Part shown: piece after piece, positions 1 through 55,628 of the stretch
How the letters are laid out: each line of letters starts with the position of its first letter
Numbering within the stretch: the stretch's first letter is position 1
Virus record (IMG/VR): IMGVR_UViG_3300049846_001678
Coordinates: 1 to 55,628 of that record
DNA from: a virus
Lineage: Duplodnaviria; Caudoviricetes
Length of the DNA: 55,628 nucleotides
Direction: 5' to 3' (one strand)
Made by a program: the position numbers and the translations under genes
The notes under the pieces: model-generated
Seen by the model: only the letters and a program-made list of their open reading frames with translations
What the model was told of the DNA's origin: nothing
The model's database searches: none

Positions 1-66
1 GGCATACTCGCCGAGCTTCAGCAGCCTATTTCCCGTCAATACTGCGAACAGAACATAAATGCGCAT
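1..66 (-). CDS. Partial small hypothetical protein (MRIYVLFAVLTGNRLLKLGEYA...), allele of 54972-55142
   Basis: Manual translation; runs off window edge; mostly synonymous or conservative differences from the right-end copy indicate it is coding. Confidence 0.7.
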   Translation of the reverse strand, partial: MRIYVLFAVLTGNRLLKLGEYA

Positions 67-552
67 TTGTTAAAATCCTTTCTCGATGCCTTTGTTATAA
101 CCGGTTTGTATACAGTTGTCAACAAACTTTGTGTATGTTGAGTTGAAATCCATCTTTATTCTCGCATAAGCCCCAGCGCGGTTCTTTTCAATTATTATTA
201 CAACCGGCCTTATTGGAGATTCATCCGCCTCCAGACCGAATTCGCCATCTTTAGAATCGTTAGAAATGGGGTGAATCATCACCACCGTGTCGGCGTCCTG
301 TTCCAACGCTCCGGACTCCCGTAGGTCACTTAAACGCGGCTCCTTCCGTTCATCCGCTGCGCGACGAAGCTGGCAAGCGGCGACAACAGGTATGCGGAAC
401 ATCTTAGCCATATTCTTTAGTGTAGCAGAGATAGTCGCAACCTCTCGCTCTCGACGTTCTTTTTCTTGTGGTGCAGAGAGAAGTTGTAGATAGTCAATAA
501 ACACAATGGCCCGTTTGCCCTCCGGTACTTGCTTAACAAACTTAAATACACG
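1..552. repeat. Imperfect terminal direct repeat, left copy (matches 55077-55628)
   Basis: Ungapped alignment at offset 55076; 426-552 identical to 55502-55628 (127 nt); scattered substitutions in 1-425. Confidence 0.95.
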
Positions 553-1449
553 TAGCCTCAGGTCGTCGATAGTTCGTGCGGCGGTATCATCGACCTCAAG
601 GGGGGCCTTTCGAATGTCGTTTACAACGCGCCCAATCTTCGCCAACATCTCCTCGTTCGCATACCCGAGCTTGATCATCTTCGTGTCGACGTTTGCGCGC
701 CCACAAATCAAACGTAAATACAACTCGTCATACGCCATTTCTAGGGATATATAAAGGGTGTGGACGTCATTGTTTACGGCACAGTGTTCGGCGAGGTTCA
801 TCAGGAGCGCCGATTTGCCGACGGCGGGGCGAGCTGCGAACAGGTATAGACGACACGGCTCGAATCCGAACATGGCGTTATCGAGGCTCGGAAACCCGGT
901 CTCTAAACCGATTAACTTGCCGCCGCGCTCGATAGAATCACGAATCTGGCGCTCTATCTCCGATATCCCCTCTGCTGGCCGGACCGCGCGATAGTCCTTC
1001 GCCTGAAGAGCCAAGTCGACCAGCTTTTGACCGGCACTCAAAACGTGTGCCGAATCCTTACTTTCAACACCGATAAGGCTTCGCTGTGCCTCCTCGATCG
1101 TTGCCGCAGCTTTTCGGACTTTGGCTTTTTCAACAATCACCAGCGCATGGGCCACAACGATTTCAACGGACTCGGTCTCTCCCGAAAGAACCGATGCGAT
1201 CGTTGAGGAGCCCCCGGCCTCGGCGGCCTTTTCTTTGGCCTTCAAATCCTCGTAAACAGTAATGGCGCTAATTACTTTAGTTTGCGCAAACAGCTCTAAA
1301 ACAGACTGATAGATAAGCCCATGTGCAGGCGTTAAGAAGTCATCGCTTGATAATTTATCCAGTAATGGCGGGAGATACTCGGCGGGCTTACGAATAACCG
1401 CCGCGAGAACGCTCTTTTCTGCATCTTTGTTCTGCGGTAAATCAATCAT
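70..1449 (-). CDS. dnaB: Replicative DNA helicase DnaB
   Basis: N-terminal AEKSVL, Walker A AARPAVGKS, SLEM, IDYLQL, LSDLRESGALEQDAD, KNRAG. Confidence 0.97.
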   Translation of the reverse strand: MIDLPQNKDAEKSVLAAVIRKPAEYLPPLLDKLSSDDFLTPAHGLIYQSVLELFAQTKVISAITVYEDLKAKEKAAEAGGSSTIASVLSGETESVEIVVAHALVIVEKAKVRKAAATIEEAQRSLIGVESKDSAHVLSAGQKLVDLALQAKDYRAVRPAEGISEIERQIRDSIERGGKLIGLETGFPSLDNAMFGFEPCRLYLFAARPAVGKSALLMNLAEHCAVNNDVHTLYISLEMAYDELYLRLICGRANVDTKMIKLGYANEEMLAKIGRVVNDIRKAPLEVDDTAARTIDDLRLRVFKFVKQVPEGKRAIVFIDYLQLLSAPQEKERREREVATISATLKNMAKMFRIPVVAACQLRRAADERKEPRLSDLRESGALEQDADTVVMIHPISNDSKDGEFGLEADESPIRPVVIIIEKNRAGAYARIKMDFNSTYTKFVDNCIQTGYNKGIEKGF

Positions 1450-2431
1450 CGTTTATGCTCAGCAATTCACGGGTCTTATGAAACCCGTTCTTTACTAGGT
1501 ATTCGTTAAGGTCGTTGCACCCGTCTGGAATGTTTATTATCTGTATCTTTTCTCTCGCAACGCCCATATTAATCAAGTCCCGACAACCCTTGTCTACTGC
1601 CTCGCGACCCGCGTTATCGTTATGGACAACAAACTTAACAAAACTATCGCGAACCCCGTTTGCCATGAAAATACAAACCTTAGGAATGTTCGAACAGGAG
1701 TGCACGCCGTAAAGATTGTGTCCGCCCCAAGGGGCAAGAGAAAACACGCTCAGATAATCGAACACGCCTTCGACGATGATACAACCCCGAGCGGGATTAT
1801 TTTTAGCAAAGTTACCGAAAGTTCCGCAGACATTCCCGTGCGGGATTTGCCACACCTTCGGCTCCTGACCCGTATACGATCGGCCAATTGCATTAACAAT
1901 CTCACCTGTAAAGTCGTAAAGCGGCAAAAACAGGCGACCGTCCTTCTCTAATAGACACTGGGCGGTAACCTCGTCAATACCGCGACAATTGAGGTAAAAC
2001 AACGCCTCTTTAGACAGCGGCGGTAACATGTCATAATTAAACATCTCCTTCGCCAGTACTTGGGCCTTTTCACTTTCGCGCACCTTGTCCTCCTTCTTTT
2101 TCTGTCGCTTTAAAAAAGTCTCTAGTTGTTCAGAGAAAGAGGGGGCGGGAGTGTCTGCACGAAGGCCCAACTTGACCCCCAGGTCTTTTATGGCCTGGCC
2201 TGGTGAAGTTTTGTTCAGTATGGCATGGAGGGTAAAAACGTCGCCACCGGCGTTACAGCCGAAACAATGCCATACATCTTCGTTCACACTGAAACGAGAA
2301 GAGCACTCCTCGCCCCCACAAATAGGACACGGCCCGCAATAACCGCTGTGCCGCTCACGCAAGACGTGTCCCCTCTGCTCCAAATATTCGTTTGGAGTTA
2401 AGGCGTTTCTGATGGCTTCTTTGTTGTACAT
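1442..2431 (-). CDS. DNA primase (zinc-binding domain plus TOPRIM)
   Basis: CPIC...WHCFGC zinc finger, GGDVF, IVEGVFDYLS, NDNAG, DLNEYL; adjacent to helicase. Confidence 0.9.
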   Translation of the reverse strand: MYNKEAIRNALTPNEYLEQRGHVLRERHSGYCGPCPICGGEECSSRFSVNEDVWHCFGCNAGGDVFTLHAILNKTSPGQAIKDLGVKLGLRADTPAPSFSEQLETFLKRQKKKEDKVRESEKAQVLAKEMFNYDMLPPLSKEALFYLNCRGIDEVTAQCLLEKDGRLFLPLYDFTGEIVNAIGRSYTGQEPKVWQIPHGNVCGTFGNFAKNNPARGCIIVEGVFDYLSVFSLAPWGGHNLYGVHSCSNIPKVCIFMANGVRDSFVKFVVHNDNAGREAVDKGCRDLINMGVAREKIQIINIPDGCNDLNEYLVKNGFHKTRELLSINDD

Positions 2432-2577
2432 TCTTCTTTGCTTTCGTCGTTCTTCTTTTCGCCCTTTTTACCAAATATCCGATCCCAGTTGTCGGAAAAT
2501 TCCTTGTTAGAAATCTTCGACGTTTTTGGGTTCGGTCTACAGCATTCGGTAAAGGCTTTCCCCTTTTCGTATTTCAT
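2398..2577 (-). CDS. Small hypothetical protein (59 aa, NWDRIFGKK motif)
   Basis: Manual translation below ORF-track cutoff; ATGA overlap with upstream stop; GGAGG RBS; fills operon gap. Confidence 0.65.
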   Translation of the reverse strand: MKYEKGKAFTECCRPNPKTSKISNKEFSDNWDRIFGKKGEKKNDESKEECTTKKPSETP

Positions 2578-2990
2578 CGAAGCCCTCCGTCGAGGCTTAT
2601 TGGTTCTCTGTTGTCCGGTTTTTCATCAAATAGACTAGATACTCCAGGCGTCATTCCGTTTACTCGCTCGCACTCTTCTTGCAACAACGCCAGTGCGCGC
2701 CACGCAATGGCTCGCAGATGGTATAGGCGCGAGTCAGACGCGCTTTCACGCGATCCGGCGTCAATAAGGTGACGCACAATGCAATCCTCGTGGTCCGGAG
2801 ACTTCCCACGATTCCAATGCGGACCGTCTAAAGACGTTGGATTATGCTTCTTGTCCGAAATATAGCTATGTCTAGCTACCTCGAACAAAGCAGCGGGAAA
2901 ATAACCCAATAATCCACGAAACATAGGAGCCTCTTTTCGTAGAGCGTCTTCTTGCGGAATGTACTTTTCCCCGTCGACTAACAACGACAT
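2574..2990 (-). CDS. dATP/dGTP diphosphohydrolase-like protein (DUF5664-type)
   Basis: YFPAALFEVARHS...HW.R...CIVRHL...HLRAIAWRALALL pattern; GAGGAG RBS. Confidence 0.7.
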   Translation of the reverse strand: MSLLVDGEKYIPQEDALRKEAPMFRGLLGYFPAALFEVARHSYISDKKHNPTSLDGPHWNRGKSPDHEDCIVRHLIDAGSRESASDSRLYHLRAIAWRALALLQEECERVNGMTPGVSSLFDEKPDNREPISLDGGLR

Positions 2991-3360
2991 CGCAGATATC
3001 TCCTCGTTTATATGCGGCGACTAAATCGCCAACATTTAGAAAACACGGTATGTTATATTTTTTACAAAATTCAACCTCCTCCATAGTCCCCTTGCTTTTC
3101 TCCCACCCCAGGCACAAAACCATCGCCGAACAGGCTGCTAACATTGCCTTATCCGCAGCAAGAGCAACCTTATACGAAACCACGTCACGCAGAAATCGTC
3201 CTTGCGTGTGCGGACAGTGCGGAGCAAAGCCGTTCTGGTAAAGATCCAGCATGACTCGCTCCGCCCGGCGAATGTTCTCTTCCCACGCGAATGAGTCTTT
3301 GGCCGTCATCGGGCCGGCGACATAAACTCGCATAGGCGGTTTCTTAGAAACCGAGTTCAT
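2872..3360 (-). CDS. DUF4406/DUF1937-like nucleoside deoxyribosyltransferase-fold protein
   Basis: RVYVAGPMT, PHCPH, GWEKSKGTMEE motifs; start uncertain (3378, 3360 or 3333). Confidence 0.8.
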   Translation of the reverse strand: MNSVSKKPPMRVYVAGPMTAKDSFAWEENIRRAERVMLDLYQNGFAPHCPHTQGRFLRDVVSYKVALAADKAMLAACSAMVLCLGWEKSKGTMEEVEFCKKYNIPCFLNVGDLVAAYKRGDICDVVVSRRGKVHSARRRSTKRGSYVSWIIGLFSRCFVRGS

Positions 3361-3844
3361 CTTCCGCCCCCCATCCAATCTTCGTGGCTGGCGCTAATTC
3401 GCCCTTAACGGCTTCGTCGGCGGGGTTCATGGCAAATGCATCCTTTAACTTCGCCTTAAGAACTGCAATTTCATCTTCCGACAAACTCTGCTCCGATTTT
3501 TGCGTACCCTTAGACGAGATCCTGTTGATAAACTTAACTCGGTTGTAACGCTTCCCCTCGTACTCCTCTTGGTCGACGACGATCTGAACGTTGGCCGTCC
3601 CAAACCCCGGCATTTCGTCCAGCTCGTCACTTGTACCTGTAAAACCGCACGCGCGTAGAGCGGCGATGGTTCGCTCCGAGGCAGCGTCCGTTAAGTAGCC
3701 TCTCCAGGTAATCTGGCGGCCCTTGCACTCGCCCTCCTGAATTTGGAAAATGGCACGGATATAATCCGTTCCCTTCCCCTTTGTCTTTTCGAAATCATAA
3801 CTGATTGCTTTGGCGACGTATCGCCCGTCCGGTAACAACGACAT
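3344..3844 (-). CDS. DUF669-like single-stranded DNA-binding protein
   Basis: LPDGRY.AK, EEYEGKRYNRVK, acidic tail ending in F; follows Sak4-like ATPase. Confidence 0.75.
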   Translation of the reverse strand: MSLLPDGRYVAKAISYDFEKTKGKGTDYIRAIFQIQEGECKGRQITWRGYLTDAASERTIAALRACGFTGTSDELDEMPGFGTANVQIVVDQEEYEGKRYNRVKFINRISSKGTQKSEQSLSEDEIAVLKAKLKDAFAMNPADEAVKGELAPATKIGWGAEDELGF

Positions 3845-3846
3845 GT

Positions 3847-4764
3847 TTATTCTCCTTTTCCAAGTTCAAGCAACCTAGTAAGACACTTCTCTAGCACCAT
3901 TGCCGAGTTGCCCGAGGTTGCAATCGTCTCCAACACCTTCGGCTCGACCTCTGCGCGTTTATTGTCCGGCAAAGATACGAGCGCGAGTTTTATTTTTTCC
4001 TTTAGGTCTGTAACCGAGTTGTTCACAGCCTTGGTGTACAGAGTAATAAAGTCCGATGAGTTGAATGGCAGTGCCTTAGGTAGGCTGTAACGGCTTTTCG
4101 CGTCGAAGCCCCGCTCTCGCTGTGTGTGTAGCATTCGCCGACCCGTGTCGGCCACCTTCAACCGCTCGGTGTTCTTGTCCTCTGTAATAACCGTCTCGTA
4201 ATTGGCAAATGCCAGGATGTCCGACCAGAATCGGAAGAGCGGGTAGGCATGTTTGTTGAGTGTCAACTCATACTTGTCATGGTCCATACCGGCAGGGTCT
4301 TTGAAGAGTTTAATAGTGGCGTGACCGAGCAGGACGATGTGCATATTCTTCTTTTTTCGAAGCTGATTCAATGACTCGATCAGCAGCTTCCACTCGTAGC
4401 TTGCTGTTACATAGCCCTTGCCATAACCGTAAGCCTCGATATTTTCCTTTTGATCTCTGTCACAGATATGTGACCAGAGAAGAACCTCGAGGGCGTCTAA
4501 GGTGTCAATTACTAACGTCTTATAGGGATGTGTTTCCTTCTCCAACACATCTAGGCATTGATAAACCGAGCTTAAATTCTCGGGCTTTGGGAAGCGAGCT
4601 ACATCGACACGGTGCGAACCCTCATCGCAGTCAATGAAGATTGGATTCTCGAGCCCGGCACCAAAGGTTGTTTTGCCGACACCTTCCGGGCCGTAAACAA
4701 TCATCTTCAACGGCTCTGTTCGAACGCCACTAGAAATCGAATTTAACGATATTACCTGTGCCAT
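3847..4764 (-). CDS. Sak4-like AAA_24 ssDNA-annealing ATPase
   Basis: YGPEGVGKTT, TLVIDTLD, GYGKGY, AKSRY. Confidence 0.88.
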   Translation of the reverse strand: MAQVISLNSISSGVRTEPLKMIVYGPEGVGKTTFGAGLENPIFIDCDEGSHRVDVARFPKPENLSSVYQCLDVLEKETHPYKTLVIDTLDALEVLLWSHICDRDQKENIEAYGYGKGYVTASYEWKLLIESLNQLRKKKNMHIVLLGHATIKLFKDPAGMDHDKYELTLNKHAYPLFRFWSDILAFANYETVITEDKNTERLKVADTGRRMLHTQRERGFDAKSRYSLPKALPFNSSDFITLYTKAVNNSVTDLKEKIKLALVSLPDNKRAEVEPKVLETIATSGNSAMVLEKCLTRLLELGKGE

Positions 4765-4774
4765 TTGACCCCCA

Positions 4775-5821
4775 CTATATTGTTTCTAACTCGGGGAAAA
4801 TCTTCCCCTTTTCTAATGTATCCAGACTGTCAATACAGCCGCCGTTGCAGACGTCAAGATATGGACAGAGCTGCCCGAATTTCCCACAACTATCCGGATT
4901 CCTAACTGCTTGCCGTGCCCCAACGGTCTTTTCAATTTCCACGCAGGTCGGGTATAGCACTTCGCCAACGAACTCGTCAAGTTGATCTTCGTTTCGTGTT
5001 GTCTTAACACGGTTAAAGAACTGCGCGCATGGTTCGTCTAGTTCCTCACTAACACGTTGAACGTATGAGGAAATGGTTTCATCGTGCAGTCTCACGTTCG
5101 CGTAAGGCATGCCATCTTTTTTATACTTGCGTTTGTCCATCGGGGTTGCCGTCTGACGATTCTTACTGGGCTTCTTTATGACATCGTAGAGAACGCCGGT
5201 AACGTTTAGTCCAAGGCTTATCGCAGCCAGCATATACATGGAAATCTGATAGTCGAAAGACAGCGTCGACCAATATTTACTGCCGAGGTCTACATCCCCT
5301 CTGGCTGTCTTGTGTTCAACGATATAAATCTGCTTACTGCGTGCGTGCATTACGATTGCGTCTATCTTTCCGGCCAGTCTCCAATGTGCGAGACTCGACG
5401 AAGAAAAAATCCCGTACGCTTCTGGGACCGGGACGCAGAATTCTTGCTCCACAGCCAGCGTCACAAGCCCATCCGATTCCCACGTCGAGGCATATCGAGA
5501 CAGAAGCATCCTCGCAATTTCTACGGTAGACTCAAGCTCGAAACCGTCGAGCCCCCACCGCTTAGCCTCTACGGGGATAATAGCGGAGGCATTTATTATA
5601 TTCCCATCAGTCTCGTTCTCTGTTTTTGTTTTAAAAAACTCCTCGAGAGCCTTATGCATCACCTTTCCGAATGTCAGTGCATGGGACTGCTCCTTCTCCA
5701 CATACCCCTGGACGTACCTGTGATAGTGGTGGCGTTCGCACCGCAAAAAGGTCTGTAAGCGTGACGCGGTAAGTACGTACCGGGGATCGACGTTTGCTCG
5801 CTTTTCGATACGTAATGCCAT
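4775..5821 (-). CDS. PD-(D/E)XK RecB/Cas4-like exonuclease
   Basis: TASRLQTFLRCER, GKIDAI, IVEHKT, Q.SMY, C-terminal C..F...CPY..VC. Confidence 0.88.
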   Translation of the reverse strand: MALRIEKRANVDPRYVLTASRLQTFLRCERHHYHRYVQGYVEKEQSHALTFGKVMHKALEEFFKTKTENETDGNIINASAIIPVEAKRWGLDGFELESTVEIARMLLSRYASTWESDGLVTLAVEQEFCVPVPEAYGIFSSSSLAHWRLAGKIDAIVMHARSKQIYIVEHKTARGDVDLGSKYWSTLSFDYQISMYMLAAISLGLNVTGVLYDVIKKPSKNRQTATPMDKRKYKKDGMPYANVRLHDETISSYVQRVSEELDEPCAQFFNRVKTTRNEDQLDEFVGEVLYPTCVEIEKTVGARQAVRNPDSCGKFGQLCPYLDVCNGGCIDSLDTLEKGKIFPELETI

Positions 5822-5823
5822 AC

Positions 5824-6024
5824 TCAGTACCCCTCGCTTGAAAAAATGTTGGTTGATATTTGCTCATTGTTTTCTCCTTGCTTCGAATTGAAGCGACTGA
5901 GATCTTCGATAGCGGCCTCGACGGCCCACATGGCCATCTCCTGCTCGGTCGAATGTTGTGGAAGTTTCTCGTACTGGTATATAGCGCGTTTAAGACTGAC
6001 TATTATGTTTCGTCGATCTCTCAT
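5824..6024 (-). CDS. Hypothetical protein
   Basis: AAGGGGAA RBS; first gene after leftward promoter. Confidence 0.65.
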   Translation of the reverse strand: MRDRRNIIVSLKRAIYQYEKLPQHSTEQEMAMWAVEAAIEDLSRFNSKQGENNEQISTNIFSSEGY

Positions 6025-6038
6025 CGTCTATGTTCCCC

Positions 6039-6074
6039 TTGATTTAAATATACACTTGTGTACAATAAAGTCAA
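6039..6074. promoter_or_regulatory. Overlapping divergent sigma70-type promoters with central inverted repeat
   Basis: + strand TTGATT-16-TACAAT (6039-6066); - strand TTGACT-16-TATATT (6074-6047); TACAC-TT-GTGTA at 6051-6062. Confidence 0.7.
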
Positions 6075-6090
6075 CAGGGGATACAAAAAA

Positions 6091-6804
6091 ATGTTTAACA
6101 AGGAAATCTATCACCGGCTTCGGTCATCGAACGTGCCACGAGGTTACTGCGAGGGGCTCGCCAAGCGCGCACATATGACATCCGATATTGTCTACGAACG
6201 ACTAACATCAAGAAAACATATCGCTCTTATTGTCGGCGACGTGCGCTGCGGTAAAACTTATCTCGCATGTAAGTACATTACGCACAATATGCCACCTAGC
6301 CACCCAACCCGTTTCGATGGCGAGTGGTATCCGTCGGAATGCCCGCGATTCGTCATGCCCATAGAACTCATGACAATGAACCTAGAAACCATCGGCGAAT
6401 TGAAAAACCCGTGCGGTCTAGTTATAGACGATCTCGATCGTGTATCAGAACATGTACAGTCGTTTATCTTCCCTTTGTGCCAATATCGTGCCATGGCTGG
6501 CACGCCAACACTAATAACAACGCGACTTTCAGTAAAAACATTCTCAATGCGGTACGGCGACAGGCTTATGGAGTTAATAGAAAAATATGGAGTCATCATC
6601 AATGCAAAAGAACACTACAGCGAGTTTCCAGAGAGTGCCTATGTGGGAGATGTGGGTGGCGGGGACGCCTGTTCCGCAGGGCAGCATGAGGGCGTTCATT
6701 GTAAACGGGAAGCCAGTGATAACTCACGGAAACCCGAAGTTGAAAGCCTGGCGAAAAGAATTGTCGGCGGAGTTTTCGAAGAAAGCCCCGTCGGTGCCCG
6801 GTGA
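6091..6804 (+). CDS. DnaC/IstB-like ATPase (helicase loader)
   Basis: NVPRGY, Walker A GDVRCGKTYLA, LVIDDL, PTLITT, YGDRL; start placed at ATG 6091 after AGGGG. Confidence 0.75.
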   Translation: MFNKEIYHRLRSSNVPRGYCEGLAKRAHMTSDIVYERLTSRKHIALIVGDVRCGKTYLACKYITHNMPPSHPTRFDGEWYPSECPRFVMPIELMTMNLETIGELKNPCGLVIDDLDRVSEHVQSFIFPLCQYRAMAGTPTLITTRLSVKTFSMRYGDRLMELIEKYGVIINAKEHYSEFPESAYVGDVGGGDACSAGQHEGVHCKREASDNSRKPEVESLAKRIVGGVFEESPVGAR

Positions 6805-7063
6805 TGGCGCGTATTCGCTGACACTATCGTTTTTTATGCTTCACCCGAAGTCTCATTTGAAGGCAAACGGAGAGGAAAAGGCATCTACTCCGTTCTTTCA
6901 CTGCGTGAAGCCAGACCTAGATAAGCTTATTCGCGCGGTTCTCGACGCACTTACAGACGCGAAAGTAATATCGGATGATGCGCATATCTGTACTATTCAT
7001 GCTTTAAAGGATTACGGCCAGAAGGAGGGTGTGTTCGTATGCTTAGACGAGCTTGCTGTCTAA
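6641..7063 (+). CDS. rusA: RusA-family Holliday junction resolvase
   Basis: GTPVPQGS, KPDLDKLIRAVLDALT, DDAHI; start placed at ATG 6641. Confidence 0.9.
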   Translation: MWEMWVAGTPVPQGSMRAFIVNGKPVITHGNPKLKAWRKELSAEFSKKAPSVPGDGAYSLTLSFFMLHPKSHLKANGEEKASTPFFHCVKPDLDKLIRAVLDALTDAKVISDDAHICTIHALKDYGQKEGVFVCLDELAV

Positions 7064-7284
7064 TTACGCTGTGTTGCACGTCGTGTGCAACTGTACCAAA
7101 ATTGGTACATTTAAATACCAAAGAGCTAAACGGGGGTAACGATAACGGCCCTGTTCGGACTACGTACCGGTGCTACCCTCTCCTACCAAACGGCCCCATC
7201 GAGGGACCGACGAAGAAATTCAGTATTGTTTGGGTTTGCGACTTAGAATCGATTACAGTTACTAGAAATAAATGGGGGATTTAA
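7039..7284 (+). CDS. Putative small lipoprotein
   Basis: MLRR plus hydrophobic stretch plus TSC-AT lipobox-like; GGAGG upstream. Confidence 0.5.
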   Translation: MLRRACCLITLCCTSCATVPKLVHLNTKELNGGNDNGPVRTTYRCYPLLPNGPIEGPTKKFSIVWVCDLESITVTRNKWGI

Positions 7285-7514
7285 TGAATACAAAAACAGT
7301 AACGCTACCAAGGCCGCTAGTTCGTTTCCTAGCAGACGACGATGGGGATATCACTGTGTACCCTCCTGTGCATAATCACGTACCAAGTAATTATCATAAG
7401 AGGCAGCCGCCTAAGGATAATCAGGGAAGAACAAATTGTTTTTGGTGTGACATGCCTACGAAGAAACGTGGTTTCTGGAAAGAGTACGACGTGTGCCCAA
7501 TATGCGACAAATAA
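7284..7514 (+). CDS. Zinc-ribbon hypothetical protein
   Basis: CFWC...CPIC; GGGGG RBS. Confidence 0.6.
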   Translation: MNTKTVTLPRPLVRFLADDDGDITVYPPVHNHVPSNYHKRQPPKDNQGRTNCFWCDMPTKKRGFWKEYDVCPICDK

Positions 7515-7714
7515 ATGAGAAAGAAACTTGTCCAGTATGTGAGGCGAACCTACAGCCGGTCGGCGCATACAGGGAATGTAAGAAGTGTGATCGACTTTGG
7601 GGAACTCGTCCGCCACATTGTCCGCAGTGCGGCTCGATGCTTATTACGATTAAGGAACACACTTTCTGCACCGGCTGTAAAAGAATATGTGAAGGCTGCT
7701 GCGAAGGAGGATAA
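7493..7714 (+). CDS. Multi-CxxC zinc-ribbon protein
   Basis: Five CxxC pairs in 73 aa. Confidence 0.6.
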
Positions 7715-7715
7715 A

Positions 7716-8147
7716 ATGACAACAATCAAATTCCAAAAGATTCACCCCGATGCCGTCATCCCTAAGTACGAAACAGCCTGGGCTTCCGGGATGGACCTTC
7801 GTTCGACGATGCAGGTGGACCTGTGGAACTATGACGCAGTGTTGGTACCGACCGGACTTAAAGTGGCTATACCGGAGGGCTTCGAGGGCCAGATTCGTCC
7901 GCGCTCCGGATTGGCACTTAAGCATCGTGTAACTGTCTTGAACGCTCCAGGAACAATCGATGCCGACTACAGGGGCGAGGTAAAGGTATTACTGATAAAC
8001 CTAGGCCGGAATCCATTCCGAATCAACATAGGAGATCGCATTGCGCAGCTAGTAATTGCCCCTGTGGAATGCTGTGCCTGCGTTGAATGTGAAGGGTTGG
8101 ATGCTACAGGCCGGGGCGAAGGTGGGTTTGGTAGTACAGGGGTCTAG
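7716..8147 (+). CDS. dut: Trimeric dUTPase
   Basis: [38 protein letters not shown]; AGGAGG RBS before ATG 7716. Confidence 0.97.
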
Positions 8148-8509
8148 TATCGACCGTATCGCTCACAGCGTTCACAGACGTCGCATTCCTCGAGCTCCAA
8201 CTCATCTTCATCCTCGTCACAATCCTCATCTTCGTCTGCGTCGCCGTCTTCGCAGTCCTCGTAGCAGCTGTCGTCCTCAGAGCAGTCGTCCTCGTCACAA
8301 AACGAATCAAGCTTTGACATAAACTCCTTCTGAAAAGTAATACTGGAATTTACATCGTCCATAAGTACTTCCAACAACGCAACAGCCCCAGCGATCTCTT
8401 TATGGGCCAAATTGCCGTCTTCGTCGTAACCGATACAACCGTCAGCGCACTCAATCTTATCTCTAACAGAGTCCAGCAATGCCAGTTTTTGCTCTAATTT
8501 CATCATCAT
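8144..8509 (-). CDS. Highly acidic, Cys-interspersed hypothetical protein
   Basis: D/E-rich C-terminal half; GGGAG RBS; own promoter candidate. Confidence 0.75.
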
Positions 8510-8547
8510 AATCTCCCTTTGTTTGTTACTATACGAGCCGAGCTATA

Positions 8548-8576
8548 AGCCTACATGTATAACAACGAACGTGCAA
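8548..8576 (-). promoter_or_regulatory. Putative sigma70 promoter overlapped by TACATGTA palindrome
   Basis: TTGCAC-17-TAGGCT on minus strand upstream of the acidic ORF. Confidence 0.5.
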
Positions 8577-8640
8577 TATCTTACCCAAAAACGGTATTAA
8601 GTCGGTAATATGAGCAACTTATTGCACTTTCTCGTACCAC

Positions 8641-8874
8641 TTAGTCGCAATTCTGATACTTTTTCCCACCTAAAAGGATCTTCGCCATTGTCTGTCGATC
8701 AAATACAGACTGATTGTTGTCACACATTTCTTGAACGAAATAAACGCAAGCCAACGCGGCAACGCTGTGTGGAATGTGTTGCATTTCCTTGGCGATGATC
8801 TTCTCCGCCAACTTGTGTGCCCATACGTCCATATTTTCAACAATCTGTGTATTTTCGGTTAATTTCGTGTCCAT
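8641..8874 (-). CDS. Hypothetical protein
   Basis: GGGGAGG RBS; abuts upstream ORF. Confidence 0.7.
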   Translation of the reverse strand: MDTKLTENTQIVENMDVWAHKLAEKIIAKEMQHIPHSVAALACVYFVQEMCDNNQSVFDRQTMAKILLGGKKYQNCD

Positions 8875-9309
8875 CTATTCCTCCCCTTCGTTGGTTAGTT
8901 TAGAAACAATAACAGGGCACTCTTGGGTAACCCTGACAAGACTGTACTCACCTGTCTTTCGTGTCTGTGAATCATCTGTCCAAGTATCGAAATCTGGGCA
9001 ATGAACAGACCCCTCAATGTCCATTGTGCATTTTGTACAAGTCCCTACCTCATCCGATTCCCTATCCAACACAACCTCGCATTCGGTGCAGCGATAGATG
9101 CCTTGGTCTTCCTCATGGCATTTCTTACACCAAAAGGCATCGTAATTAGCATGCCTACCGCAGGACGTACAGACAGCTTCGTCTAAGTAGTCCTCTTCTG
9201 TAGCCAACTTCCAGGCATCATAGGTAGCGAACCTAGGCTGCCTATAAGGGCTACGAACAGGGTTGTCATCGTACTCTTTGTAATCGTCGTATTCCGGTTT
9301 ATAGCTCAT
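8875..9309 (-). CDS. Cys-rich zinc-finger hypothetical protein
   Basis: YDAWKLA motif, four CxxC pairs, G8 RBS. Confidence 0.7.
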   Translation of the reverse strand: MSYKPEYDDYKEYDDNPVRSPYRQPRFATYDAWKLATEEDYLDEAVCTSCGRHANYDAFWCKKCHEEDQGIYRCTECEVVLDRESDEVGTCTKCTMDIEGSVHCPDFDTWTDDSQTRKTGEYSLVRVTQECPVIVSKLTNEGEE

Positions 9310-9369
9310 TTTAATTCCCCCCCCATAATTGGCAGAATAGGTTCCAAGCCTTTCCTGCCGGTTCGTTCG

Positions 9370-9588
9370 CTATTCGTGTTTGCTATTCGCAATTCGCGAA
9401 TTCTGAATGCCCCTCATCGCAGCAAACTCAGCGTCCATCTGAGCCTCTAACGCTTCCCAACGCTTTACCTGCTCACGACAGGCCTGCCTTAGCTCGGCGC
9501 CGATGTGTAGCGCGTCGGCTAATGCACCTTGCGTACGAAGCTCACTATGCCACAGTTCCAGTCTTTCTTGATTCGCTTTCTTGCCCAT
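9370..9588 (-). CDS. Hypothetical protein
   Basis: GGGGGACAAA-ATG at 9588; promoter TTGCAA-16-TATTCT upstream on minus strand. Confidence 0.65.
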   Translation of the reverse strand: MGKKANQERLELWHSELRTQGALADALHIGAELRQACREQVKRWEALEAQMDAEFAAMRGIQNSRIANSKHE

Positions 9589-9707
9589 TTTGTCCCCCTT
9601 TTGAAGATTTATCCTGATCACATTTTTAGAATAGCATTTCGTATCACATTTGCAATGTATGAATTTCCCTACAATGCTGCATACATGTAGCACCTATCAA
9701 ATAATGC

Positions 9708-9737
9708 TTGACACGCGTTTTACTCGCCCTTTATAAC
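9708..9737 (+). promoter_or_regulatory. sigma70-type promoter
   Basis: TTGACA-18-TATAAC; -10 lies within perfect 16-bp palindrome TTATAACTAGTTATAA (9731-9746). Confidence 0.65.
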
Positions 9738-9768
9738 TAGTTATAAGCCAGCCCAATAAACCAATCTA

Positions 9769-9869
9769 ACTTGCCTTTCCGCAGGTGGGGTGAAGGGTGG
9801 GTGGGTAGGATTCCAAGCTAGGCATCCGGCTCCCCTACAAACAAACACCCCACCGGCGGTCAGGCAAGT
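9769..9869 (+). ncRNA. Candidate structured RNA or DNA element (long interrupted hairpin containing a G-quadruplex motif)
   Basis: ACTTGCCT/AGGCAAGT, CCGC/GCGG, GGTGGGGTG/CACCCCACC and GTAGG/CCTAC pairings; lies just downstream of promoter. Confidence 0.45.
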
Positions 9870-9952
9870 AATGTACTAGTTATAACTAAGTAATAACTAA
9901 GTTATAAGGCAAGTATAGATCTTTTTATACAAAAGTAAGAAAAGGGGGCATT

Positions 9953-10204
9953 ATGAAAACAGTACTTGAATTTGATTGCACAGATGTTCAGGAGGAGAGG
10001 CACGCACAGCTCGCCCTAGGTTCGAAGTCAATCGCCCTGTCTATATACGAGTTTAAACTAGAACTTATCAAATGCATGAATGACGGTTTCTGGATGCATA
10101 GAGAGGCAACAGGTGCTGAGAGAGACTTCGCCGAAGAGGTACTTAAGTACTTAAATGAGTGCCTAGATGAGACAGGTTGTAGAAATGCTATAGATGAGTG
10201 CTAG
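9953..10204 (+). CDS. Hypothetical protein
   Basis: GGGGGCA RBS; MKTVLEFD start. Confidence 0.75.
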   Translation: MKTVLEFDCTDVQEERHAQLALGSKSIALSIYEFKLELIKCMNDGFWMHREATGAERDFAEEVLKYLNECLDETGCRNAIDEC

Positions 10205-11347
10205 TACACCATTTTGGTGATAGTAACAAATTGGTCATGTAGAAGTGCAGAAAAGTAGTTAAAAGTAGTGGGCCACTTTTCACCACATTGTCCTACACCA
10301 AGTAATTCCTCGTAACTATTAAGAAATAAGCGTCTATTAGTGCATACAGGGTGCAAGTATCTTACCTTTCCTGACATGTAGTCATGAATCGTTTCGATGA
10401 CTTACCTCACTTATTGTAAAGGGGCTTACAAACTGGACGTAGGACTAGGGGGCTGATGTAGGTGCTTAGGCGCACATACATATCAGTAGTGGCGGGCTTG
10501 CAAGATCCGTACCTGGCATGGTTCTTGACTGGCACGATTATTGATTTGCCTTATAAGGGCAGGCACATGCTAGGCATAGCTAGCATAACACTTGATGTAG
10601 GCAAATTGACTGTAGCGCGTTTAATGCGTTCTAGTGTGGTGGGGAAATACCCTCACTAGGGAAATTGTAGAATTCCACACCTACATGTCAGGTCATGGGG
10701 GATAATAATCAAAGAACGTACTTCCCCCTTCCCCACTATGACTAAGGGTCTACATATATGGATAAGTACGGGTATCTATTAGCCTATTAGTGTCCCCTAT
10801 ATACAATACAGAATAGCATAGTGAATGATTAAATGCAATTGATATAAATCAATAAGTGTAATAAATACATGTAGTTAGATTACCTACATGAATGATATAT
10901 GAATGAATAAACGCATAGAAGGGGGCATGTGGGTTGGTGTAGGGAAATGTGAGAAGATCACACAGGTAGGCTTACATTTGGTGGTAACTACCCTACTTCA
11001 CAAAATTTTCCCATAAATAGACTTGTATACATCTATATACCATGCTAGCATCTAGTATGCATTTACTAGACAACATCATTATTTTAAAAGAGCGTATAAT
11101 AACATCAGGCGGCACACCGGAAGTGCTAGGCCTACCTACCCCTATCGCAGAGCTAGAACTCCTTATACCGCATTTTAAGATTATTGTAATCGACCCCAGA
11201 CTAGAGTCTGACCTTATCTCGATTATGAGTATACGAGACTTTTGTAAATGCATATCGGCCAAGAGAACGGCCAATCAAGTGAGCAGCAAGTAAAAAATAT
11301 CCTACCTCTGACTACACATAACTACATGAAATAATTAAATATTCCTA
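10205..11347. other. AT-rich 1.1 kb non-coding control region (origin or terminus candidate)
   Basis: No convincing ORF; clustered CTACAT/ATGTAG motifs; near transcription divergence point. Confidence 0.5.
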
Positions 11348-11375
11348 TTGACACGCCCCTTAGATGTGATAATAT
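11348..11375 (+). promoter_or_regulatory. sigma70-type early promoter
   Basis: TTGACA-16-TAATAT before GGAGGGG RBS. Confidence 0.65.
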
Positions 11376-11398
11376 TTATTTATACCAGGAGGGGACAC

Positions 11399-11896
11399 AT
11401 GACTTGGACACTGGACAAAGAGGAAAGTAAAAAAGGTGAACGAAAATGGGTCGTAGAGACACCTTTACACGATGTTGTTGTTCGCTGCCAAATTCCCACC
11501 GAAGAGAGGGCCGATGAATGGGGTTTTGAAGGGGAGGAGCGGGCTACCTATCTCGCCAAGAAGGCGGAGTGGACTGTGTCGGAGTACGGGGGGTATTGCT
11601 CCACACTCGCTGAGGGTACCCGTAAGGACGTTAGAGCGTACCTCGCTTCGATGCAAGAGGCGGGGGAGCGTTTTAAACGTGCGGTTATGTTAGCCGATAA
11701 GCACTTAACCGCGTGTGTAGCAGTATTTGAAAAGAACGGTATAGACCTACCGGACTGGGTAGGCAAACTAAACATGTCGGTGCGGGATTGTTTTGAGTAT
11801 AAACACACTAGCGAAGATTACTACCCGGAGGTTTTCGATACTGTCGCTAAGGAGTTTGAGATAGAGCCAGAAGACCTGAGTGAAAAATATCGGTAA
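11399..11896 (+). CDS. Hypothetical early protein
   Basis: AGGAGGGGACAC-ATG at 11399. Confidence 0.8.
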   Translation: MTWTLDKEESKKGERKWVVETPLHDVVVRCQIPTEERADEWGFEGEERATYLAKKAEWTVSEYGGYCSTLAEGTRKDVRAYLASMQEAGERFKRAVMLADKHLTACVAVFEKNGIDLPDWVGKLNMSVRDCFEYKHTSEDYYPEVFDTVAKEFEIEPEDLSEKYR

Positions 11897-11907
11897 GGGG
11901 GCACACA

Positions 11908-12213
11908 ATGACGCAGATATTACGTACATCCAATAAAGACCTGAATCGCGTCGCAGCCTGGGGTGCTGAAGATGGCGCCAAAGGTCGTTATACCTTCGAG
12001 GAGTTTTGTGACGAGTTCCCGACATTCGTGGCGCATATAGATGAATACTCGGATGCAGCAGTTATGTGGTCCGCTTACCTGTTTGATTTTGTATGGGCAA
12101 AAAAGGAGGCGGACAGGCGAGCCGTTGCGCGTATCCGCAGTAGGCGATATGCCGCGAAGAAACGCGAGGCATGCCGTAGCCTCTTGTCTAAATTCTATTC
12201 ATGGTGCCGGTAA
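11908..12213 (+). CDS. Hypothetical protein
   Basis: GGGGGCACAC RBS. Confidence 0.7.
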   Translation: MTQILRTSNKDLNRVAAWGAEDGAKGRYTFEEFCDEFPTFVAHIDEYSDAAVMWSAYLFDFVWAKKEADRRAVARIRSRRYAAKKREACRSLLSKFYSWCR

Positions 12214-12235
12214 CAACGAACACAGGAGGGGGGGC

Positions 12236-12466
12236 ATGAAAACGCTAAAGCAAATACAGTTAGAGAACGATGTTTACGACTTACGGGAAAAGAATAGGGA
12301 ACTGCTCGGGCAGAACCGTTACTTGAAGGCTAAGCTGAGCGAGGCGTCAAAATTGCTGGGGCTGTACAAATCACGCCTACAGGCTGCGGAGGACCGAATC
12401 TATTCTTATGAGGGGCAGATGGATGTTAAGGATCCGGTTTTCGACCCCTGGGGGAGCGTTCGATGA
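12236..12466 (+). CDS. Coiled-coil hypothetical protein
   Basis: AGGAGGGGGGG RBS before ATG 12236; heptad pattern. Confidence 0.7.
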   Translation: MKTLKQIQLENDVYDLREKNRELLGQNRYLKAKLSEASKLLGLYKSRLQAAEDRIYSYEGQMDVKDPVFDPWGSVR

Positions 12467-12819
12467 TTCCTACATACCTACAGGCAACAGACCTGGACAC
12501 GAGTCAGGAAGTGGGGCGCGCTCTGGCCAATATTAAGGCGGGTTGGGGGGTTTTCAATATCGACCCAAAGAGACCCTTCGACGAGGTGTTTGACATGTGT
12601 TTTCGGCGGGCTTCCGGGGAGGCTTACCACAGCATCGCCGACGACTACGACCTGTCCACCGAGCGAGTGCGCCAGATTGTGCTGAAGTTCAATCAGAAGC
12701 TATGGAACCATGTTCAAAAGCTCAGAAAGGAATCCCCGGAAACCTTGGCGACGAGACGACGTGTGGTCGCGCGTCGTATTACTGGACAGCGACGGGCAGT
12801 TGATCAAAGAGCGCGATGA
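12463..12819 (+). CDS. Sigma-70 region-4-like HTH protein
   Basis: GEAYHSIADDYDLSTERVRQI matches the sigma r4 T..EI....STERVRQI pattern. Confidence 0.7.
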   Translation: MIPTYLQATDLDTSQEVGRALANIKAGWGVFNIDPKRPFDEVFDMCFRRASGEAYHSIADDYDLSTERVRQIVLKFNQKLWNHVQKLRKESPETLATRRRVVARRITGQRRAVDQRAR

Positions 12820-12882
12820 GGTTGAGAGGGCGCGCGGGATTATTGAGGGTGTGTTTGCGGAATTGAAACGAAAGGCGGAGCT

Positions 12883-13074
12883 ATGAAACTAACCGACGAA
12901 CAACTAAGCCTACTCCTCGGCGATCAGGACGATGGTATCCTGATTTGCTATTTATACAATAGCGTCTGGGATTTCCTAGACAGCTACGACATCTTTCCGG
13001 CGGGGCTTCCTTACAGATGGCACTGGACCGTCGACGAATTCCTGCGCGAGCTGGAGAAAGTGGGGGTGGCGTGA
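12883..13074 (+). CDS. Hypothetical protein
   Basis: GGCGGAG RBS, operon packing. Confidence 0.6.
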   Translation: MKLTDEQLSLLLGDQDDGILICYLYNSVWDFLDSYDIFPAGLPYRWHWTVDEFLRELEKVGVA

Positions 13075-13268
13075 TGATTAATTTACTACAAATACTTTTC
13101 TCCTCGGCAGCGTGTGGGGTGACCGCCTACGCTCTGAGTCAATGGGGCGATGGGTCTAGTTCAATAGGATTTTCACTTTTTGTTGTACCCGTGTTCGTTA
13201 TTGCCTCATCGGCACTTTGTTGCGTGGCTCGAGAGTACAAGAAAGATGCCAAGAAAGAAGCAAAATGA
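13074..13268 (+). CDS. Small two-TM membrane protein
   Basis: Two hydrophobic segments, basic tail; GGGGG RBS. Confidence 0.6.
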   Translation: MINLLQILFSSAACGVTAYALSQWGDGSSSIGFSLFVVPVFVIASSALCCVAREYKKDAKKEAK

Positions 13269-13362
13269 AACTCTGTAAGCAAGCCATTGGCGCATTAATA
13301 TTGCTTTCGGCAACGTGCATGACCTTGCATTTGCTAATTAGCTGCATGGAGTGGATTAAAAA

Positions 13363-13620
13363 ATGACCTGCAAGACGTGTGATGGTAACCGCCCGGTCGT
13401 AATAGAAACACACGGCAACGGAGACGTGGATGAGTGGCCCTGTCCCGACTGCTCTGTGCCGAGTTACAAGGCGGAGCTAGACGGTGAAAGCGGGAAGTGC
13501 GCGACGTGTGGCGGGAGTGGCCGAAACTACCGTTACTTTGACGCGAAACACGTCTCCAAGGAAACCCGTCCCGCATGGTGTCCGCTGCCGGTGAAAGTGG
13601 AGGTTGAAAAAGAAAAATAA
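13363..13620 (+). CDS. DnaJ-type zinc-finger-like small protein
   Basis: CKTCDG, CPDC, CATCGGSG, PAWCPL. Confidence 0.6.
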   Translation: MTCKTCDGNRPVVIETHGNGDVDEWPCPDCSVPSYKAELDGESGKCATCGGSGRNYRYFDAKHVSKETRPAWCPLPVKVEVEKEK

Positions 13621-13630
13621 AATATCTGCC

Positions 13631-13659
13631 TTGACAGGGGTTGTATACCGCTGTATAAC
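13631..13659 (+). promoter_or_regulatory. sigma70-type promoter
   Basis: TTGACA-17-TATAAC. Confidence 0.7.
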
Positions 13660-13680
13660 ATAATTATCGGGGGTTGTAAT

Positions 13681-13875
13681 ATGCGATCTGAAATTATCTA
13701 CAGAGCCTACGACGAGGACGGAAACTACACCGAAGTCCAAACCCATCCGGATAACGAACGGGGTTATGTTCTTGTTACAGAGCACTATGCTTCGGGGGCT
13801 AAGCATAGCGAGCTTTCGATGACTAAAGAACATGCCCAATGGTTGAGTGACGTGTTGAGTAAGTTATCGTGTTAG
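13681..13875 (+). CDS. Hypothetical protein
   Basis: GGGGGTTGT RBS downstream of promoter. Confidence 0.7.
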   Translation: MRSEIIYRAYDEDGNYTEVQTHPDNERGYVLVTEHYASGAKHSELSMTKEHAQWLSDVLSKLSC

Positions 13876-13942
13876 AGGCAATAATTTGTTTCTACGATTT
13901 CGTTGCCTTATTGGGGGCATTTTACTGGGAGGAATTCTTATT

Positions 13943-14173
13943 ATGGCTAAGCAAAATTACATAACAGTGTGGCCGTTCGATGCTGCACCTAAGAAGTACA
14001 AAGAGAGGTCACAGAACGGGGGCGACGAGGATTGGGTGGCACTGGTACCAGATGCTATCTATAGGGCGAATGGGAAGTACATTAACTGGATAGAGGGCGG
14101 GTCGTTTGGGTGCTGCACTGTCGAAGTTTATAAAATTAAAGGGGCGGTCCTTTTTATCGGGTGTCACGCATGA
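13943..14173 (+). CDS. Hypothetical protein
   Basis: GGGAGG RBS before MAKQ; GGDEDWVALVP, FGCC, GCHA. Confidence 0.65.
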   Translation: MAKQNYITVWPFDAAPKKYKERSQNGGDEDWVALVPDAIYRANGKYINWIEGGSFGCCTVEVYKIKGAVLFIGCHA

Positions 14174-14428
14174 AATCGGATGAAAGACAGATATTGTCGG
14201 ACGAAAGAGATAGACTCGCTGGGAGGGTGCAAGACTTGCTAGCCCGTAATTCGAGGTTAGAGGCGGACTTAGCGGACGCCCAAAACGATGCGACGAGGCA
14301 CGCGAACTGGCAGAGTTCTTTCGGGGTTATTACCTAGACGCGGTATGTTGTGGATGCGCTCAAGACCGGGAACTGCCGGGAAGTCTTGTCGGACTAAAGT
14401 CTTATTTTTTACCTTGGGAGGACGGAAA

Positions 14429-14647
14429 ATGAGATTCGCATGGTTTCTGTTATTAGCGTCGTGCACTTCCGTTTCTTTACGAAACGGCATGGGATACGAA
14501 ATTCGTGACACGGATCGTCAGAGTGCGTCCGTCGGGGTCGGTGTCGGACTGTCGACGAACACACGACTGTCGTGTGATGCCCGGCTAAGAACTCCGGAAG
14601 AGTTGGGGATTTTTTGTGGCTCGGAAATTACACTGTGGAAGAAATAG
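14429..14647 (+). CDS. Small beta-rich lipoprotein
   Basis: GGAGG RBS; MRFAWFLLLASC lipobox; amphipathic strands. Confidence 0.65.
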   Translation: MRFAWFLLLASCTSVSLRNGMGYEIRDTDRQSASVGVGVGLSTNTRLSCDARLRTPEELGIFCGSEITLWKK

Positions 14648-14656
14648 AGGACTTTG

Positions 14657-14917
14657 ATGAAAAAGAAGCGCGGTAACACAAAGAAACAGGTTGCTGAAAC
14701 ACGAAAGCAGATGGAAACAAACATCTTCCGTCTTTTAACCTACAAACAGATTGAAGCCGTGATGACACCGGAGGCCTTCGATGCGTTCTGTAGTTGGATG
14801 CGGGGGCAGACTTGTATGTTGGACGAGAACGGCGAGTGTTTGGTTTACCCATGGGATCTCGAACGTTGGGTGCATGGGGGCATTAGACGTCAGCAAACAT
14901 TAGCAGAATGGGACTGA
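14657..14917 (+). CDS. Hypothetical protein
   Basis: GAGG RBS; WMRGQT...YPWDLERW. Confidence 0.65.
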   Translation: MKKKRGNTKKQVAETRKQMETNIFRLLTYKQIEAVMTPEAFDAFCSWMRGQTCMLDENGECLVYPWDLERWVHGGIRRQQTLAEWD

Positions 14918-14940
14918 GTCCAATTTCACCGGGGTGTACT

Positions 14941-15141
14941 ATGTCAGATAAAGAGCGTAGGGTTTATAAATACCAGATCTTTCCCTGCAAGGGCGGGTAC
15001 TTGCTCAATACACACTTTTCGGCGACTCATGTGGAATCCGAGGTTATTGTGAGCGGCATGACTCTGCTGACGAAGATTGCCCATCTCGAGGGGCTTTTGG
15101 ATGACGACGCATGGGAACCGAAATCGGAGCCGTTATCATGA
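14941..15141 (+). CDS. Hypothetical protein
   Basis: GGGG RBS before ATG 14941. Confidence 0.55.
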   Translation: MSDKERRVYKYQIFPCKGGYLLNTHFSATHVESEVIVSGMTLLTKIAHLEGLLDDDAWEPKSEPLS

Positions 15142-15268
15142 GTCGGTATGTGCCTCCAACTGTATTTCCGCATCACTGCCGCTGTTGTGGGAAGGGGTTT
15201 AAGAGACCCCCAGGGGTGCAGAGAATATTATGTGTATCTTGTTTTATGGAACATAAAAGGGGAAATAA

Positions 15269-15511
15269 ATGCCATACGTCAAACCAGATCGTAGATCAGC
15301 CAAAATTGGAGAGTTTGCAACTGACAGCGAGGGAGACCTTAACTACCACATTACCCGAGCCTGTCAGGTCTTTATCGCCAAACACGGACGGTCCTATGCC
15401 TCCTTCAATGCGGTTGTTGGTGTTTTAGAGTGTGCTAAGTTGGAATTTTATAGGCGTGCCGTAGCGGCATACGAGGACACGAAAATCGCCGAAAACGGGG
15501 ATGTTTACTGA
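15269..15511 (+). CDS. Conserved phage protein (DUF6899-like)
   Basis: MPY...GDLNY.IT...GVLECAKLEFYRR...YED.KI.ENGDVY pattern. Confidence 0.75.
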   Translation: MPYVKPDRRSAKIGEFATDSEGDLNYHITRACQVFIAKHGRSYASFNAVVGVLECAKLEFYRRAVAAYEDTKIAENGDVY

Positions 15512-16077
15512 TGATTTGGTTTACGGCAGATACACATTTTGGGCATGACAACATTATTCGTTCCTGTAACAGGCCCTTCGCCTCGGTGGAGGAGCAGGAC
15601 GAGACCCTAATTCAGAACTGGAATAGCCGAGTCTGCAAAACCGATCATGTATACCATTTAGGCGACTTCGCGTTCCGTAACGCAAAAGGCGTAAACATTT
15701 ACGCAAGAAGGCTAAACGGAAAGATTCATATTATTCAGGGGAATCACGACAAACAGTTTTCGCCGGAGTTCTTCACCATACTTGGGCACTATCATGTATT
15801 GAAGGGGCACATTTACGGTAAGGGGCCGGACGATCCTCAGCTTATTGTCCTCTGTCATTATCCGTTTAGCAGTTGGGCGAGCGCGTATCACGGCAGTTGG
15901 CATCTATTTGGGCATGTGCACGGGCGCTCGGCGCCGTACGATAAGGACTCCTTGCGCATGGACGTGGGCGTTGACTGCAACAACTTTGCGCCGATTTCCT
16001 ATGAAGAGGTTAAGGCTAAGATGCTGGCCAAGAATTGGCAAAAAGGTAGCAAAGACGGTACGTTTCCGACAACGTAA
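15511..16077 (+). CDS. Calcineurin-like metallophosphoesterase
   Basis: DTHFGH, HLGDF, GNHD, LCHYP, GHVH, DVGVD. Confidence 0.93.
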   Translation: MIWFTADTHFGHDNIIRSCNRPFASVEEQDETLIQNWNSRVCKTDHVYHLGDFAFRNAKGVNIYARRLNGKIHIIQGNHDKQFSPEFFTILGHYHVLKGHIYGKGPDDPQLIVLCHYPFSSWASAYHGSWHLFGHVHGRSAPYDKDSLRMDVGVDCNNFAPISYEEVKAKMLAKNWQKGSKDGTFPTT

Positions 16078-16085
16078 AATATACT

Positions 16086-16652
16086 TTGCGAAAAAGGGCT
16101 TTAGTGAGAACTATATATTACATCAATTTGACGAACGGACTCGGCCATCTCTACACCCGTGAAGAATTAGACTTGGCGCGGTTTGTGCGTATCCAATCGT
16201 CGCACCTAGAGGCAAAAGCCTTCCATAAGGTCCTATACGGAATCGGGCACGATCTACCTCTGCAACTGGCGCTCGGCAACGACTGTGTTGTATTGGATAA
16301 ATGCCACAATCGACATCGAGATAACTACAGCAGGGCTTTGTGGCAGGGCATTCCGTGGATTACGTACGTTCTGGAGAGGGCTTGGGGGCTTAAACACTCG
16401 TGGCAAGAGTGTCGTGGGCACGCCTGCAAGGCGTTTTTTGCGGAAATGTTGCGTAAGAAGGCTTGTTATGAGCCTTTTGAGCAACTTAAATATTTTAGGA
16501 AATTCCTAAATACCGAAACCGTGAACTTATATATGCGAACCGGTTTGACCGGGTGCGATGGGGACTATCAGTACTGGCGTGATCATCTAATTTCACTAAA
16601 TAGGGGGCTAAATGAACTCAAAACAACGCAGAAAAAGACGACGATTACCTAA
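16086..16652 (+). CDS. Hypothetical phage protein
   Basis: INLTNG, VRIQSSHLE, SRALWQG; start uncertain (GTG 16104 possible). Confidence 0.7.
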   Translation: MRKRALVRTIYYINLTNGLGHLYTREELDLARFVRIQSSHLEAKAFHKVLYGIGHDLPLQLALGNDCVVLDKCHNRHRDNYSRALWQGIPWITYVLERAWGLKHSWQECRGHACKAFFAEMLRKKACYEPFEQLKYFRKFLNTETVNLYMRTGLTGCDGDYQYWRDHLISLNRGLNELKTTQKKTTIT

Positions 16653-16824
16653 AAAAGAGGCCTTTTTACAGAGGGTGCGCGAACAGAAGGAAAATGGCAA
16701 CAAAATCAAGCCATTAAGCGCGCGCGGGGATAGTATTTTAACCAATAGAGCGGTCATGTTAGACTATCTACTGGGGTCAACTTATGGCAAAGAACAGCTT
16801 TTCGACATTAGACCAACATGTTAG
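16612..16824 (+). CDS. Basic hypothetical protein
   Basis: GGGGG RBS; MNSKQRRKRRR. Confidence 0.55.
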   Translation: MNSKQRRKRRRLPKKEAFLQRVREQKENGNKIKPLSARGDSILTNRAVMLDYLLGSTYGKEQLFDIRPTC

Positions 16825-17527
16825 ACGTTTTACCGGCCTACATGTCCTCGATCCGGGTATTTACTGCGCCACCTTTGGCAGCAGTTTTGATATGGCGATG
16901 ACAATGTGGCGAGTACAGGAGACGTTTGAGAGCCAGTACTCGGAGGAGTGTGAAGGGAAGCCCGTTCTGGTCGACTTTATGGAGTGGTATAGCAAAAACT
17001 ACGGCGATCAGTCGTATAGCTATACTGACGACTTCCACGGGTTCAATGTCAGTAAGGCGGCGATAGAGGGAGCCTACACCGATCGTGCTGCAATAAAGGA
17101 TTTTAACCGGTACGATGCGTTGCTTTGTAGCTTATGGGATACAATTAAGGCAAATGAGTCTGGAGACGATTACTTTTTAATGGGCGTACTGGACGGGGAC
17201 CACGAGACGCTGGAGCACGAGCTGGCACACTGTTATTTTTCCTTGGACGACGATTTTCGGAATAAACAGGCCCAAAATGTCAGGAATTTGGGAAAAAAAG
17301 CGGTCAAAATGTACGATGTTTTGACAAACATGGGGTATGCCAGCAGCGTTGTTGTCGACGAAACGCAGGCGTATCTTTCGACCGGATTGACCGACAAGAT
17401 GCGTAAGAAGCTCGGTAATAAGTTTGATAAGCTTTGTAAACCGTTCTCGGAGACTTTCTACGATCGCTTGAAGGGGACAAAAGCGGAGAAATTTGTCGAA
17501 GATTGGAAAAAGAGGGTTGACGATTAG
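16784..17527 (+). CDS. HExxH zinc-dependent hypothetical protein
   Basis: RVQETFES, FHGFN, HELAH, DETQAY. Confidence 0.7.
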   Translation: MAKNSFSTLDQHVRRFTGLHVLDPGIYCATFGSSFDMAMTMWRVQETFESQYSEECEGKPVLVDFMEWYSKNYGDQSYSYTDDFHGFNVSKAAIEGAYTDRAAIKDFNRYDALLCSLWDTIKANESGDDYFLMGVLDGDHETLEHELAHCYFSLDDDFRNKQAQNVRNLGKKAVKMYDVLTNMGYASSVVVDETQAYLSTGLTDKMRKKLGNKFDKLCKPFSETFYDRLKGTKAEKFVEDWKKRVDD

Positions 17528-17544
17528 GCGCGTACGTGTACAAT
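17517..17544 (+). promoter_or_regulatory. sigma70-type promoter
   Basis: TTGACG-16-TACAAT. Confidence 0.55.
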
Positions 17545-17559
17545 TGTAGTGGGGGCAAA

Positions 17560-17781
17560 ATGAAAATTAAGAAACACGTTGAGTATAGCGCAGTCTACCC
17601 GGAAGATGCCCCCCGTGTTCGTGTCCGCCTAAGTTCAGACGATATGGTTACAATCACACTAGCCCCGAATTCGATTGCCCAGAGAACCGTCGATTTGCCG
17701 TATGAGGCTATTGAACTGGCAATGCGCCTGAAGTTGAAGGTGCAAGACTTAGACCCGGAAAACTGTTATATTAAGCGATAA
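17560..17781 (+). CDS. Hypothetical protein
   Basis: GGGGGCAAA-ATG at 17560. Confidence 0.65.
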   Translation: MKIKKHVEYSAVYPEDAPRVRVRLSSDDMVTITLAPNSIAQRTVDLPYEAIELAMRLKLKVQDLDPENCYIKR

Positions 17782-17795
17782 TAAGGAGAATTACC

Positions 17796-19421
17796 TTGGC
17801 GATTAAAGACTGGTCAACACAATATCCAACGAATTTAGATACGGTGACACAGCAACCGGCCGTCCTGAACAGCGCGGACGTAACACGTGCCTCGCAGATA
17901 AACACGATGCGGGACTGTGTACAAGCTCTTCAAGCCCAGGTTGGCTCGAATAACATCGAGTCCGGGACGCTTCGCGACCGCGTAGCAGACCTAGAGGCGG
18001 CCGTTGGCGCTCTCGGCGACCCGGCAATGCAAACAGGCATTACCGCGTTCGCGGGTGGTGGGCAAGGCAGTGCGACACAGCTTAGCTCGTCTGTCTACTT
18101 TCACTTCGTCGACACCGTAGCCACTCAAGATGACTCTGTTAAATTGCCAGATAATACAACTGGGCAGGCCTATCCTGTCGTTGTGAAGAATAGGGGAGTT
18201 GCTCGTCTTGCTGTCTTTCCGTTTACCGGTGGGGCAATTAATGCGTTAGGGACTAATGTCGCGATAAACTTGCGACCGGAAATGCAACAGTGGTTTATTC
18301 CACAGACTTCGGGTCCTGGCTGGATTACCGTTAATGTCTCCTACGATCTTAAATTGACAGGGGATGCCGATATTGCAGGTAACGTAGTCGTCGGGGGTTT
18401 GACGGCATCGCAGGTCGTAGAAACGAACGGATCGAAACAGCTCGTGAGTGTGGCCTCGACTGGTACGGGAAATATAGTTCGCGCCTCCTCGCCGAGTATA
18501 GCCACTCCAACGCTAACAGGGACAGCGACAGCGGGAAACCTTATTGTAAGCGGGCTGACCGCCTCTCAAGTAGTAGAAACAAACGGCTCTAGCCAGCTCG
18601 TTAGCGTCGCGTCGACGGGTACAGGAAATATTGTACGCGCGTCGTCTCCCAGTATTGCTACACCGACACTTACCGGTTTAACAACAGCAGCATCGATAAC
18701 AGCTAGTGGAACCGTTACTGTGCCACATCTTATTAATGGCACACGCTGGAATAGAGGTTCGACAGACAACATAACAGCCTTTGCTGGGGGTGGGCAGGCT
18801 AGTGCTACACTACTAACAACACCAAATAATACGGTAAAAACATGCGCAACCCATGGAGACTCGGTAAAATTACCCTCACCGACAGCAGACGGGGATACCG
18901 TATGGGTATTAAACAAGGGCGCAAAGGATGTCGCTATTTATCCGCAAACAGGGCACGAAGTTGCTGAAGAAGGAACAAACAATCCATTCTATTTACATGC
19001 CGAATGTCGTATGGGGTTTGTTTGGGAATCTTCTACATTAATTTGGAGACTACATAGTTTTTCTACTATTCGCGTAGATCGCGGCGATACGGGTGCAGTT
19101 GATTTCTCTTCTTTTACATTTGATGGGACATTCCATGATTTAGATTTATCGTCTATTGTTCCACCTTCGGGTAAGAATAGAAATGTTGAGGCTACGTTGC
19201 GTTTTACTGCGACGGCAGTGGGAGAATCGTACTTAAAGACGAAAGGTAATAATAACGGTATTAATCAGCACATCTTTCGCGGTGCCGTTGCGAATGACAG
19301 TATGGCTGGATATGCTATGATGAAATGTAATAGTTCTCGACTTCTAGAGTATCGCTTTCCATCGACGACCTCTTCAGCAAATATTCGTATTCATGCGTAT
19401 TGGGTCCTTTCAGGGGCTTAA
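17796..19421 (+). CDS. Virion fibre-like protein with internal repeats, outside the structural operon
   Basis: AAGGAG RBS with TTG start; YPTNLD...INTMRD..QALQ coiled-coil anchor; G/S/T-rich duplicated modules. Confidence 0.7.
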   Translation: MAIKDWSTQYPTNLDTVTQQPAVLNSADVTRASQINTMRDCVQALQAQVGSNNIESGTLRDRVADLEAAVGALGDPAMQTGITAFAGGGQGSATQLSSSVYFHFVDTVATQDDSVKLPDNTTGQAYPVVVKNRGVARLAVFPFTGGAINALGTNVAINLRPEMQQWFIPQTSGPGWITVNVSYDLKLTGDADIAGNVVVGGLTASQVVETNGSKQLVSVASTGTGNIVRASSPSIATPTLTGTATAGNLIVSGLTASQVVETNGSSQLVSVASTGTGNIVRASSPSIATPTLTGLTTAASITASGTVTVPHLINGTRWNRGSTDNITAFAGGGQASATLLTTPNNTVKTCATHGDSVKLPSPTADGDTVWVLNKGAKDVAIYPQTGHEVAEEGTNNPFYLHAECRMGFVWESSTLIWRLHSFSTIRVDRGDTGAVDFSSFTFDGTFHDLDLSSIVPPSGKNRNVEATLRFTATAVGESYLKTKGNNNGINQHIFRGAVANDSMAGYAMMKCNSSRLLEYRFPSTTSSANIRIHAYWVLSGA

Positions 19422-19441
19422 TAGAGATATTGGGGGAGTGA

Positions 19442-20722
19442 ATGAAAGTTTGGACCGAAGAGAAACTACAGACGGCTAAAAAACTGTGTGCTCAACACAC
19501 TTCTGTTGAAGCCGTACTATCCGCTTTAGAACTTAAATATGATCAGAAATTAGGTATTTCCCAATTTCGAGCCGCTTTTAAAAAGCGATTTGGAAATCTT
19601 CCAACGAAGTATCTGTTAAAACAATTGCCCGTTCATCACGTTCCGGAAGTTCCCCCAAGTGAGAGTCCGATTTTCCTTAAGCGCCGCATTACGCAATTGG
19701 AAAAAGAACTGAAGTTAGCACATACAAACAGCGAGTATGCCGCGATCGTTAAATCTATCTGTCATGGGGGATTACAGCACGAGAATCAACAACCAGCGTG
19801 GATTGTCCCGGAAAAGAATGCCCATCCCCGTCATGGAACCCCTACCCTTCTTATAAGCGACATTCATCACGGTGAAACGGTCGTACCGGGGGAGGTAAAC
19901 TTCGCTAACAAATTCGATCTAGATATTTCCCGGACACGCATTAAGCGCGTCTTTCAACGCAGCATCTATTTGACGGACACAGTTTTGACCCCCTGCGATT
20001 ATGACGGTATCTATCTAGTTTTAGGGGGGGACATTTTAAGTGGCAACATTCACGAGGAATTGCGGGAAACAAACCAGGTTGGTGTAGCGGAGGCCATGTT
20101 AGATGTAGCAGATTGCCTAGAAAACGGTATAAAACTTCTTCAGGAACGCTTCCGGGTAGTCAATGTGCCTTGTGTCGTCGGCAATCATGCCCGCTTCGAT
20201 AAGAAACCGCGCTATAAGAAGGGTCCGTCGGATAACTTTGAGTACATTCTGTACCATCTGCTGAAGGCTCGTTTTAAGGACAATCCGAATGTCCATATAC
20301 ACGTCAGCGACTCCTTCACCGCGTTCTATACCGTCAATGGTACGCGTTATATGCTGACCCACGGCGACGAGTTCAAGGGCGGCTCCGGTATTGCCGGTCC
20401 CGCGACTCCTTGGGCACTCGGTGACCACAAACTACGCAAACAACTGGCCTCAATGGAGCGATGGACCGGGCGCGCACATGAATACGACGTTCTTGTTTTC
20501 TGCCATTTCCATCAGTTGACGTTCATGGACAATATTATTGTAAACGGGTCGATAAAGGGTTTTGACGAGTTCTGTAAAAAGAACAACTACCCGTTTCAGT
20601 TGCCCATGCAGGCCTTTTGGTTTACAACGCAGGATCGCGGCATCACACTGCCGATGCGTATCTTCGCCGAAGACCCGCCGAACGTATCTCGGGCCACTAA
20701 ATTAGAGGGTTGGACGAAATGA
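19442..20722 (+). CDS. Metallophosphoesterase-superfamily protein (putative nuclease)
   Basis: SDIHHGE, GGD, GNH, THGD, CHFH, VNGS. Confidence 0.85.
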   Translation: MKVWTEEKLQTAKKLCAQHTSVEAVLSALELKYDQKLGISQFRAAFKKRFGNLPTKYLLKQLPVHHVPEVPPSESPIFLKRRITQLEKELKLAHTNSEYAAIVKSICHGGLQHENQQPAWIVPEKNAHPRHGTPTLLISDIHHGETVVPGEVNFANKFDLDISRTRIKRVFQRSIYLTDTVLTPCDYDGIYLVLGGDILSGNIHEELRETNQVGVAEAMLDVADCLENGIKLLQERFRVVNVPCVVGNHARFDKKPRYKKGPSDNFEYILYHLLKARFKDNPNVHIHVSDSFTAFYTVNGTRYMLTHGDEFKGGSGIAGPATPWALGDHKLRKQLASMERWTGRAHEYDVLVFCHFHQLTFMDNIIVNGSIKGFDEFCKKNNYPFQLPMQAFWFTTQDRGITLPMRIFAEDPPNVSRATKLEGWTK

Positions 20723-20991
20723 ACTGGCAGCCGCTAGTGGAATGGCTGGGGGTGGTCGGCAGCGCAATGCTGGCTGTTTGCGCACTACCGCTGGTCGTCG
20801 ATGTTGTCCGTAACCGCACGGCTCGAGCAATCCCCTGGCTATTTCTGCTCTCCTGGGGCGTTGGCGAGATTTACGTCGGCATATATGGGTTGTTTTATTG
20901 GCTAAAGCCCGTCCTTCTTAATGTAACGTTTAACCTGTTGGCTGTTTTTATCATTCTTTACTATAAGGTCGGCGATGTCGGTCGCAAATAA
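20719..20991 (+). CDS. SemiSWEET/PQ-loop-like three-TM protein
   Basis: LGVVGSAMLAVCALP, three TM segments, IYG...PVLLN...LYYK. Confidence 0.7.
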   Translation: MNWQPLVEWLGVVGSAMLAVCALPLVVDVVRNRTARAIPWLFLLSWGVGEIYVGIYGLFYWLKPVLLNVTFNLLAVFIILYYKVGDVGRK

Positions 20992-21541
20992 GCAACTTCC
21001 CGCTTTGTTAGACCTGAAAGAGAAAAAGACTCTTACGGAGTTGAAGGTCGACCAGCGCGTGGAAGAGATTATGCTCATGGTAACGCATGGTATCTCGACG
21101 ACCAGGATTGTTAAGGATATCCGGGAAAAGTATAACGTTTCTCGGAACACGGCGGATAGCTACTTGGCTAAAGCCATGATGGAACTGGCGGCGCATACCC
21201 GTACCTATAGTGTCGATACCTGGGTTGCTAAAAGGCGTTCACAGCTAGAGGCCATTCTCGAGGCGTGCATGATTGAGAAAGACTACAAGACGGCCCTTGC
21301 AGCTATCGGTAAGTTGGTCGAGTTAGACGTTCCGCCGAATGCTCAGCAGCATTCCGTTACTGTGACGACACGTCACGCCGCCCTATCCCCAGAAGAGAAG
21401 TCTGAGCGTCTTAGGATGCTGTTAAATGAGCGACAGAAGTTTATTGACGCTACCTATACGGTAGAGGACGAAGAAAAACACAAGGAAGTCTACGAACAGG
21501 CAAAAGAAGAGTTTGGGTACACAGATGAAGGGGTTTCTTGA
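20975..21541 (+). CDS. Putative terminase small subunit (HTH protein)
   Basis: HTH GISTTRIV...VSRNTADSYL, DYKTALAAIGKL helices, LSPEE tail. Confidence 0.5.
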   Translation: MSVANKQLPALLDLKEKKTLTELKVDQRVEEIMLMVTHGISTTRIVKDIREKYNVSRNTADSYLAKAMMELAAHTRTYSVDTWVAKRRSQLEAILEACMIEKDYKTALAAIGKLVELDVPPNAQQHSVTVTTRHAALSPEEKSERLRMLLNERQKFIDATYTVEDEEKHKEVYEQAKEEFGYTDEGVS

Positions 21542-21566
21542 CTTGTACTACATCGGCATACATAAT
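21538..21566 (+). promoter_or_regulatory. sigma70-type promoter driving hairpin RNA
   Basis: TTGACT-17-CATAAT; predicted start site coincides with base of hairpin. Confidence 0.7.
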
Positions 21567-21570
21567 ATCT

Positions 21571-21654
21571 GTGAGGGCCCGGTTTCATCGCTGCGTCGTC
21601 TGTGTCCCCCCACAACCCCCATACGCAACGCGATTACCGGAGCCCTCACTTTTT
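21571..21654 (+). ncRNA. Candidate small RNA or attenuator: 23-bp interrupted stem, C-rich loop, T5 tail
   Basis: GTGAGGGC/GCCCTCAC, CCGGT/ACCGG, ATCGC/GCGAT, TGCGT/ACGCA; loop TGTGTCCCCCCACAACCCCC. Confidence 0.65.
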
Positions 21655-21670
21655 ATCACATGGGGGACAA

Positions 21671-21961
21671 ATGAAACGGGTAACTAAGAAAAAGGATGTT
21701 TGGAAGGTCGGCGATAACCTCGTCTTAACGATGACCGGTGGAATGCCTGTTGCTGTTAAAGACCAGACGCTGGCTGTGATCGTCGACGGGCAGAAGAAAT
21801 TTCCTAGGCTTTTTGAGGAAATGATTTGCCGCGTTGGCTACAGATCGCTGTCTGAGGACTTCGTCTGCGTCGATTGGCCCAACAATTCGGAATTACCGAA
21901 GGGTTACTATAGTCGATATCGGTTTGTAAAATTGAATCTGGATGGGTTAGACTTGCATTAA
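21671..21961 (+). CDS. Hypothetical protein
   Basis: GGGGGACAA-ATG at 21671. Confidence 0.7.
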   Translation: MKRVTKKKDVWKVGDNLVLTMTGGMPVAVKDQTLAVIVDGQKKFPRLFEEMICRVGYRSLSEDFVCVDWPNNSELPKGYYSRYRFVKLNLDGLDLH

Positions 21962-22230
21962 TGACCGACGCAGACTTGGCGAATGTGAAAATACTCGAAT
22001 TTAAACCGAACGCTCGATATGCCGTAGTTTTAGACAAGACCGAAATGATTCTTTTCATGACGTTAGACGAAACTGTGCGTTTCGTACACAAGTTGGGGAT
22101 TGAGCCGCATATGATTGATTCCCACGTATTTAAGATCAATCTGTCGCACACAACGGACAATGAGCGGTCGTATATTGATGGCTATGTAACGGCCATGAAG
22201 GAAAACAATGCAAATACCAAAAGACCTTAA
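21961..22230 (+). CDS. Hypothetical protein
   Basis: TAATG coupling to upstream ORF. Confidence 0.65.
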   Translation: MTDADLANVKILEFKPNARYAVVLDKTEMILFMTLDETVRFVHKLGIEPHMIDSHVFKINLSHTTDNERSYIDGYVTAMKENNANTKRP

Positions 22231-22729
22231 AAAACAGCTAGATGCACAGGGAGTTCGGGTTGTGGAAAAAGCCGGGTGGTTTTGGAACACACTGCACTGG
22301 TGTGTCATTATTTTTACGTTCGGCGCCAATAGACGATTCCGGGACGGGTTTGTTACAACACTGGGGGCGACGATTGCGGTGCCACCAGGTAGAAAATGGA
22401 CAGAGGACCTACGAACAACAATAGAGCACGAAATGGTGCATGTTGGGCAGTTCCGAAAGATGGGTTTAGGCAGTGCCTACCTGGGCATACTGCCTGGGTT
22501 CTTTTGGTATATCCTTTTTCCTTTGCCAATTGGGTTCTGCTGGGGGCGTTGGCAAATGGAACGTTGGGCCTATCTTGTGAATATCCGCGCCTGTAAAACT
22601 AAGACTCATCGGGAATACGCGATAGCGCACGTTGTGCGGAACATGACCACATCCGCCTACGGATGGCCACTACCCCCGTTCAAGTGGGCAAAAAGATACA
22701 TAGAAAACTGGTTGCGTTTGCATATATAA
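22208..22729 (+). CDS. Membrane-associated HExxH metallopeptidase-like protein (DUF4157-like)
   Basis: VTTLGATI, HEMVHVGQ, ME..AY, hydrophobic segments. Confidence 0.65.
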   Translation: MQIPKDLKKQLDAQGVRVVEKAGWFWNTLHWCVIIFTFGANRRFRDGFVTTLGATIAVPPGRKWTEDLRTTIEHEMVHVGQFRKMGLGSAYLGILPGFFWYILFPLPIGFCWGRWQMERWAYLVNIRACKTKTHREYAIAHVVRNMTTSAYGWPLPPFKWAKRYIENWLRLHI

Positions 22730-22751
22730 TTAAAGAACAAAAGGGGGCACT

Positions 22752-22958
22752 ATGGTTACCACATTAACACTTCTCGTCGCTACCGGGGCAATTATAATTG
22801 GCAAAAACTTGCCAAAGAAAAAAGCTCGTCCACAACGGCGTGCCGTCGGTCGGGACATCACTTACGGGAACTATGTTCCACATAGTGTAATTATGAAGAA
22901 ACGGGAATCGAGCGATATTTGGATGCTCGAGAGGGAGGTTCGTCATCTTGATAAATAA
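22752..22958 (+). CDS. Small membrane-anchored protein
   Basis: GGGGGCAC RBS; N-terminal hydrophobic helix. Confidence 0.6.
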   Translation: MVTTLTLLVATGAIIIGKNLPKKKARPQRRAVGRDITYGNYVPHSVIMKKRESSDIWMLEREVRHLDK

Positions 22959-23295
22959 CCTGACAGACAGACAAAAATTAAATATGATCAAGAGTATACT
23001 GCAACCGTCTCTGCTTGAAATGATCAAGCAGTTTGGTCCGCTGCCGGTGTTCTTTGGGTTGTTAGAGTGTGTTTCGGAATTGGCTGTTGCAGGCGGGATG
23101 AAAAAGTCATATTTGACGCGGCAGGTGGGCAAGGTTTATGTGGCCATGCGCGCACACGCGTCGCAAGTACCAATAAGGAAGGACGAGGAAGTATGCCAAA
23201 CAAACGAAGTATCGTCGGAGCCCTCTGCGCAATTACATTTGCCCTCGGAGGGTGCGCCCATCAACCCAAGTACGACGGAGACACCGGATTCATAA
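22948..23295 (+). CDS. Hypothetical protein
   Basis: GGGAGG RBS, TTG start. Confidence 0.55.
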   Translation: MINNLTDRQKLNMIKSILQPSLLEMIKQFGPLPVFFGLLECVSELAVAGGMKKSYLTRQVGKVYVAMRAHASQVPIRKDEEVCQTNEVSSEPSAQLHLPSEGAPINPSTTETPDS

Positions 23296-23792
23296 TTAAG
23301 AAAGAAAAGGAACTGACGTTCGATCTGCGCCTTCTACCGATCGTCGTTTATATCGATCCGGAGTTGCCGGTCGATTGTTATGCGGCGTTAGTAGAGGCGA
23401 TTACCGAGATGAACATAATCGTCGGGCGAACCGTGTTTCTTATGCCCAGGGTTCCGGAATCTCCGGATACCTTCGATGGGTTTAACGGAGCTGGTGCAGT
23501 GTTTGTAACACAGACCCGAGGCGACCAGTCTCGTGGCCTGACGCGGCATTTTATTGATGCCACAGCGATGACAATTGTTAATGCAATTGTTTGGCTACCG
23601 GCGACCGGCGTATATCGTGCAGATCTCCAGTTTGCGCTGCACGAGCTGGGGCATGTCCTTGGGTTAGAGCATGATGAAATTCGAGAGAGCCTGATGTATA
23701 AGGAATTGTTGGGACCGGGAAAAACAGCGGTTCCACAAGACCTGACGGTAAAGGACCGTGCCCTGTTGCGTGATACATACGGTCGTAAGTAG
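23193..23792 (+). CDS. Lipoprotein matrixin (M10-like metzincin) protease
   Basis: Lipobox ALGGC; HELGHVLGLEH zinc motif; Met-turn SLMY; GAGG RBS. Confidence 0.85.
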   Translation: MPNKRSIVGALCAITFALGGCAHQPKYDGDTGFIIKKEKELTFDLRLLPIVVYIDPELPVDCYAALVEAITEMNIIVGRTVFLMPRVPESPDTFDGFNGAGAVFVTQTRGDQSRGLTRHFIDATAMTIVNAIVWLPATGVYRADLQFALHELGHVLGLEHDEIRESLMYKELLGPGKTAVPQDLTVKDRALLRDTYGRK

Positions 23793-23809
23793 TTCGGTTC
23801 GGGGGGACA

Positions 23810-26161
23810 ATGAAAGAGTTTCTTTTATTTCCAGGTCGTGGTGTCTTAGGACGTTCCGATATTGGCCTTCCGGTACGCCTAGTATTTGGTCCGGGGGCGA
23901 CGGACAAAGATATCTTCATTCTCAAGTCCCACATACAGAACATTCATAAAAGAAAGTCGTTTGTCGAGCGTGCGCCATCGTCTACGGCGCGAAGTGTCAG
24001 CATTATTGTCGGAGAGTCGGCAATATTACAAGAACTTGGGCGTAAACTAAAGATAGACAACACGCGACGGGGTCTTGTTTGGCAAGAGACGGTGGCTGGG
24101 AGAGCGCCGGCATTCTGGGTGCACGATCAGGAAAAAGCTCGGTCAAATCGCTTCTTTGGCGAAGAATTTACATCCGATATCGCTTACGCCGTGAAGTACA
24201 AGGAGGATGCGCCGCATTATGCGAACCGGTTTTATACGGTCGAGACGGCTGAAGACGCTGCCTTTGTCGACCAACGACTGCGTTCGTCGCCTTGGTGCGC
24301 GTACGACTGCGAAACAGCTGGCGTAGTTTACTCCGATTACTTTGAAATTCATTGTTTGGCGGTTTCCACGGCACACGGGGAGACCTATGTATGGAAAAAG
24401 GATGCTTTGCAGAAACCAGAAATAACGGCAACACTGCTTTCTTGGTTTTGCGATCCTACGTGTAAGAAGGTCGGACACAATATCAAATTTGATATGCACG
24501 CGGTCCAGGGGTTCTTTGGGGTACCAGTTCGGGGATTTCACAGCGACACGCGACTTCGTCGTAAGCTGCTACATGCCGATGCGGAGTCGTCTTTGGAGAT
24601 ATGCAGCGACCTAGTCGGTATGGGCGGGTATAAACAGGAGTTTGAGGTATCTCTAGCGGAGGCAAAGCAGGCCATTAAACAGGCGCGTTCTAAGGTCGGA
24701 CAGGAGATGATGAAACTGGTTGATTTGTCCGACCATACCGCCTTACAGCAGGCTGTTAGTAACCCGAAAGCAAAGGCGGAGGTCTACGCGTACGCCCTCG
24801 TCGACGACAAAACGACAGCTTTGTACTGCGCACGAGACGCCTATACGACGGCTCTTCTTGAACGCAAGTTATCATCAGATCTGGTCGAGCAACCACATCT
24901 TATGAATGTTTGGGAGAATGTGGTGTCGAAGGCCGCGCCGGCCATCCAACAAATAGAGGCGGGCGGCGTTATGATGGATACCGCAGCCATGGAGGAGTTG
25001 CGGGTCTATCTTAACCAACAACGGGAAGGATTGCGTTCAACGCTTCGCGCGCGCGGGCTCGAGGAACCAGACTCGTCGAAGCAAGTTTCCGAATACCTGT
25101 TTGACGAATTGGAGCTGAAACCGACGAAAATTAGCGAAAAAACGAACCGCCCAAGTACGGGAGCGAGCGTTCTTAAAGCCCTTCAGGGGCAGTCTGAAGA
25201 CGCGGCAATGCTGCTAGAGTATCGACGCCTTTCTAAATTGGCCGATGCCTACGGCGAAAGCTTGCCTAAACATATCCGCAAAGATGGGCGCATTCATCCG
25301 GAATTTGTCGTTGACGGGACACGAACCGGGCGGATGTCTTGTCGGAATCCGAACCTCCAGCAAGTTCCCAAGTCCGAGAGCCAGGAAGGGAAGTTGTTAA
25401 AAAACTGCTTCGTCGCCCCGCCCGGTAAGCTTCTGATTGAACTCGACTATAGCCAGATGGAAATGCGTGTTGCGGCCATGCTTAGCGGCGACCAGGTTAT
25501 GGCGGATATGTTCGCTACGGGCGAGGATTTTCACCTTTCAACGGCCAAACTAATCGCTAAACCAATGTGGGGAATGAATCCGGAGGATATAGTTAAGTCA
25601 TCACCCCAGCGAAATGCAGCAAAGCAGTTTAATTTCGGACTCTTATACGGTATGACGGTCAACGGTCTGGCACAGCGCATCAAATGTGAACGTTCGGAAG
25701 CGCAAAAGTTACGGACGGTCATATTCGGCGAATGGCGTGCGTTGGCCGCGTGGCTGGACGAACAGAAGCAGCAGGCAGTAGAAACCGGCCGTATTTTCAC
25801 TCAGTGGAACGGGAAAGCGGCACGTATTCGGTACGTTCCTGGGATTCTTAGTTCAGACGGGCTAACCGCCTTTAAGGCGCGTAATGCGGCCATAAACACA
25901 CCAGTTCAAGGGACAGCTAGTGACTACTGTTTGGCGAGTGTGGCTCGGATCGTTGACGGTTTACGAGATAATCGGTTACCGGCACAGGTTGTGCTAACCG
26001 TACACGACAGTATCATTATCGAAGCCGAAGAAACCGCAGTTTTAGATGTTGCAAAATTTGCAAAGACTGCGATGTTAGAGTGGCCCTCTGGAATTGTACA
26101 ATTTCAGGTCGATGTTAAGGCGGGGCCGCGATGGGGTTCGATGGAAGAACTCCATGTTTGA
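23810..26161 (+). CDS. polA: Family A DNA polymerase with 3'-5' exonuclease and degenerate N-terminal domain
   Basis: Exo DCET, GHNIKFD, YCARD; TGRMSCRNPNLQQ, DYSQMEMR, RNAAKQFNFGLLYG, VHDS. Confidence 0.97.
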   Translation: MKEFLLFPGRGVLGRSDIGLPVRLVFGPGATDKDIFILKSHIQNIHKRKSFVERAPSSTARSVSIIVGESAILQELGRKLKIDNTRRGLVWQETVAGRAPAFWVHDQEKARSNRFFGEEFTSDIAYAVKYKEDAPHYANRFYTVETAEDAAFVDQRLRSSPWCAYDCETAGVVYSDYFEIHCLAVSTAHGETYVWKKDALQKPEITATLLSWFCDPTCKKVGHNIKFDMHAVQGFFGVPVRGFHSDTRLRRKLLHADAESSLEICSDLVGMGGYKQEFEVSLAEAKQAIKQARSKVGQEMMKLVDLSDHTALQQAVSNPKAKAEVYAYALVDDKTTALYCARDAYTTALLERKLSSDLVEQPHLMNVWENVVSKAAPAIQQIEAGGVMMDTAAMEELRVYLNQQREGLRSTLRARGLEEPDSSKQVSEYLFDELELKPTKISEKTNRPSTGASVLKALQGQSEDAAMLLEYRRLSKLADAYGESLPKHIRKDGRIHPEFVVDGTRTGRMSCRNPNLQQVPKSESQEGKLLKNCFVAPPGKLLIELDYSQMEMRVAAMLSGDQVMADMFATGEDFHLSTAKLIAKPMWGMNPEDIVKSSPQRNAAKQFNFGLLYGMTVNGLAQRIKCERSEAQKLRTVIFGEWRALAAWLDEQKQQAVETGRIFTQWNGKAARIRYVPGILSSDGLTAFKARNAAINTPVQGTASDYCLASVARIVDGLRDNRLPAQVVLTVHDSIIIEAEETAVLDVAKFAKTAMLEWPSGIVQFQVDVKAGPRWGSMEELHV

Positions 26162-26186
26162 CAGATGTAAGCGTTAGTCCTACACT
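26158..26186 (+). promoter_or_regulatory. sigma70-type promoter for terminase/portal
   Basis: TTGACA-17-TACACT. Confidence 0.7.
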
Positions 26187-26201
26187 AATATCACGGCACA
26201 G

Positions 26202-27635
26202 ATGATCGCGGAAACACCCTTCGACGAGGAGATTCGTCTGCTATTGGAGCAGACATCTGGTACTAGTAAGGTTACCGGACTGGCGTCTTACATTCTTAGA
26301 ATTTCCCCGCAGCTGTCCGCCCCAGCACACTTAAAGCCTCTCATAACGTCCCTAGAGGCCAGCCTCGAATCGAGTAAAAGAATCTGCGTCTCTATGCCAC
26401 CACGGCACGGAAAGACTACGACGATTGCGCACGCCTTTCCCTTTTTGTTGTCCAAAGACCCTAAAAAAACCCACTGTTACGTGACATATTCGGGAGATCT
26501 TTCGAAGTCAAAATCGAGGCATATTCGACGTTTGGCGTTGGAGTCCGGTATAAAGTTAGCTAAGGGTTCAAAGTCACTAACCGAATGGCGTACCGAGGCC
26601 GGCGGTGGATTAATCGCAACCTCAATCGGCGGTTCTTTAACGGGTCAAGGGGTGACCGGATTGATGGTTGTCGACGACCCGTTTAAGGACCGGGTCGAGG
26701 CCGAATCAAAAGCGCACCGGAACAATGTGTGGGAATGGTTCACGGATGTTGCCTATACCCGTTTGGAGCCGGGTTCGTCATGCGTCGTGGTGCAAACACG
26801 ATGGCACGAAGAGGATTTAATCGGTCGTTTGATGACAGATTTCCCCGGAGAATGGGAATACATCAACCTGCCGGCCGTCAGCGACGAGGGACAGGCACTG
26901 TGGCCCGAGGCGTATCCCTTAGAAGTTCTTAACAAAACCCGCAGTGTTCTTGGTGACTATTCTTTTGAGGCCCTCTATCAGGGGCGTCCTCGTCCAAGAG
27001 GATCAAACATCTTCAAGGAACCCGCAACGTTTGTTCGTCCAGATATGCCCCAGATGGCGGAATTTATGGTCGACAAGGACTGTATTATGGCGATCGACCC
27101 GGCCGCCACTGCACGTACGAGCGCGGATAACAGCGTCGCGTTAGTTCTAGCGAAAGAGCGTAAACTCGAATTACCGAAGGCATGGGTTTTAGAGGTAATA
27201 CGCGGGCAAATGACAGTACCCGCGTTCTGCGAGGTCGTTGCTCGCCGTTGGGATGCGTGGAAGCAATACCGATGCAAAATCGCCATCGAAGCTGTCGGCG
27301 GATTTAAAGCGGTTCCCGACATATTGGCGAAGATTAGACCAGGCGAGCTGGTCCTGTCGGAGTCTGGGAAAATCGGAAACCTTTTGCCGATTTATCCAAC
27401 GAAAGACAAATACTTACGGGCACAGGCCGTTGCCGCCGCTTGGAACGAGGGGCGAATTCTTGTCCCCAACAATACGGACTGGTGTACAACATTCGTTGAC
27501 GAGGTAATGGGCTTTACAGGCCTGGGAGATCGAAAGGACGACCAGGTTGATGCACTAGCGCATGCGTGGAACACCCTTAGCTCTATTAAACGAGTACGTC
27601 GCGGGTATAGAATATCCCAAGACGCATTTGGTTAG
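26202..27635 (+). CDS. Terminase large subunit
   Basis: MPPRHGKT, VVDDPFKD, QTRWHEEDL, IDPA, DDQVDAL. Confidence 0.96.
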   Translation: MIAETPFDEEIRLLLEQTSGTSKVTGLASYILRISPQLSAPAHLKPLITSLEASLESSKRICVSMPPRHGKTTTIAHAFPFLLSKDPKKTHCYVTYSGDLSKSKSRHIRRLALESGIKLAKGSKSLTEWRTEAGGGLIATSIGGSLTGQGVTGLMVVDDPFKDRVEAESKAHRNNVWEWFTDVAYTRLEPGSSCVVVQTRWHEEDLIGRLMTDFPGEWEYINLPAVSDEGQALWPEAYPLEVLNKTRSVLGDYSFEALYQGRPRPRGSNIFKEPATFVRPDMPQMAEFMVDKDCIMAIDPAATARTSADNSVALVLAKERKLELPKAWVLEVIRGQMTVPAFCEVVARRWDAWKQYRCKIAIEAVGGFKAVPDILAKIRPGELVLSESGKIGNLLPIYPTKDKYLRAQAVAAAWNEGRILVPNNTDWCTTFVDEVMGFTGLGDRKDDQVDALAHAWNTLSSIKRVRRGYRISQDAFG

Positions 27636-27643
27636 GAAAAACA

Positions 27644-27817
27644 ATGCCTAAGCATTACGAATCTGTTAATATTGGGGAAATACGACATGCGCCTACACCG
27701 TTTGTGAAACGTAAAGCGCCGGCCGATGAACCGAAACCCGTTATTAAAGAAGATCTGCCAAGCGTTCCGGTTCAACCAAAGCAAAAACCTAGTCGGAAGG
27801 TAAAAGGGAATGGCTGA
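27644..27817 (+). CDS. Small Pro/Lys-rich hypothetical protein (57 aa)
   Basis: Manual translation; AGGA RBS; fills TerL-portal gap. Confidence 0.55.
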   Translation: MPKHYESVNIGEIRHAPTPFVKRKAPADEPKPVIKEDLPSVPVQPKQKPSRKVKGNG

Positions 27818-29420
27818 AGATATCAATAGGGCGTTTCCCCAGGTCATTAAATACGAGGCTATGTCTCGCACTAATGTGAGCTACGATGCGAAGTACTGGG
27901 ATCGCTTGAAGGCGTTTTATGCGGGCGGTAAGGATCTGCTAAAGTCGCGTTGCTTCGGGGAGATTTTCCCGCGCCACCTAAACGAACGATATGAGGTCTA
28001 CTCAGAACGTACAGCGCGCGCCTTTTATATCAACTATGCGGGTGAGATAATCGACCACATCGTTTCGGCGCTTTTGATGCACCCCGTGCAAATTACAAGC
28101 GACGCCAAAGCAGATGAGTTTTATAAAGACTTTGCCGCAGACGTTTCTTTCGGTGGCGGGCGGGTGCTGTCCATTCACCAGCTTGTCCGGCAACAGATCC
28201 TGACGGCCCTTATTTGTAAAAGAGCTTGGACGCTCGTAGACTTCCCGCCGGTCATTGAGGCACTTGGCGAGGATTTAACGGCGGCGGACCAGGAGAAGCT
28301 CGGTGCGTTGGATGCCTACGCTATCCCGCTAGACCCGGAAATGGTTCTCGACTGGGAAGAGACGGCAGACGGCGCATTAATATGGGCAAAGACATGCGTT
28401 GACAGGGTAGAGCGATCGTTCGATATGGTCGACAACATGGTTCGTAGCGAATATACGATTTATCGGCCCGCTGACTGGGCGCGGTATTCGATTACCTGGG
28501 ACCCGACGAAGGGCGAGCCGAAGCCGACTGATGAGGTTTCTTTGATTGACCAGGGAGTGCACTCCTTTGGCAAGGTTCCGCTGCTCCGCCTCGAGCTTCC
28601 GGACGGCTTATGGGCGATGAATAAGCTCGAATCCATGTGCCGTGAGTACCTGAATAAACGTTGCGCGCTCAGCTGGGCAGAGTTTAAAACCTTGTATCAG
28701 CAGCTTTATGAGTTTGAGGGTGAGGGTGGCGAGTGTTTAGAGGGAGAGGGTGCGGGAAACGATCCTAACCGATTCACTAACCAAACACGAGGTCCCGGTT
28801 ACGTCCAGGTTCGTGGCCCCGGAGACAGGGCCGAGTTTGTTGGCCCGAGTTCCGAACCCTTCGCGCACGCACTAAACTCGCTTAAAGATTTGCGCGACGA
28901 AATGCACCGAGTCACACATCAGATGGCATTGTCGTTTGACAATCATGCCTTGGCGCTGCGACGAAGCGGCGAGAGTAAGCATCAGGACAAGAAAGATGCA
29001 ACGGTCATCTTAGATGCGCTCGGTCAGCTGGCGCGCGATCATGTTAAAGATATTTTTCAGACAGTAGCTGCGGGTCGTGGCGATGTTGTATTTTTTAATG
29101 TCGGCGGTCTCGACGAGTATGATAGCGTAGACGTTGCTGGCTCTATCGATGAAGCAACAAAAATTCAGACACTCGTTTTACCGTCGCAGACATTCAAGTC
29201 TGAATACGCTTATAGCCTTGTTAAAACGGTCCTCGGTGAGAAAGTATCTACTGACACTCTTGAAAAAATAAAGACCGAACTAGAATCGGGCTTTGAGGAA
29301 GTAAAGGCACAGGAAGAACAGTTGATGGAAACATCAACCGCACAGTCGGAATCAGGAACCGACGAGGAGAATGAAAATGGAAACGAACGAACAGAACCAG
29401 GAACAACAGGCGACGAGTAA
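27810..29420 (+). CDS. Portal protein
   Basis: Position after TerL; Y.ER..RAFYINY, HSFGKVP, SGESK..D; acidic tail. Confidence 0.88.
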   Translation: MAEDINRAFPQVIKYEAMSRTNVSYDAKYWDRLKAFYAGGKDLLKSRCFGEIFPRHLNERYEVYSERTARAFYINYAGEIIDHIVSALLMHPVQITSDAKADEFYKDFAADVSFGGGRVLSIHQLVRQQILTALICKRAWTLVDFPPVIEALGEDLTAADQEKLGALDAYAIPLDPEMVLDWEETADGALIWAKTCVDRVERSFDMVDNMVRSEYTIYRPADWARYSITWDPTKGEPKPTDEVSLIDQGVHSFGKVPLLRLELPDGLWAMNKLESMCREYLNKRCALSWAEFKTLYQQLYEFEGEGGECLEGEGAGNDPNRFTNQTRGPGYVQVRGPGDRAEFVGPSSEPFAHALNSLKDLRDEMHRVTHQMALSFDNHALALRRSGESKHQDKKDATVILDALGQLARDHVKDIFQTVAAGRGDVVFFNVGGLDEYDSVDVAGSIDEATKIQTLVLPSQTFKSEYAYSLVKTVLGEKVSTDTLEKIKTELESGFEEVKAQEEQLMETSTAQSESGTDEENENGNERTEPGTTGDE

Positions 29421-30093
29421 CGAACCAGAACAGTCAGATGAGATTAGCCAGACTGTAAAGGAATTCGTTACTAGGACCGCAAACGCTGCCAACAGCTCTC
29501 ACGCTTCCCGTATTCAAAAGAATATCGACAAGAAGCTACAGGAGAATAACGAGAAGCTGTTGTCTCTAATCAAAGAGATGATGCCGCCGCGATCCGAGCA
29601 GTCGGCAGATACGCACACACAGGAACCGGCGCAAGTTCCGAACGAAACCTTAAAGGTTAAGGCCGAGGTTGCTCAGCTTAAAAAGTCTTTAGAGGAAGAG
29701 CGCGCGCGTGTTGCCCAGAAAGAAGAGGAAGTGAAACGGAACGAAGAGCGTGCCCGTTTGATGGATGCCCTTCGATCGGCTAACGTCTCGGATGAGCGGT
29801 TGCGCGGCGCAATGGCCCTTCTTTATACGGAAGATAAAAGAATTGGCCGTGACGCATCAGGCAAAATTGTCTTTAAAATTCAAAAGGATGGATACGAAGA
29901 CGAGGTCCCTTTAGCTGACGGAATTGCTGCTTGGGCGGAGTCTGCGGAAGGCAAACATTACGTCACTCCGAAGGCCGTGGCTGGTAGCGGTATGACTGGA
30001 GGAAACGCTCCCCGCCGTGGAGAGCGTGTCAGTGCCCACGAGCTGAAGAGAGCGGCCGTCCAGGCTGTCATGTCGAAAGTGTTCGGCGGTTAG
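29377..30093 (+). CDS. Capsid scaffolding protein
   Basis: Low-complexity N-terminus, coiled coil, AGSG near C-terminus; directly upstream of MCP. Confidence 0.8.
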   Translation: METNEQNQEQQATSNEPEQSDEISQTVKEFVTRTANAANSSHASRIQKNIDKKLQENNEKLLSLIKEMMPPRSEQSADTHTQEPAQVPNETLKVKAEVAQLKKSLEEERARVAQKEEEVKRNEERARLMDALRSANVSDERLRGAMALLYTEDKRIGRDASGKIVFKIQKDGYEDEVPLADGIAAWAESAEGKHYVTPKAVAGSGMTGGNAPRRGERVSAHELKRAAVQAVMSKVFGG

Positions 30094-30123
30094 TACACCT
30101 TTTCTAGTTTATCTACAAAATTG

Positions 30124-30161
30124 TTGACATCTTACATGTAGGTAACGATACTACTTATAAA
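30124..30161 (+). promoter_or_regulatory. Capsid-gene promoter with TACATGTA in spacer
   Basis: TTGACA at 30124; -10 candidates GATACT (17 bp spacer) and TATAAT (30156). Confidence 0.55.
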
Positions 30162-30238
30162 TACACGTCCTTCACAGGATGCAGGCGAGCACGGCCTAAC
30201 GGTGCGGAAAAAACTAAACCTTTTAGGAGAATTGCCAA

Positions 30239-31264
30239 ATGGCTCGTGATTTTTCAAACGTAACTGGCGTACTGTCGTCCGCTTTTGCTGACGATATTAC
30301 AAATCAAATTAATCGTGCTACGCCCCTCTTCCAGATTCTTTCTTTCCGCATGGGAAGTGAAAAGAATATTCAGTGGGACGTGCGTTTCGGTACTGCGACG
30401 GGATCGACCATTGCGGACGGTGCTGACGTTTCGACGTACAACACCGACGACTTGGTCCCTGCTACGTTGCAATTCGGCACCTACCATGACGCCTTCAGCG
30501 TGACGGGTAAGGCAATGGCCGCTGCGGCTGCTGCTGGAAACCCCGATCAGCTGGTGGACCTCATGGGCGAGGAAATGAGCCACAGCGTTGAACGCTTGGC
30601 CACGAAGCTGTCGCAAGACTGCTATACCGGCGCTGGCGGTACGAACGAAATTCATGGTATGTTGCACTCGTCTGGTGGTGTTAGCGCCACCGGTACCTAT
30701 GCCAGCATCAACCGCGCGACCTATACGCAATGGGCCAGCAACTCGGTTGATGCAGCCGCCGCCGCCCTTTCGTTGGCGCAACTTCGCCAAACTCGTCGGG
30801 CGATTTATCTCGCTTCCGGTTTGAAGCCAGATGTGATCATTTGTGACCCGGTGGCCTTCGATAAGTACGGTGCGTTGCTCGGTTCAGAACGTCGCTATAT
30901 GCAAGATGTGCGCCTGAGAGGCCAGACTGTGGTTCTCGACGGTGGCTATCAAGTTCTCGAGTTCGAGGGAACTCCCGTGATCGAGGACAAGCAAATGAGC
31001 GCAGACACGTTCCTGTTCTTGAACAGCCGTCACGTGTACTTGACTCAGCTCCCCAACCCGGCCAGCGTTCTCGCTCGTGCAAACGGCGAATTGATGGTAA
31101 CCGGTACGGAGGAAATGCAGTTTGGTGTGGCCTCGCCGAAACTGTCCGCGATGGTGTTGCCGCTCGCTGTGACCGGTAACGCCTTCAAAGTTGGCCTTTT
31201 TGCTCACCCGCAAATTGTGGTTCGTCGTCCGAACTCTTGCGGCAAGCTCATCAACTTCACGTAA
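30239..31264 (+). CDS. Major capsid protein (HK97 fold)
   Basis: 341 aa after scaffold; AGGAG RBS; PDVIIC, FEGTPVIED, FLFLN, Q.VVRRPNSCGKL end. Confidence 0.9.
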   Translation: MARDFSNVTGVLSSAFADDITNQINRATPLFQILSFRMGSEKNIQWDVRFGTATGSTIADGADVSTYNTDDLVPATLQFGTYHDAFSVTGKAMAAAAAAGNPDQLVDLMGEEMSHSVERLATKLSQDCYTGAGGTNEIHGMLHSSGGVSATGTYASINRATYTQWASNSVDAAAAALSLAQLRQTRRAIYLASGLKPDVIICDPVAFDKYGALLGSERRYMQDVRLRGQTVVLDGGYQVLEFEGTPVIEDKQMSADTFLFLNSRHVYLTQLPNPASVLARANGELMVTGTEEMQFGVASPKLSAMVLPLAVTGNAFKVGLFAHPQIVVRRPNSCGKLINFT

Positions 31265-31273
31265 GAGGGAGTT

Positions 31274-31525
31274 ATGAAGTTAGTCAACTCAACAGACCGT
31301 CTTGTGCGGTTTGAAATCGGGCAGGGTCCAGGGCTCGACGCGGTTGAGTACAAGGTCAAGCCGGGTGAGGTTGTAGAACTCCCTGACTATCTGTGTGAGG
31401 AGCGTCCTGGCGGCAACATCCTTTCGATGATTGCCCCAGGCCTCTCCGCATATACAGCGCCAAAAAAGGCTGACGTACCAGCATCGTTAAAGCCTGAGCC
31501 AAAGAAGCCCTCTAAGGAGAGCTAA
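31274..31525 (+). CDS. Small head-associated hypothetical protein
   Basis: GAGGGAG RBS; follows MCP. Confidence 0.7.
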   Translation: MKLVNSTDRLVRFEIGQGPGLDAVEYKVKPGEVVELPDYLCEERPGGNILSMIAPGLSAYTAPKKADVPASLKPEPKKPSKES

Positions 31526-31926
31526 TGCTCACGGCGGCTCAAAAGGCCGACATCCGCTACTATCTCGGGTACGCGACGCGTTTCCATGATGGCGACCAGA
31601 ATCTGGAATCTGCCATGGACGCAATCGCCAACGACCCGGAAGGCGAGGCGCTTGTCGTCGCTACAATCACGGATATTAAAGCTATAGATACCAAACTTGA
31701 ATCCGCCTGGGATCGTCTCAAGGCCGTTCAGGTTTGTGAGATTAAGTTAGGCCACAAAGAGGAGCTTTGCGCACTCCGTAGCGAAGGTCGACGCCTTGTG
31801 AGTCGTGTAGCGGCCTCTTTTGGGGTTCCAGTTCGGCATGATGCCTTCGGGTCTGCGCCCTTCAACGTTACTGCCGATTGGTTTGGCACGGGATATCAAG
31901 GCGGCAATGAGATCAAGCAAGGTTAA
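31525..31926 (+). CDS. Putative head-tail adaptor
   Basis: LT..QKADIRYYLGY start; synteny. Confidence 0.65.
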   Translation: MLTAAQKADIRYYLGYATRFHDGDQNLESAMDAIANDPEGEALVVATITDIKAIDTKLESAWDRLKAVQVCEIKLGHKEELCALRSEGRRLVSRVAASFGVPVRHDAFGSAPFNVTADWFGTGYQGGNEIKQG

Positions 31927-31932
31927 GAACGC

Positions 31933-32002
31933 GCCCGACGGCGCATTTTGGACTGTGATGGGTTTTCCTGTGCCCCCAGTGCGGTCGGTGCGTTCGTCGG
32001 GC
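31933..32002 (+). ncRNA. Candidate structured RNA: long interrupted hairpin with CUGUGCCCCCA apex
   Basis: GCCCGACG/CGTCGGGC, GCGCA/TGCGT, GACTGT/GCGGTC; intergenic. Confidence 0.55.
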
Positions 32003-32008
32003 CTTTTA

Positions 32009-32030
32009 TGTAGTTCCGACTACACTTTTT
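32009..32030 (+). terminator. Putative intrinsic terminator after capsid genes
   Basis: TGTAGT-TCCG-ACTACA followed by CTTTTT. Confidence 0.55.
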
Positions 32031-32054
32031 AACATTTTTAAACTATTTTAAACC

Positions 32055-32531
32055 ATGCCCGGAAGCGCCATATTAGACCCAAACAAACTCATTGATAGTT
32101 TAATCCCTATCATTGATGATATTCGTTCTAATGTTGCTGATCCTCTCGGCTGCCGTCATTTTAATGTATCTCTCGTTACCGTCCTGCCAACTCCTCGGCG
32201 CGCTGGCGACCCGTCTACGAAGACTGTTACAGAGGTTGCTTTAACACCGAAACCCCTAATAAAACCGTACGAATTCAATAACAAATTGGAGGGGTGCGGC
32301 GTCGATGAGTGGGGTCTGTTGAAGGTAGAGCAGATTTCCTTAACCTATACGGAAGATGAACTGACGGGGCGCACTAAACCGGCAGGTGCTGAATTTTATT
32401 GGAAATTAACCGAAGGTCACGGTCAGGGCGTTGTAACGAGATACTACACCATCGACAGGGACCCGTTTCCGGTTCGGGACTGCTGCCCTGGGTGGACCGT
32501 TGTTCTTCGACGCGCTAAGGATCCGGTATGA
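32055..32531 (+). CDS. Putative head-closure/neck protein
   Basis: Synteny; beta-rich; W.VVLRR end. Confidence 0.55.
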   Translation: MPGSAILDPNKLIDSLIPIIDDIRSNVADPLGCRHFNVSLVTVLPTPRRAGDPSTKTVTEVALTPKPLIKPYEFNNKLEGCGVDEWGLLKVEQISLTYTEDELTGRTKPAGAEFYWKLTEGHGQGVVTRYYTIDRDPFPVRDCCPGWTVVLRRAKDPV

Positions 32532-33001
32532 GCACCTTCTCTATAAAACCGGAAGAGCTGCCCATGCGCATTAAACTGCATTTAAAGGCGGTTCAAGAGG
32601 GGGTTCGGCGCGGCATCAGGAAGGGCGCAAAAGATGCCGTAAAAGTCTTGCAAGACCGTACTCCTGTAGATACAGGTGAATTGCGGGATTCCTGGGAAAT
32701 TAAAGAAGACGCGGACTCCGTTTCTTTGGAGAACGACGCCCCTCACGCGGGGATTGTTGAGCGTGGTGCTAGACCGCATCCGGTCTCGGATGAGGGTCGG
32801 AAAAAACTGGCCGAGTGGGCTGTTAGAAAACTGGGGGTATCCCCGGAAGAGGCAGAGGGTGTCGCGTTTGCGATTGCTAAGAGGATCCGTGAGAGAGGAC
32901 AAGACCCAACATACTTTGTTAAACTAAGCCTAGACGATATGAGCCGAGCGTTGGCACAGCATATTGGTAAAGAGATATTAGATGTTTCGAGGGTCGGGTA
33001 A
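32528..33001 (+). CDS. HK97 gp10-like tail completion protein
   Basis: TPVDTGELRDSW, APHAGIVERG. Confidence 0.85.
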   Translation: MSTFSIKPEELPMRIKLHLKAVQEGVRRGIRKGAKDAVKVLQDRTPVDTGELRDSWEIKEDADSVSLENDAPHAGIVERGARPHPVSDEGRKKLAEWAVRKLGVSPEEAEGVAFAIAKRIRERGQDPTYFVKLSLDDMSRALAQHIGKEILDVSRVG

Positions 33002-33594
33002 TGTCGCTAATTCGCATACGCGCTATGGAAATGCTAAAGGAAAGGGTTGAATGCACCGTTCCTAAGCTAAAAAACCGCGTATGTGCCGGCTATAATAAAC
33101 ATCCACACCATATCGACTTCCCGCACCTTTCCATCCTTAGTACGAGAGCCCGGTACTTTCCGGACCAAGCCAGCGAGCATACCTCACCGTCGCCGTCTGT
33201 CGGGGTTTTTAACCTGGGCCGTATGGAGGCGTTAATTCAACTTAAAATAGGATGCAATAGCGCCGATGAACGTTATAATCTCGAAGATGCTGTCCTTACT
33301 AATGTTTTTCTTGCGGACCTTGATCGTCCAGGGATCTGTCGCTTTAATATCCCTGATTGTGAAGGGGCTTTGGCGGCTTGGGAGTTGGAGGAAGAGGCAT
33401 GGCAAGACGAATTCGGCTTAGACAATGGCTGGTATAGCACTATCACTACAACATTGCAAATTCCTGTTCTAGTGCGTAAAGTTGGAGTATACTCAATTAA
33501 CGAGATTAGGTCGCAATTTACCGAGGATCTCGAAACCCCTTCAGTATCGCTTGATTCTGGCGCTATTGAGGAGATAATTATCGTAGAGGAGTAG
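33001..33594 (+). CDS. Putative tail terminator
   Basis: Directly upstream of sheath; FPHLSI motif. Confidence 0.55.
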   Translation: MSLIRIRAMEMLKERVECTVPKLKNRVCAGYNKHPHHIDFPHLSILSTRARYFPDQASEHTSPSPSVGVFNLGRMEALIQLKIGCNSADERYNLEDAVLTNVFLADLDRPGICRFNIPDCEGALAAWELEEEAWQDEFGLDNGWYSTITTTLQIPVLVRKVGVYSINEIRSQFTEDLETPSVSLDSGAIEEIIIVEE

Positions 33595-33597
33595 GAT

Positions 33598-35163
33598 ATG
33601 CCCGCACCATTCTTTACAACTAACCCGAGCGAGTTCACACGACTTGAAGGGTTATACATTAACGAAAAAAATCCTCCTGGTTTTATTACCGGCATCAGCC
33701 TGAATAATGTCGGCGTCTGCGGACAAACCGTTCGCGGTCCTGTCGATACGGCTGTTGAAATTGGTTCGCCGCAACGCTTTATCGAAGTGTTCGGTGGCCG
33801 CGATTACGGTGCCGGGGGCGCGTTAATCAACCAAGTTTGGCGCTTCTTGCTTAACAAGCCGTTTGGTAGCGTAACGGTTGTTCGCGCGGCTGCGGCTGCT
33901 GCCGTTAAAGCCTCCTTTACAGTGGAGACCGGCATTAACGGACTCGGTACTGCGATTGCACGTATCGATGCCTCTTCTGTTGGAACTTGGGGTAACAACG
34001 TTTATATCCGCGTCGAGGATGCGAGTGATGGAGATTCGACGCACTGGAATCTGCGCCTAAACTATCTCGGTAAAGAGACGCTATACGAGAACCTTAATAC
34101 GTCGACTGGCTACAACAATCTGACAGAAGTTGTCGGGGACGATCACGCCCGATTAATTGATATTGCCAAATTGGCCGACGGACGCCCTGCCAATTTCGCG
34201 ACGATTACAGAAGCCGGTTTCGAGGCTGCGGACACGGAAAGTACGGACCCAGTTGGTGCGAATTTTATTAAACTCGGGACAACCCTGGTAGAGTACGTTA
34301 CCGTTGCCGGAACAAATGGAACCGTTGCGGCAACCGACTACACAGCGGCTAATCGGGCCCTGGCCCAGATTACAGACCGCAAAGGTATTGCAGTTGTTGC
34401 GTACGCGGAAACTGATAATACAATCGTCGATGCTATTAATGACCAGATCGAGGTTGCTGCGGCGGCTTCGAACGACCGCATGTTTGTTATTTGGAGCGGT
34501 ACGCACGGAGATTCGCCGTCGACCGTTATGACGGATGCCGGTGGTCGTCGACATGACCGAATAATCTACTGTTACAATAGCCCCTACACACTAGACCCCG
34601 AAACGGCGGTACAGATTCAAACACCGCCCTCGGATTGGATGGCCTCGATTCTGTCACAGATCGATGTCGACATTCACCCTGGTGAAGAGGCAACGAAAGA
34701 GTTTACGGCCGGTATTACACGGCTAACAAAAGAAGACCTTACGCGTACCGACTATATTAATTTAAGGGCGGCTGGTATTTGCGCACTGGAGAATGACGAC
34801 GGCTTTGTCTTTGTGTCGGGAGTTACGACCTCTCTAACCTCTGGTAAGACAGAGATCACTCGTCGTCGTATGGCGGATTATTTGCAGCTCTCTGCGGCAA
34901 ACCGCCTGAAATTTTATGTTAAGAAAAAGAACACAACGTCAAACCGCAGTATGATGGTCGGCGAGCTTACGGCTTTCTGCCGAACACTGCAAGACGATGA
35001 GCGTATTGTCGAGGACTTCGTTATTGATAACGATACGGTCAACACGCCAACGACACGGGCTCAAGGTATAGAAAAAATCCTGTGGCGTGTGCGGTTGATT
35101 GGGCATATCCTGCACCTCGTTCTGGAAACAGAAATCGGAACCGGCGTAACGATTGAAGCATAA
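33598..35163 (+). CDS. Contractile tail sheath protein
   Basis: EGLYINE, GQTVRGPV, F..VFGG, GTWGN, ITRRRMADYL. Confidence 0.92.
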   Translation: MPAPFFTTNPSEFTRLEGLYINEKNPPGFITGISLNNVGVCGQTVRGPVDTAVEIGSPQRFIEVFGGRDYGAGGALINQVWRFLLNKPFGSVTVVRAAAAAAVKASFTVETGINGLGTAIARIDASSVGTWGNNVYIRVEDASDGDSTHWNLRLNYLGKETLYENLNTSTGYNNLTEVVGDDHARLIDIAKLADGRPANFATITEAGFEAADTESTDPVGANFIKLGTTLVEYVTVAGTNGTVAATDYTAANRALAQITDRKGIAVVAYAETDNTIVDAINDQIEVAAAASNDRMFVIWSGTHGDSPSTVMTDAGGRRHDRIIYCYNSPYTLDPETAVQIQTPPSDWMASILSQIDVDIHPGEEATKEFTAGITRLTKEDLTRTDYINLRAAGICALENDDGFVFVSGVTTSLTSGKTEITRRRMADYLQLSAANRLKFYVKKKNTTSNRSMMVGELTAFCRTLQDDERIVEDFVIDNDTVNTPTTRAQGIEKILWRVRLIGHILHLVLETEIGTGVTIEA

Positions 35164-35176
35164 GGGAGTATAGACG

Positions 35177-35617
35177 ATGAGCGCACGCATTAGAGGACAA
35201 GAAGCGGTAGTCAGTTTCGCGGTAGCGGGAATTGGCCCACTTTCCGGATCCTTTACAAAAATTAAGGATTTTACGGCCACCCCGAGAACGGATTTGGTAG
35301 AGACGGACTACCTCGGGGAAACCTTTACTGACCTCGATGTTCAACATCAGGGTTGGGATTTCTCTTTCACGTTAGACGAAGAGGACGGAAAGTCTTTGGA
35401 GTACATCGCTCAGTTGATGAGCAACGAAGAGAACAATGTCGCCCCCGCCAGTGTTATGATGCAGGTGGTTTTTAATTACCGAAAGTCTGGCGAAGCAACA
35501 AAGAGCATGACTTTTAGTGACGTTGTAATGAAGGCAAACGACATTAACTTGTCGGGTCGAAAGGACTATATTAGCTCGTCCTACGAAGGAAAAGCGAAAC
35601 GTTGCGATATTAAGTAA
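35177..35617 (+). CDS. Tail tube protein
   Basis: 146 aa beta-rich protein directly after sheath. Confidence 0.8.
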   Translation: MSARIRGQEAVVSFAVAGIGPLSGSFTKIKDFTATPRTDLVETDYLGETFTDLDVQHQGWDFSFTLDEEDGKSLEYIAQLMSNEENNVAPASVMMQVVFNYRKSGEATKSMTFSDVVMKANDINLSGRKDYISSSYEGKAKRCDIK

Positions 35618-35635
35618 TCACACAGGAGACAAAAA

Positions 35636-36013
35636 ATGGCACAGAGTGAGTTGAGACACAGGCGATATCAGTTGCCTACGGGGTGTAGCTGTTCTGAAGT
35701 TATCATGCGGGAAACCTGCGGAATAGACGAACAAAAAGCGGCCAGCATTGTTGACTCGAAGCAGGGCCTAACGGCCCTTGGTGCGGAGTTAATTAGACTG
35801 AGCATTGTTGCTGTCAATGGGCAGGCCGTTCTGCAACCATATTTGGCGTTCGACGAGTGGAACACGAAGACAAGAAATCTTGTCATTGGTTTCTATGAAG
35901 AGCTGAATACAATCCCGGCGGCCGAGTTGGAGCTTTTAAAGGTAGCCAGTTCAGATCTGAGTCCCGACGAGCTGGCCGAGACATTAGGGATACTGAGGAA
36001 AGAGAAGGTTTAG
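35636..36013 (+). CDS. Tail assembly chaperone (G-like)
   Basis: Between tube and tape measure; in-frame slippery T TTA AAG at 35935-35941. Confidence 0.8.
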   Translation: MAQSELRHRRYQLPTGCSCSEVIMRETCGIDEQKAASIVDSKQGLTALGAELIRLSIVAVNGQAVLQPYLAFDEWNTKTRNLVIGFYEELNTIPAAELELLKVASSDLSPDELAETLGILRKEKV

Positions 36014-36207
36014 TCGCTTATAGAGTGCGGCGCTATCTGCTTCGTGAATGGATACGGGCAGCAAGGGAAACGAAGGGCGCAGTAACTTGGTCGGAGTACC
36101 TTAGTTATCCAATAAAGCATAGATACCTGTTACACTATGAGTTAACAGCGTTAATCGAGGAAATGGAAGATTCCTACGCTGTAGAAAAGCAGAAGGCAGG
36201 TATTTAG
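35941..36207 (+). CDS. Tail assembly chaperone -1 frameshift extension (GT-like, about 190 aa fusion)
   Basis: -1 frame is open from the slippery site to stop 36207; no good RBS for GTG 36025. Confidence 0.7.
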   Translation, partial: GSQFRSESRRAGRDIRDTEEREGLVAYRVRRYLLREWIRAARETKGAVTWSEYLSYPIKHRYLLHYELTALIEEMEDSYAVEKQKAGI

Positions 36208-37931
36208 TGGCTGCAACAACCGTTTATGACCTAAAAGTACGCGTTACACTGAGCGACCAGGCCTCAAAAGGGGTGGCCGCTGTAGGCCGATCTGCGTCTC
36301 GGTCTGCTGTTGGCATCGCCTCGCTGACAAAATCCGTTCTAAGGCTGCGCAATATCCTGGCTGGTGGGCTGGCGGTAAAGGTATTTAAAGATAATATCAT
36401 TGATGCGGCGGCTGGTGTGGAACAGACCCAGACCGCCTTAGCAGGTATACTGCGTCTCCAATTCGGTGAGTCCCTTGGTAATAGTGTTAAAAAGGCGGGC
36501 GAGTTTGTACGCCAATTGAGCCAGGACGCCGAGAAGTCTACCGAGCCGATTGCGGAGTATGTGCACCTCGGAAAGACTTTATTGCCCACCCTGGCGCGTC
36601 AGAAGGTCGGTTTAAGCGACATTCGGGAAATTGTCAGCGGGACCGCAACCGCTGCGAAGGCTTTGGGATTGGAGACGGAAGAGGCGGGGGCGCAGCTAAA
36701 CCGAGCCTTCTCCGGTAAGGCCGGTCGTGGTGACCAATTGACCCAGCAGCTATTGGCTTCTGTCGGGGTTAGTCAGAAGCAGTTCAATAAGCTCATGCAG
36801 GTTAACTCAAAGCGAGGTATTGAGATCCTGCGCCGAGGCCTTCTGCATCCTGCCTTCGCCGAGGTAGCCGCACTTCAAGACCAGACATTTAACGGTGTTG
36901 TCTCTAATATAAAGGCCGTATTTCAGAATTTCTTCGTCAAGGTCGGTGGCCCTTTTATAAAAGTTTTTGCAGTAGAACTACAAAAAGTTGTTACTTATTT
37001 TGAACAGAATCAAACCAAAATAACACAATTTGCGCACGACTTTACATCAACGCTTATTCGTGGGTTAGATGTTGCAGCTAAGGTGTTCTCTTTTATTGCT
37101 GAACACAAAGACCTATTAATGGCCTTGGCTAAAGCAGCGTTGATAACAAAAGTTGCAGGGGGGCTGGCTAACACAGTCGGCGGATTTGCGGGAACTTCCG
37201 ATAAGGGCCTGTTAGGTGCCGTTAATGGAATAACTAAACAACTGGCCAGGGGAATAATAATTCTTGGTTTTGTAGATGCAGCCGCGAATGCCGTGGCCGA
37301 TATCGTACTCGCCGGACGCGATAAGGAATTGGCAGCAAAATCTCGGGGTGCCGGGTTGGCCTCCCAGTTTGGTGATTTCCGTCGGCGGGGAGTGGCCGCT
37401 ACGGCCGACGAGATGCGGTCTGCAAAAGCCCTGGGGGTAACAACAGAAGCTCTGCGAGCGAAAAACTTATTAAAAACAGCGCGTAGTGAGGGTGTGGTTG
37501 GTGGCGCTCTGGGTACAGACTTTAAGGCCGCGGCGGCTGTTCAGATGTTCGGTGTCCAGGAAATCGATTCTCGTGCGGCAGCCGTCTTGGCGAGCGCGAA
37601 ATCTGTTGAAGACTTTGGGCTTCTGGTCCGTCAGCAATGGGAAAACCTCGGTGGTACGGGCGATAAACTACTACAATTCTCCGAGGGTTTATCCAAGGCT
37701 ATTGCTCTGCAAAACGAGTTCGGTTTGAACTTAAACTACGTTCCGACAATGCCAGGTACGAAGCAGGGGGAGCGGAAAGATAGTGGTGGTCCGCCCCGTA
37801 TCAGCGTAAACATAAACCGGGTTGAGGTTACGTCCGACGACCCAGACCGCTTTGCCTTTAATATGGTCAACGCCTTCCAGGCTTACACTAAAAGTCCGGG
37901 GCAGGCATCCAATGCGACAAGGCCTGGATAA
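36207..37931 (+). CDS. Tape measure protein
   Basis: Ala/Gly/Leu-rich helical; TFNGVVSNIK; synteny. Confidence 0.88.
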   Translation: MAATTVYDLKVRVTLSDQASKGVAAVGRSASRSAVGIASLTKSVLRLRNILAGGLAVKVFKDNIIDAAAGVEQTQTALAGILRLQFGESLGNSVKKAGEFVRQLSQDAEKSTEPIAEYVHLGKTLLPTLARQKVGLSDIREIVSGTATAAKALGLETEEAGAQLNRAFSGKAGRGDQLTQQLLASVGVSQKQFNKLMQVNSKRGIEILRRGLLHPAFAEVAALQDQTFNGVVSNIKAVFQNFFVKVGGPFIKVFAVELQKVVTYFEQNQTKITQFAHDFTSTLIRGLDVAAKVFSFIAEHKDLLMALAKAALITKVAGGLANTVGGFAGTSDKGLLGAVNGITKQLARGIIILGFVDAAANAVADIVLAGRDKELAAKSRGAGLASQFGDFRRRGVAATADEMRSAKALGVTTEALRAKNLLKTARSEGVVGGALGTDFKAAAAVQMFGVQEIDSRAAAVLASAKSVEDFGLLVRQQWENLGGTGDKLLQFSEGLSKAIALQNEFGLNLNYVPTMPGTKQGERKDSGGPPRISVNINRVEVTSDDPDRFAFNMVNAFQAYTKSPGQASNATRPG

Positions 37932-39022
37932 TGGGAAAGTTTGTTATTCAAGAAAACGCCGTCGGTAAGAATCTTGTAGGCAATAACGCACAGCCTATCA
38001 AGATCGAATTCGAGGTTTCAAAAAAGAGCATGCCGGTTGCTCCTTGGTCTTTTGGTATTCAACAAAGGACAGCGCGCACGGACTACCCAGGGTCACAAGT
38101 TCCTACAGAACAGATCCTCGGATGGAACTTCACTCCGTTTACATTGTCTGGCCGTTTAGATGATCGCTACAACAGTCCGGGTTATGCGATGGAGACACAA
38201 CGCCTCATTGAGCTTCTCGTTCAAAGAGGCAACCCCACAACGTTCTCCTGGGCCGCTGACGGTGCGGGAGAGATTTTAACTATTGATGGAATAGCCGTTG
38301 AAGCGAATTTCGATGTTCGTCGTCAATGGGATATCGGGTATTCAATAACCGTTTCTCCGCACATTCGCAGTAAAGAAACGACCATTATCGCGTTACCTTT
38401 CGAGCAACCAAAGAGCGCCTCACAGTACCAAAAAGACTTACAAGAAAAGTTAGCACAACTCCAGTCCCTTTCAGAAACGGCTGCGGAACTGGATACAACA
38501 CTTCTGACTAAGGGCAGACGTTTCGCGGATGTTGTAGACCAGCTGAAGGACCTCAAACGGGGAATCGAAGAAATTGTGTTCGCGATTCAGATCGGGGGCA
38601 CGGGAAGCGTTCCTGAACTTGCTCTAACCGTATTAAACGTTAGTAATCGATTCTTCGATGTGGCAAAGGTCGGTGCCAATTTGTCCGACTTACTGAAAGA
38701 TGCAAACAGTAACGACGACCTGATGTATATAACAAATGCAGCGAAGGCAATGGACTATGACTTCTGGGCAAAAGAGACCGCCTTTGTTGCTCGTTCGATG
38801 ATTTTCTTTGGTATCGATAACGCGACAACGCTTAAGAAGCAAGCCGAACCGGATGCGAAACGGCTGTATAGACCGAAAGCCGGGGAATCACTATATGGCA
38901 TTTCTAATCGTTTCTATGGGAATCCGCATAGTTGGAATGTAATTGCAGAACGCAATAAACTGTCCGATTTTATTCTAACAGGTGATGAGTTGTTAGTTAT
39001 TCCGGATGTAGCGAGGCGCTAA
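37931..39022 (+). CDS. Tail tube initiator with C-terminal LysM domain
   Basis: GESLYGISNRFYGNPHSWNVIAERN...L.IP. Confidence 0.8.
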   Translation: MGKFVIQENAVGKNLVGNNAQPIKIEFEVSKKSMPVAPWSFGIQQRTARTDYPGSQVPTEQILGWNFTPFTLSGRLDDRYNSPGYAMETQRLIELLVQRGNPTTFSWAADGAGEILTIDGIAVEANFDVRRQWDIGYSITVSPHIRSKETTIIALPFEQPKSASQYQKDLQEKLAQLQSLSETAAELDTTLLTKGRRFADVVDQLKDLKRGIEEIVFAIQIGGTGSVPELALTVLNVSNRFFDVAKVGANLSDLLKDANSNDDLMYITNAAKAMDYDFWAKETAFVARSMIFFGIDNATTLKKQAEPDAKRLYRPKAGESLYGISNRFYGNPHSWNVIAERNKLSDFILTGDELLVIPDVARR

Positions 39023-40395
39023 TGCCAACGACTAGTGCCGCAGCGCCTCAGCTAACAAACGAAACGAAAGACAAAAACAGGGTTTACTACCCCGCCGCAC
39101 AAGCATTCTTTGTCGTCGCCTTTGAGAACTACGATTTAAAAAACCCGGACCGTGGTCGTGGTTTTACAATCATTCCAAAACGCTTCACCATACACATCAA
39201 CAGTTATCACAAAGCGGACGAATTTGAGATTGTATGCGACGCCGATCGGTTCCCCGTTACACCAGAATCCGTTCGGGCCGGGGGTGTAGAAATAAGGTTG
39301 TTTCAAACCGAGGGCCTGGATGAGCAGCAGCGAGACCCGAGGTTCTTTCAAGTGGATGGGGTACGGCCTACGATAACTGGCCTTTTCGACGACCTGTCGT
39401 TGTCCTTTTCCGACACCGGACGCGAAGTGCGTGCCACCGGCAAAGACTATACCGCACTGTTTGTGGCAAAAGACTATGATAGAAAAACTAGGGTTTCGGC
39501 CGGTAAAACACTGGATGTCGCGCTCACCCAGCTCATGAAGGCTGTTCCAGGGGCAGAGGAGATGCGCGTTACAGTAGAATCGGACGAAGGCATGCCGGTA
39601 CTGGGACGCGACGATGGTGCCGTTAATCGGAAATACGTTCGCCTAAACGGGAAGACCTACTGGGATGTAATGTATGAACTCGCGGATCGGTACGGATTTA
39701 AGATATTTGTGCGCGGTTTAGAGGTTATCGTGACTAAACCGCACTACTATGAAAGTTTACGGAGCGACCCGTATTCCCTTTCGTGGGGCGACAATATCTT
39801 TTCGATCGAAGCCAGTAGAAAAATGGCCAAGGAACGTGTTCCTGTCGTGAGGGTTCGATCATACGATTCAAAGAAGAGAATCACACACTTCGGCGAATTT
39901 CCTAAAGACAAACAACAGGTTAGGGCACTTTCAACCGGCGGGGCCGACAATCCGGAAGTTGAAGTGCTGACGTTTACCTTGCCGGGTATTACAAGCAAAA
40001 AAGTACTTGAACGCGCCGCCCAGACATACCATAACTTAGTTGGACGGGGAGAACAGACGTTGGTTGTAGAGACTCGAGACTTGAGAGACTTAAACGGAAA
40101 GGACATGCTCCAACTGGATGTAGGAATGCCAGTTTCCATTTCCTTTAGACCGTATACACTAGACCTACTGGAAAATCTTCCCTTTGAAGAACGTGTTGGA
40201 AGATTGGTATCCTTGTACCAGTACCCCCAGGACGTTGCATCTAAGATATCCGAAGCTATAGAACGGACAAACTTCTTTAGACGACCAATGCGTGTAAAAG
40301 AGATTACTTATGACTGGGATGTTGAGTCCGGTTTGAACATTACCCTTGAGCTGCAAAACTATGTTAATGTTGATTTAGTTGAGAATAAAGAATGA
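39022..40395 (+). CDS. Baseplate hub protein (gpD/gp27-like)
   Basis: ADEFEI, GKDYTALF, TYWD...LA..YG, WGDNI; synteny. Confidence 0.78.
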   Translation: MPTTSAAAPQLTNETKDKNRVYYPAAQAFFVVAFENYDLKNPDRGRGFTIIPKRFTIHINSYHKADEFEIVCDADRFPVTPESVRAGGVEIRLFQTEGLDEQQRDPRFFQVDGVRPTITGLFDDLSLSFSDTGREVRATGKDYTALFVAKDYDRKTRVSAGKTLDVALTQLMKAVPGAEEMRVTVESDEGMPVLGRDDGAVNRKYVRLNGKTYWDVMYELADRYGFKIFVRGLEVIVTKPHYYESLRSDPYSLSWGDNIFSIEASRKMAKERVPVVRVRSYDSKKRITHFGEFPKDKQQVRALSTGGADNPEVEVLTFTLPGITSKKVLERAAQTYHNLVGRGEQTLVVETRDLRDLNGKDMLQLDVGMPVSISFRPYTLDLLENLPFEERVGRLVSLYQYPQDVASKISEAIERTNFFRRPMRVKEITYDWDVESGLNITLELQNYVNVDLVENKE

Positions 40396-41015
40396 AAACT
40401 CGGCGACGAACACGACTACCCTCTGGGTCCAGGGGGCTTGACTTAACGGCGATGAAAGAGGCGCTGAAGGACGGGCGTTGTTGGTCCTGTTTCGGTATCG
40501 TCCGTGCTAGTGAAGACGGGAGCGTATTCGAAATTGCCGGGGATGACGTCTTGGTTGAAGTGGAATTGCAACCGAATGAAGAGCGCATAACGGCCCGCTT
40601 GGGGTCGGTGGCGGGGGGACCTGGACGTGGCGTTTGGGCCGTGCCTCCGGAGGGCACGGAAGTGGCCGTTTTGGTACCGGACGGAGACCCGGCTTTTATG
40701 CCAGTTATCGTTGCCACACTTACTTCCGGGGAGACTCCGGCGGATTTGGATGAAACAACTGTCGTAATCGCTAATAATCTAGGCGATATAGCGGTTATAC
40801 CGAGTGGTGATGTATCTTTAGGTGAGGCCGGGGCTACCGAGCAGGCTCTGCGTGGTAATAGCTTCCAAACAAAATTCAATACGTTAGTTACTGCCTATAA
40901 CGCTCATACGCACGCTATAGCAGGAGCAGTAGGAACGGCGTCCCCTCCGAACAATGCTAGTCCGACGTTCGCGTCAACAGCCGCAGAACTATCGCCGAAT
41001 GTGAGGGTGAAATAA
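40392..41015 (+). CDS. Baseplate central spike (gpV-like)
   Basis: OB-fold PPEGTEVAVL..DGD; C-terminal HTH (His-x-His) metal-binding tip. Confidence 0.82.
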   Translation: MKTRRRTRLPSGSRGLDLTAMKEALKDGRCWSCFGIVRASEDGSVFEIAGDDVLVEVELQPNEERITARLGSVAGGPGRGVWAVPPEGTEVAVLVPDGDPAFMPVIVATLTSGETPADLDETTVVIANNLGDIAVIPSGDVSLGEAGATEQALRGNSFQTKFNTLVTAYNAHTHAIAGAVGTASPPNNASPTFASTAAELSPNVRVK

Positions 41016-41512
41016 TGGCTTGGGGTAATGAAGTTTGGAATCAGTACGATTGGGGAAACGAAAGCCCGCTGCGTGTTGGTCCGCCGAATAATCGGTTCAC
41101 TCCAGGACAAGCTGCGCAGGCGCGCGTTCTCGGCAAGGACCTTTTTTTCGAGAACGATTATGATGTCACCCCTCACGGGGATTATGTGTTGATCGACGGG
41201 TTGCGTGCGTTGCGCCAGTCCATCTTGCATCGTATTATCACCCGGCAGGGGGAATTTAAAACCCGCCCGCAATACGGCGTCGGATTACGGGATTTCGTTA
41301 AGAAACCGATGAATCCTACCAATTTGGGTCTAATAAAGCGTAAAATTACCGAACAATTGGCGCGGGAACCAAGAATAGAAGAGGTGTTAGCGGTTATCGT
41401 ACAGCCGGAAGACACAACCCTTAAGGTTTCTGTGGCTATTCGTGCGGCAGGGAAAGCCCTAACGCTGCAGCCTTTTGTATTTGACGCGGTAGGGAATCCG
41501 ATTGGAGAATAA
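41015..41512 (+). CDS. Baseplate wedge gp25/gpW-like protein
   Basis: LRQSI..RI.T..GE...RPQYGVGL, EPRIEEV. Confidence 0.88.
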   Translation: MAWGNEVWNQYDWGNESPLRVGPPNNRFTPGQAAQARVLGKDLFFENDYDVTPHGDYVLIDGLRALRQSILHRIITRQGEFKTRPQYGVGLRDFVKKPMNPTNLGLIKRKITEQLAREPRIEEVLAVIVQPEDTTLKVSVAIRAAGKALTLQPFVFDAVGNPIGE

Positions 41513-41516
41513 GTAA

Positions 41517-42605
41517 ATGGCTACACCCAGTTTTGATGATTTGTATAATTTAGGTAAGGCCGAGATGCTCCTGCGGCGACCCGATTTGTTTATCAATGAA
41601 GGTGACGTATCGGATGTAATCTTAAATGCCGCCGCTGCGATGGCGGATAAGGCTATAGGGGAGTCCGTCGCTAATCTTAGAAAGACATTTCTGGATACGG
41701 CCAGTGGGGATGATCTCACAACATTGGTACAAGATCACTTTAATCTCATTCGTGCTCCAGCGACCCTAGCCTTCGGCGCACTAGCTTTTACTAGAACATC
41801 CGGGCCGCTCTTAGCGGGGACCATTCCCGCAGGGACGGTTGTGGCAACATCCTTCGACGCAAACGGAAAGCGTGTCGAGGTAACGACTGACGCGGCTATA
41901 GCCTGGATAGCGGCAGAAACTGGGACAAAAACAGTAGAGGCGACATGTACGGTAACCGGCCCCGAAGGTAACGTTGCGGCAAATACCTTAGTAAATATAA
42001 TCAGTAACCTGTTTGATACAACCTTTACGGTAACAAATTTGGCAGTATTTGCGGGAGGAAACGACGAGGAGCCGGATTCAGATTTACGCAATAGGGCAAA
42101 GAACTATTCGTCCACCCTTCGTCGAGGAACCCTTGCCGCGCTAGAGTTTGGTGCCCTCCAAGTTCCTGAAGCCAGAAATGCAACGGCTGTGGAAGAGACA
42201 CTATCCGGTTTGGTAACGGTTTATGTTTCAGATGAAAATGGAAACAGTAACGCACAGCTTATATCGGACGTCGAAGATGAACTAGAAAACTGGCGCTGTG
42301 CCGGTACTGTCGTTGACGTACAGGGGGGCGTACTTGTTACACAGAATATCAGTATCACTGTCGGCGCACGAATCGGATTCGATCTCGATGCTGTTAAACC
42401 CGACATCGAGGCAGCTATCGAAGAGTCAATAAACAAACTAAAGATCGGTGACGATCTCTATCACGACCTCATTCAGTCTGCCGTTCGGGCTATCGATCCG
42501 GAGAATATTGTTTCTGTAACAGTCGTTACTCCCGCCGCTAATCCGGCGGTTGTCGCGGCAAATCAAATTGTCAAAGCCGGGACAATTACAATAAACGGGG
42601 TATAA
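41517..42605 (+). CDS. Baseplate J-like protein
   Basis: FLDTASGDDL, IPAGTVV, GPEGNV, GGNDEEPDSDLRNR, RGTLAALE. Confidence 0.93.
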   Translation: MATPSFDDLYNLGKAEMLLRRPDLFINEGDVSDVILNAAAAMADKAIGESVANLRKTFLDTASGDDLTTLVQDHFNLIRAPATLAFGALAFTRTSGPLLAGTIPAGTVVATSFDANGKRVEVTTDAAIAWIAAETGTKTVEATCTVTGPEGNVAANTLVNIISNLFDTTFTVTNLAVFAGGNDEEPDSDLRNRAKNYSSTLRRGTLAALEFGALQVPEARNATAVEETLSGLVTVYVSDENGNSNAQLISDVEDELENWRCAGTVVDVQGGVLVTQNISITVGARIGFDLDAVKPDIEAAIEESINKLKIGDDLYHDLIQSAVRAIDPENIVSVTVVTPAANPAVVAANQIVKAGTITINGV

Positions 42606-42606
42606 T

Positions 42607-43458
42607 ATGGCGTTGACGGTTGAGGAACAGAAGTTTGTTGATTGGGTTAAGAAAATTATCCCACGGCACTACTTTTCTATTCCTCGGGCAGAGGAGATAG
42701 TCGGCTCGTTTGCAAAAATGTTTGGGGCAGTGCACGAATTCGATGTGGAGCGGTTTGAACAGGCTCTTATTTCAACGGCCACAGACCTCCCCCCGGACTT
42801 TTTAGATCTTCATGCGCGTGACAGAAACTCCATGAGGTCTAATGGAGAGGCTGATAATGCGCTGCGCACACGCCTGTCGGCCGTTCTCGACGCCATTACT
42901 AAACCCGCCCTGCTGGACGCCATCGACGACATACTGGAGGCGGCCAGTGTAACCGGTTCGGCGGCTATGGTGGAATTAAGAAAAGATCGAGCCTTTTTTC
43001 TAACAAACGTGGCCATGTCGGGGACAGGTGGGACTTTTACACTTGTTTCTGGGAGCACCTACAAGTTTACTCCGACCGTTGCCTTTACCGAACCCCCGGA
43101 TATCACGGACAATATTATTTTTTCTGGGGCAGCAAATGCCGGTAATAATGGGACTTTTGCTATAACGGAATTAATCGGGGCCGCCGCGTCGTATATCAAC
43201 GTGAGTGGTGTAGCCGGGGCAGACGCGACTGTTTCTTGGTCTACACAGCGTAAGAGTCTTCAAGGGTACAGTATTGAGGGGTTCAAAGACGCCTATCACT
43301 CGAGGGGATATAGAATGACGGCAGGTTTAAAGCCTAGTATAATCATTATATTGCCGTATGGTAGCACTGCCTCAGTAGAGGCGGCTGTCCGGGCGATGTT
43401 AGTTTTAAGAAAGGGAGCCGGCGTTTTCACTCTTGTCGAACGTCGTTTGAATCCATAA
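42607..43458 (+). CDS. Baseplate wedge (gpI-like) protein with beta-rich insertion
   Basis: LDLHARD...GEADNALRTR, KGAGV end; follows J; likely ATG at 42607. Confidence 0.65.
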   Translation: MALTVEEQKFVDWVKKIIPRHYFSIPRAEEIVGSFAKMFGAVHEFDVERFEQALISTATDLPPDFLDLHARDRNSMRSNGEADNALRTRLSAVLDAITKPALLDAIDDILEAASVTGSAAMVELRKDRAFFLTNVAMSGTGGTFTLVSGSTYKFTPTVAFTEPPDITDNIIFSGAANAGNNGTFAITELIGAAASYINVSGVAGADATVSWSTQRKSLQGYSIEGFKDAYHSRGYRMTAGLKPSIIIILPYGSTASVEAAVRAMLVLRKGAGVFTLVERRLNP

Positions 43459-43467
43459 GGAGAAGTC

Positions 43468-44568
43468 ATGGCAATCGGTGAAGGGTTAGTTCTATTTAAT
43501 AATGGTGAAGGTTTAGACTATACCGATCTAAATAATATTGGTGAGCATTTATCGCATCGGATAGAGGATAAACTTCTTTATACAGGCCCTAATCAAGCAT
43601 TTATTAGCACAACATCCTTTGAAGACGGTTGGAATGACGGATCTATTTTGCAGGGAAGATGTTTTTCTTTTGGTGGGTTGGCCGGTGGTTTTGTAGTAAC
43701 AGGCGCTACAACATTCCGACTATTACCTGGAATTATTGGTCAATGGAAATCTTCCGGAGCAATAGCCGAAAATGTAAATAACTTTTTGACGTACCAGGTC
43801 GATAAAAACGAATATACAGGGTCTATTACACTACCTGTAACACTGACGCGGTACGATACGATTCAGTTTAAAGTGGATTCTGTTAATGGCAGTTCTGAAT
43901 CCAGGGATTTTAAAGATGCTACAACCGGAGCTTTAACAACCTCGGTTATTAATAAGAAAAAAAACCGCGTTGCAACGTTCAACATAAAAACTGGAACAGA
44001 AGGCGGTGGTATTCCTACTGTTGACGCTGGTTATACGATGCTTGGGGTCATCAAAGCCTCTACATCAGCAATAACAGATCTCTATAGCACTGTTCTTCCA
44101 ATAAGAAACGGACTGCATCATTTCGATTCTATCGGGTCTAATTGCATTCTTTTGACCGGGACATCATATAGGGATTGGGGTGCAGCCGTCATAAACTCCG
44201 GAAACGAAGGTTTATTTTATCCCGGACCGTATTCAAGTGACTCACAGGCACGTGTTATTGAAATCGAACTGAACGCTGTACTGTATTCACCTACGATTCA
44301 ACTGATTCTGGCCTATAATAGTACTACATCGAACATTGTAACATTAACATCGGAATGGCCTCATGCGAACGGTGTGCAGGGAACACATAAATTTGATTTT
44401 CGTCCAGAAGCAGCAACTAGAGACTTCTCGGTTTGGGGAAGTGGATCGGATAGCCCAAAGGGTGCCCCGAACGCTACTTTAAGTACTTATAGACATTTGG
44501 CGCTGAGAATTGCCGGATCTGGTGGAACAAGTTTCATATCGTCTGTTCGTTGGTTTATTGGAAAATAA
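43468..44568 (+). CDS. Tail fibre/receptor-binding protein
   Basis: F.NGE.L...DLN start, RYDTI, GTEGGGIPTVDAGY; lower GC; follows baseplate. Confidence 0.7.
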   Translation: MAIGEGLVLFNNGEGLDYTDLNNIGEHLSHRIEDKLLYTGPNQAFISTTSFEDGWNDGSILQGRCFSFGGLAGGFVVTGATTFRLLPGIIGQWKSSGAIAENVNNFLTYQVDKNEYTGSITLPVTLTRYDTIQFKVDSVNGSSESRDFKDATTGALTTSVINKKKNRVATFNIKTGTEGGGIPTVDAGYTMLGVIKASTSAITDLYSTVLPIRNGLHHFDSIGSNCILLTGTSYRDWGAAVINSGNEGLFYPGPYSSDSQARVIEIELNAVLYSPTIQLILAYNSTTSNIVTLTSEWPHANGVQGTHKFDFRPEAATRDFSVWGSGSDSPKGAPNATLSTYRHLALRIAGSGGTSFISSVRWFIGK

Positions 44569-44852
44569 TGAGAAGCCGTTTTCACATAGACTGGAAAATG
44601 TGGGCGGTTATTGTCGCCCTCTTCGGTACGCTAGTTCCCTGGGTTTGGCAGGCAGCTAAATACCCAGATCGTTCTGAATTTGAAGCTGCAAAAATGGAGA
44701 TGAAAGACACAGAAAAGCGTGTCACTTCTGACGTTCAAAGGGTCCGTGAGGAAACCATTGAAATCAAGACAGACCTGAGGCACATTAAGGAATCGCAGGC
44801 TCGAATAGAACGTTTATTGGAAACAGTACTGAATCGTAGACTAGGCAAATAA
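44568..44852 (+). CDS. Single-TM coiled-coil protein (holin or i-spanin-like candidate)
   Basis: Basic N-terminus, one TM, long coiled coil. Confidence 0.55.
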   Translation: MRSRFHIDWKMWAVIVALFGTLVPWVWQAAKYPDRSEFEAAKMEMKDTEKRVTSDVQRVREETIEIKTDLRHIKESQARIERLLETVLNRRLGK

Positions 44853-44899
44853 CAATAGTTATAATTTTAACAGTTGGCACAGGGGATTAGGAAACATCT

Positions 44900-46447
44900 G
44901 TGGCTCGTACATTTCTAAGACAAGATACCCAGATCAGGAACTCCGACACTTACTCGGATAACGTCGCGCCGTCATTGGCGAACTTCCAGACGAACCCGAC
45001 CAATATCCAAGACGACCTAAACAACCTTAGGTCACAGGTTTCTAACCTGTTGGATAACCAGGTCGGTAATTGGTACGACGATTTGAATACACCCGCCGGC
45101 GGCACGCAGCGTGGTGTAAATGACCTCAATACCGACCTAAACGATATTGAGAACAAAAAGCTTATCTGTCCGGTACAGGTACTAACAAACGTAACTGTTC
45201 CTGGCGGACAAAACTATGTCGTATTGTCACAGGCATCTTCGGAGACTCCTACCAATACCGCAGCCGTTACGAGTACCGCCCTCGGCGCCATCGTTGCCGT
45301 GTTGGGTGGGGATGTCGGTGCGCACGCCACGACACTGGTCGCTGGAACTAACGCTCTTAATCCGAAAAACTTGGTTTGGATTAGAAACGCAACGACCAAG
45401 GATGCCATTACATCTGGCGGGCAAGAGGTTTTCGGTCTATTGCAAGCCGAGTCCGGAACGACCGACGGCGAGGCATTCAACGATACTGATACGCAAGTTC
45501 AAATCTCGTTCGTCAAGAACGGCGGCTCCGATACGCTCGTAGCTGTTCCAGTAGCTGACATCGAAAACAAGGTTATCGAGTACATGTATCCGAACAGGAT
45601 CAAATTCGATAACATTCCGGAAGATTGTACGTTTCCGCTCATCAAATGGGCTGACCAGGTTTCTGCCATCGCCGACGTCACGCGTCAACATGCGTACGAT
45701 AACCAAGGTACAACGGCCGTCAATCTTCTGACGAACGCGACGTTAGACCTAGAGGGTGCCGGTCTTATCTGGGCCATCCGAGACGATTTGGAAGCAAACC
45801 TCTTCCGAATCATCGAGGGTAGCGCTGGCGGTACTTCTCAGGTTCACCTGGGCAGCGATGTCGATGTATTCAACGTCGATGCGATCGATAACGATTTTGC
45901 AAACGCTGTGAAGGTGGCCACGGGTGGGCAGCAAATCAATATCGGCGTAACCGCTGGTACCATTTCGTCGGATACGGCGGAAGATTTGCGTATTCTCGGT
46001 ACAGCCGAGCTGTACTTAGATGACGGTAACCAGACTGGTTCGACGTGGGCTCAAACGAGCGGTATTAAACTCTCCGACACTACGGCAGAGTGGGATCTGT
46101 TTGAGACTAACTTCGGCGAGGTTTCTCTCTTAAGCGCTATTAATCAGGCCTATGCCTCGAGTAACATCACAAAAACGTACGCTAACGTCACTTCGACGAC
46201 TACAGCAGATACGAATGTCGGTGGGGTGGGTGGCGGGGCGAATCTCGACGCCCAGTTGCCAGACTTGAGTCTCGGCAGTTTCCTTGTCGACTATGATGTC
46301 TACTTGAACGGTGACTTATTGCGGCCGGGGGCTAACTCCGGTGCGAATAATGACTACTATCCGGGAACGTCTCTCGTTAACGGTCAATTGAAGTTTGAGT
46401 TTACAGTAAAGGTGAATGACGTTATCTGCGTTGTTGCCCGCGCCTAA
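44900..46447 (+). CDS. Putative structural fibre/adaptor protein
   Basis: N-terminal coiled coil; T/N/D/G-rich; C-terminal VYLNG beta module. Confidence 0.65.
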   Translation: MARTFLRQDTQIRNSDTYSDNVAPSLANFQTNPTNIQDDLNNLRSQVSNLLDNQVGNWYDDLNTPAGGTQRGVNDLNTDLNDIENKKLICPVQVLTNVTVPGGQNYVVLSQASSETPTNTAAVTSTALGAIVAVLGGDVGAHATTLVAGTNALNPKNLVWIRNATTKDAITSGGQEVFGLLQAESGTTDGEAFNDTDTQVQISFVKNGGSDTLVAVPVADIENKVIEYMYPNRIKFDNIPEDCTFPLIKWADQVSAIADVTRQHAYDNQGTTAVNLLTNATLDLEGAGLIWAIRDDLEANLFRIIEGSAGGTSQVHLGSDVDVFNVDAIDNDFANAVKVATGGQQINIGVTAGTISSDTAEDLRILGTAELYLDDGNQTGSTWAQTSGIKLSDTTAEWDLFETNFGEVSLLSAINQAYASSNITKTYANVTSTTTADTNVGGVGGGANLDAQLPDLSLGSFLVDYDVYLNGDLLRPGANSGANNDYYPGTSLVNGQLKFEFTVKVNDVICVVARA

Positions 46448-46478
46448 TCTCAAATAACCCTAAGCACAGGAGGGTCGC

Positions 46479-46997
46479 TTGAGTATCGAAAAATCCGAAT
46501 TAAAACAACTAGTTTGCCAAGAAATCGGTGTCAAACTTGACGACCTTCTTGAAGGGGTTGAAAAAACCAAACTCCTTCAGGAAGGCGGCAAATTGGCACT
46601 GCGGCAGCTTTCCTCGGCGTTGCAGGGCCTTGCGGCTCTTGCCGATAAAGAGCTGACAGATGGGGTATTAGACGACTTAAAGACCTTAGAGCATGTTAAA
46701 CGTTATATTACGCGCGCTGCGACGGCATCAGAGAATATGGCCCGTCATTACGAAAACCTAGAGATTGCGGCGGGCGGCGGCTCAAGTCTGGCTCAAAAGG
46801 CCGTTCGGGTTGTTAAACAGTTGCACGACGAAGAGGCTAACAAGGCCGCCCAGTTACGTGCTATGATATCCCAAGAAGAATTAATAACAAGACGTCCCCT
46901 CGGTGCCAGACCAGGGAAGTCCGTTGCTGCTCGGAGAAAGGCTGAGGATAAAAAGAAATGCCGAGAACCCCAGACAGAGACCCCGGCACAAGACTAG
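46479..46997 (+). CDS. Helical hypothetical protein (possible assembly chaperone)
   Basis: AGGAGG RBS with TTG start. Confidence 0.65.
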   Translation: MSIEKSELKQLVCQEIGVKLDDLLEGVEKTKLLQEGGKLALRQLSSALQGLAALADKELTDGVLDDLKTLEHVKRYITRAATASENMARHYENLEIAAGGGSSLAQKAVRVVKQLHDEEANKAAQLRAMISQEELITRRPLGARPGKSVAARRKAEDKKKCREPQTETPAQD

Positions 46998-47446
46998 AGG
47001 AAAAGCTTAAGCTAACCTCTGACGATGCCTTAACCGCTGATACTCAGGGGGAAATGGTCTACACTGGAAGTGCCTTCAGTTTCCGAGATTCCATAGGCAC
47101 GTTCGATCCCCGTTCAGGTTCCGGTCTATCTGAAGCTCAGCATAAGGCGTTACGGGCATTGATACATTTCATCGATGACGGGCCCGCAGACGGGTTTGCT
47201 AGCGGGGCATATCATGTTCAGTTACCTAGCGGCGACCCCTTCCCCACATCTGCTGTTTGGTGGGAGAGTGCCGCCCAAACGGAAAAGATTGTGGAATTAA
47301 CGATAACTAGGAATGCCAATAAGACGCCAGCAACAGAGGTTTGGAAGATGTTCGACACCGACGGAACAACCGTCCTAGTTACTGTTACCGACACTATCTC
47401 CTATAGTGGTATAGTAGAGACTACACGGACAAGGACTATAGCTTAA
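46958..47446 (+). CDS. Putative structural protein
   Basis: Beta-rich C-terminus ending TRTRTIA; operon packing. Confidence 0.6.
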   Translation: MPRTPDRDPGTRLEEKLKLTSDDALTADTQGEMVYTGSAFSFRDSIGTFDPRSGSGLSEAQHKALRALIHFIDDGPADGFASGAYHVQLPSGDPFPTSAVWWESAAQTEKIVELTITRNANKTPATEVWKMFDTDGTTVLVTVTDTISYSGIVETTRTRTIA

Positions 47447-48927
47447 TGGCCGGTCGTAGCCCAGCATCAATCCTATTCGACGAAACCGGAAACCCTATCG
47501 GGGTTGTTCTCGATGGGGCGGTTTACCGCTTACAGACCACAGGAAAGGTTCAAAATTCAAGCGGGACACAGATTGACCCTGCCACCGAGGGCACATTATC
47601 CGCTATAAACACCAAGCTTGTTAGCGGAACCGACATCGGCGACGTAACCGTTAATAACACTTCTGGTGCGGGGGCAGTCAATGTTCAGGATGGCGGTAAC
47701 TCCATAACCGTCGACGGTACGGTGACGGCTAACGCCGGTACCGGACCGTGGCCTGTGACGGATAATGGCGGGTCACTTACGGTTGATGGGACTGTTGGTA
47801 TTTCCGGAACTGTGCCTGTTTCTGGTCCGCTAACAGACGCACAACTACGTGCCAGCGCTGTGCCTGTATCTGACGGCGGCGGCTCGTTAACAGTCGACGC
47901 AACCTCGCTTCCACTTCCAACAGGTGCTGCAACAGAAACAACCTTAAGCAGTATAAACACAAAAACTCCGTCGCTTGGCCAGACAACAATGGCCGGGTCG
48001 TCGCCGGTAGCCATAGCCAGCAATCAGACGGCTATACCCGTTACAGACAATTCTGGTTCTCTTACAGTGGACGGAACTGTTACAGCTAATGCCGGTACAG
48101 GGCCTTGGCCTGTTACAGACAACGGCGGATCTTTAACTATAGACGCTACTTCTTTGCCCCTGCCTACTGGGGCCGCTACAGAAGCTACGCTAGCGCTTAT
48201 AAAGAACACTGACGGAATAAAGAAAATAACAGACCCCCTCCCTTCTGGGAGCAACACCATTGGTGCTGTTACGCAGCCGGTTGCTTCTGACCCCTGGCAC
48301 GTAGACGGTAAGGGAACGGCCGGAACTCCGTCTGGCGGCGTTGTTTCTGTTCAAGGTGTAACAGGCGGCACTCCTTTATCCGTATCTATGTCATCTGCGG
48401 CCTCCGACCCCTCGTTTGTTGTAACGGCGGAAGGTGTTGTTTTGGGCAATAACAAGTCTATGGTGTCGCTTCTTAACGCAACAGGGAGCACTGTTGTTGT
48501 AAGAATAAGAGAAATATATTTAACAAACGTGCAGATAGCACCTGTAACTGGTACAGTTGCAGAGTTTCAACTAAGAAGAATAACAGGACACTCTGTTGGT
48601 ACTGATTTAACCTCTACAATATTAGCGCACGACACAAACGACACCCTTAATGTTAATATCAGTGCTCGGACAAACGCCACCGTTGCTGGTGAAGGGGCCG
48701 TCAATATATTTAGAAAGTTGCAGTCGACAGACGAATGGGGCGTGGGCGCACCGGATAACGAAGGCTTTGACGCAGCAGTGAGTAGGCTACTTCCTGTTTA
48801 CAAACAGAACGAGCTATGCAAAGCCATAACCCTAAGGGCCACGCAGGGGATAACAATCAAGTGTGCGACGAACACGACTGCAGGATCGTTTGATATCACG
48901 GTGCTGTTTACTGTGGGGGCTTCATAA
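47446..48927 (+). CDS. Repeat-rich fibre protein
   Basis: Repeats TVDGTVTANAGTGPWPVTDNGGSL, (V)xDxGGSxTVD, LPLPTGAATE; globular C-terminal domain. Confidence 0.75.
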   Translation: MAGRSPASILFDETGNPIGVVLDGAVYRLQTTGKVQNSSGTQIDPATEGTLSAINTKLVSGTDIGDVTVNNTSGAGAVNVQDGGNSITVDGTVTANAGTGPWPVTDNGGSLTVDGTVGISGTVPVSGPLTDAQLRASAVPVSDGGGSLTVDATSLPLPTGAATETTLSSINTKTPSLGQTTMAGSSPVAIASNQTAIPVTDNSGSLTVDGTVTANAGTGPWPVTDNGGSLTIDATSLPLPTGAATEATLALIKNTDGIKKITDPLPSGSNTIGAVTQPVASDPWHVDGKGTAGTPSGGVVSVQGVTGGTPLSVSMSSAASDPSFVVTAEGVVLGNNKSMVSLLNATGSTVVVRIREIYLTNVQIAPVTGTVAEFQLRRITGHSVGTDLTSTILAHDTNDTLNVNISARTNATVAGEGAVNIFRKLQSTDEWGVGAPDNEGFDAAVSRLLPVYKQNELCKAITLRATQGITIKCATNTTAGSFDITVLFTVGAS

Positions 48928-49784
48928 TGGCTTCTAAAAAAACATCAGATGGACTTCCGCGCGTATCAATAGAGCCAACAGAGGGGACAAAACTTACCCT
49001 TATTTCCCCAAACTGGTGTGACAAAACCACGTGGTATATGTCGTCGGTTAGAGAACTTGGAACTACCTTAACAGGTAACGCACAGCGAACAGAGTACACC
49101 GGAACAGGTATCTGGGTCGATAATTACCACGGGCGGTACTCAGACGAGGACACCCTAAAGACTGACGAAGGTTTCGTCCCCCGACTGAAAGTATATGTTG
49201 ATGGGGTTCAGAAGGTTGAGGTTGATCCTCACACAAACGCCGGTGACTACCTTGTTGACTACATGGGGGCGAAGGTTACTTTTAGTTCTCCGCTTTCAGA
49301 AGGTGCCGTAGTAACGGCGGACGTTTACAAAGTTCAAAACTCGGTGTGGCGTGTTTTACCCAGCGCCGGGAAACATCTAAAAATTGTTTTGGTTGAGGCG
49401 CAGTTCTCGTTGGATGTTCACGTAACAGATTCGATACTGTTTCAACCTTACGGTTATGTCGATGTTTTTGCTCCCCAACTTATGCCGGGTGTTCCTTCCG
49501 GTACAAAAATTCCACTCGGTCCGCCGAAGAAATACAAGACAATGATGGACTATGTGAACGAGGCTACCGGCGCTCTTCCACTGATAAAGTCGCCTTCTGG
49601 CGGTACAAACACGTGGCGAGACATTACTTGCGACATGCAAGTATTTCCTTGGAATTATATTGCTGTTACAGAGCTCAGCTCTGCGGCCGGAATGGAAGTT
49701 AGAATCTCTTTAGAGCACAATGTGCCTTTCGGCGGCACTGCCGCAACGGCGTCCCTCTATTGTTTGTCTGATGTCGAGGAATAG
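48927..49784 (+). CDS. Putative structural protein
   Basis: Central VYVDG...DY.VDY..AKVTF module. Confidence 0.6.
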   Translation: MASKKTSDGLPRVSIEPTEGTKLTLISPNWCDKTTWYMSSVRELGTTLTGNAQRTEYTGTGIWVDNYHGRYSDEDTLKTDEGFVPRLKVYVDGVQKVEVDPHTNAGDYLVDYMGAKVTFSSPLSEGAVVTADVYKVQNSVWRVLPSAGKHLKIVLVEAQFSLDVHVTDSILFQPYGYVDVFAPQLMPGVPSGTKIPLGPPKKYKTMMDYVNEATGALPLIKSPSGGTNTWRDITCDMQVFPWNYIAVTELSSAAGMEVRISLEHNVPFGGTAATASLYCLSDVEE

Positions 49785-49785
49785 C

Positions 49786-49983
49786 ATGAACTGGCAACTT
49801 TTTTCTGTAATATTCATGATCGTGTCTTTCGTTGTAATCGTGGGCGTTGATGTTTTCCTTCTTACTCGGAAACAGCAGGCAACGTTCAGCGAGATACTAC
49901 GAAACACAGCGCGGAAGTGGCAACCAATAATCATGATAATATGCTTTGGTTTCGGCATGTTAGCCGGCCATTGGTGGTGGTAA
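49786..49983 (+). CDS. Small two-TM membrane protein
   Basis: GAGGA RBS; ends GMLAGHWWW. Confidence 0.7.
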   Translation: MNWQLFSVIFMIVSFVVIVGVDVFLLTRKQQATFSEILRNTARKWQPIIMIICFGFGMLAGHWWW

Positions 49984-50207
49984 TGTTTATGTCGCCGAGA
50001 TTGGAAATTCCAAGCGGGGCGATTGACGGCTCGAATCGGGTATTTACAACTACCTTTGACTACGTTCCGGGTAGTGTTGTCGCCCATCTGAACGGGCAGG
50101 CGGCACACATCAACGCTGTGGAGCTTGGCAATAAACAATTCGAATTCGCCGTTGACTCCACCCCCAAATCAGGCGACGTAGTCACGGTCTACTATAGGTC
50201 TCTGTAA
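49983..50207 (+). CDS. Small beta-module structural protein
   Basis: SGAIDGSNRVFTT...HLNGQ...GDVV..YY. Confidence 0.65.
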   Translation: MFMSPRLEIPSGAIDGSNRVFTTTFDYVPGSVVAHLNGQAAHINAVELGNKQFEFAVDSTPKSGDVVTVYYRSL

Positions 50208-50650
50208 TGGGAATTCCGCATTTTGAAGTTCTATCGGGGGCAGTAAACGGTGTAAACCTGGTGTTTACCACGTCTGTTCCATATACAGCCGGAACTTTAG
50301 CTGTCTACCTGAACGGACAGTTGCTCTTAAATCCTGGCGGAAACCCGTGGACCGAAACCAATCCCGCCACCGGCGCAGTAACCATTCACAGCGAGGAGCT
50401 GCCGGAAACTGGAGACGTCGTTGCTGCGTTCTATCTCGACACAACAAACGCCTATACCGGCGAAGAGGTCGAGCAGATCTACGGAAGTATTAACGAAATA
50501 GATGACCTGGCGGGCATTCTCGTAACCGCTCAAAACTTATCGGCAAATGTATACGAACCTGATACACTTAGTGGTATACTAACTGACCAAGAAATAGAGG
50601 CAGGTCTATATCCTATATCGGATCTGACCGGCGTAGTAACGGAGTGCTAA
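50207..50650 (+). CDS. Beta-module structural protein, paralogue of upstream ORF
   Basis: SGAVNGVNLVFTT...VYLNGQ...GDVV..FY. Confidence 0.7.
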   Translation: MGIPHFEVLSGAVNGVNLVFTTSVPYTAGTLAVYLNGQLLLNPGGNPWTETNPATGAVTIHSEELPETGDVVAAFYLDTTNAYTGEEVEQIYGSINEIDDLAGILVTAQNLSANVYEPDTLSGILTDQEIEAGLYPISDLTGVVTEC

Positions 50651-51028
50651 ATGTCTTTAGAGAACAAACTTGACCTGTACTTTAAAAAGGGCCAATCGAA
50701 GACATACCTGGTTACCGTTACCGACGAACTGGGTGCCCGCGTCGACCTTACGGGCGGCGTGGCTAAGATGACGATAAAGGATAACCTTACGTCGCCAACT
50801 GTAACCATCGCCAAGTCGTCGACCGTTGTTACTGAGATTGTCATACTAAGTCAAGTTGTGGAAACAACTAAGGGGCAGTTTGAGGTGTATTTTGTGCCCA
50901 GCGACACCACTTCGGTGGCTCCGGGAGAATATAAGTACGATGTTTGGGTACAGCTGGCCAGCGGCAAGCGGTATCCTGTTATTCACCCGTCCTCTTTCTT
51001 GTTAGAGGCGTCAGTCACAGTTTTCTAA
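50651..51028 (+). CDS. BppU N-terminal-like Ig-fold structural protein
   Basis: G.S....VTVTD..G..VDLTG, P.DT....PGEYKYDV. Confidence 0.7.
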   Translation: MSLENKLDLYFKKGQSKTYLVTVTDELGARVDLTGGVAKMTIKDNLTSPTVTIAKSSTVVTEIVILSQVVETTKGQFEVYFVPSDTTSVAPGEYKYDVWVQLASGKRYPVIHPSSFLLEASVTVF

Positions 51029-51039
51029 AGGAGATAGTT

Positions 51040-51438
51040 ATGGATTGGAATACTATTTTAGTTGATATCGGCGGACAACTTATTCCCTGGGCAGTAACCG
51101 GTTTGATTGCCCTTCTTGGTAAGTTTGTCTACAGCAAAATGAAAAACGATTATTGGAAGGGTGTTGCAGAGCGAGCAACATCTGAAGTTCTTCATGCAGC
51201 GGTCGAGGTTCACCAAACGTATGTAACGGCCATCAAAAAGGGCCGCGAAGATGGTAAACTCACTGCTGAAGAGCAGGCCGAGGCTAAGAAACGCGCCATA
51301 GAAACCGCTAAGGCTAACCTGGGCGTCAAGGGCTTCTCTAGCCTGGCGAAGGTTGTCGGCGGCGCAGAGGCGGCGGATAAGTGGCTTGGAACGCGAGTCG
51401 AGTCCACGGTTAGTGCGCTCAAGTCAAACCCTCAGTAA
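51040..51438 (+). CDS. LL-H-family-like holin
   Basis: AAGGAG RBS; N-terminal TM; V.QTYV..IKK...DGKLT.EE..EAK; next to endolysin. Confidence 0.7.
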   Translation: MDWNTILVDIGGQLIPWAVTGLIALLGKFVYSKMKNDYWKGVAERATSEVLHAAVEVHQTYVTAIKKGREDGKLTAEEQAEAKKRAIETAKANLGVKGFSSLAKVVGGAEAADKWLGTRVESTVSALKSNPQ

Positions 51439-51719
51439 ACAACCTTCTCGCAATGCGGCCTCTTCAGCGGGCCGAAGATACCCTAAAGAAGGGACTTTCA
51501 GCTGCGGAAGCCTTGAAGGTTGGAGAGACGAAAGTCGATCTCGGTCTGTTGGCGGACTATAAAGCCGGAAAGGCTGTTATAGGGGGCTTCGTTGACGCCG
51601 AAAAGAAGATAACTAAGTCCATTGCCGGTTACGCCCGTGCCGAAGCTGGTAGAATACTTCAAACAGGTAAAGATGAAAACTTTGCCCTAGGTACTGTAGG
51701 TCTGCGATTTCGTTGGTAA
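51432..51719 (+). CDS. Four-beta-strand ORF with C-terminal beta-signal; probable -1 frameshift extension of holin
   Basis: A AAC CCT at 51426-51432; -1 frame open 51414-51719; no SD before ATG 51453; ends GLRFRW. Confidence 0.6.
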   Translation, partial: SVNNLLAMRPLQRAEDTLKKGLSAAEALKVGETKVDLGLLADYKAGKAVIGGFVDAEKKITKSIAGYARAEAGRILQTGKDENFALGTVGLRFRW

Positions 51720-51774
51720 AATATAAAAAATAACGATGCTGAAATGTATCGTTTTTTGTAGAAAAAGGATGCTT

Positions 51775-52389
51775 ATGAGCTACTTTGTGTCGCTAGATTG
51801 GAAGGCAATTAAAGGGATATATGGGCCTACTAAGGATCAATTCGCTAAGCGCCTATCGTATCTGCAACACGAGGCTGCCGAATCCTTTTTAAATGCCCAA
51901 GGAGACACGGAACGGGGCCTGGTGGTGTCGGACATGTTCCGTAGCATGAAAGCCTCCTACGAGCGTAAATACCCGCCAGGAAGGCCCCCACGAAAGGATG
52001 TTCAACCCCCCGGATTTAGTGCCCATAACTTCGGTCTGGCAATCGATTTGGCTGTTGACGAGACAATGAAGGGGTTAGGAATTAAAAAGAAGCCAGAACT
52101 GGATGCCTTTATGGCGGAATATGGGTGGTACTGCCACCGAAAAGATGGACAGCGAGGTAGCGAAGATTGGCATTTCAACTACCTCGGATACCTGATACCA
52201 AAAGATAACGAACGATCGACGGCGGGAGCGATCGAACGAAAGATAAGAGCCCTTTATGAGCCCTTTGCCTGTGAACCGCCCAGTGACGTTCGGGCTTTTC
52301 AAGCGCGCTACGGGCTTACAGCGGATGGGGTTTTTGGTCCAATAACGCGCCGACTATACTGGCTAGAACTGAATCAACCTAGTTCTTAA
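51775..52389 (+). CDS. Endolysin: M15-family zinc peptidase with peptidoglycan-binding repeat
   Basis: SDMFRS, SAHNFGLAID, EDWHF; FQARYGLTADGVFGPIT. Confidence 0.9.
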   Translation: MSYFVSLDWKAIKGIYGPTKDQFAKRLSYLQHEAAESFLNAQGDTERGLVVSDMFRSMKASYERKYPPGRPPRKDVQPPGFSAHNFGLAIDLAVDETMKGLGIKKKPELDAFMAEYGWYCHRKDGQRGSEDWHFNYLGYLIPKDNERSTAGAIERKIRALYEPFACEPPSDVRAFQARYGLTADGVFGPITRRLYWLELNQPSS

Positions 52390-52669
52390 GGCTGAGTATA
52401 TGCTTTAAGATCTGATTGTCGATCGACATCGGCTCGGCTACACGCACGCAGTGGTCGCAAATAAAGTACCAGATGCGCGTATTCTCTGGGTTCTTAAGCC
52501 CGGATTTTTTATTCGGTTCAAAGTACCCAGTGTGCTGAGGTTTCTTGCCCTCACACATAACACAGCACCTCGATGAAACCCTGCTAATGGCCGCAAACTG
52601 CTGGTGTTTGTCGTAATCTTTATTTAAAAAAGCAATGTACTGCACGTTGCTGTCGTCGACGTTATCCAT
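52379..52669 (-). CDS. Zinc-binding hypothetical protein
   Basis: CVMC...CDHC; promoter TTGGCA-18-TACAAT upstream. Confidence 0.6.
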   Translation of the reverse strand: MDNVDDSNVQYIAFLNKDYDKHQQFAAISRVSSRCCVMCEGKKPQHTGYFEPNKKSGLKNPENTRIWYFICDHCVRVAEPMSIDNQILKHILSLKN

Positions 52670-52742
52670 ATGCCTATTGTAGGGAATTTCTTACATTGAT
52701 GCCAACGATTTACCGTGTATTATTTACAGTACGGGGGTTCAA

Positions 52743-53294
52743 ATGTTTCATTGCAGTGCTGTTCGTTACGGATACTGTACACATAGCGCCGAGTACGTAA
52801 CTTCTAGCGTCGAACGCGCTTTCGACCTTCTCTACCTTAATCTTGACGATCCTTATACAGATGTGTATATTTCTAATGTAGGTGCACTCACTACAAGAGA
52901 CGACACGCCGATTTCCGTCCCGCGCCTATCGGAGACCGGCCTAAAGGCACTAATAATGAAATATAAACAGGTCCTCGTTAATGTCCGGATTGGCAATAGC
53001 CTTCTGGAGCTGGTAAAACAATATGCCGACGCTTTGGAAATGGAACCGCATAAGTTCATTGAGAAGGCTGTCGACTTCGGGTTAGAGGCCAGTCTCGGTA
53101 ATAGCTCTGTTACGCTCGAGGAGTGGGCATTCGCGACGCACGATCGACAACACTATGCGTTCCGGATGAATTACAAGCTGGTGGAGTTAATCGACATTCG
53201 TGCCAACAAGTTGAATACCTGCCGCAGTGTTTGGATTATTTGGGCCGTTATTGCTTATACCAATAAGCTGGCAAAAAAAGAAGTCAGTTTGTAG
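52743..53294 (+). CDS. Putative tandem ribbon-helix-helix DNA-binding protein
   Basis: VLVNVRIGNSLLELVKQYA...FIEKAV and HYAFRMNYKLVELID..A....RSVWI..AV; alternative start 52956. Confidence 0.55.
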   Translation: MFHCSAVRYGYCTHSAEYVTSSVERAFDLLYLNLDDPYTDVYISNVGALTTRDDTPISVPRLSETGLKALIMKYKQVLVNVRIGNSLLELVKQYADALEMEPHKFIEKAVDFGLEASLGNSSVTLEEWAFATHDRQHYAFRMNYKLVELIDIRANKLNTCRSVWIIWAVIAYTNKLAKKEVSL

Positions 53295-53514
53295 CCGAGC
53301 GGTCGACAAGAAGCAGTCCGATAGTCTGCGCCACCTTATCCCATAAAACATTTAGATTCGTGTAGCACCGGTGATCCAAAAGGCAAGTACTTTTCTTATT
53401 GTCTTTTTCAAACCATACACGGCACCCGTCAGCCTGCCAACGAACCTCGTGGCACCGAACGCCGTTTTTAGCTGCGATGGTGTCTAGTGCTAAGCGGAGA
53501 TTATCGGTCCGCAT
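53284..53514 (-). CDS. Hypothetical protein
   Basis: GAGG RBS, operon packing. Confidence 0.55.
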   Translation of the reverse strand: MRTDNLRLALDTIAAKNGVRCHEVRWQADGCRVWFEKDNKKSTCLLDHRCYTNLNVLWDKVAQTIGLLLVDRSATN

Positions 53515-53665
53515 ATACTAAAACCTCGACCTCTTCGTGTGTTGCCGCTTCGTTTTCCGCCCATTCGAGAGCTGCTAGCCACGCCCCGGGACCAAAGGAA
53601 TTGAATTTGCCTGCATTGTATGCCTCGTCCGCCAAGTCGTTAATGTACTTTTGCAGCTCGCTCAT
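53501..53665 (-). CDS. Small hypothetical protein (54 aa, MSELQKYIND...)
   Basis: Manual translation; ATGA coupling with upstream ORF. Confidence 0.55.
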   Translation of the reverse strand: MSELQKYINDLADEAYNAGKFNSFGPGAWLAALEWAENEAATHEEVEVLVYADR

Positions 53666-53859
53666 CTCGCACCCGCCTTACAGAAGCATTTACATGTTTG
53701 AACGCACTGACGCTTGCTACCAACTGTCCGACAAGTTACCTTGCAATTCGCCTGGTAACATTGCTTCCCAGTCGGGCACACGTTTTTATACACTACCTTG
53801 GTCTCTGTCGGTGCGTTCTGTAGTGTACAGATTGTGAATAAAATACCTAACAACTTCAT
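53662..53859 (-). CDS. Small secreted Cys-rich peptide
   Basis: AAGGGG RBS; MK plus hydrophobic leader; eight Cys in C-terminal 38 aa. Confidence 0.6.
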   Translation of the reverse strand: MKLLGILFTICTLQNAPTETKVVYKNVCPTGKQCYQANCKVTCRTVGSKRQCVQTCKCFCKAGAR

Positions 53860-53880
53860 TTTAATCCCCTTGTTTGGTAA

Positions 53881-53970
53881 CTAGTAAAGGTTCCAATATT
53901 GGTAAATGACCCAACCAGCGGTCAGAAGTCCCGCCACTGCAAGCATCAATTCTGGAATGTTATCAAGCAT
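53881..53970 (-). CDS. 29-aa single-TM microprotein
   Basis: MLDNIPELMLAVAGLLTAGWVIYQYWNLY; GGGGA RBS, TAATG coupling. Confidence 0.55.
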   Translation of the reverse strand: MLDNIPELMLAVAGLLTAGWVIYQYWNLY

Positions 53971-54200
53971 TAGTTCCCCGACTTCTTTACTGGTGCAATC
54001 GTTGTCGACGACAGAATCGTCGGAATAGAAGCCACGCCCATGCGCCCCTGATAATCGTCGATGGACTTCTCCAGCTTCTTATAGGCATCCTCCTTCTGTT
54101 TGTTTGTCACGGTAAATATGTGAAGATACGTACCGCAAACAAAAAGAACGGAAAGGAAGCCAAAAACGCCCAGGATCAGGCATGAAATAACGATGTTCAT
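53970..54200 (-). CDS. Single-TM membrane protein
   Basis: GAGGAGG RBS; N-terminal TM. Confidence 0.65.
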   Translation of the reverse strand: MNIVISCLILGVFGFLSVLFVCGTYLHIFTVTNKQKEDAYKKLEKSIDDYQGRMGVASIPTILSSTTIAPVKKSGN

Positions 54201-54652
54201 TATTCCTCCTCGCAGTAATAGTCACGACACTCGCCAACGCATCGCTTTCCTTTTCCTCGACCATAGTCGGAGTCGTGTACGCAAGAGCTAACACACTGGC
54301 CAATATGTTCCCACTTTACGGGCTCACAATCGTCGTCGGGGTGGGAACCGCTACCAGATCCGGAACCGTTTCCATTACCAGAATCGTCGCCGGAGTCCAC
54401 ACCCGCATCTTTACAGGGCTTTGGCTCTTTATCGTCGTCAACAGGTACGGGAACAGGTACCGGAACTGGGATCGGCACGAATGTCGATTTCCCGCACTCT
54501 TGTGCCAAATAGACGTCCTCACCACAGGGCTTGTGTGGCCAGCAACAATCGATGTCGTCGCATCCTGTTAAAAGCTCAAGCGCGGCCACAACAGCTACAG
54601 GAACTAGTGCAAACACGAAAACGTTTCTAAAAAACCGCTTAACCTTTGTCAT
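54200..54652 (-). CDS. Cys-rich lipoprotein with (PV)n and G/S linkers
   Basis: Lipobox LLTGC; PIPVPVPVPVP; DAGVDSG; GSGSGS. Confidence 0.75.
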   Translation of the reverse strand: MTKVKRFFRNVFVFALVPVAVVAALELLTGCDDIDCCWPHKPCGEDVYLAQECGKSTFVPIPVPVPVPVPVDDDKEPKPCKDAGVDSGDDSGNGNGSGSGSGSHPDDDCEPVKWEHIGQCVSSCVHDSDYGRGKGKRCVGECRDYYCEEE

Positions 54653-54866
54653 TTTTCTTCCCCTTTTTTGTTACTTGCTGTTTAAGAAATTTTATAACCT
54701 GTTTCTCTTTCTGTTTATCCGTTAGACCACTATTCTCTGCATAAATCGGAACAAAAAACGTTGTCTCCACAAACCCAACAACCCCTCGGTCGTCAGTTTC
54801 CCGAATTAGCAAGTTCCTGTAGCTTTTTCCGGATACCCGCGACTTCTGCCATCCTAGACCAAACAT
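54639..54866 (-). CDS. Hypothetical protein (start uncertain)
   Basis: Fills operon gap; real start may be nearer 54796. Confidence 0.4.
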   Translation of the reverse strand: MFGLGWQKSRVSGKSYRNLLIRETDDRGVVGFVETTFFVPIYAENSGLTDKQKEKQVIKFLKQQVTKKGKKNDKG

Positions 54867-54975
54867 TGCTCCTCCCCTGTTCGTTTAGTTCTGGCCGATC
54901 CATTTCCTTCTGCAACTCTTCTAACCGCCCACGCAACCACCACTCCAAATCGGTTAGAAGCTCATTGTTTGTCAT
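54793..54975 (-). CDS. Small helical hypothetical protein
   Basis: ATGA coupling with upstream ORF. Confidence 0.6.
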   Translation of the reverse strand: MTNNELLTDLEWWLRGRLEELQKEMDRPELNEQGRSNVWSRMAEVAGIRKKLQELANSGN

Positions 54976-55142
54976 GTCGGCGTCACCAAATCATAATAAC
55001 CGATATACATATGATCCAGCTCAGCAATACCGTCAGACTCGCAGGACGCACAACACGCCTGTGCAGCCGCAAGTGACAGATATTCACCGAGCTTTATTAG
55101 GCGATCCCCTGTTAATACAGCAAATAAAACATAAACTCGCAT
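54972..55142 (-). CDS. Small hypothetical protein (56 aa, MRVYVLFAVLTGDRLIKLGEYL...)
   Basis: AGGA RBS; reading frame conserved against the allele at 1-66. Confidence 0.7.
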   Translation of the reverse strand: MRVYVLFAVLTGDRLIKLGEYLSLAAAQACCASCESDGIAELDHMYIGYYDLVTPT

Positions 55143-55628
55143 TTGTTAGAATCCTTTCTCGTTTCCTTTGTTATAACCGGTTTGTATACAGTTGTCAACA
55201 AACTTTGTGTATGTTGAGTTGAAATCCATCTTTATTCGCGCATAAGCCCCCGCGCGGTTCTTTTCAATTATTATTACAACCGGCCTTATTGGAGACTCAT
55301 CCACTTCCAGACCGACTTCACCATCTTTAGAATCGTTCGAAATGGGGTGAATCATCGCCACCATGTCGGCGTCCTGTTCCAGTGCCCCGGACTCCCGTAG
55401 GTCACTTAAACGCGGCTCCTTCCGTTCATCCGCTGCGCGACGAAGCTGGCAAGCGGCGACAACAGGTATGCGGAACATCTTAGCAATATTCTTTAGTGCA
55501 ACAGAGATAGTCGCAACCTCTCGCTCTCGACGTTCTTTTTCTTGTGGTGCAGAGAGAAGTTGTAGATAGTCAATAAACACAATGGCCCGTTTGCCCTCCG
55601 GTACTTGCTTAACAAACTTAAATACACG
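55077..55628. repeat. Imperfect terminal direct repeat, right copy
   Basis: Ungapped match to 1-552. Confidence 0.95.
55146..55628 (-). CDS. dnaB: DnaB C-terminal part, second allele (truncated by window end)
   Basis: Near-identical to 70-552 with 8 amino-acid substitutions. Confidence 0.9.
   Translation of the reverse strand, partial: RVFKFVKQVPEGKRAIVFIDYLQLLSAPQEKERREREVATISVALKNIAKMFRIPVVAACQLRRAADERKEPRLSDLRESGALEQDADMVAMIHPISNDSKDGEVGLEVDESPIRPVVIIIEKNRAGAYARIKMDFNSTYTKFVDNCIQTGYNKGNEKGF

What the first reader, a model, noticed from the sequence alone, without database searches (positions are those of the whole stretch)
21538..21670. Promoter-driven ~84-nt hairpin RNA whose loop is antisense to ribosome-binding sites of phage non-structural genes
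Seen: TTGACT-17-CATAAT places the start site at the base of a 23-bp interrupted stem (21571-21649) followed by T5. The loop carries two C-rich seeds. UGUCCCCC matches GGGGGACA at the RBS of DNA polymerase (23810), ORF 21671 and ORF 9588(-); UGUGUCCCC matches GGGGACACA at ORF 11399. ACAACCCCC (21612-21620) matches GGGGGTTGT (13669-13677) at the RBS of ORF 13681. Known: C-rich loop sRNAs such as S. aureus RNAIII and RsaE repress translation by pairing with SD sequences. Inference: either a trans-acting phage sRNA silencing several early/replication genes, or a cis attenuator/pseudoknot in which the loop pairs with the adjacent RBS at 21661-21669.
Basis: partly seen in the sequence, partly recalled or inferred. 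Interest (0 to 1): 0.75.

Follow-up and report, generated by a model that had tools for sequence, protein, structure and literature searches.

The report
Promoter–hairpin–terminator cassette with C-rich loop
An orphan freshwater phage carries a compact promoter, long hairpin and U-run that most likely stop transcription and release a short RNA, and whether that RNA's C-rich tip silences the phage's early genes is untested.

Summary
The sequence observation holds. TTGACT-17-CATAAT (21538-21566), a 79-nt all-Watson-Crick hairpin (21571-21649, -38.6 kcal/mol, z -3.3), T5 (21650-21654) and GGGGGACA just before ATG 21671 fill the 130-nt spacer. All five quoted RBS matches exist.

The apex is the most C-rich 27-nt stretch of the + strand, and its two C-runs are predicted unpaired. 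GGGGG-type Shine-Dalgarno sites mark non-structural genes: 17 of 45 against 1 of 33 structural genes.

The complementarity is mostly C-run against G-run. With the C-runs fixed and the other loop letters shuffled, only the count of matches of 8 nt or more is marginally high (P 0.04).

The phage is an orphan. Both flanking proteins have no relatives, the polymerase has none above 31% identity, and no Rfam family or RNA run was found. Neither conservation nor expression could be tested.

Best reading: an intrinsic terminator preceded by its own promoter, giving a terminated RNA of about 82 nt. A second long hairpin plus T-run lies at 31933-32002. Anti-SD sRNA action is feasible but unproven.

The parts
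21538..21566 (+). Sigma-70-type promoter-like site: TTGACT, 17-nt spacer, CATAAT. The -35 hexamer contains the TGA stop (21539-21541) of ORF 20975-21541.
   Evidence: 10 of 12 matches. The same stop-inside-TTGAC layout occurs at 26158, in front of the large terminase gene.
21571..21649 (+). 79-nt interrupted hairpin, lower stem 8+5+5+5 bp, all Watson-Crick.
   Evidence: Hairpin alone -37.4 kcal/mol. z -3.29 for the 106-nt stretch.
21601..21623 (+). C-rich apex: UGUG/CACA mini-helix closing the loop UCCCCC (C6 at 21606-21611), then ACAA and C5 (21616-21620) in an internal loop.
   Evidence: the most C-rich 27-nt windows of the + strand, 16 of 27 C; unpaired probability 0.85 and 0.86.
21650..21654 (+). 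T5 run directly after the stem (U-tract of the putative intrinsic terminator).
21662..21673 (+). GGGGGACA ribosome-binding site and ATG (21671) of a 96-aa orphan ORF. It is 8 nt complementary to 21603-21610.
   Evidence: net -8.9 kcal/mol.
20975..21541 (+). Upstream gene: 188-aa orphan all-helical protein with one confident helix-turn-helix-like part (about residues 20-75).
   Evidence: No family assigned.

Best explanation
The 130-nt spacer is a compact transcription-punctuation cassette. A GC-rich 79-nt hairpin followed by U5 acts as an intrinsic (Rho-independent) terminator for host RNA polymerase coming from the upstream non-structural genes.

A sigma-70-type promoter sits immediately in front of it, with the start site about 21572-21574 at the stem base. 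Initiation there would therefore yield mainly a terminated RNA of about 82 nt. Read-through from either source would feed the cluster from ORF 21671 to the DNA polymerase.

Shown: the sequence elements, their predicted stability and their position. Inferred: promoter activity, termination, and the existence of the short RNA.

The RNA's apex exposes two C-runs that can pair with the GGGGG-type ribosome-binding sites typical of this phage's non-structural genes. I treat that pairing as a possible secondary function, not as established.
For: - Hairpin stability: z -3.29; 2 of 200 shuffles fold as well; 29 Watson-Crick pairs.
- T5 abuts the stem.
- All neighbouring genes lie on the + strand.
- A second long unbranched hairpin followed by CTTTTAT lies at 31933-32002, behind the head-gene block, with coding sequence rather than a promoter in front of it. 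Long hairpin plus T-run therefore recurs as a terminator-like style in this phage.
- No phage RNA polymerase was recognised among the ORFs I scanned. TTGAC-type promoters sit in other intergenic spots: 9709, 11348, 13638, 26158, 30124, and 6074 on the minus strand.
- At 26158 the stop TGA is embedded in TTGAC exactly as at 21538.
- The spacer holds nothing but promoter, hairpin, T5 and RBS.
Against: - No transcript data exist: no RNA run was listed.
- Promoter-like sites as a class are not enriched over shuffles (14 found against 14.8 expected; 16 against 18.7).
- The U-tract is only 5 long, and a 79-nt stem-loop is larger than a textbook terminator.
- The minus strand folds slightly better (-46.1 kcal/mol, z -3.77), so folding alone does not fix the strand.
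- A promoter placed upstream of a terminator is wasteful unless the short RNA or a regulated read-through matters. That argues for more than punctuation.
- The apex is the only one of 65 long terminator-like hairpins, in the window plus 94 related loci, with unpaired C4+ runs. The C-richness is therefore not a generic terminator feature.
Confidence: 0.5

Rival explanations
1. Trans-acting anti-Shine-Dalgarno sRNA. The ~82-nt RNA accumulates and its exposed C6/C5 runs pair with GGGGG-type ribosome-binding sites of non-structural genes. Translation of the early and replication genes falls, while structural genes with AGGAG-type sites escape.
For: - C-runs are predicted unpaired.
- The apex is the most C-rich stretch of the + strand and is unique among 65 long hairpin+T-run elements.
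- GGGGG lies within 18 nt of the start in 17 of 45 non-structural genes against 1 of 33 structural genes (p 2.5e-4).
- Net pairing of -8 kcal/mol or better: 13 of 48 against 1 of 33 (p 0.006), and 3 of 150 random interior sites. At -10 or better: 6 of 48, 0 of 33 and 0 of 150.
- Matches of 8-9 nt lie at the RBS of 9588(-), 11399, 13681, 21671 and 23810.
- The mechanism has precedent in UCCC-motif sRNAs (PMC2790875, abstract read).
Against: - With the C-runs fixed, shuffling the other loop letters gives as much total complementarity (P 0.53). Only the count of matches of 8 nt or more is marginally high (7 against 3.3, P 0.04).
- There is no conservation, covariation or expression evidence.
- A constitutive-looking promoter would make the repressor together with its targets.
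- The G5 sites cluster on promoter-proximal genes and may simply be copies of a promoter-RBS cassette (30-nt repeat 9926 / 22725).
- Gene starts come from my own crude caller.
Confidence: 0.2
2. Cis-acting leader. Either the terminator is a regulated attenuator read through only when a phage factor acts (lambda PR'-tR' logic), or in read-through mRNA the loop masks the adjacent RBS of ORF 21671 (P1 c4 / P4 CI logic).
For: - A promoter directly upstream of a terminator directly upstream of an RBS is the classical attenuator layout.
- A DNA-binding-type gene ends inside the -35 box, which is the position of Q in lambdoid phages (recalled).
- The 8-nt loop-RBS match has a net energy of -8.9 kcal/mol.
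- StxS shows that such short terminated PR' RNAs exist and can be functional (PMC7547250, abstract read).
Against: - ORF 20975 matches no Q or other antiterminator family in Pfam or PHROGs, and its model is poor (pLDDT 58; no fold match).
- No -10-like pause element is evident in the first 20 transcribed bases (by eye).
- The downstream cluster starts with small orphan ORFs and the DNA polymerase, not a classical late operon.
- The RBS lies after the terminator, so pairing cannot affect termination.
- The pseudoknot needs a 12-nt linker to span the whole stem.
Confidence: 0.15
3. RNA processing or stability element. A double-stranded stem of about 23 bp serves as an RNase III site, as between T7 early genes, or as a 5'/3' stabiliser of the flanking mRNAs. 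The T5 and the promoter-like site are incidental.
For: - The stem length of about two helical turns with internal loops, in an intergenic position just before an RBS, resembles T7 R sites (recalled).
- Another promoter-proximal giant hairpin sits in the early-right leader at 9769-9869 without a T-run.
Against: - A T5 abutting the stem and a well-spaced promoter ending 5 nt before it are each improbable by chance.
- No tool here tests RNase III recognition.
Confidence: 0.08
4. The stretch is coding. ORF 21525-21674 (49 aa) ends in ATGA, overlapping the start of ORF 21671.
For: - The frame is open and has the ATGA overlap.
- Codon log-likelihood is 0.08 per codon, above off-frame sequence (-0.40 +/- 0.20).
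Against: - The score is below the coding mean (0.22 +/- 0.09).
- The RBS is weak.
- The frame runs through the strongest + strand terminator-like hairpin of the non-structural region.
- No search was done with this peptide.
Confidence: 0.04

Closest known systems
Intrinsic (Rho-independent) terminators
   Same: A GC-rich stem is directly followed by a U-run, downstream of a stop codon and between co-directional genes.
   Different: The stem-loop is unusually long (79 nt) with a 23-nt C-rich apex. A promoter sits immediately upstream of it instead of downstream.
Lambdoid PR'-tR' short transcript (lambda '6S' RNA; StxS of Stx phages, PMC7547250, abstract read)
   Same: A constitutive-type promoter is followed at once by an intrinsic terminator, so a short RNA is made. 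In StxS that by-product acts as a base-pairing sRNA. A putative DNA-binding gene lies directly upstream, where Q lies (position recalled).
   Different: No Q-family protein was recognised. There is no Rfam match. The downstream genes are small orphans plus the DNA polymerase. The phage is a myovirus-type orphan with no recognised lysogeny genes among the ORFs scanned.
UCCC / C-rich-motif sRNAs that mask Shine-Dalgarno sites (RsaE/RoxS class, RNAIII; PMC2790875, abstract read)
   Same: Unpaired C-rich motifs (UCCCCCC, ACCCCC) sit in a loop and an internal loop of a short terminated RNA. They are complementary to G-rich ribosome-binding sites.
   Different: There is no sequence or structure homology: no Rfam family matches at E up to 10. 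The element is encoded by a phage and the predicted targets are the phage's own genes. The host is unknown.
P1 c4 / P4 CI immunity RNAs (recalled; a 'C4 antisense RNA' family is in Rfam to my recollection)
   Same: A stem-loop RNA of about 77-79 nt is encoded upstream of, and in the same transcription unit as, an RBS complementary to its loop.
   Different: There is no covariance-model match. This element has its own terminator, whereas c4/CI are processed out of a longer transcript. No antirepressor-type target was identified.

Membership tests
Intrinsic terminator | Stable GC-rich hairpin immediately followed by a U-run on the transcribed strand | tested here: met
   -37.4 kcal/mol hairpin, then TTTTTATC.
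Intrinsic terminator | Transcripts actually end at the U-run | not testable with these tools
   No RNA run was listed. Only DNA contigs were laid.
C-rich (UCCC-motif) anti-SD sRNA class | Discrete small transcript with its own promoter and terminator | tested here: inconclusive
   A consensus promoter-like site (10 of 12) and a terminator-like hairpin are predicted. There are no expression data.
C-rich (UCCC-motif) anti-SD sRNA class | C-rich motif unpaired in the folded RNA | tested here: met
   predicted unpaired probability 0.85 (C6) and 0.86 (C5). This is a prediction only.
C-rich (UCCC-motif) anti-SD sRNA class | Specific pairing with the ribosome-binding sites of targets | tested here: inconclusive
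   Energetically feasible and enriched at non-structural starts. Hardly better than shuffled flanks around the same C-runs.
C-rich (UCCC-motif) anti-SD sRNA class | Homology to a described family (RsaE/RoxS and others) | tested here: not met
   No Rfam 15 family matches at gathering score, and none on the hairpin at E up to 10.
P1 c4 / P4 CI antisense RNA | Match to the family's covariance model | tested here: not met
   That the family is in Rfam is recalled.
P1 c4 / P4 CI antisense RNA | Loop complementary to an RBS downstream in the same operon | tested here: met
   21603-21610 is complementary to 21662-21669, 8 nt.
Lambdoid PR'-tR' late control | Promoter followed at once by an intrinsic terminator | tested here: met
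   (predicted elements).
Lambdoid PR'-tR' late control | Q-family antiterminator gene | tested here: not met
   ORF 20975 has no Q or antiterminator family in Pfam or PHROGs. None was seen in the other 40 ORFs scanned against PHROGs.
Lambdoid PR'-tR' late control | Sigma-dependent -10-like pause element in the initial transcribed region | tested here: inconclusive
   None is evident by eye in 21573-21595. No formal scan was run.

The most novel reading that the evidence does not exclude
The phage sorts its genes into two translational classes by the type of ribosome-binding site: GGGGG for non-structural genes and AGGAG for structural genes. It also encodes one small RNA whose twin exposed C-runs titrate the GGGGG class. 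That would be a single-RNA, genome-wide early-to-late translational switch.
Probability: 0.15. Interest if true: 0.75.

Novelty: new member of a known kind. Interest (0 to 1): 0.35.

Why it matters
If the short RNA exists and pairs with the G5 ribosome-binding sites, one ~80-nt RNA would shut off a whole temporal class of phage genes. In T4 that job is done by a protein, RegA (recalled). The StxS precedent shows that terminated promoter-proximal phage RNAs can become regulators.

If it is only a terminator, it is ordinary. The split between GGGGG and AGGAG ribosome-binding sites by gene class stands on its own and is directly testable.

Tried and rejected
Searches for relatives that carry the region all failed.
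- blastn of 20900-22300 against 50,697 phage records: no match.
- The flanking proteins in viral contigs: none.
- The flanking proteins among 5.8 billion proteins: only themselves.
- Exact stem and loop patterns in viral contigs: 0 hits each.
- DNA-polymerase relatives: 14 viral and 80 metagenome loci, all at 52% identity or less over a short segment and 31% or less over the domain.
- A single-sequence covariance model found only itself in 941 kb.
- Five more loci were found with the exonuclease (50% identity at best) and with ORF 22208 (45%). They share no synteny around the hairpin.
- The best covariance-model hit there is a short 41-nt hairpin in L096 (16.8 bits, rough E 0.024). It resembles only the lower stem and I take it as chance.

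Host inference: the major head and portal proteins found nothing in GTDB genomes.

RNA evidence: no RNA holder was listed. The three DNA-contig runs that were laid gave no listed variant inside 21571-21670. The pieces shown do not cover the hairpin in the two non-source runs.

ORF 20975: the AlphaFold model is poor (pLDDT 58). Foldseek against the PDB gave nothing at E 0.001 or better. The Atlas gave only unnamed viral clusters, plus named leads under 0.9.

Readings rejected:
- tRNA or tmRNA.
- Any Rfam family.
- A minus-strand RNA. It folds a little better, but no promoter-like site on that strand is placed to transcribe it, it has no T-run after the stem, and all neighbouring genes are on the + strand.

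Supplementary files of the two papers were not consulted.

Full report
Context. The window is a whole IMG/VR virus record of 55,628 bp, rated 100% complete.
- Leftward genes (70-9690) encode a DnaB-like helicase, a primase, an SSB, a Sak4-like annealing protein and an exonuclease.
- Rightward genes run from 9953 to about 52.4 kb. First come many small orphan ORFs, a phosphoesterase, an exonuclease and a family-A DNA polymerase at 23810-26161.
- Then come the large terminase, portal, major head protein, tail sheath and baseplate.
- I.2-52.4 kb 'structural/late' and the rest 'non-structural/early'. That label rests on gene content, not on timing data.

The observation. Reading 21300-21900 shows, in order:
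- the TGA stop of ORF 20975-21541 inside TTGACT (21538-21543);
- a 17-nt spacer, then CATAAT (21561-21566);
- four bases, then a hairpin at 21571-21649;
- TTTTT (21650-21654), then ATCACAT, then GGGGGACA (21662-21669), one A, and ATG 21671.

The hairpin has 29 predicted pairs, all Watson-Crick. The 106-nt stretch folds at -38.6 kcal/mol with z -3.29, and 2 of 200 shuffles fold as well. No tRNA and no Rfam family matches, whether at gathering score on the window or at E up to 10 on 21450-21750.

Is it a terminator?
- My scan for hairpins closing within 2 nt of a T-run found two outstanding + strand elements. One is this hairpin (-37.4 kcal/mol). The other is 31933-32002 (-37.8 kcal/mol, then CTTTTAT), in the gap behind the head-gene block, with coding sequence directly upstream.
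- A canonical short terminator closes the structural block at 52485-52504.
- Long hairpin plus T-run is therefore a recurring style of punctuation in this phage, and that is the simplest reading here.

Is the promoter real?
- As a class, consensus matches are no more frequent than in shuffles.
- Sites matching 10 of 12 on the + strand are about 7 in 30 kb, so one ending 5 nt before the stem is unlikely by chance. My estimate is about 0.3%.
- TTGAC-type sites occupy other intergenic spots: 9709, 11348, 13638, 26158, 30124, and 6074 on the minus strand.
- At 26158 the polymerase's TGA stop sits inside TTGACA, just as at 21538.
- I therefore think the promoter is probably functional. That is inference.

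The C-rich apex.
- Windows starting at 21605/21606 are the most C-rich 27-mers of the + strand, with 16 C.
- Two of the strand's 27 runs of five or more C lie 5 nt apart here.
- In the predicted ensemble of the 84-nt RNA the C6 and C5 runs are unpaired with probability 0.85 and 0.86. Their opening costs are 1.3 and 0.7 kcal/mol.
- I found 65 long unbranched hairpins followed by a T-run in the window plus 94 loci of distant relatives (944 kb, both strands). Only this one has unpaired C4+ runs.

The ribosome-binding sites.
- My crude gene caller listed 96 ORFs. It scores GGGGG and GGAGG equally when it chooses a start.
- I kept 78 and dropped 18 short, overlapping or opposite-strand ones that I judged spurious.
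- GGGGG lies within 18 nt of the start in 17 of 45 non-structural genes and 1 of 33 structural genes (Fisher p 2.5e-4). GGGG gives 27 of 45 against 3 of 33.
- GGAG, GAGG or AGGA gives 20 of 45 against 21 of 33, which is not significant.
- Many G5 sites are followed by (A/C)A and sit 4-5 nt from the ATG of promoter-proximal genes. Two such promoter-RBS stretches are 77% identical over 30 nt (9926 and 22725).
- A class difference in Shine-Dalgarno type between early and late genes has been described for T4. I recall this; only the title string was found, in three reference lists.

Does the loop match the sites specifically? For this test I used 48 non-structural starts, adding 13363, 13681 and 14288.
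- The loop has contiguous matches of 8 nt or more to 7 of the 48, and of 7 nt or more to 12.
- Shuffling the whole loop destroys this (P 0.0015 and 0.004).
- Keeping the two C-runs and shuffling the other letters gives a mean of 3.3 (P 0.04) and 9.1 (P 0.18), with the same summed match length (P 0.53).
- The signal is therefore essentially C-runs meeting G-runs. The UGUGU and ACAA flanks add little.

An accessibility-corrected estimate (duplex energy plus the opening cost of both partners) gives the following:

| Net energy | Non-structural starts | Structural starts | Random interior sites |
|---|---|---|---|
| -8 kcal/mol or better | 13 of 48 | 1 of 33 (p 0.006) | 3 of 150 |
| -10 kcal/mol or better | 6 of 48 | 0 of 33 | 0 of 150 |

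The best predicted partners are the starts at 11908, 11399, 17560, 9588(-), 9309(-) and 19442. The polymerase start (-9.7) and 21671 (-8.9) follow.

No comparative or expression evidence.
- Both flanking proteins are singletons among 5.8 billion sequences.
- No phage record, viral contig or metagenome contig carries the region.
- The nearest partial relatives share only the exonuclease, or head genes plus an ORF 22208 homologue, without synteny.
- Only DNA runs hold the phage.
- Covariation, which is the decisive computational test, is therefore unavailable.

Weighing.
- The hairpin and U-run are best explained as an intrinsic terminator.
- The promoter in front makes a short terminated RNA likely.
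- Placing a promoter before a terminator is the layout of lambdoid PR'-tR'. There the by-product RNA StxS has become a base-pairing regulator (PMC7547250, abstract read).
- The exposed C-runs recall the UCCC-motif sRNAs that block initiation complexes (PMC2790875, abstract read).
- These are resemblances of mechanism. Homology-based membership was tested and not met.
- My odds: about 0.5 for punctuation with a short RNA of no proven function; 0.2 for a trans anti-SD sRNA; 0.15 for a cis attenuator or RBS mask; 0.08 for a processing or stability element; 0.04 for a small ORF.

Verdict. The element is real and non-random, and its architecture supports a short terminated RNA. The regulatory story is attractive but rests on C-runs against G-runs in a single orphan genome. 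Interest is moderate.

Noticed in passing
window 9700-9950: The most stable structure of the genome is a ~101-nt hairpin at 9769-9869 (-60.2 kcal/mol, z -5.3). It lies in the leader between a TTGACA promoter (9709) and the first rightward gene (9953), and no T-run follows it. It is flanked by a perfect 14-nt palindrome, TATAACTAGTTATA, over the -10 region and by related TTATAAC/GTTATAA repeats at 9872-9909, which look like operators. No Rfam match.
   Followed up: partly
whole window (gene starts): Ribosome-binding sites split by gene class. GGGGG, often followed by (A/C)A and 4-5 nt from the ATG, occurs in 17 of 45 non-structural genes and 1 of 33 structural genes. The structural genes use AGGAG, GGAG or GAGG.
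   Followed up: yes
window 31933-32002: A second long (70-nt, -37.8 kcal/mol) hairpin followed by CTTTTAT lies in the gap after the head-gene block. It is probably a terminator or stabiliser of the head-gene mRNA.
   Followed up: partly
window 26158-26204: TTGACA-17-TACACT overlaps the polymerase's TGA stop. Only about 10 nt without a Shine-Dalgarno site remain before ATG 26202 of the large terminase, so the mRNA may be nearly leaderless, or the true start may be TTG 26244.
   Followed up: no
window 4-303 and 55080-55379: The 300-nt direct repeat at the two ends of the record is only 90% identical. That is odd for a terminal redundancy and may be an assembly of two variants.
   Followed up: no
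window 8551-11331 and 30132: ACATGTAG-type palindromes cluster around the divergent early control region (9 of 23 matches lie within 2.8 kb). One sits in the spacer of the promoter-like site before the major head gene. The overall count is not above shuffles (23 against 15.9).
   Followed up: partly
window 10659-11399: A 740-nt stretch has no convincing ORF on the + strand. It is AT-rich with several palindromes and a G5...C5 hairpin at 10697-10728. It could be an origin or hold further non-coding RNAs.
   Followed up: no
window 23193-23792 and 22208-22729: The ORF starting at ATG 23193 begins with a lipoprotein-like signal (…ALGGC, by eye) and carries a matrixin-type zinc site (Pfam PF00413, E 4e-7). 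ORF 22208 is a membrane protein with HExxH. Its 44%-identical relative in L100 sits between the scaffold and major head genes.
   Followed up: partly
window 13638-13683: The promoter TTGACA-17-TATAAC has GGGGTTGT in its spacer and GGGGGTTGT at the RBS of ORF 13681. Both are complementary to the second loop motif of the hairpin.
   Followed up: no
L096 6753-6793: A short GC-rich hairpin (GUAGGGGCCGG…CCGGCCCCUAC) in a non-syntenic intergenic gap of an exonuclease-sharing contig resembles the lower stem of the window's hairpin (16.8 bits, rough E 0.024). Probably chance.
   Followed up: partly

What the first reader, a model, noticed from the sequence alone, without database searches (positions are those of the whole stretch)
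51040..51719. Holin joined by a -1 slippery site to a four-stranded outer-membrane-type beta anchor: candidate new lysis (spanin-substitute) architecture
Seen: the LL-H-like holin ends TCA AAC CCT CAG TAA, giving an in-frame X XXY YYZ heptamer (A AAC CCT, 51426-51432) just before the stop. The -1 frame opens only at 51414 and runs through the heptamer to 51719; its ATG at 51453 has no Shine-Dalgarno. The extension is a short helix plus four amphipathic strands (KVDLGLLADY, AVIGGFVDAEK, IAGYARAEAG, FALGTVGLRFRW) ending in a terminal aromatic. It lies between holin and endolysin, and no Rz/Rz1 pair is evident. Known: a terminal aromatic strand is the BamA beta-signal; trimeric autotransporter anchors give four strands per monomer; known spanins attach to the outer membrane by lipidation, not by a barrel. 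Inference: a roughly 226-aa frameshift product (TM, helical stalk, oligomeric barrel) could bridge both membranes, with frameshifting setting the ratio of short to long forms. Caveat: lysines just after the TM predict a cytoplasmic C-terminus, which conflicts with simple i-spanin topology.
Basis: partly seen in the sequence, partly recalled or inferred. Interest (0 to 1): 0.8.

Follow-up and report, generated by a model that had tools for sequence, protein, structure and literature searches.

The report
Holin gene with frameshift-linked beta module
Just behind the holin-like lysis gene of this uncultured phage, one base out of frame, lies a conserved small protein that resembles a piece of an outer-membrane barrel; some related prophages can make it only by a ribosomal slip from the holin gene, a lysis design absent from the papers searched, although here the piece also has its own start codon.

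Summary
The 132-aa holin-like gene ends with an in-phase A_AAC_CCT. The -1 frame opens at 51414 and runs to 51719. The ATG at 51453 has no Shine-Dalgarno. The 88-aa product folds as a helix plus four long strands ending in Trp.

The ORF belongs to a real family. I examined 21 loci, grouped into 13 lineages, mostly Myxococcota prophages.
- The module lies in the -1 frame behind a holin-like gene in 13 of 13 lineages.
- Ten lineages carry an in-phase X_XXY_YYZ heptamer 3-8 codons before the stop.
- All six lineages without a usable start codon have a heptamer. L033 and L034 have the window's own A_AAC_CCT at the same distance from the stop.
- All three lineages without a heptamer have GTG overlapping TGA.

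Programmed -1 frameshifting is therefore well supported for the family. In the window it is plausible (about 0.55) but probably minor: the heptamer class is weak, no hairpin exceeds shuffles, and the ATG is conserved.

The spanin-like bridge reading is not supported, because the predicted topology is N-out/C-in. The module looks outer-membrane-like, and its function is untested. This scan noted the same design before on other DNA. The paper searches I ran found no description of it.

The parts
51040..51438 (+). Holin-like gene (132 aa): N-terminal TM helix plus a helical, K/E/A-rich C-terminal domain, with predicted N-out/C-in topology
   Evidence: AGGAG Shine-Dalgarno and ORF. PHROG holin families phrog_13712 (E 1.6e-7) and phrog_36209 (E 0.015). 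No Pfam holin model matches. Six homologues of 132-141 aa. AF2 helices at 15-33, 37-68, 76-106 and 109-128, pLDDT 65.
51426..51432 (+). In-phase X_XXY_YYZ heptamer A_AAC_CCT, three codons before the stop; candidate -1 slip site
   Evidence: The same heptamer lies at the same distance from the stop in the start-less loci L033 and L034. Heptamers with a CCN A-site codon are a weaker class in E. coli (PMC4066793 passages).
51414..51452 (+). Open -1 frame linking the heptamer to the module's ATG; it holds no ATG, GTG or TTG and encodes ...KPSVNNLLA
51453..51719 (+). 88-aa beta module gene (helix plus four long amphipathic strands, ends ...GLRFRW). It has its own ATG and no Shine-Dalgarno, 14 nt after the holin stop, in the -1 frame
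   Evidence: The family comprises 10 short proteins plus genomic loci. AF2 pLDDT 85. ESM Atlas look-alikes are outer-membrane barrel families. No Pfam, PHROG or NCBIfam match.
51440..51522 (+). Candidate RNA structure only: an 8-bp stem (51440-51447 with 51515-51522) that starts 7 nt after the heptamer and encloses the ATG. It is not better than shuffles
   Evidence: z 0.09; 104 of 200 shuffles fold as well; z -0.8 to -0.9; 16 of 60 shuffles reach the best local hairpin.
51732..51753 (+). Terminator-like hairpin plus T-run between the module and the endolysin gene
   Evidence: 8 pairs; the number of such sites in the region is as expected from shuffles.
51775..52389 (+). Endolysin (VanY-type peptidase plus PG_binding_1). 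The likely start is ATG 51775, behind AAGGA

Best explanation
ORF 51453-51719 is a genuine gene for a conserved small beta module that belongs to lysis cassettes. It is always placed in the -1 frame directly behind a holin-like gene and before the endolysin.

Across the family the module is made in two ways. One is a C-terminal extension of the holin-like protein by programmed -1 ribosomal frameshifting at an in-phase heptamer, often with a hairpin 3-8 nt downstream. The other is a separate protein made from a start codon that overlaps or closely follows the holin stop.

The window carries both signals. Most ribosomes would stop at TAA 51436, and some could reinitiate at ATG 51453 to give the free 88-aa module. 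A minority probably slip at A_AAC_CCT to give a 226-aa holin-module fusion.

Shown here: the anatomy, family membership, the conserved phase, the heptamer/start-codon complementarity, the fold prediction and the synteny.

Inferred: that slipping really occurs in this phage (about 0.55) and that the module is outer-membrane-directed (about 0.65). Also inferred is that it stays on the cytoplasmic side, free or tethered to the N-out/C-in holin-like protein, until the holin triggers, and that it then reaches and damages the outer membrane as the last lysis step (about 0.35).
For: Family. A profile search of 1.84 billion proteins gave 13 hits at E<=0.001. Ten of them are 60-92 aa and all ten end in F or W.

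Genomic loci. Matches occurred in 6 of 401, 15 of 401 and 16 of 147 Myxococcota-side genomes, plus 2 IMG/VR contigs.

In 21 loci grouped into 13 lineages with a holin-like gene upstream:
- The module is in the -1 frame in 13 of 13 lineages.
- An in-phase heptamer lies 3-8 codons before the stop in 10 of 13: window A_AAC_CCT, L004-8 C_CCT_TTG, L014/L015 C_CCT_TTC, L016 G_GGC_CCG and C_CCG_GGC, L018 A_AAT_TTT, L019/L024 G_GGC_CCT, L033/L034 A_AAC_CCT, L035 and L036/42/43 C_CCT_TTT.
- All six lineages with no ATG, GTG or TTG before or at the start of the homology have a heptamer.
- All three lineages without a heptamer (L002, L031, L032) have GTG overlapping TGA.

Null expectation. The heptamer frequency is 0.27% per position in these loci. 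It occurs in the last 9 codons of 15 of 193 long frames, a count that includes the holin-like genes themselves.

Hairpins, as the number of shuffles reaching the observed stability: L009 1/60, L014 3/60, L024 2/60, L019 6/60, L033 1/60, L034 0/60, L043 3/60.

Variable sites in five close prophages: 3 of 53 from the heptamer to the hairpin, 12 of 42 just upstream, and 46 of 411 in the gene body.

Motif efficiency. C_CCU_UUY and A_AAU_UUU are among the most efficient E. coli motifs, and hairpins usually start 5-8 nt downstream (PMC4066793 passages).

Synteny. An Amidase_2 endolysin follows the module in 3 of 3 loci tested; the window has a VanY endolysin.

Outer-membrane likeness. Atlas hits by features (0.93-0.95) and by structure (TM 0.62-0.70) are Phage_OMP, OMP_b-brl, OmpG, KdgM, YadA_anchor and porin clusters. 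G-x-R-x-x-F/W is the C-terminus in 13 of 13 aligned members.
Against: For slipping in the window itself:
- The heptamer has a CCN A-site codon, a less shift-prone class, and its sibling A_AAC_CCA was one of only 3 of 64 motifs that failed even with a strong pseudoknot.
- No downstream structure exceeds shuffles.
- The module has its own ATG, with Met-Arg at the same column in P0004, P0005, P0006 and L016.
- Holin homologues at 70% identity or less have different C-terminal tails, and SNPQ is kept only in the 94%-identical P0018.
- I could not obtain the DNA of these near relatives.

Hairpins are not better than shuffles in L018 (19/60), L035 (26/60), L042 (34/60), L015 (8/60) and L016 (9/60).

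No in-frame fused protein was found among longer proteins (weak evidence).

For the outer-membrane role:
- The module has no signal peptide.
- It matches no Pfam, PHROG or NCBIfam model.
- Foldseek found nothing at E<=0.001 in PDB or BFVD.
- One strand face is mostly Ala/Gly, and charged D29, D48, R62, E64 and R85 sit on the other face. That fits a narrow barrel lumen but also a soluble sheet.
- Atlas scores of 0.9 or more arise for 4-10 in 100 shuffled proteins.
Confidence: 0.5

Rival explanations
1. These are two ordinary, translationally coupled genes. The 88-aa module is made only from its own ATG, by termination-reinitiation after the holin stop. The heptamer and the -1 phase are then leftovers of a frameshifting ancestor, or chance, and no functional fusion is made in this phage.
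For: The ATG is present, and Met-Arg is conserved at the same column in relatives at 48-51% identity. Three lineages clearly use a separate start, GTG overlapping TGA, and have no heptamer. The heptamer class is weak. No stimulatory structure exceeds shuffles. Several other window genes that abut or overlap the preceding stop also lack a Shine-Dalgarno.
Against: An in-phase heptamer in the last 9 codons is rare: 4 of 129 frames in the window. The identical heptamer lies at the identical distance from the stop in L033 and L034, which have no start codon and very strong hairpins. The -1 phase is kept despite a 14-nt gap, where one in three would be expected by chance. L016 repeats the same combination of a nearby ATG, a heptamer and the -1 phase.
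Confidence: 0.35
2. The module is not outer-membrane-directed. It is a cytoplasmic beta domain, free or fused, that regulates the holin-like protein. The long isoform would act as an antiholin or timer, with frameshifting fixing the ratio of isoforms.
For: The predicted N-out/C-in topology puts the fusion point in the cytoplasm. The module has no signal peptide. No structure search gives a significant outer-membrane-protein match. Isoform pairs that time lysis are known for holins (lambda S105/S107; recalled).
Against: The very C-terminal residue is an invariant aromatic, inside a G-x-R-x-x-F/W motif, in 13 of 13 members. The strands are 12-14 residues long and rich in Gly and Ala. Atlas look-alikes are outer-membrane barrel families by both features and structure. 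The same module occurs behind export-type double-glycine-like leaders in 8 chromosomal loci, which points to action outside the cytoplasm.
Confidence: 0.25
3. The 226-aa fusion is a unimolecular spanin substitute, anchored by its TM in the inner membrane and by an oligomeric barrel in the outer membrane, and it bridges the periplasm before lysis.
For: The architecture is a TM helix, helices and a four-strand module with an OMP-like terminus. No canonical spanin was recognised in the window. u-spanins show that one protein can link both membranes (PMC6139136 passages).
Against: Charge distribution predicts N-out/C-in across the family, and the L019/L024 variant has a signal-peptide-like N-terminus before the TM. 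The helical domain is modelled as three helices with loops. The module lacks a lipobox or any Cys. The module also works as a separate gene in three lineages. The gene lies between holin and endolysin rather than last in the cassette.
Confidence: 0.07
4. The -1 ORF is a chance open frame and not a gene.
For: It has no Shine-Dalgarno and matches no family model.
Against: An 82%-identical 88-aa homologue exists, as does a family detectable at E 2.4e-19 to 5.8e-4. Conserved motifs and a confident fold are present. Synteny is conserved in distant genomes.
Confidence: 0.01

Closest known systems
Programmed -1 frameshifts that make a C-terminally extended minor product (lambda G/GT tail chaperone, dnaX, IS911/IS3; PMC4066793 passages read; the G/GT case is recalled)
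   Same: An in-phase X_XXY_YYZ heptamer lies near the end of the upstream ORF. The -1 frame is open across it into a conserved coding region. In relatives, hairpins start 3-8 nt downstream. The arrangement would give a fixed ratio of short to long product.
   Different: The gene class is a holin-like lysis gene. The added part is an OMP-like beta module. The window's heptamer is a weak class without a clear stimulator, and the downstream frame also has its own ATG.
Spanins: two-component Rz/Rz1 and unimolecular T1 gp11 (Kongari 2018, PMC6139136, passages read)
   Same: It is a lysis-cassette component that combines an inner-membrane anchor with an element suited to the outer membrane. The u-spanin periplasmic domain is also beta-rich. 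The window has no recognised spanin.
   Different: Spanins need an outer-membrane lipoprotein signal, and this module has no Cys and no signal peptide. The predicted topology is the opposite of an i-spanin. No HMM match was found (Rz-like phrog_1152 at E 0.18 only). The position is between holin and endolysin.
Trimeric autotransporter membrane anchors (Pfam YadA_anchor PF03895)
   Same: Both have one helix followed by four beta strands and a C-terminal aromatic. The Atlas structure search lists a YadA_anchor cluster at TM 0.65. Weak Foldseek rows point to the YadA anchor 2lme (E 0.12) and to phage YadA-like adhesins (E 0.03-0.1).
   Different: There is no Pfam match at E<=1, no Sec signal and no passenger domain. 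The structural matches are not significant.
Disruptin gp28 of phage phiKT (bioRxiv 10.1101/515445; only the search listing and the start of the abstract were seen)
   Same: It is a small non-spanin protein, without a lipoprotein signal, that is proposed to disrupt the outer membrane at the last step of lysis in a spanin-less phage.
   Different: gp28 is described as a cationic antimicrobial-type peptide. The module here is a four-strand beta unit with an OMP-like terminus and is coupled in frame or phase to the holin-like gene.
Holin/antiholin isoform pairs from one gene (lambda S105/S107 dual start; recalled)
   Same: Two products of one lysis gene are made in a set ratio.
   Different: There the difference is two N-terminal residues arising from alternative starts. 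Here it would be a 95-residue C-terminal domain added by frameshifting.
Pfam Phage_OMP (PF24653, cyanophage outer-membrane-protein-like beta-barrel domain) and OMP_b-brl clusters of viruses
   Same: These are the nearest ESM Atlas clusters by features (0.94) and by structure (TM 0.70), and they are also phage-encoded.
   Different: No HMM match to any Pfam family at E<=1. No alignment or E-value comes with the Atlas hits.

Membership tests
Programmed -1 ribosomal frameshift site | In-phase X_XXY_YYZ heptamer with the -1 frame open across it | tested here: met
   A_AAC_CCT at 51426-51432. The -1 frame is open from 51414 to 51719.
Programmed -1 ribosomal frameshift site | Slip site conserved in homologues beyond chance | tested here: met
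   10 of 13 lineages have an in-phase heptamer 3-8 codons before the stop, and L033/L034 have the same heptamer as the window. The null is 0.27-0.50% per position. The window's nearest relatives could not be checked at the DNA level.
Programmed -1 ribosomal frameshift site | Stimulatory RNA structure 5-8 nt downstream | tested here: inconclusive
   The window is not better than shuffles. Structures are strong in L009, L014, L024, L033, L034 and L043, and not better than shuffles in L018, L035 and L042.
Programmed -1 ribosomal frameshift site | Downstream frame has no initiation of its own | tested here: not met
   The window has ATG 51453, conserved as Met-Arg in relatives. The feature is met in six other lineages.
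Programmed -1 ribosomal frameshift site | Trans-frame protein detected | not testable with these tools
   This needs a Western blot, mass spectrometry or a reporter assay.
Holin (LL-H type, Pfam holin models) | Match to a Pfam holin model | tested here: not met
   0 of 7 family members match at E<=1. For the window protein the only hit is 'Senescence', below its cut-off.
Holin (PHROG holin families) | Profile match, small size, at least one TM helix, next to the endolysin | tested here: met
   phrog_13712 at E 1.6e-7 (window), 4.2e-6 (L002) and 7.2e-7 (L009); phrog_36209 at E 2.3e-7 (L009). The TM is at about residues 13-32. The endolysin lies 337 nt downstream. Hole formation is untested.
Spanins (i-, o-, u-spanin) | Outer-membrane lipoprotein signal (lipobox Cys) on the outer-membrane partner | tested here: not met
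   The 88-aa module has no Cys and no signal peptide. The requirement is stated in PMC6139136.
Spanins (i-, o-, u-spanin) | Type II (N-in/C-out) inner-membrane anchor with a periplasmic domain | tested here: not met
   The N-tail is acidic or neutral, with 3-5 K/R after the TM across 14 members. The L019/L024 variant has a signal-peptide-like N-terminus before the TM. This is a prediction from the positive-inside rule, not an experiment.
Trimeric autotransporter anchor (YadA_anchor) | Pfam PF03895 match | tested here: not met
   0 Pfam families at E<=1 for the module, and also none for L033's module.
Trimeric autotransporter anchor (YadA_anchor) | Helix plus four strands ending in an aromatic residue | tested here: met
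   AF2 model. The terminal residue is F or W in 13 of 13 members.
Trimeric autotransporter anchor (YadA_anchor) | Sec signal and N-terminal passenger; trimeric 12-strand barrel | tested here: not met
   There is no signal peptide or passenger. The oligomeric state is not established (see Tried and rejected).
BAM-dependent outer-membrane proteins | C-terminal beta-signal (G-x-x-aromatic/hydrophobic-x-aromatic, last residue F or W; consensus recalled) | tested here: met
   G83-L-R-F-R-W88 in the window. The pattern G-x-R-x-x-F/W holds in 13 of 13 aligned members.
BAM-dependent outer-membrane proteins | Delivery to the periplasm by a Sec signal; membership in a barrel family | tested here: not met
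   There is no signal peptide and no HMM match. Only Atlas look-alikes point this way.

The most novel reading that the evidence does not exclude
The module is a new class of phage lysis protein. It would be a BAM-signal-bearing mini beta-barrel subunit made in the cytoplasm, either free or as a frameshift-made tail on the holin. It would be released or exposed only when the holin opens the inner membrane. It would then assemble in, or jam the assembly of, the outer membrane and so replace spanins. The same module, behind double-glycine-type export leaders in Myxococcota chromosomes, would be a bacteriocin-like weapon working on the same target.
Probability: 0.3. Interest if true: 0.9.

Novelty: new variant of a known kind. 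Interest (0 to 1): 0.72.

Why it matters
How phages without spanins breach the outer membrane is an open question. Kongari 2018 (PMC6139136, passages read) could find no spanin in 91 genomes and concluded that some phages must use another route.

A conserved, uncharacterised beta module with an OMP-like terminus sits between holin and endolysin. Its phase linkage to the holin-like gene is tight enough that six lineages have lost any start codon for it. It is therefore a concrete, testable candidate for that route, or else for a new way of timing lysis.

It would also add a lysis gene to the short list of phage genes that use programmed -1 frameshifting. In addition, it shows gene callers systematically truncating or missing this module. 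Family members are called as 52-71-aa fragments, and my own ORF scan did the same.

For this window the practical outcome is an annotation: a holin-like gene, a candidate slip site, a beta-module gene and an endolysin.

Tried and rejected
**Close relatives with DNA.**
- blastn and tblastn against 50,697 phage records found no match.
- IMG/VR scans with the module, the holin-like protein, the endolysin and alignment A3 found no relative. Only the holin alignment A5 gave two loci.
- Metagenome scans with A4 and with P0014 found none. A genome scan with A4 found none.
- Sequencing runs: of three runs, X1 may be the source sample. X2's contig ends at 51416, and X3 covers only 50906-51056. Nothing was learned about the heptamer.

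**Fold and family searches.**
- Foldseek against PDB and BFVD gave 0 matches at E<=0.001.
- A PDB profile search gave a best E of 0.78, to a designed transmembrane barrel, which is not evidence.
- NCBIfam found nothing for the module.
- A search for longer, in-frame fused proteins found none (weak evidence).

**Oligomer.** Complex prediction on three copies of the module gave no verdict (score 0.03, mark 0.42). That is neither support nor evidence against.

**Double-glycine leader of group B.** The only family hits were weak RiPP and bacteriocin models at E 0.1-0.3. I saw no transporter within 6 kb by eye. The label rests on a recalled consensus.

**Spanin candidates in the window.** The lipobox ORF 54200-54652(-) and the TM ORF 53970-54200(-) have no PHROG spanin hit.

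**Papers.** Searches list no paper on a frameshift in a holin gene or on a beta-barrel lysis module. One search found nothing. These are listings only, and subscription journals are not covered. The supplements of PMC4066793 (per-motif efficiencies) are closed and could bear on how shifty A_AAC_CCU is.

**Rejected readings.** A chance ORF, and transcriptional slippage (there is no long A or T run).
Full report
**What the window is.** The window is a whole IMG/VR virus record of 55,628 bp that CheckV rates complete. It encodes DNA polymerase, large terminase, portal, major head and tail sheath proteins, so it is a myovirus. It has no tRNA genes and 49% G+C. Runs that hold it are labelled freshwater sediment or freshwater metagenomes. 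No phage record resembles the region.

**The observation.**
- A 132-aa ORF (51040-51438) follows an AGGAG site and ends with an in-phase A_AAC_CCT heptamer three codons before TAA.
- The -1 frame is closed by TAG at 51411-51413 and is open from 51414 to 51719. Its first ATG, GTG or TTG is the ATG at 51453, which has no purine-rich motif upstream.
- A slip would give 226 aa.
- The next gene is a VanY plus PG_binding_1 endolysin. A terminator-like hairpin lies between the two.
- In-phase heptamers in the last nine codons are rare in this genome: 4 of 129 long frames.

**The two proteins.** The upstream protein matches PHROG holin families (E 1.6e-7) but no Pfam holin model, so 'LL-H-like' is not supported. 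It has one N-terminal TM helix. Its helical domain is modelled as three helices, at pLDDT 65.

The 88-aa ORF has no family match. With an 11-sequence alignment it folds confidently (pLDDT 85) into a helix plus four strands of 12-14 residues.

**The module is a real family.**
- A word-based search found one 82%-identical 88-aa protein.
- An exhaustive HMMER search found 13 proteins at E<=0.001. Ten of them are 60-92 aa and share the motifs and a terminal F or W. The three long hits (309, 497 and 3,399 aa) are weak and match repeats.
- No in-frame fused form was found.

**Relatives with DNA.**
- A 44%-identical holin-like protein led to a Kofleriaceae MAG contig, L002.
- From there, profile searches of genomes found the module in 6 of 401 (phylum sample), 15 of 401 (class sample) and 16 of 147 (order) genomes.
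- A holin-alignment scan of IMG/VR added two contigs.
- In total I examined 21 loci with a holin-like gene upstream and grouped them by near-identical tails into 13 lineages.

**The comparative pattern.**
- The module is in the -1 frame of the upstream gene in 13 of 13 lineages.
- Ten lineages have an in-phase X_XXY_YYZ heptamer 3-8 codons before the stop. At least five motif types are represented.
- Six lineages (L004-8, L014, L015, L019/L024, L033/L034, L035) have no ATG, GTG or TTG before or at the start of the homologous region. L014 and L019 have none in the whole open frame. All six have a heptamer.
- Three lineages (L002, L031, L032) have no heptamer near the stop, and all three have GTG overlapping the TGA stop.
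- Four lineages have both signals: the window and L016 (ATG 14 and 11 nt after the stop), L036/42/43 (ATG 14 nt after the stop) and L018 (TTG overlapping TGA).
- L033 and L034 carry the window's own heptamer at the same distance from the stop and have no start codon.

**How unlikely this is by chance.** The background heptamer frequency is 0.27% per position in these loci. With about 5% chance per gene end, five independent motif types among eight classes has a probability of order 1e-5. That figure is my own arithmetic, and the lineages are not fully independent.

**RNA structure.** In the GC-rich relatives, hairpins of 8-14 bp with different sequences begin 3-8 nt after the heptamer.
- Few dinucleotide shuffles reach them in L009 (1/60), L014 (3/60), L024 (2/60), L019 (6/60), L033 (1/60), L034 (0/60) and L043 (3/60).
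- They are not better than shuffles in L015 (8/60), L016 (9/60), L018 (19/60), L035 (26/60) and L042 (34/60).
- In five closely related prophages, the heptamer-to-hairpin stretch is the least variable part, at 3 of 53 sites. The stretch just upstream varies at 12 of 42 sites.
- In the window no structure exceeds shuffles.

**Motif strength.** Passages of Sharma et al. 2014 (PMC4066793) give the following for E. coli.
- Structures usually start 5-8 nt downstream.
- UUN and AAN A-site codons shift better than CCN and GGN.
- H_HHU_UUY motifs are among the most efficient. This class covers C_CCU_UUC, C_CCU_UUU and A_AAU_UUU.
- With a strong pseudoknot, 61 of 64 heptamers shift. A_AAC_CCA is one of the three that do not.

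The window's A_AAC_CCU is therefore a weak class. In L033 and L034 the same motif comes with very strong hairpins, whereas in the window it comes with an ATG instead.

**Reading for the window.**
- The family-level case for programmed -1 frameshifting is strong; I put it near 0.9 for the start-less lineages.
- For the window, the rarity of the heptamer, its identity with L033 and L034, and the kept phase argue that slipping still happens.
- The weak motif, the lack of a stimulator and the conserved Met-Arg start argue that most of the module is made from its own ATG.
- I put a functional fusion here at about 0.55.

**Topology and the spanin idea.**
- Across 14 aligned holin-like proteins the N-tail is acidic or neutral, and 3-5 K/R follow the TM.
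- The L019/L024 variant has a signal-peptide-like N-terminus and a Pro/Ala-rich linker before that TM.
- By the positive-inside rule the helical domain, and any tail fused to it, is cytoplasmic.
- The module has no Cys or signal peptide, whereas spanins need a lipoprotein signal (PMC6139136).
- A pre-formed bridge across the periplasm is therefore unlikely.

**What the module looks like.**
- Its C-terminus is G-x-R-x-x-F/W in 13 of 13 aligned members. This fits the recalled BAM beta-signal.
- The strands alternate. D29, D48, R62, E64 and R85 lie on one face, and hydrophobic or small residues lie on the other.
- ESM Atlas neighbours, by features (0.93-0.95) and by structure (TM 0.62-0.70), are outer-membrane barrel families. 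They include viral OMP_b-brl and Phage_OMP clusters and a YadA_anchor cluster. The tool warns that such scores arise for some shuffled proteins.
- Foldseek gives nothing significant.
- The triad of holin-like gene, module and endolysin is kept with different endolysin types: Amidase_2 in 3 of 3 loci tested, and VanY in the window.
- Eight chromosomal loci carry the same module behind a double-glycine-type leader with its own ATG. This hints at action outside the cytoplasm.

**Earlier notes and papers.** This scan noted the same design before on other DNA. Those notes are unchecked leads. My loci and counts were made independently and agree with them on the slip sites. One of those notes judged the tail to be soluble. 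My paper searches list no description of this design.

**Verdict.** The finding is a new variant of known kinds: a -1 frameshift extension and a holin-linked lysis factor. The function of the module remains open.

Noticed in passing
L020, L021, L023, L037-L041 (Myxococcota genomes): The same beta module occurs as a stand-alone chromosomal gene with its own ATG. In 8 of 8 such loci it sits behind a double-glycine-type leader (L-S/T-x-x-E/D/Q-L-x-x-I/V-x-G-G), like an exported bacteriocin or RiPP precursor. The only family hits were weak (E 0.1-0.3), and I saw no transporter within 6 kb.
   Followed up: partly
window 49786-49983 (+): A 65-aa ORF with two TM helices and a GAGG Shine-Dalgarno lies among tail-fibre-region genes, 1 kb upstream of the lysis genes. 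It could be a second holin-like protein. It has no PHROG match.
   Followed up: partly
window 54200-54652 (-) and 53970-54200 (-): A 150-aa protein with a signal peptide, an LLTGC lipobox and PV repeats is followed, with overlapping stop and start, by a 76-aa protein with an N-terminal TM helix and a further helix. This pairing of a lipoprotein with a TM protein was not recognised as a spanin by PHROGs.
   Followed up: partly
window 23193-23792 (+): A second lipobox-bearing ORF (ALGGC) of 199 aa lies just before the DNA polymerase gene.
   Followed up: no
window 51732-51753: A terminator-like hairpin with a T-run separates the module from the endolysin gene. The endolysin may therefore be on a separate or attenuated transcript.
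   Followed up: no
L002 4072-4305 and 4985-5060: In the Kofleriaceae contig, a 77-aa TM plus coiled-coil ORF overlaps the start of the holin-like gene; it has weak Rz-like PHROG hits (E 0.01-0.03). A 25-aa hydrophobic ORF sits between the module and the Amidase_2 gene.
   Followed up: partly
L019 and L024 (one genome, two copies): The upstream partner here is a different protein: a signal-peptide-like N-terminus, a Pro/Ala-rich linker, a TM helix and a helical domain. It has no PHROG match. It still has an in-phase G_GGC_CCT, an 11-12-bp hairpin and no start codon for the module.
   Followed up: partly
L036, L042, L043 (one genome); L017, L022: One genome holds three copies of the cassette. 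One copy has an internal TAA in the module, and another has a disrupted upstream gene. L017 and L022 look like decayed copies without a recognisable holin-like gene.
   Followed up: no
window 49917-51028 (+): Three consecutive small ORFs lie before the holin-like gene. The first two (96 and 147 aa) share a similar N-terminal motif (...G-x-x-N-x-x-F-T-T...NGQ). The third (125 aa, 50651-51028) matches phrog_1084 of unknown function.
   Followed up: no
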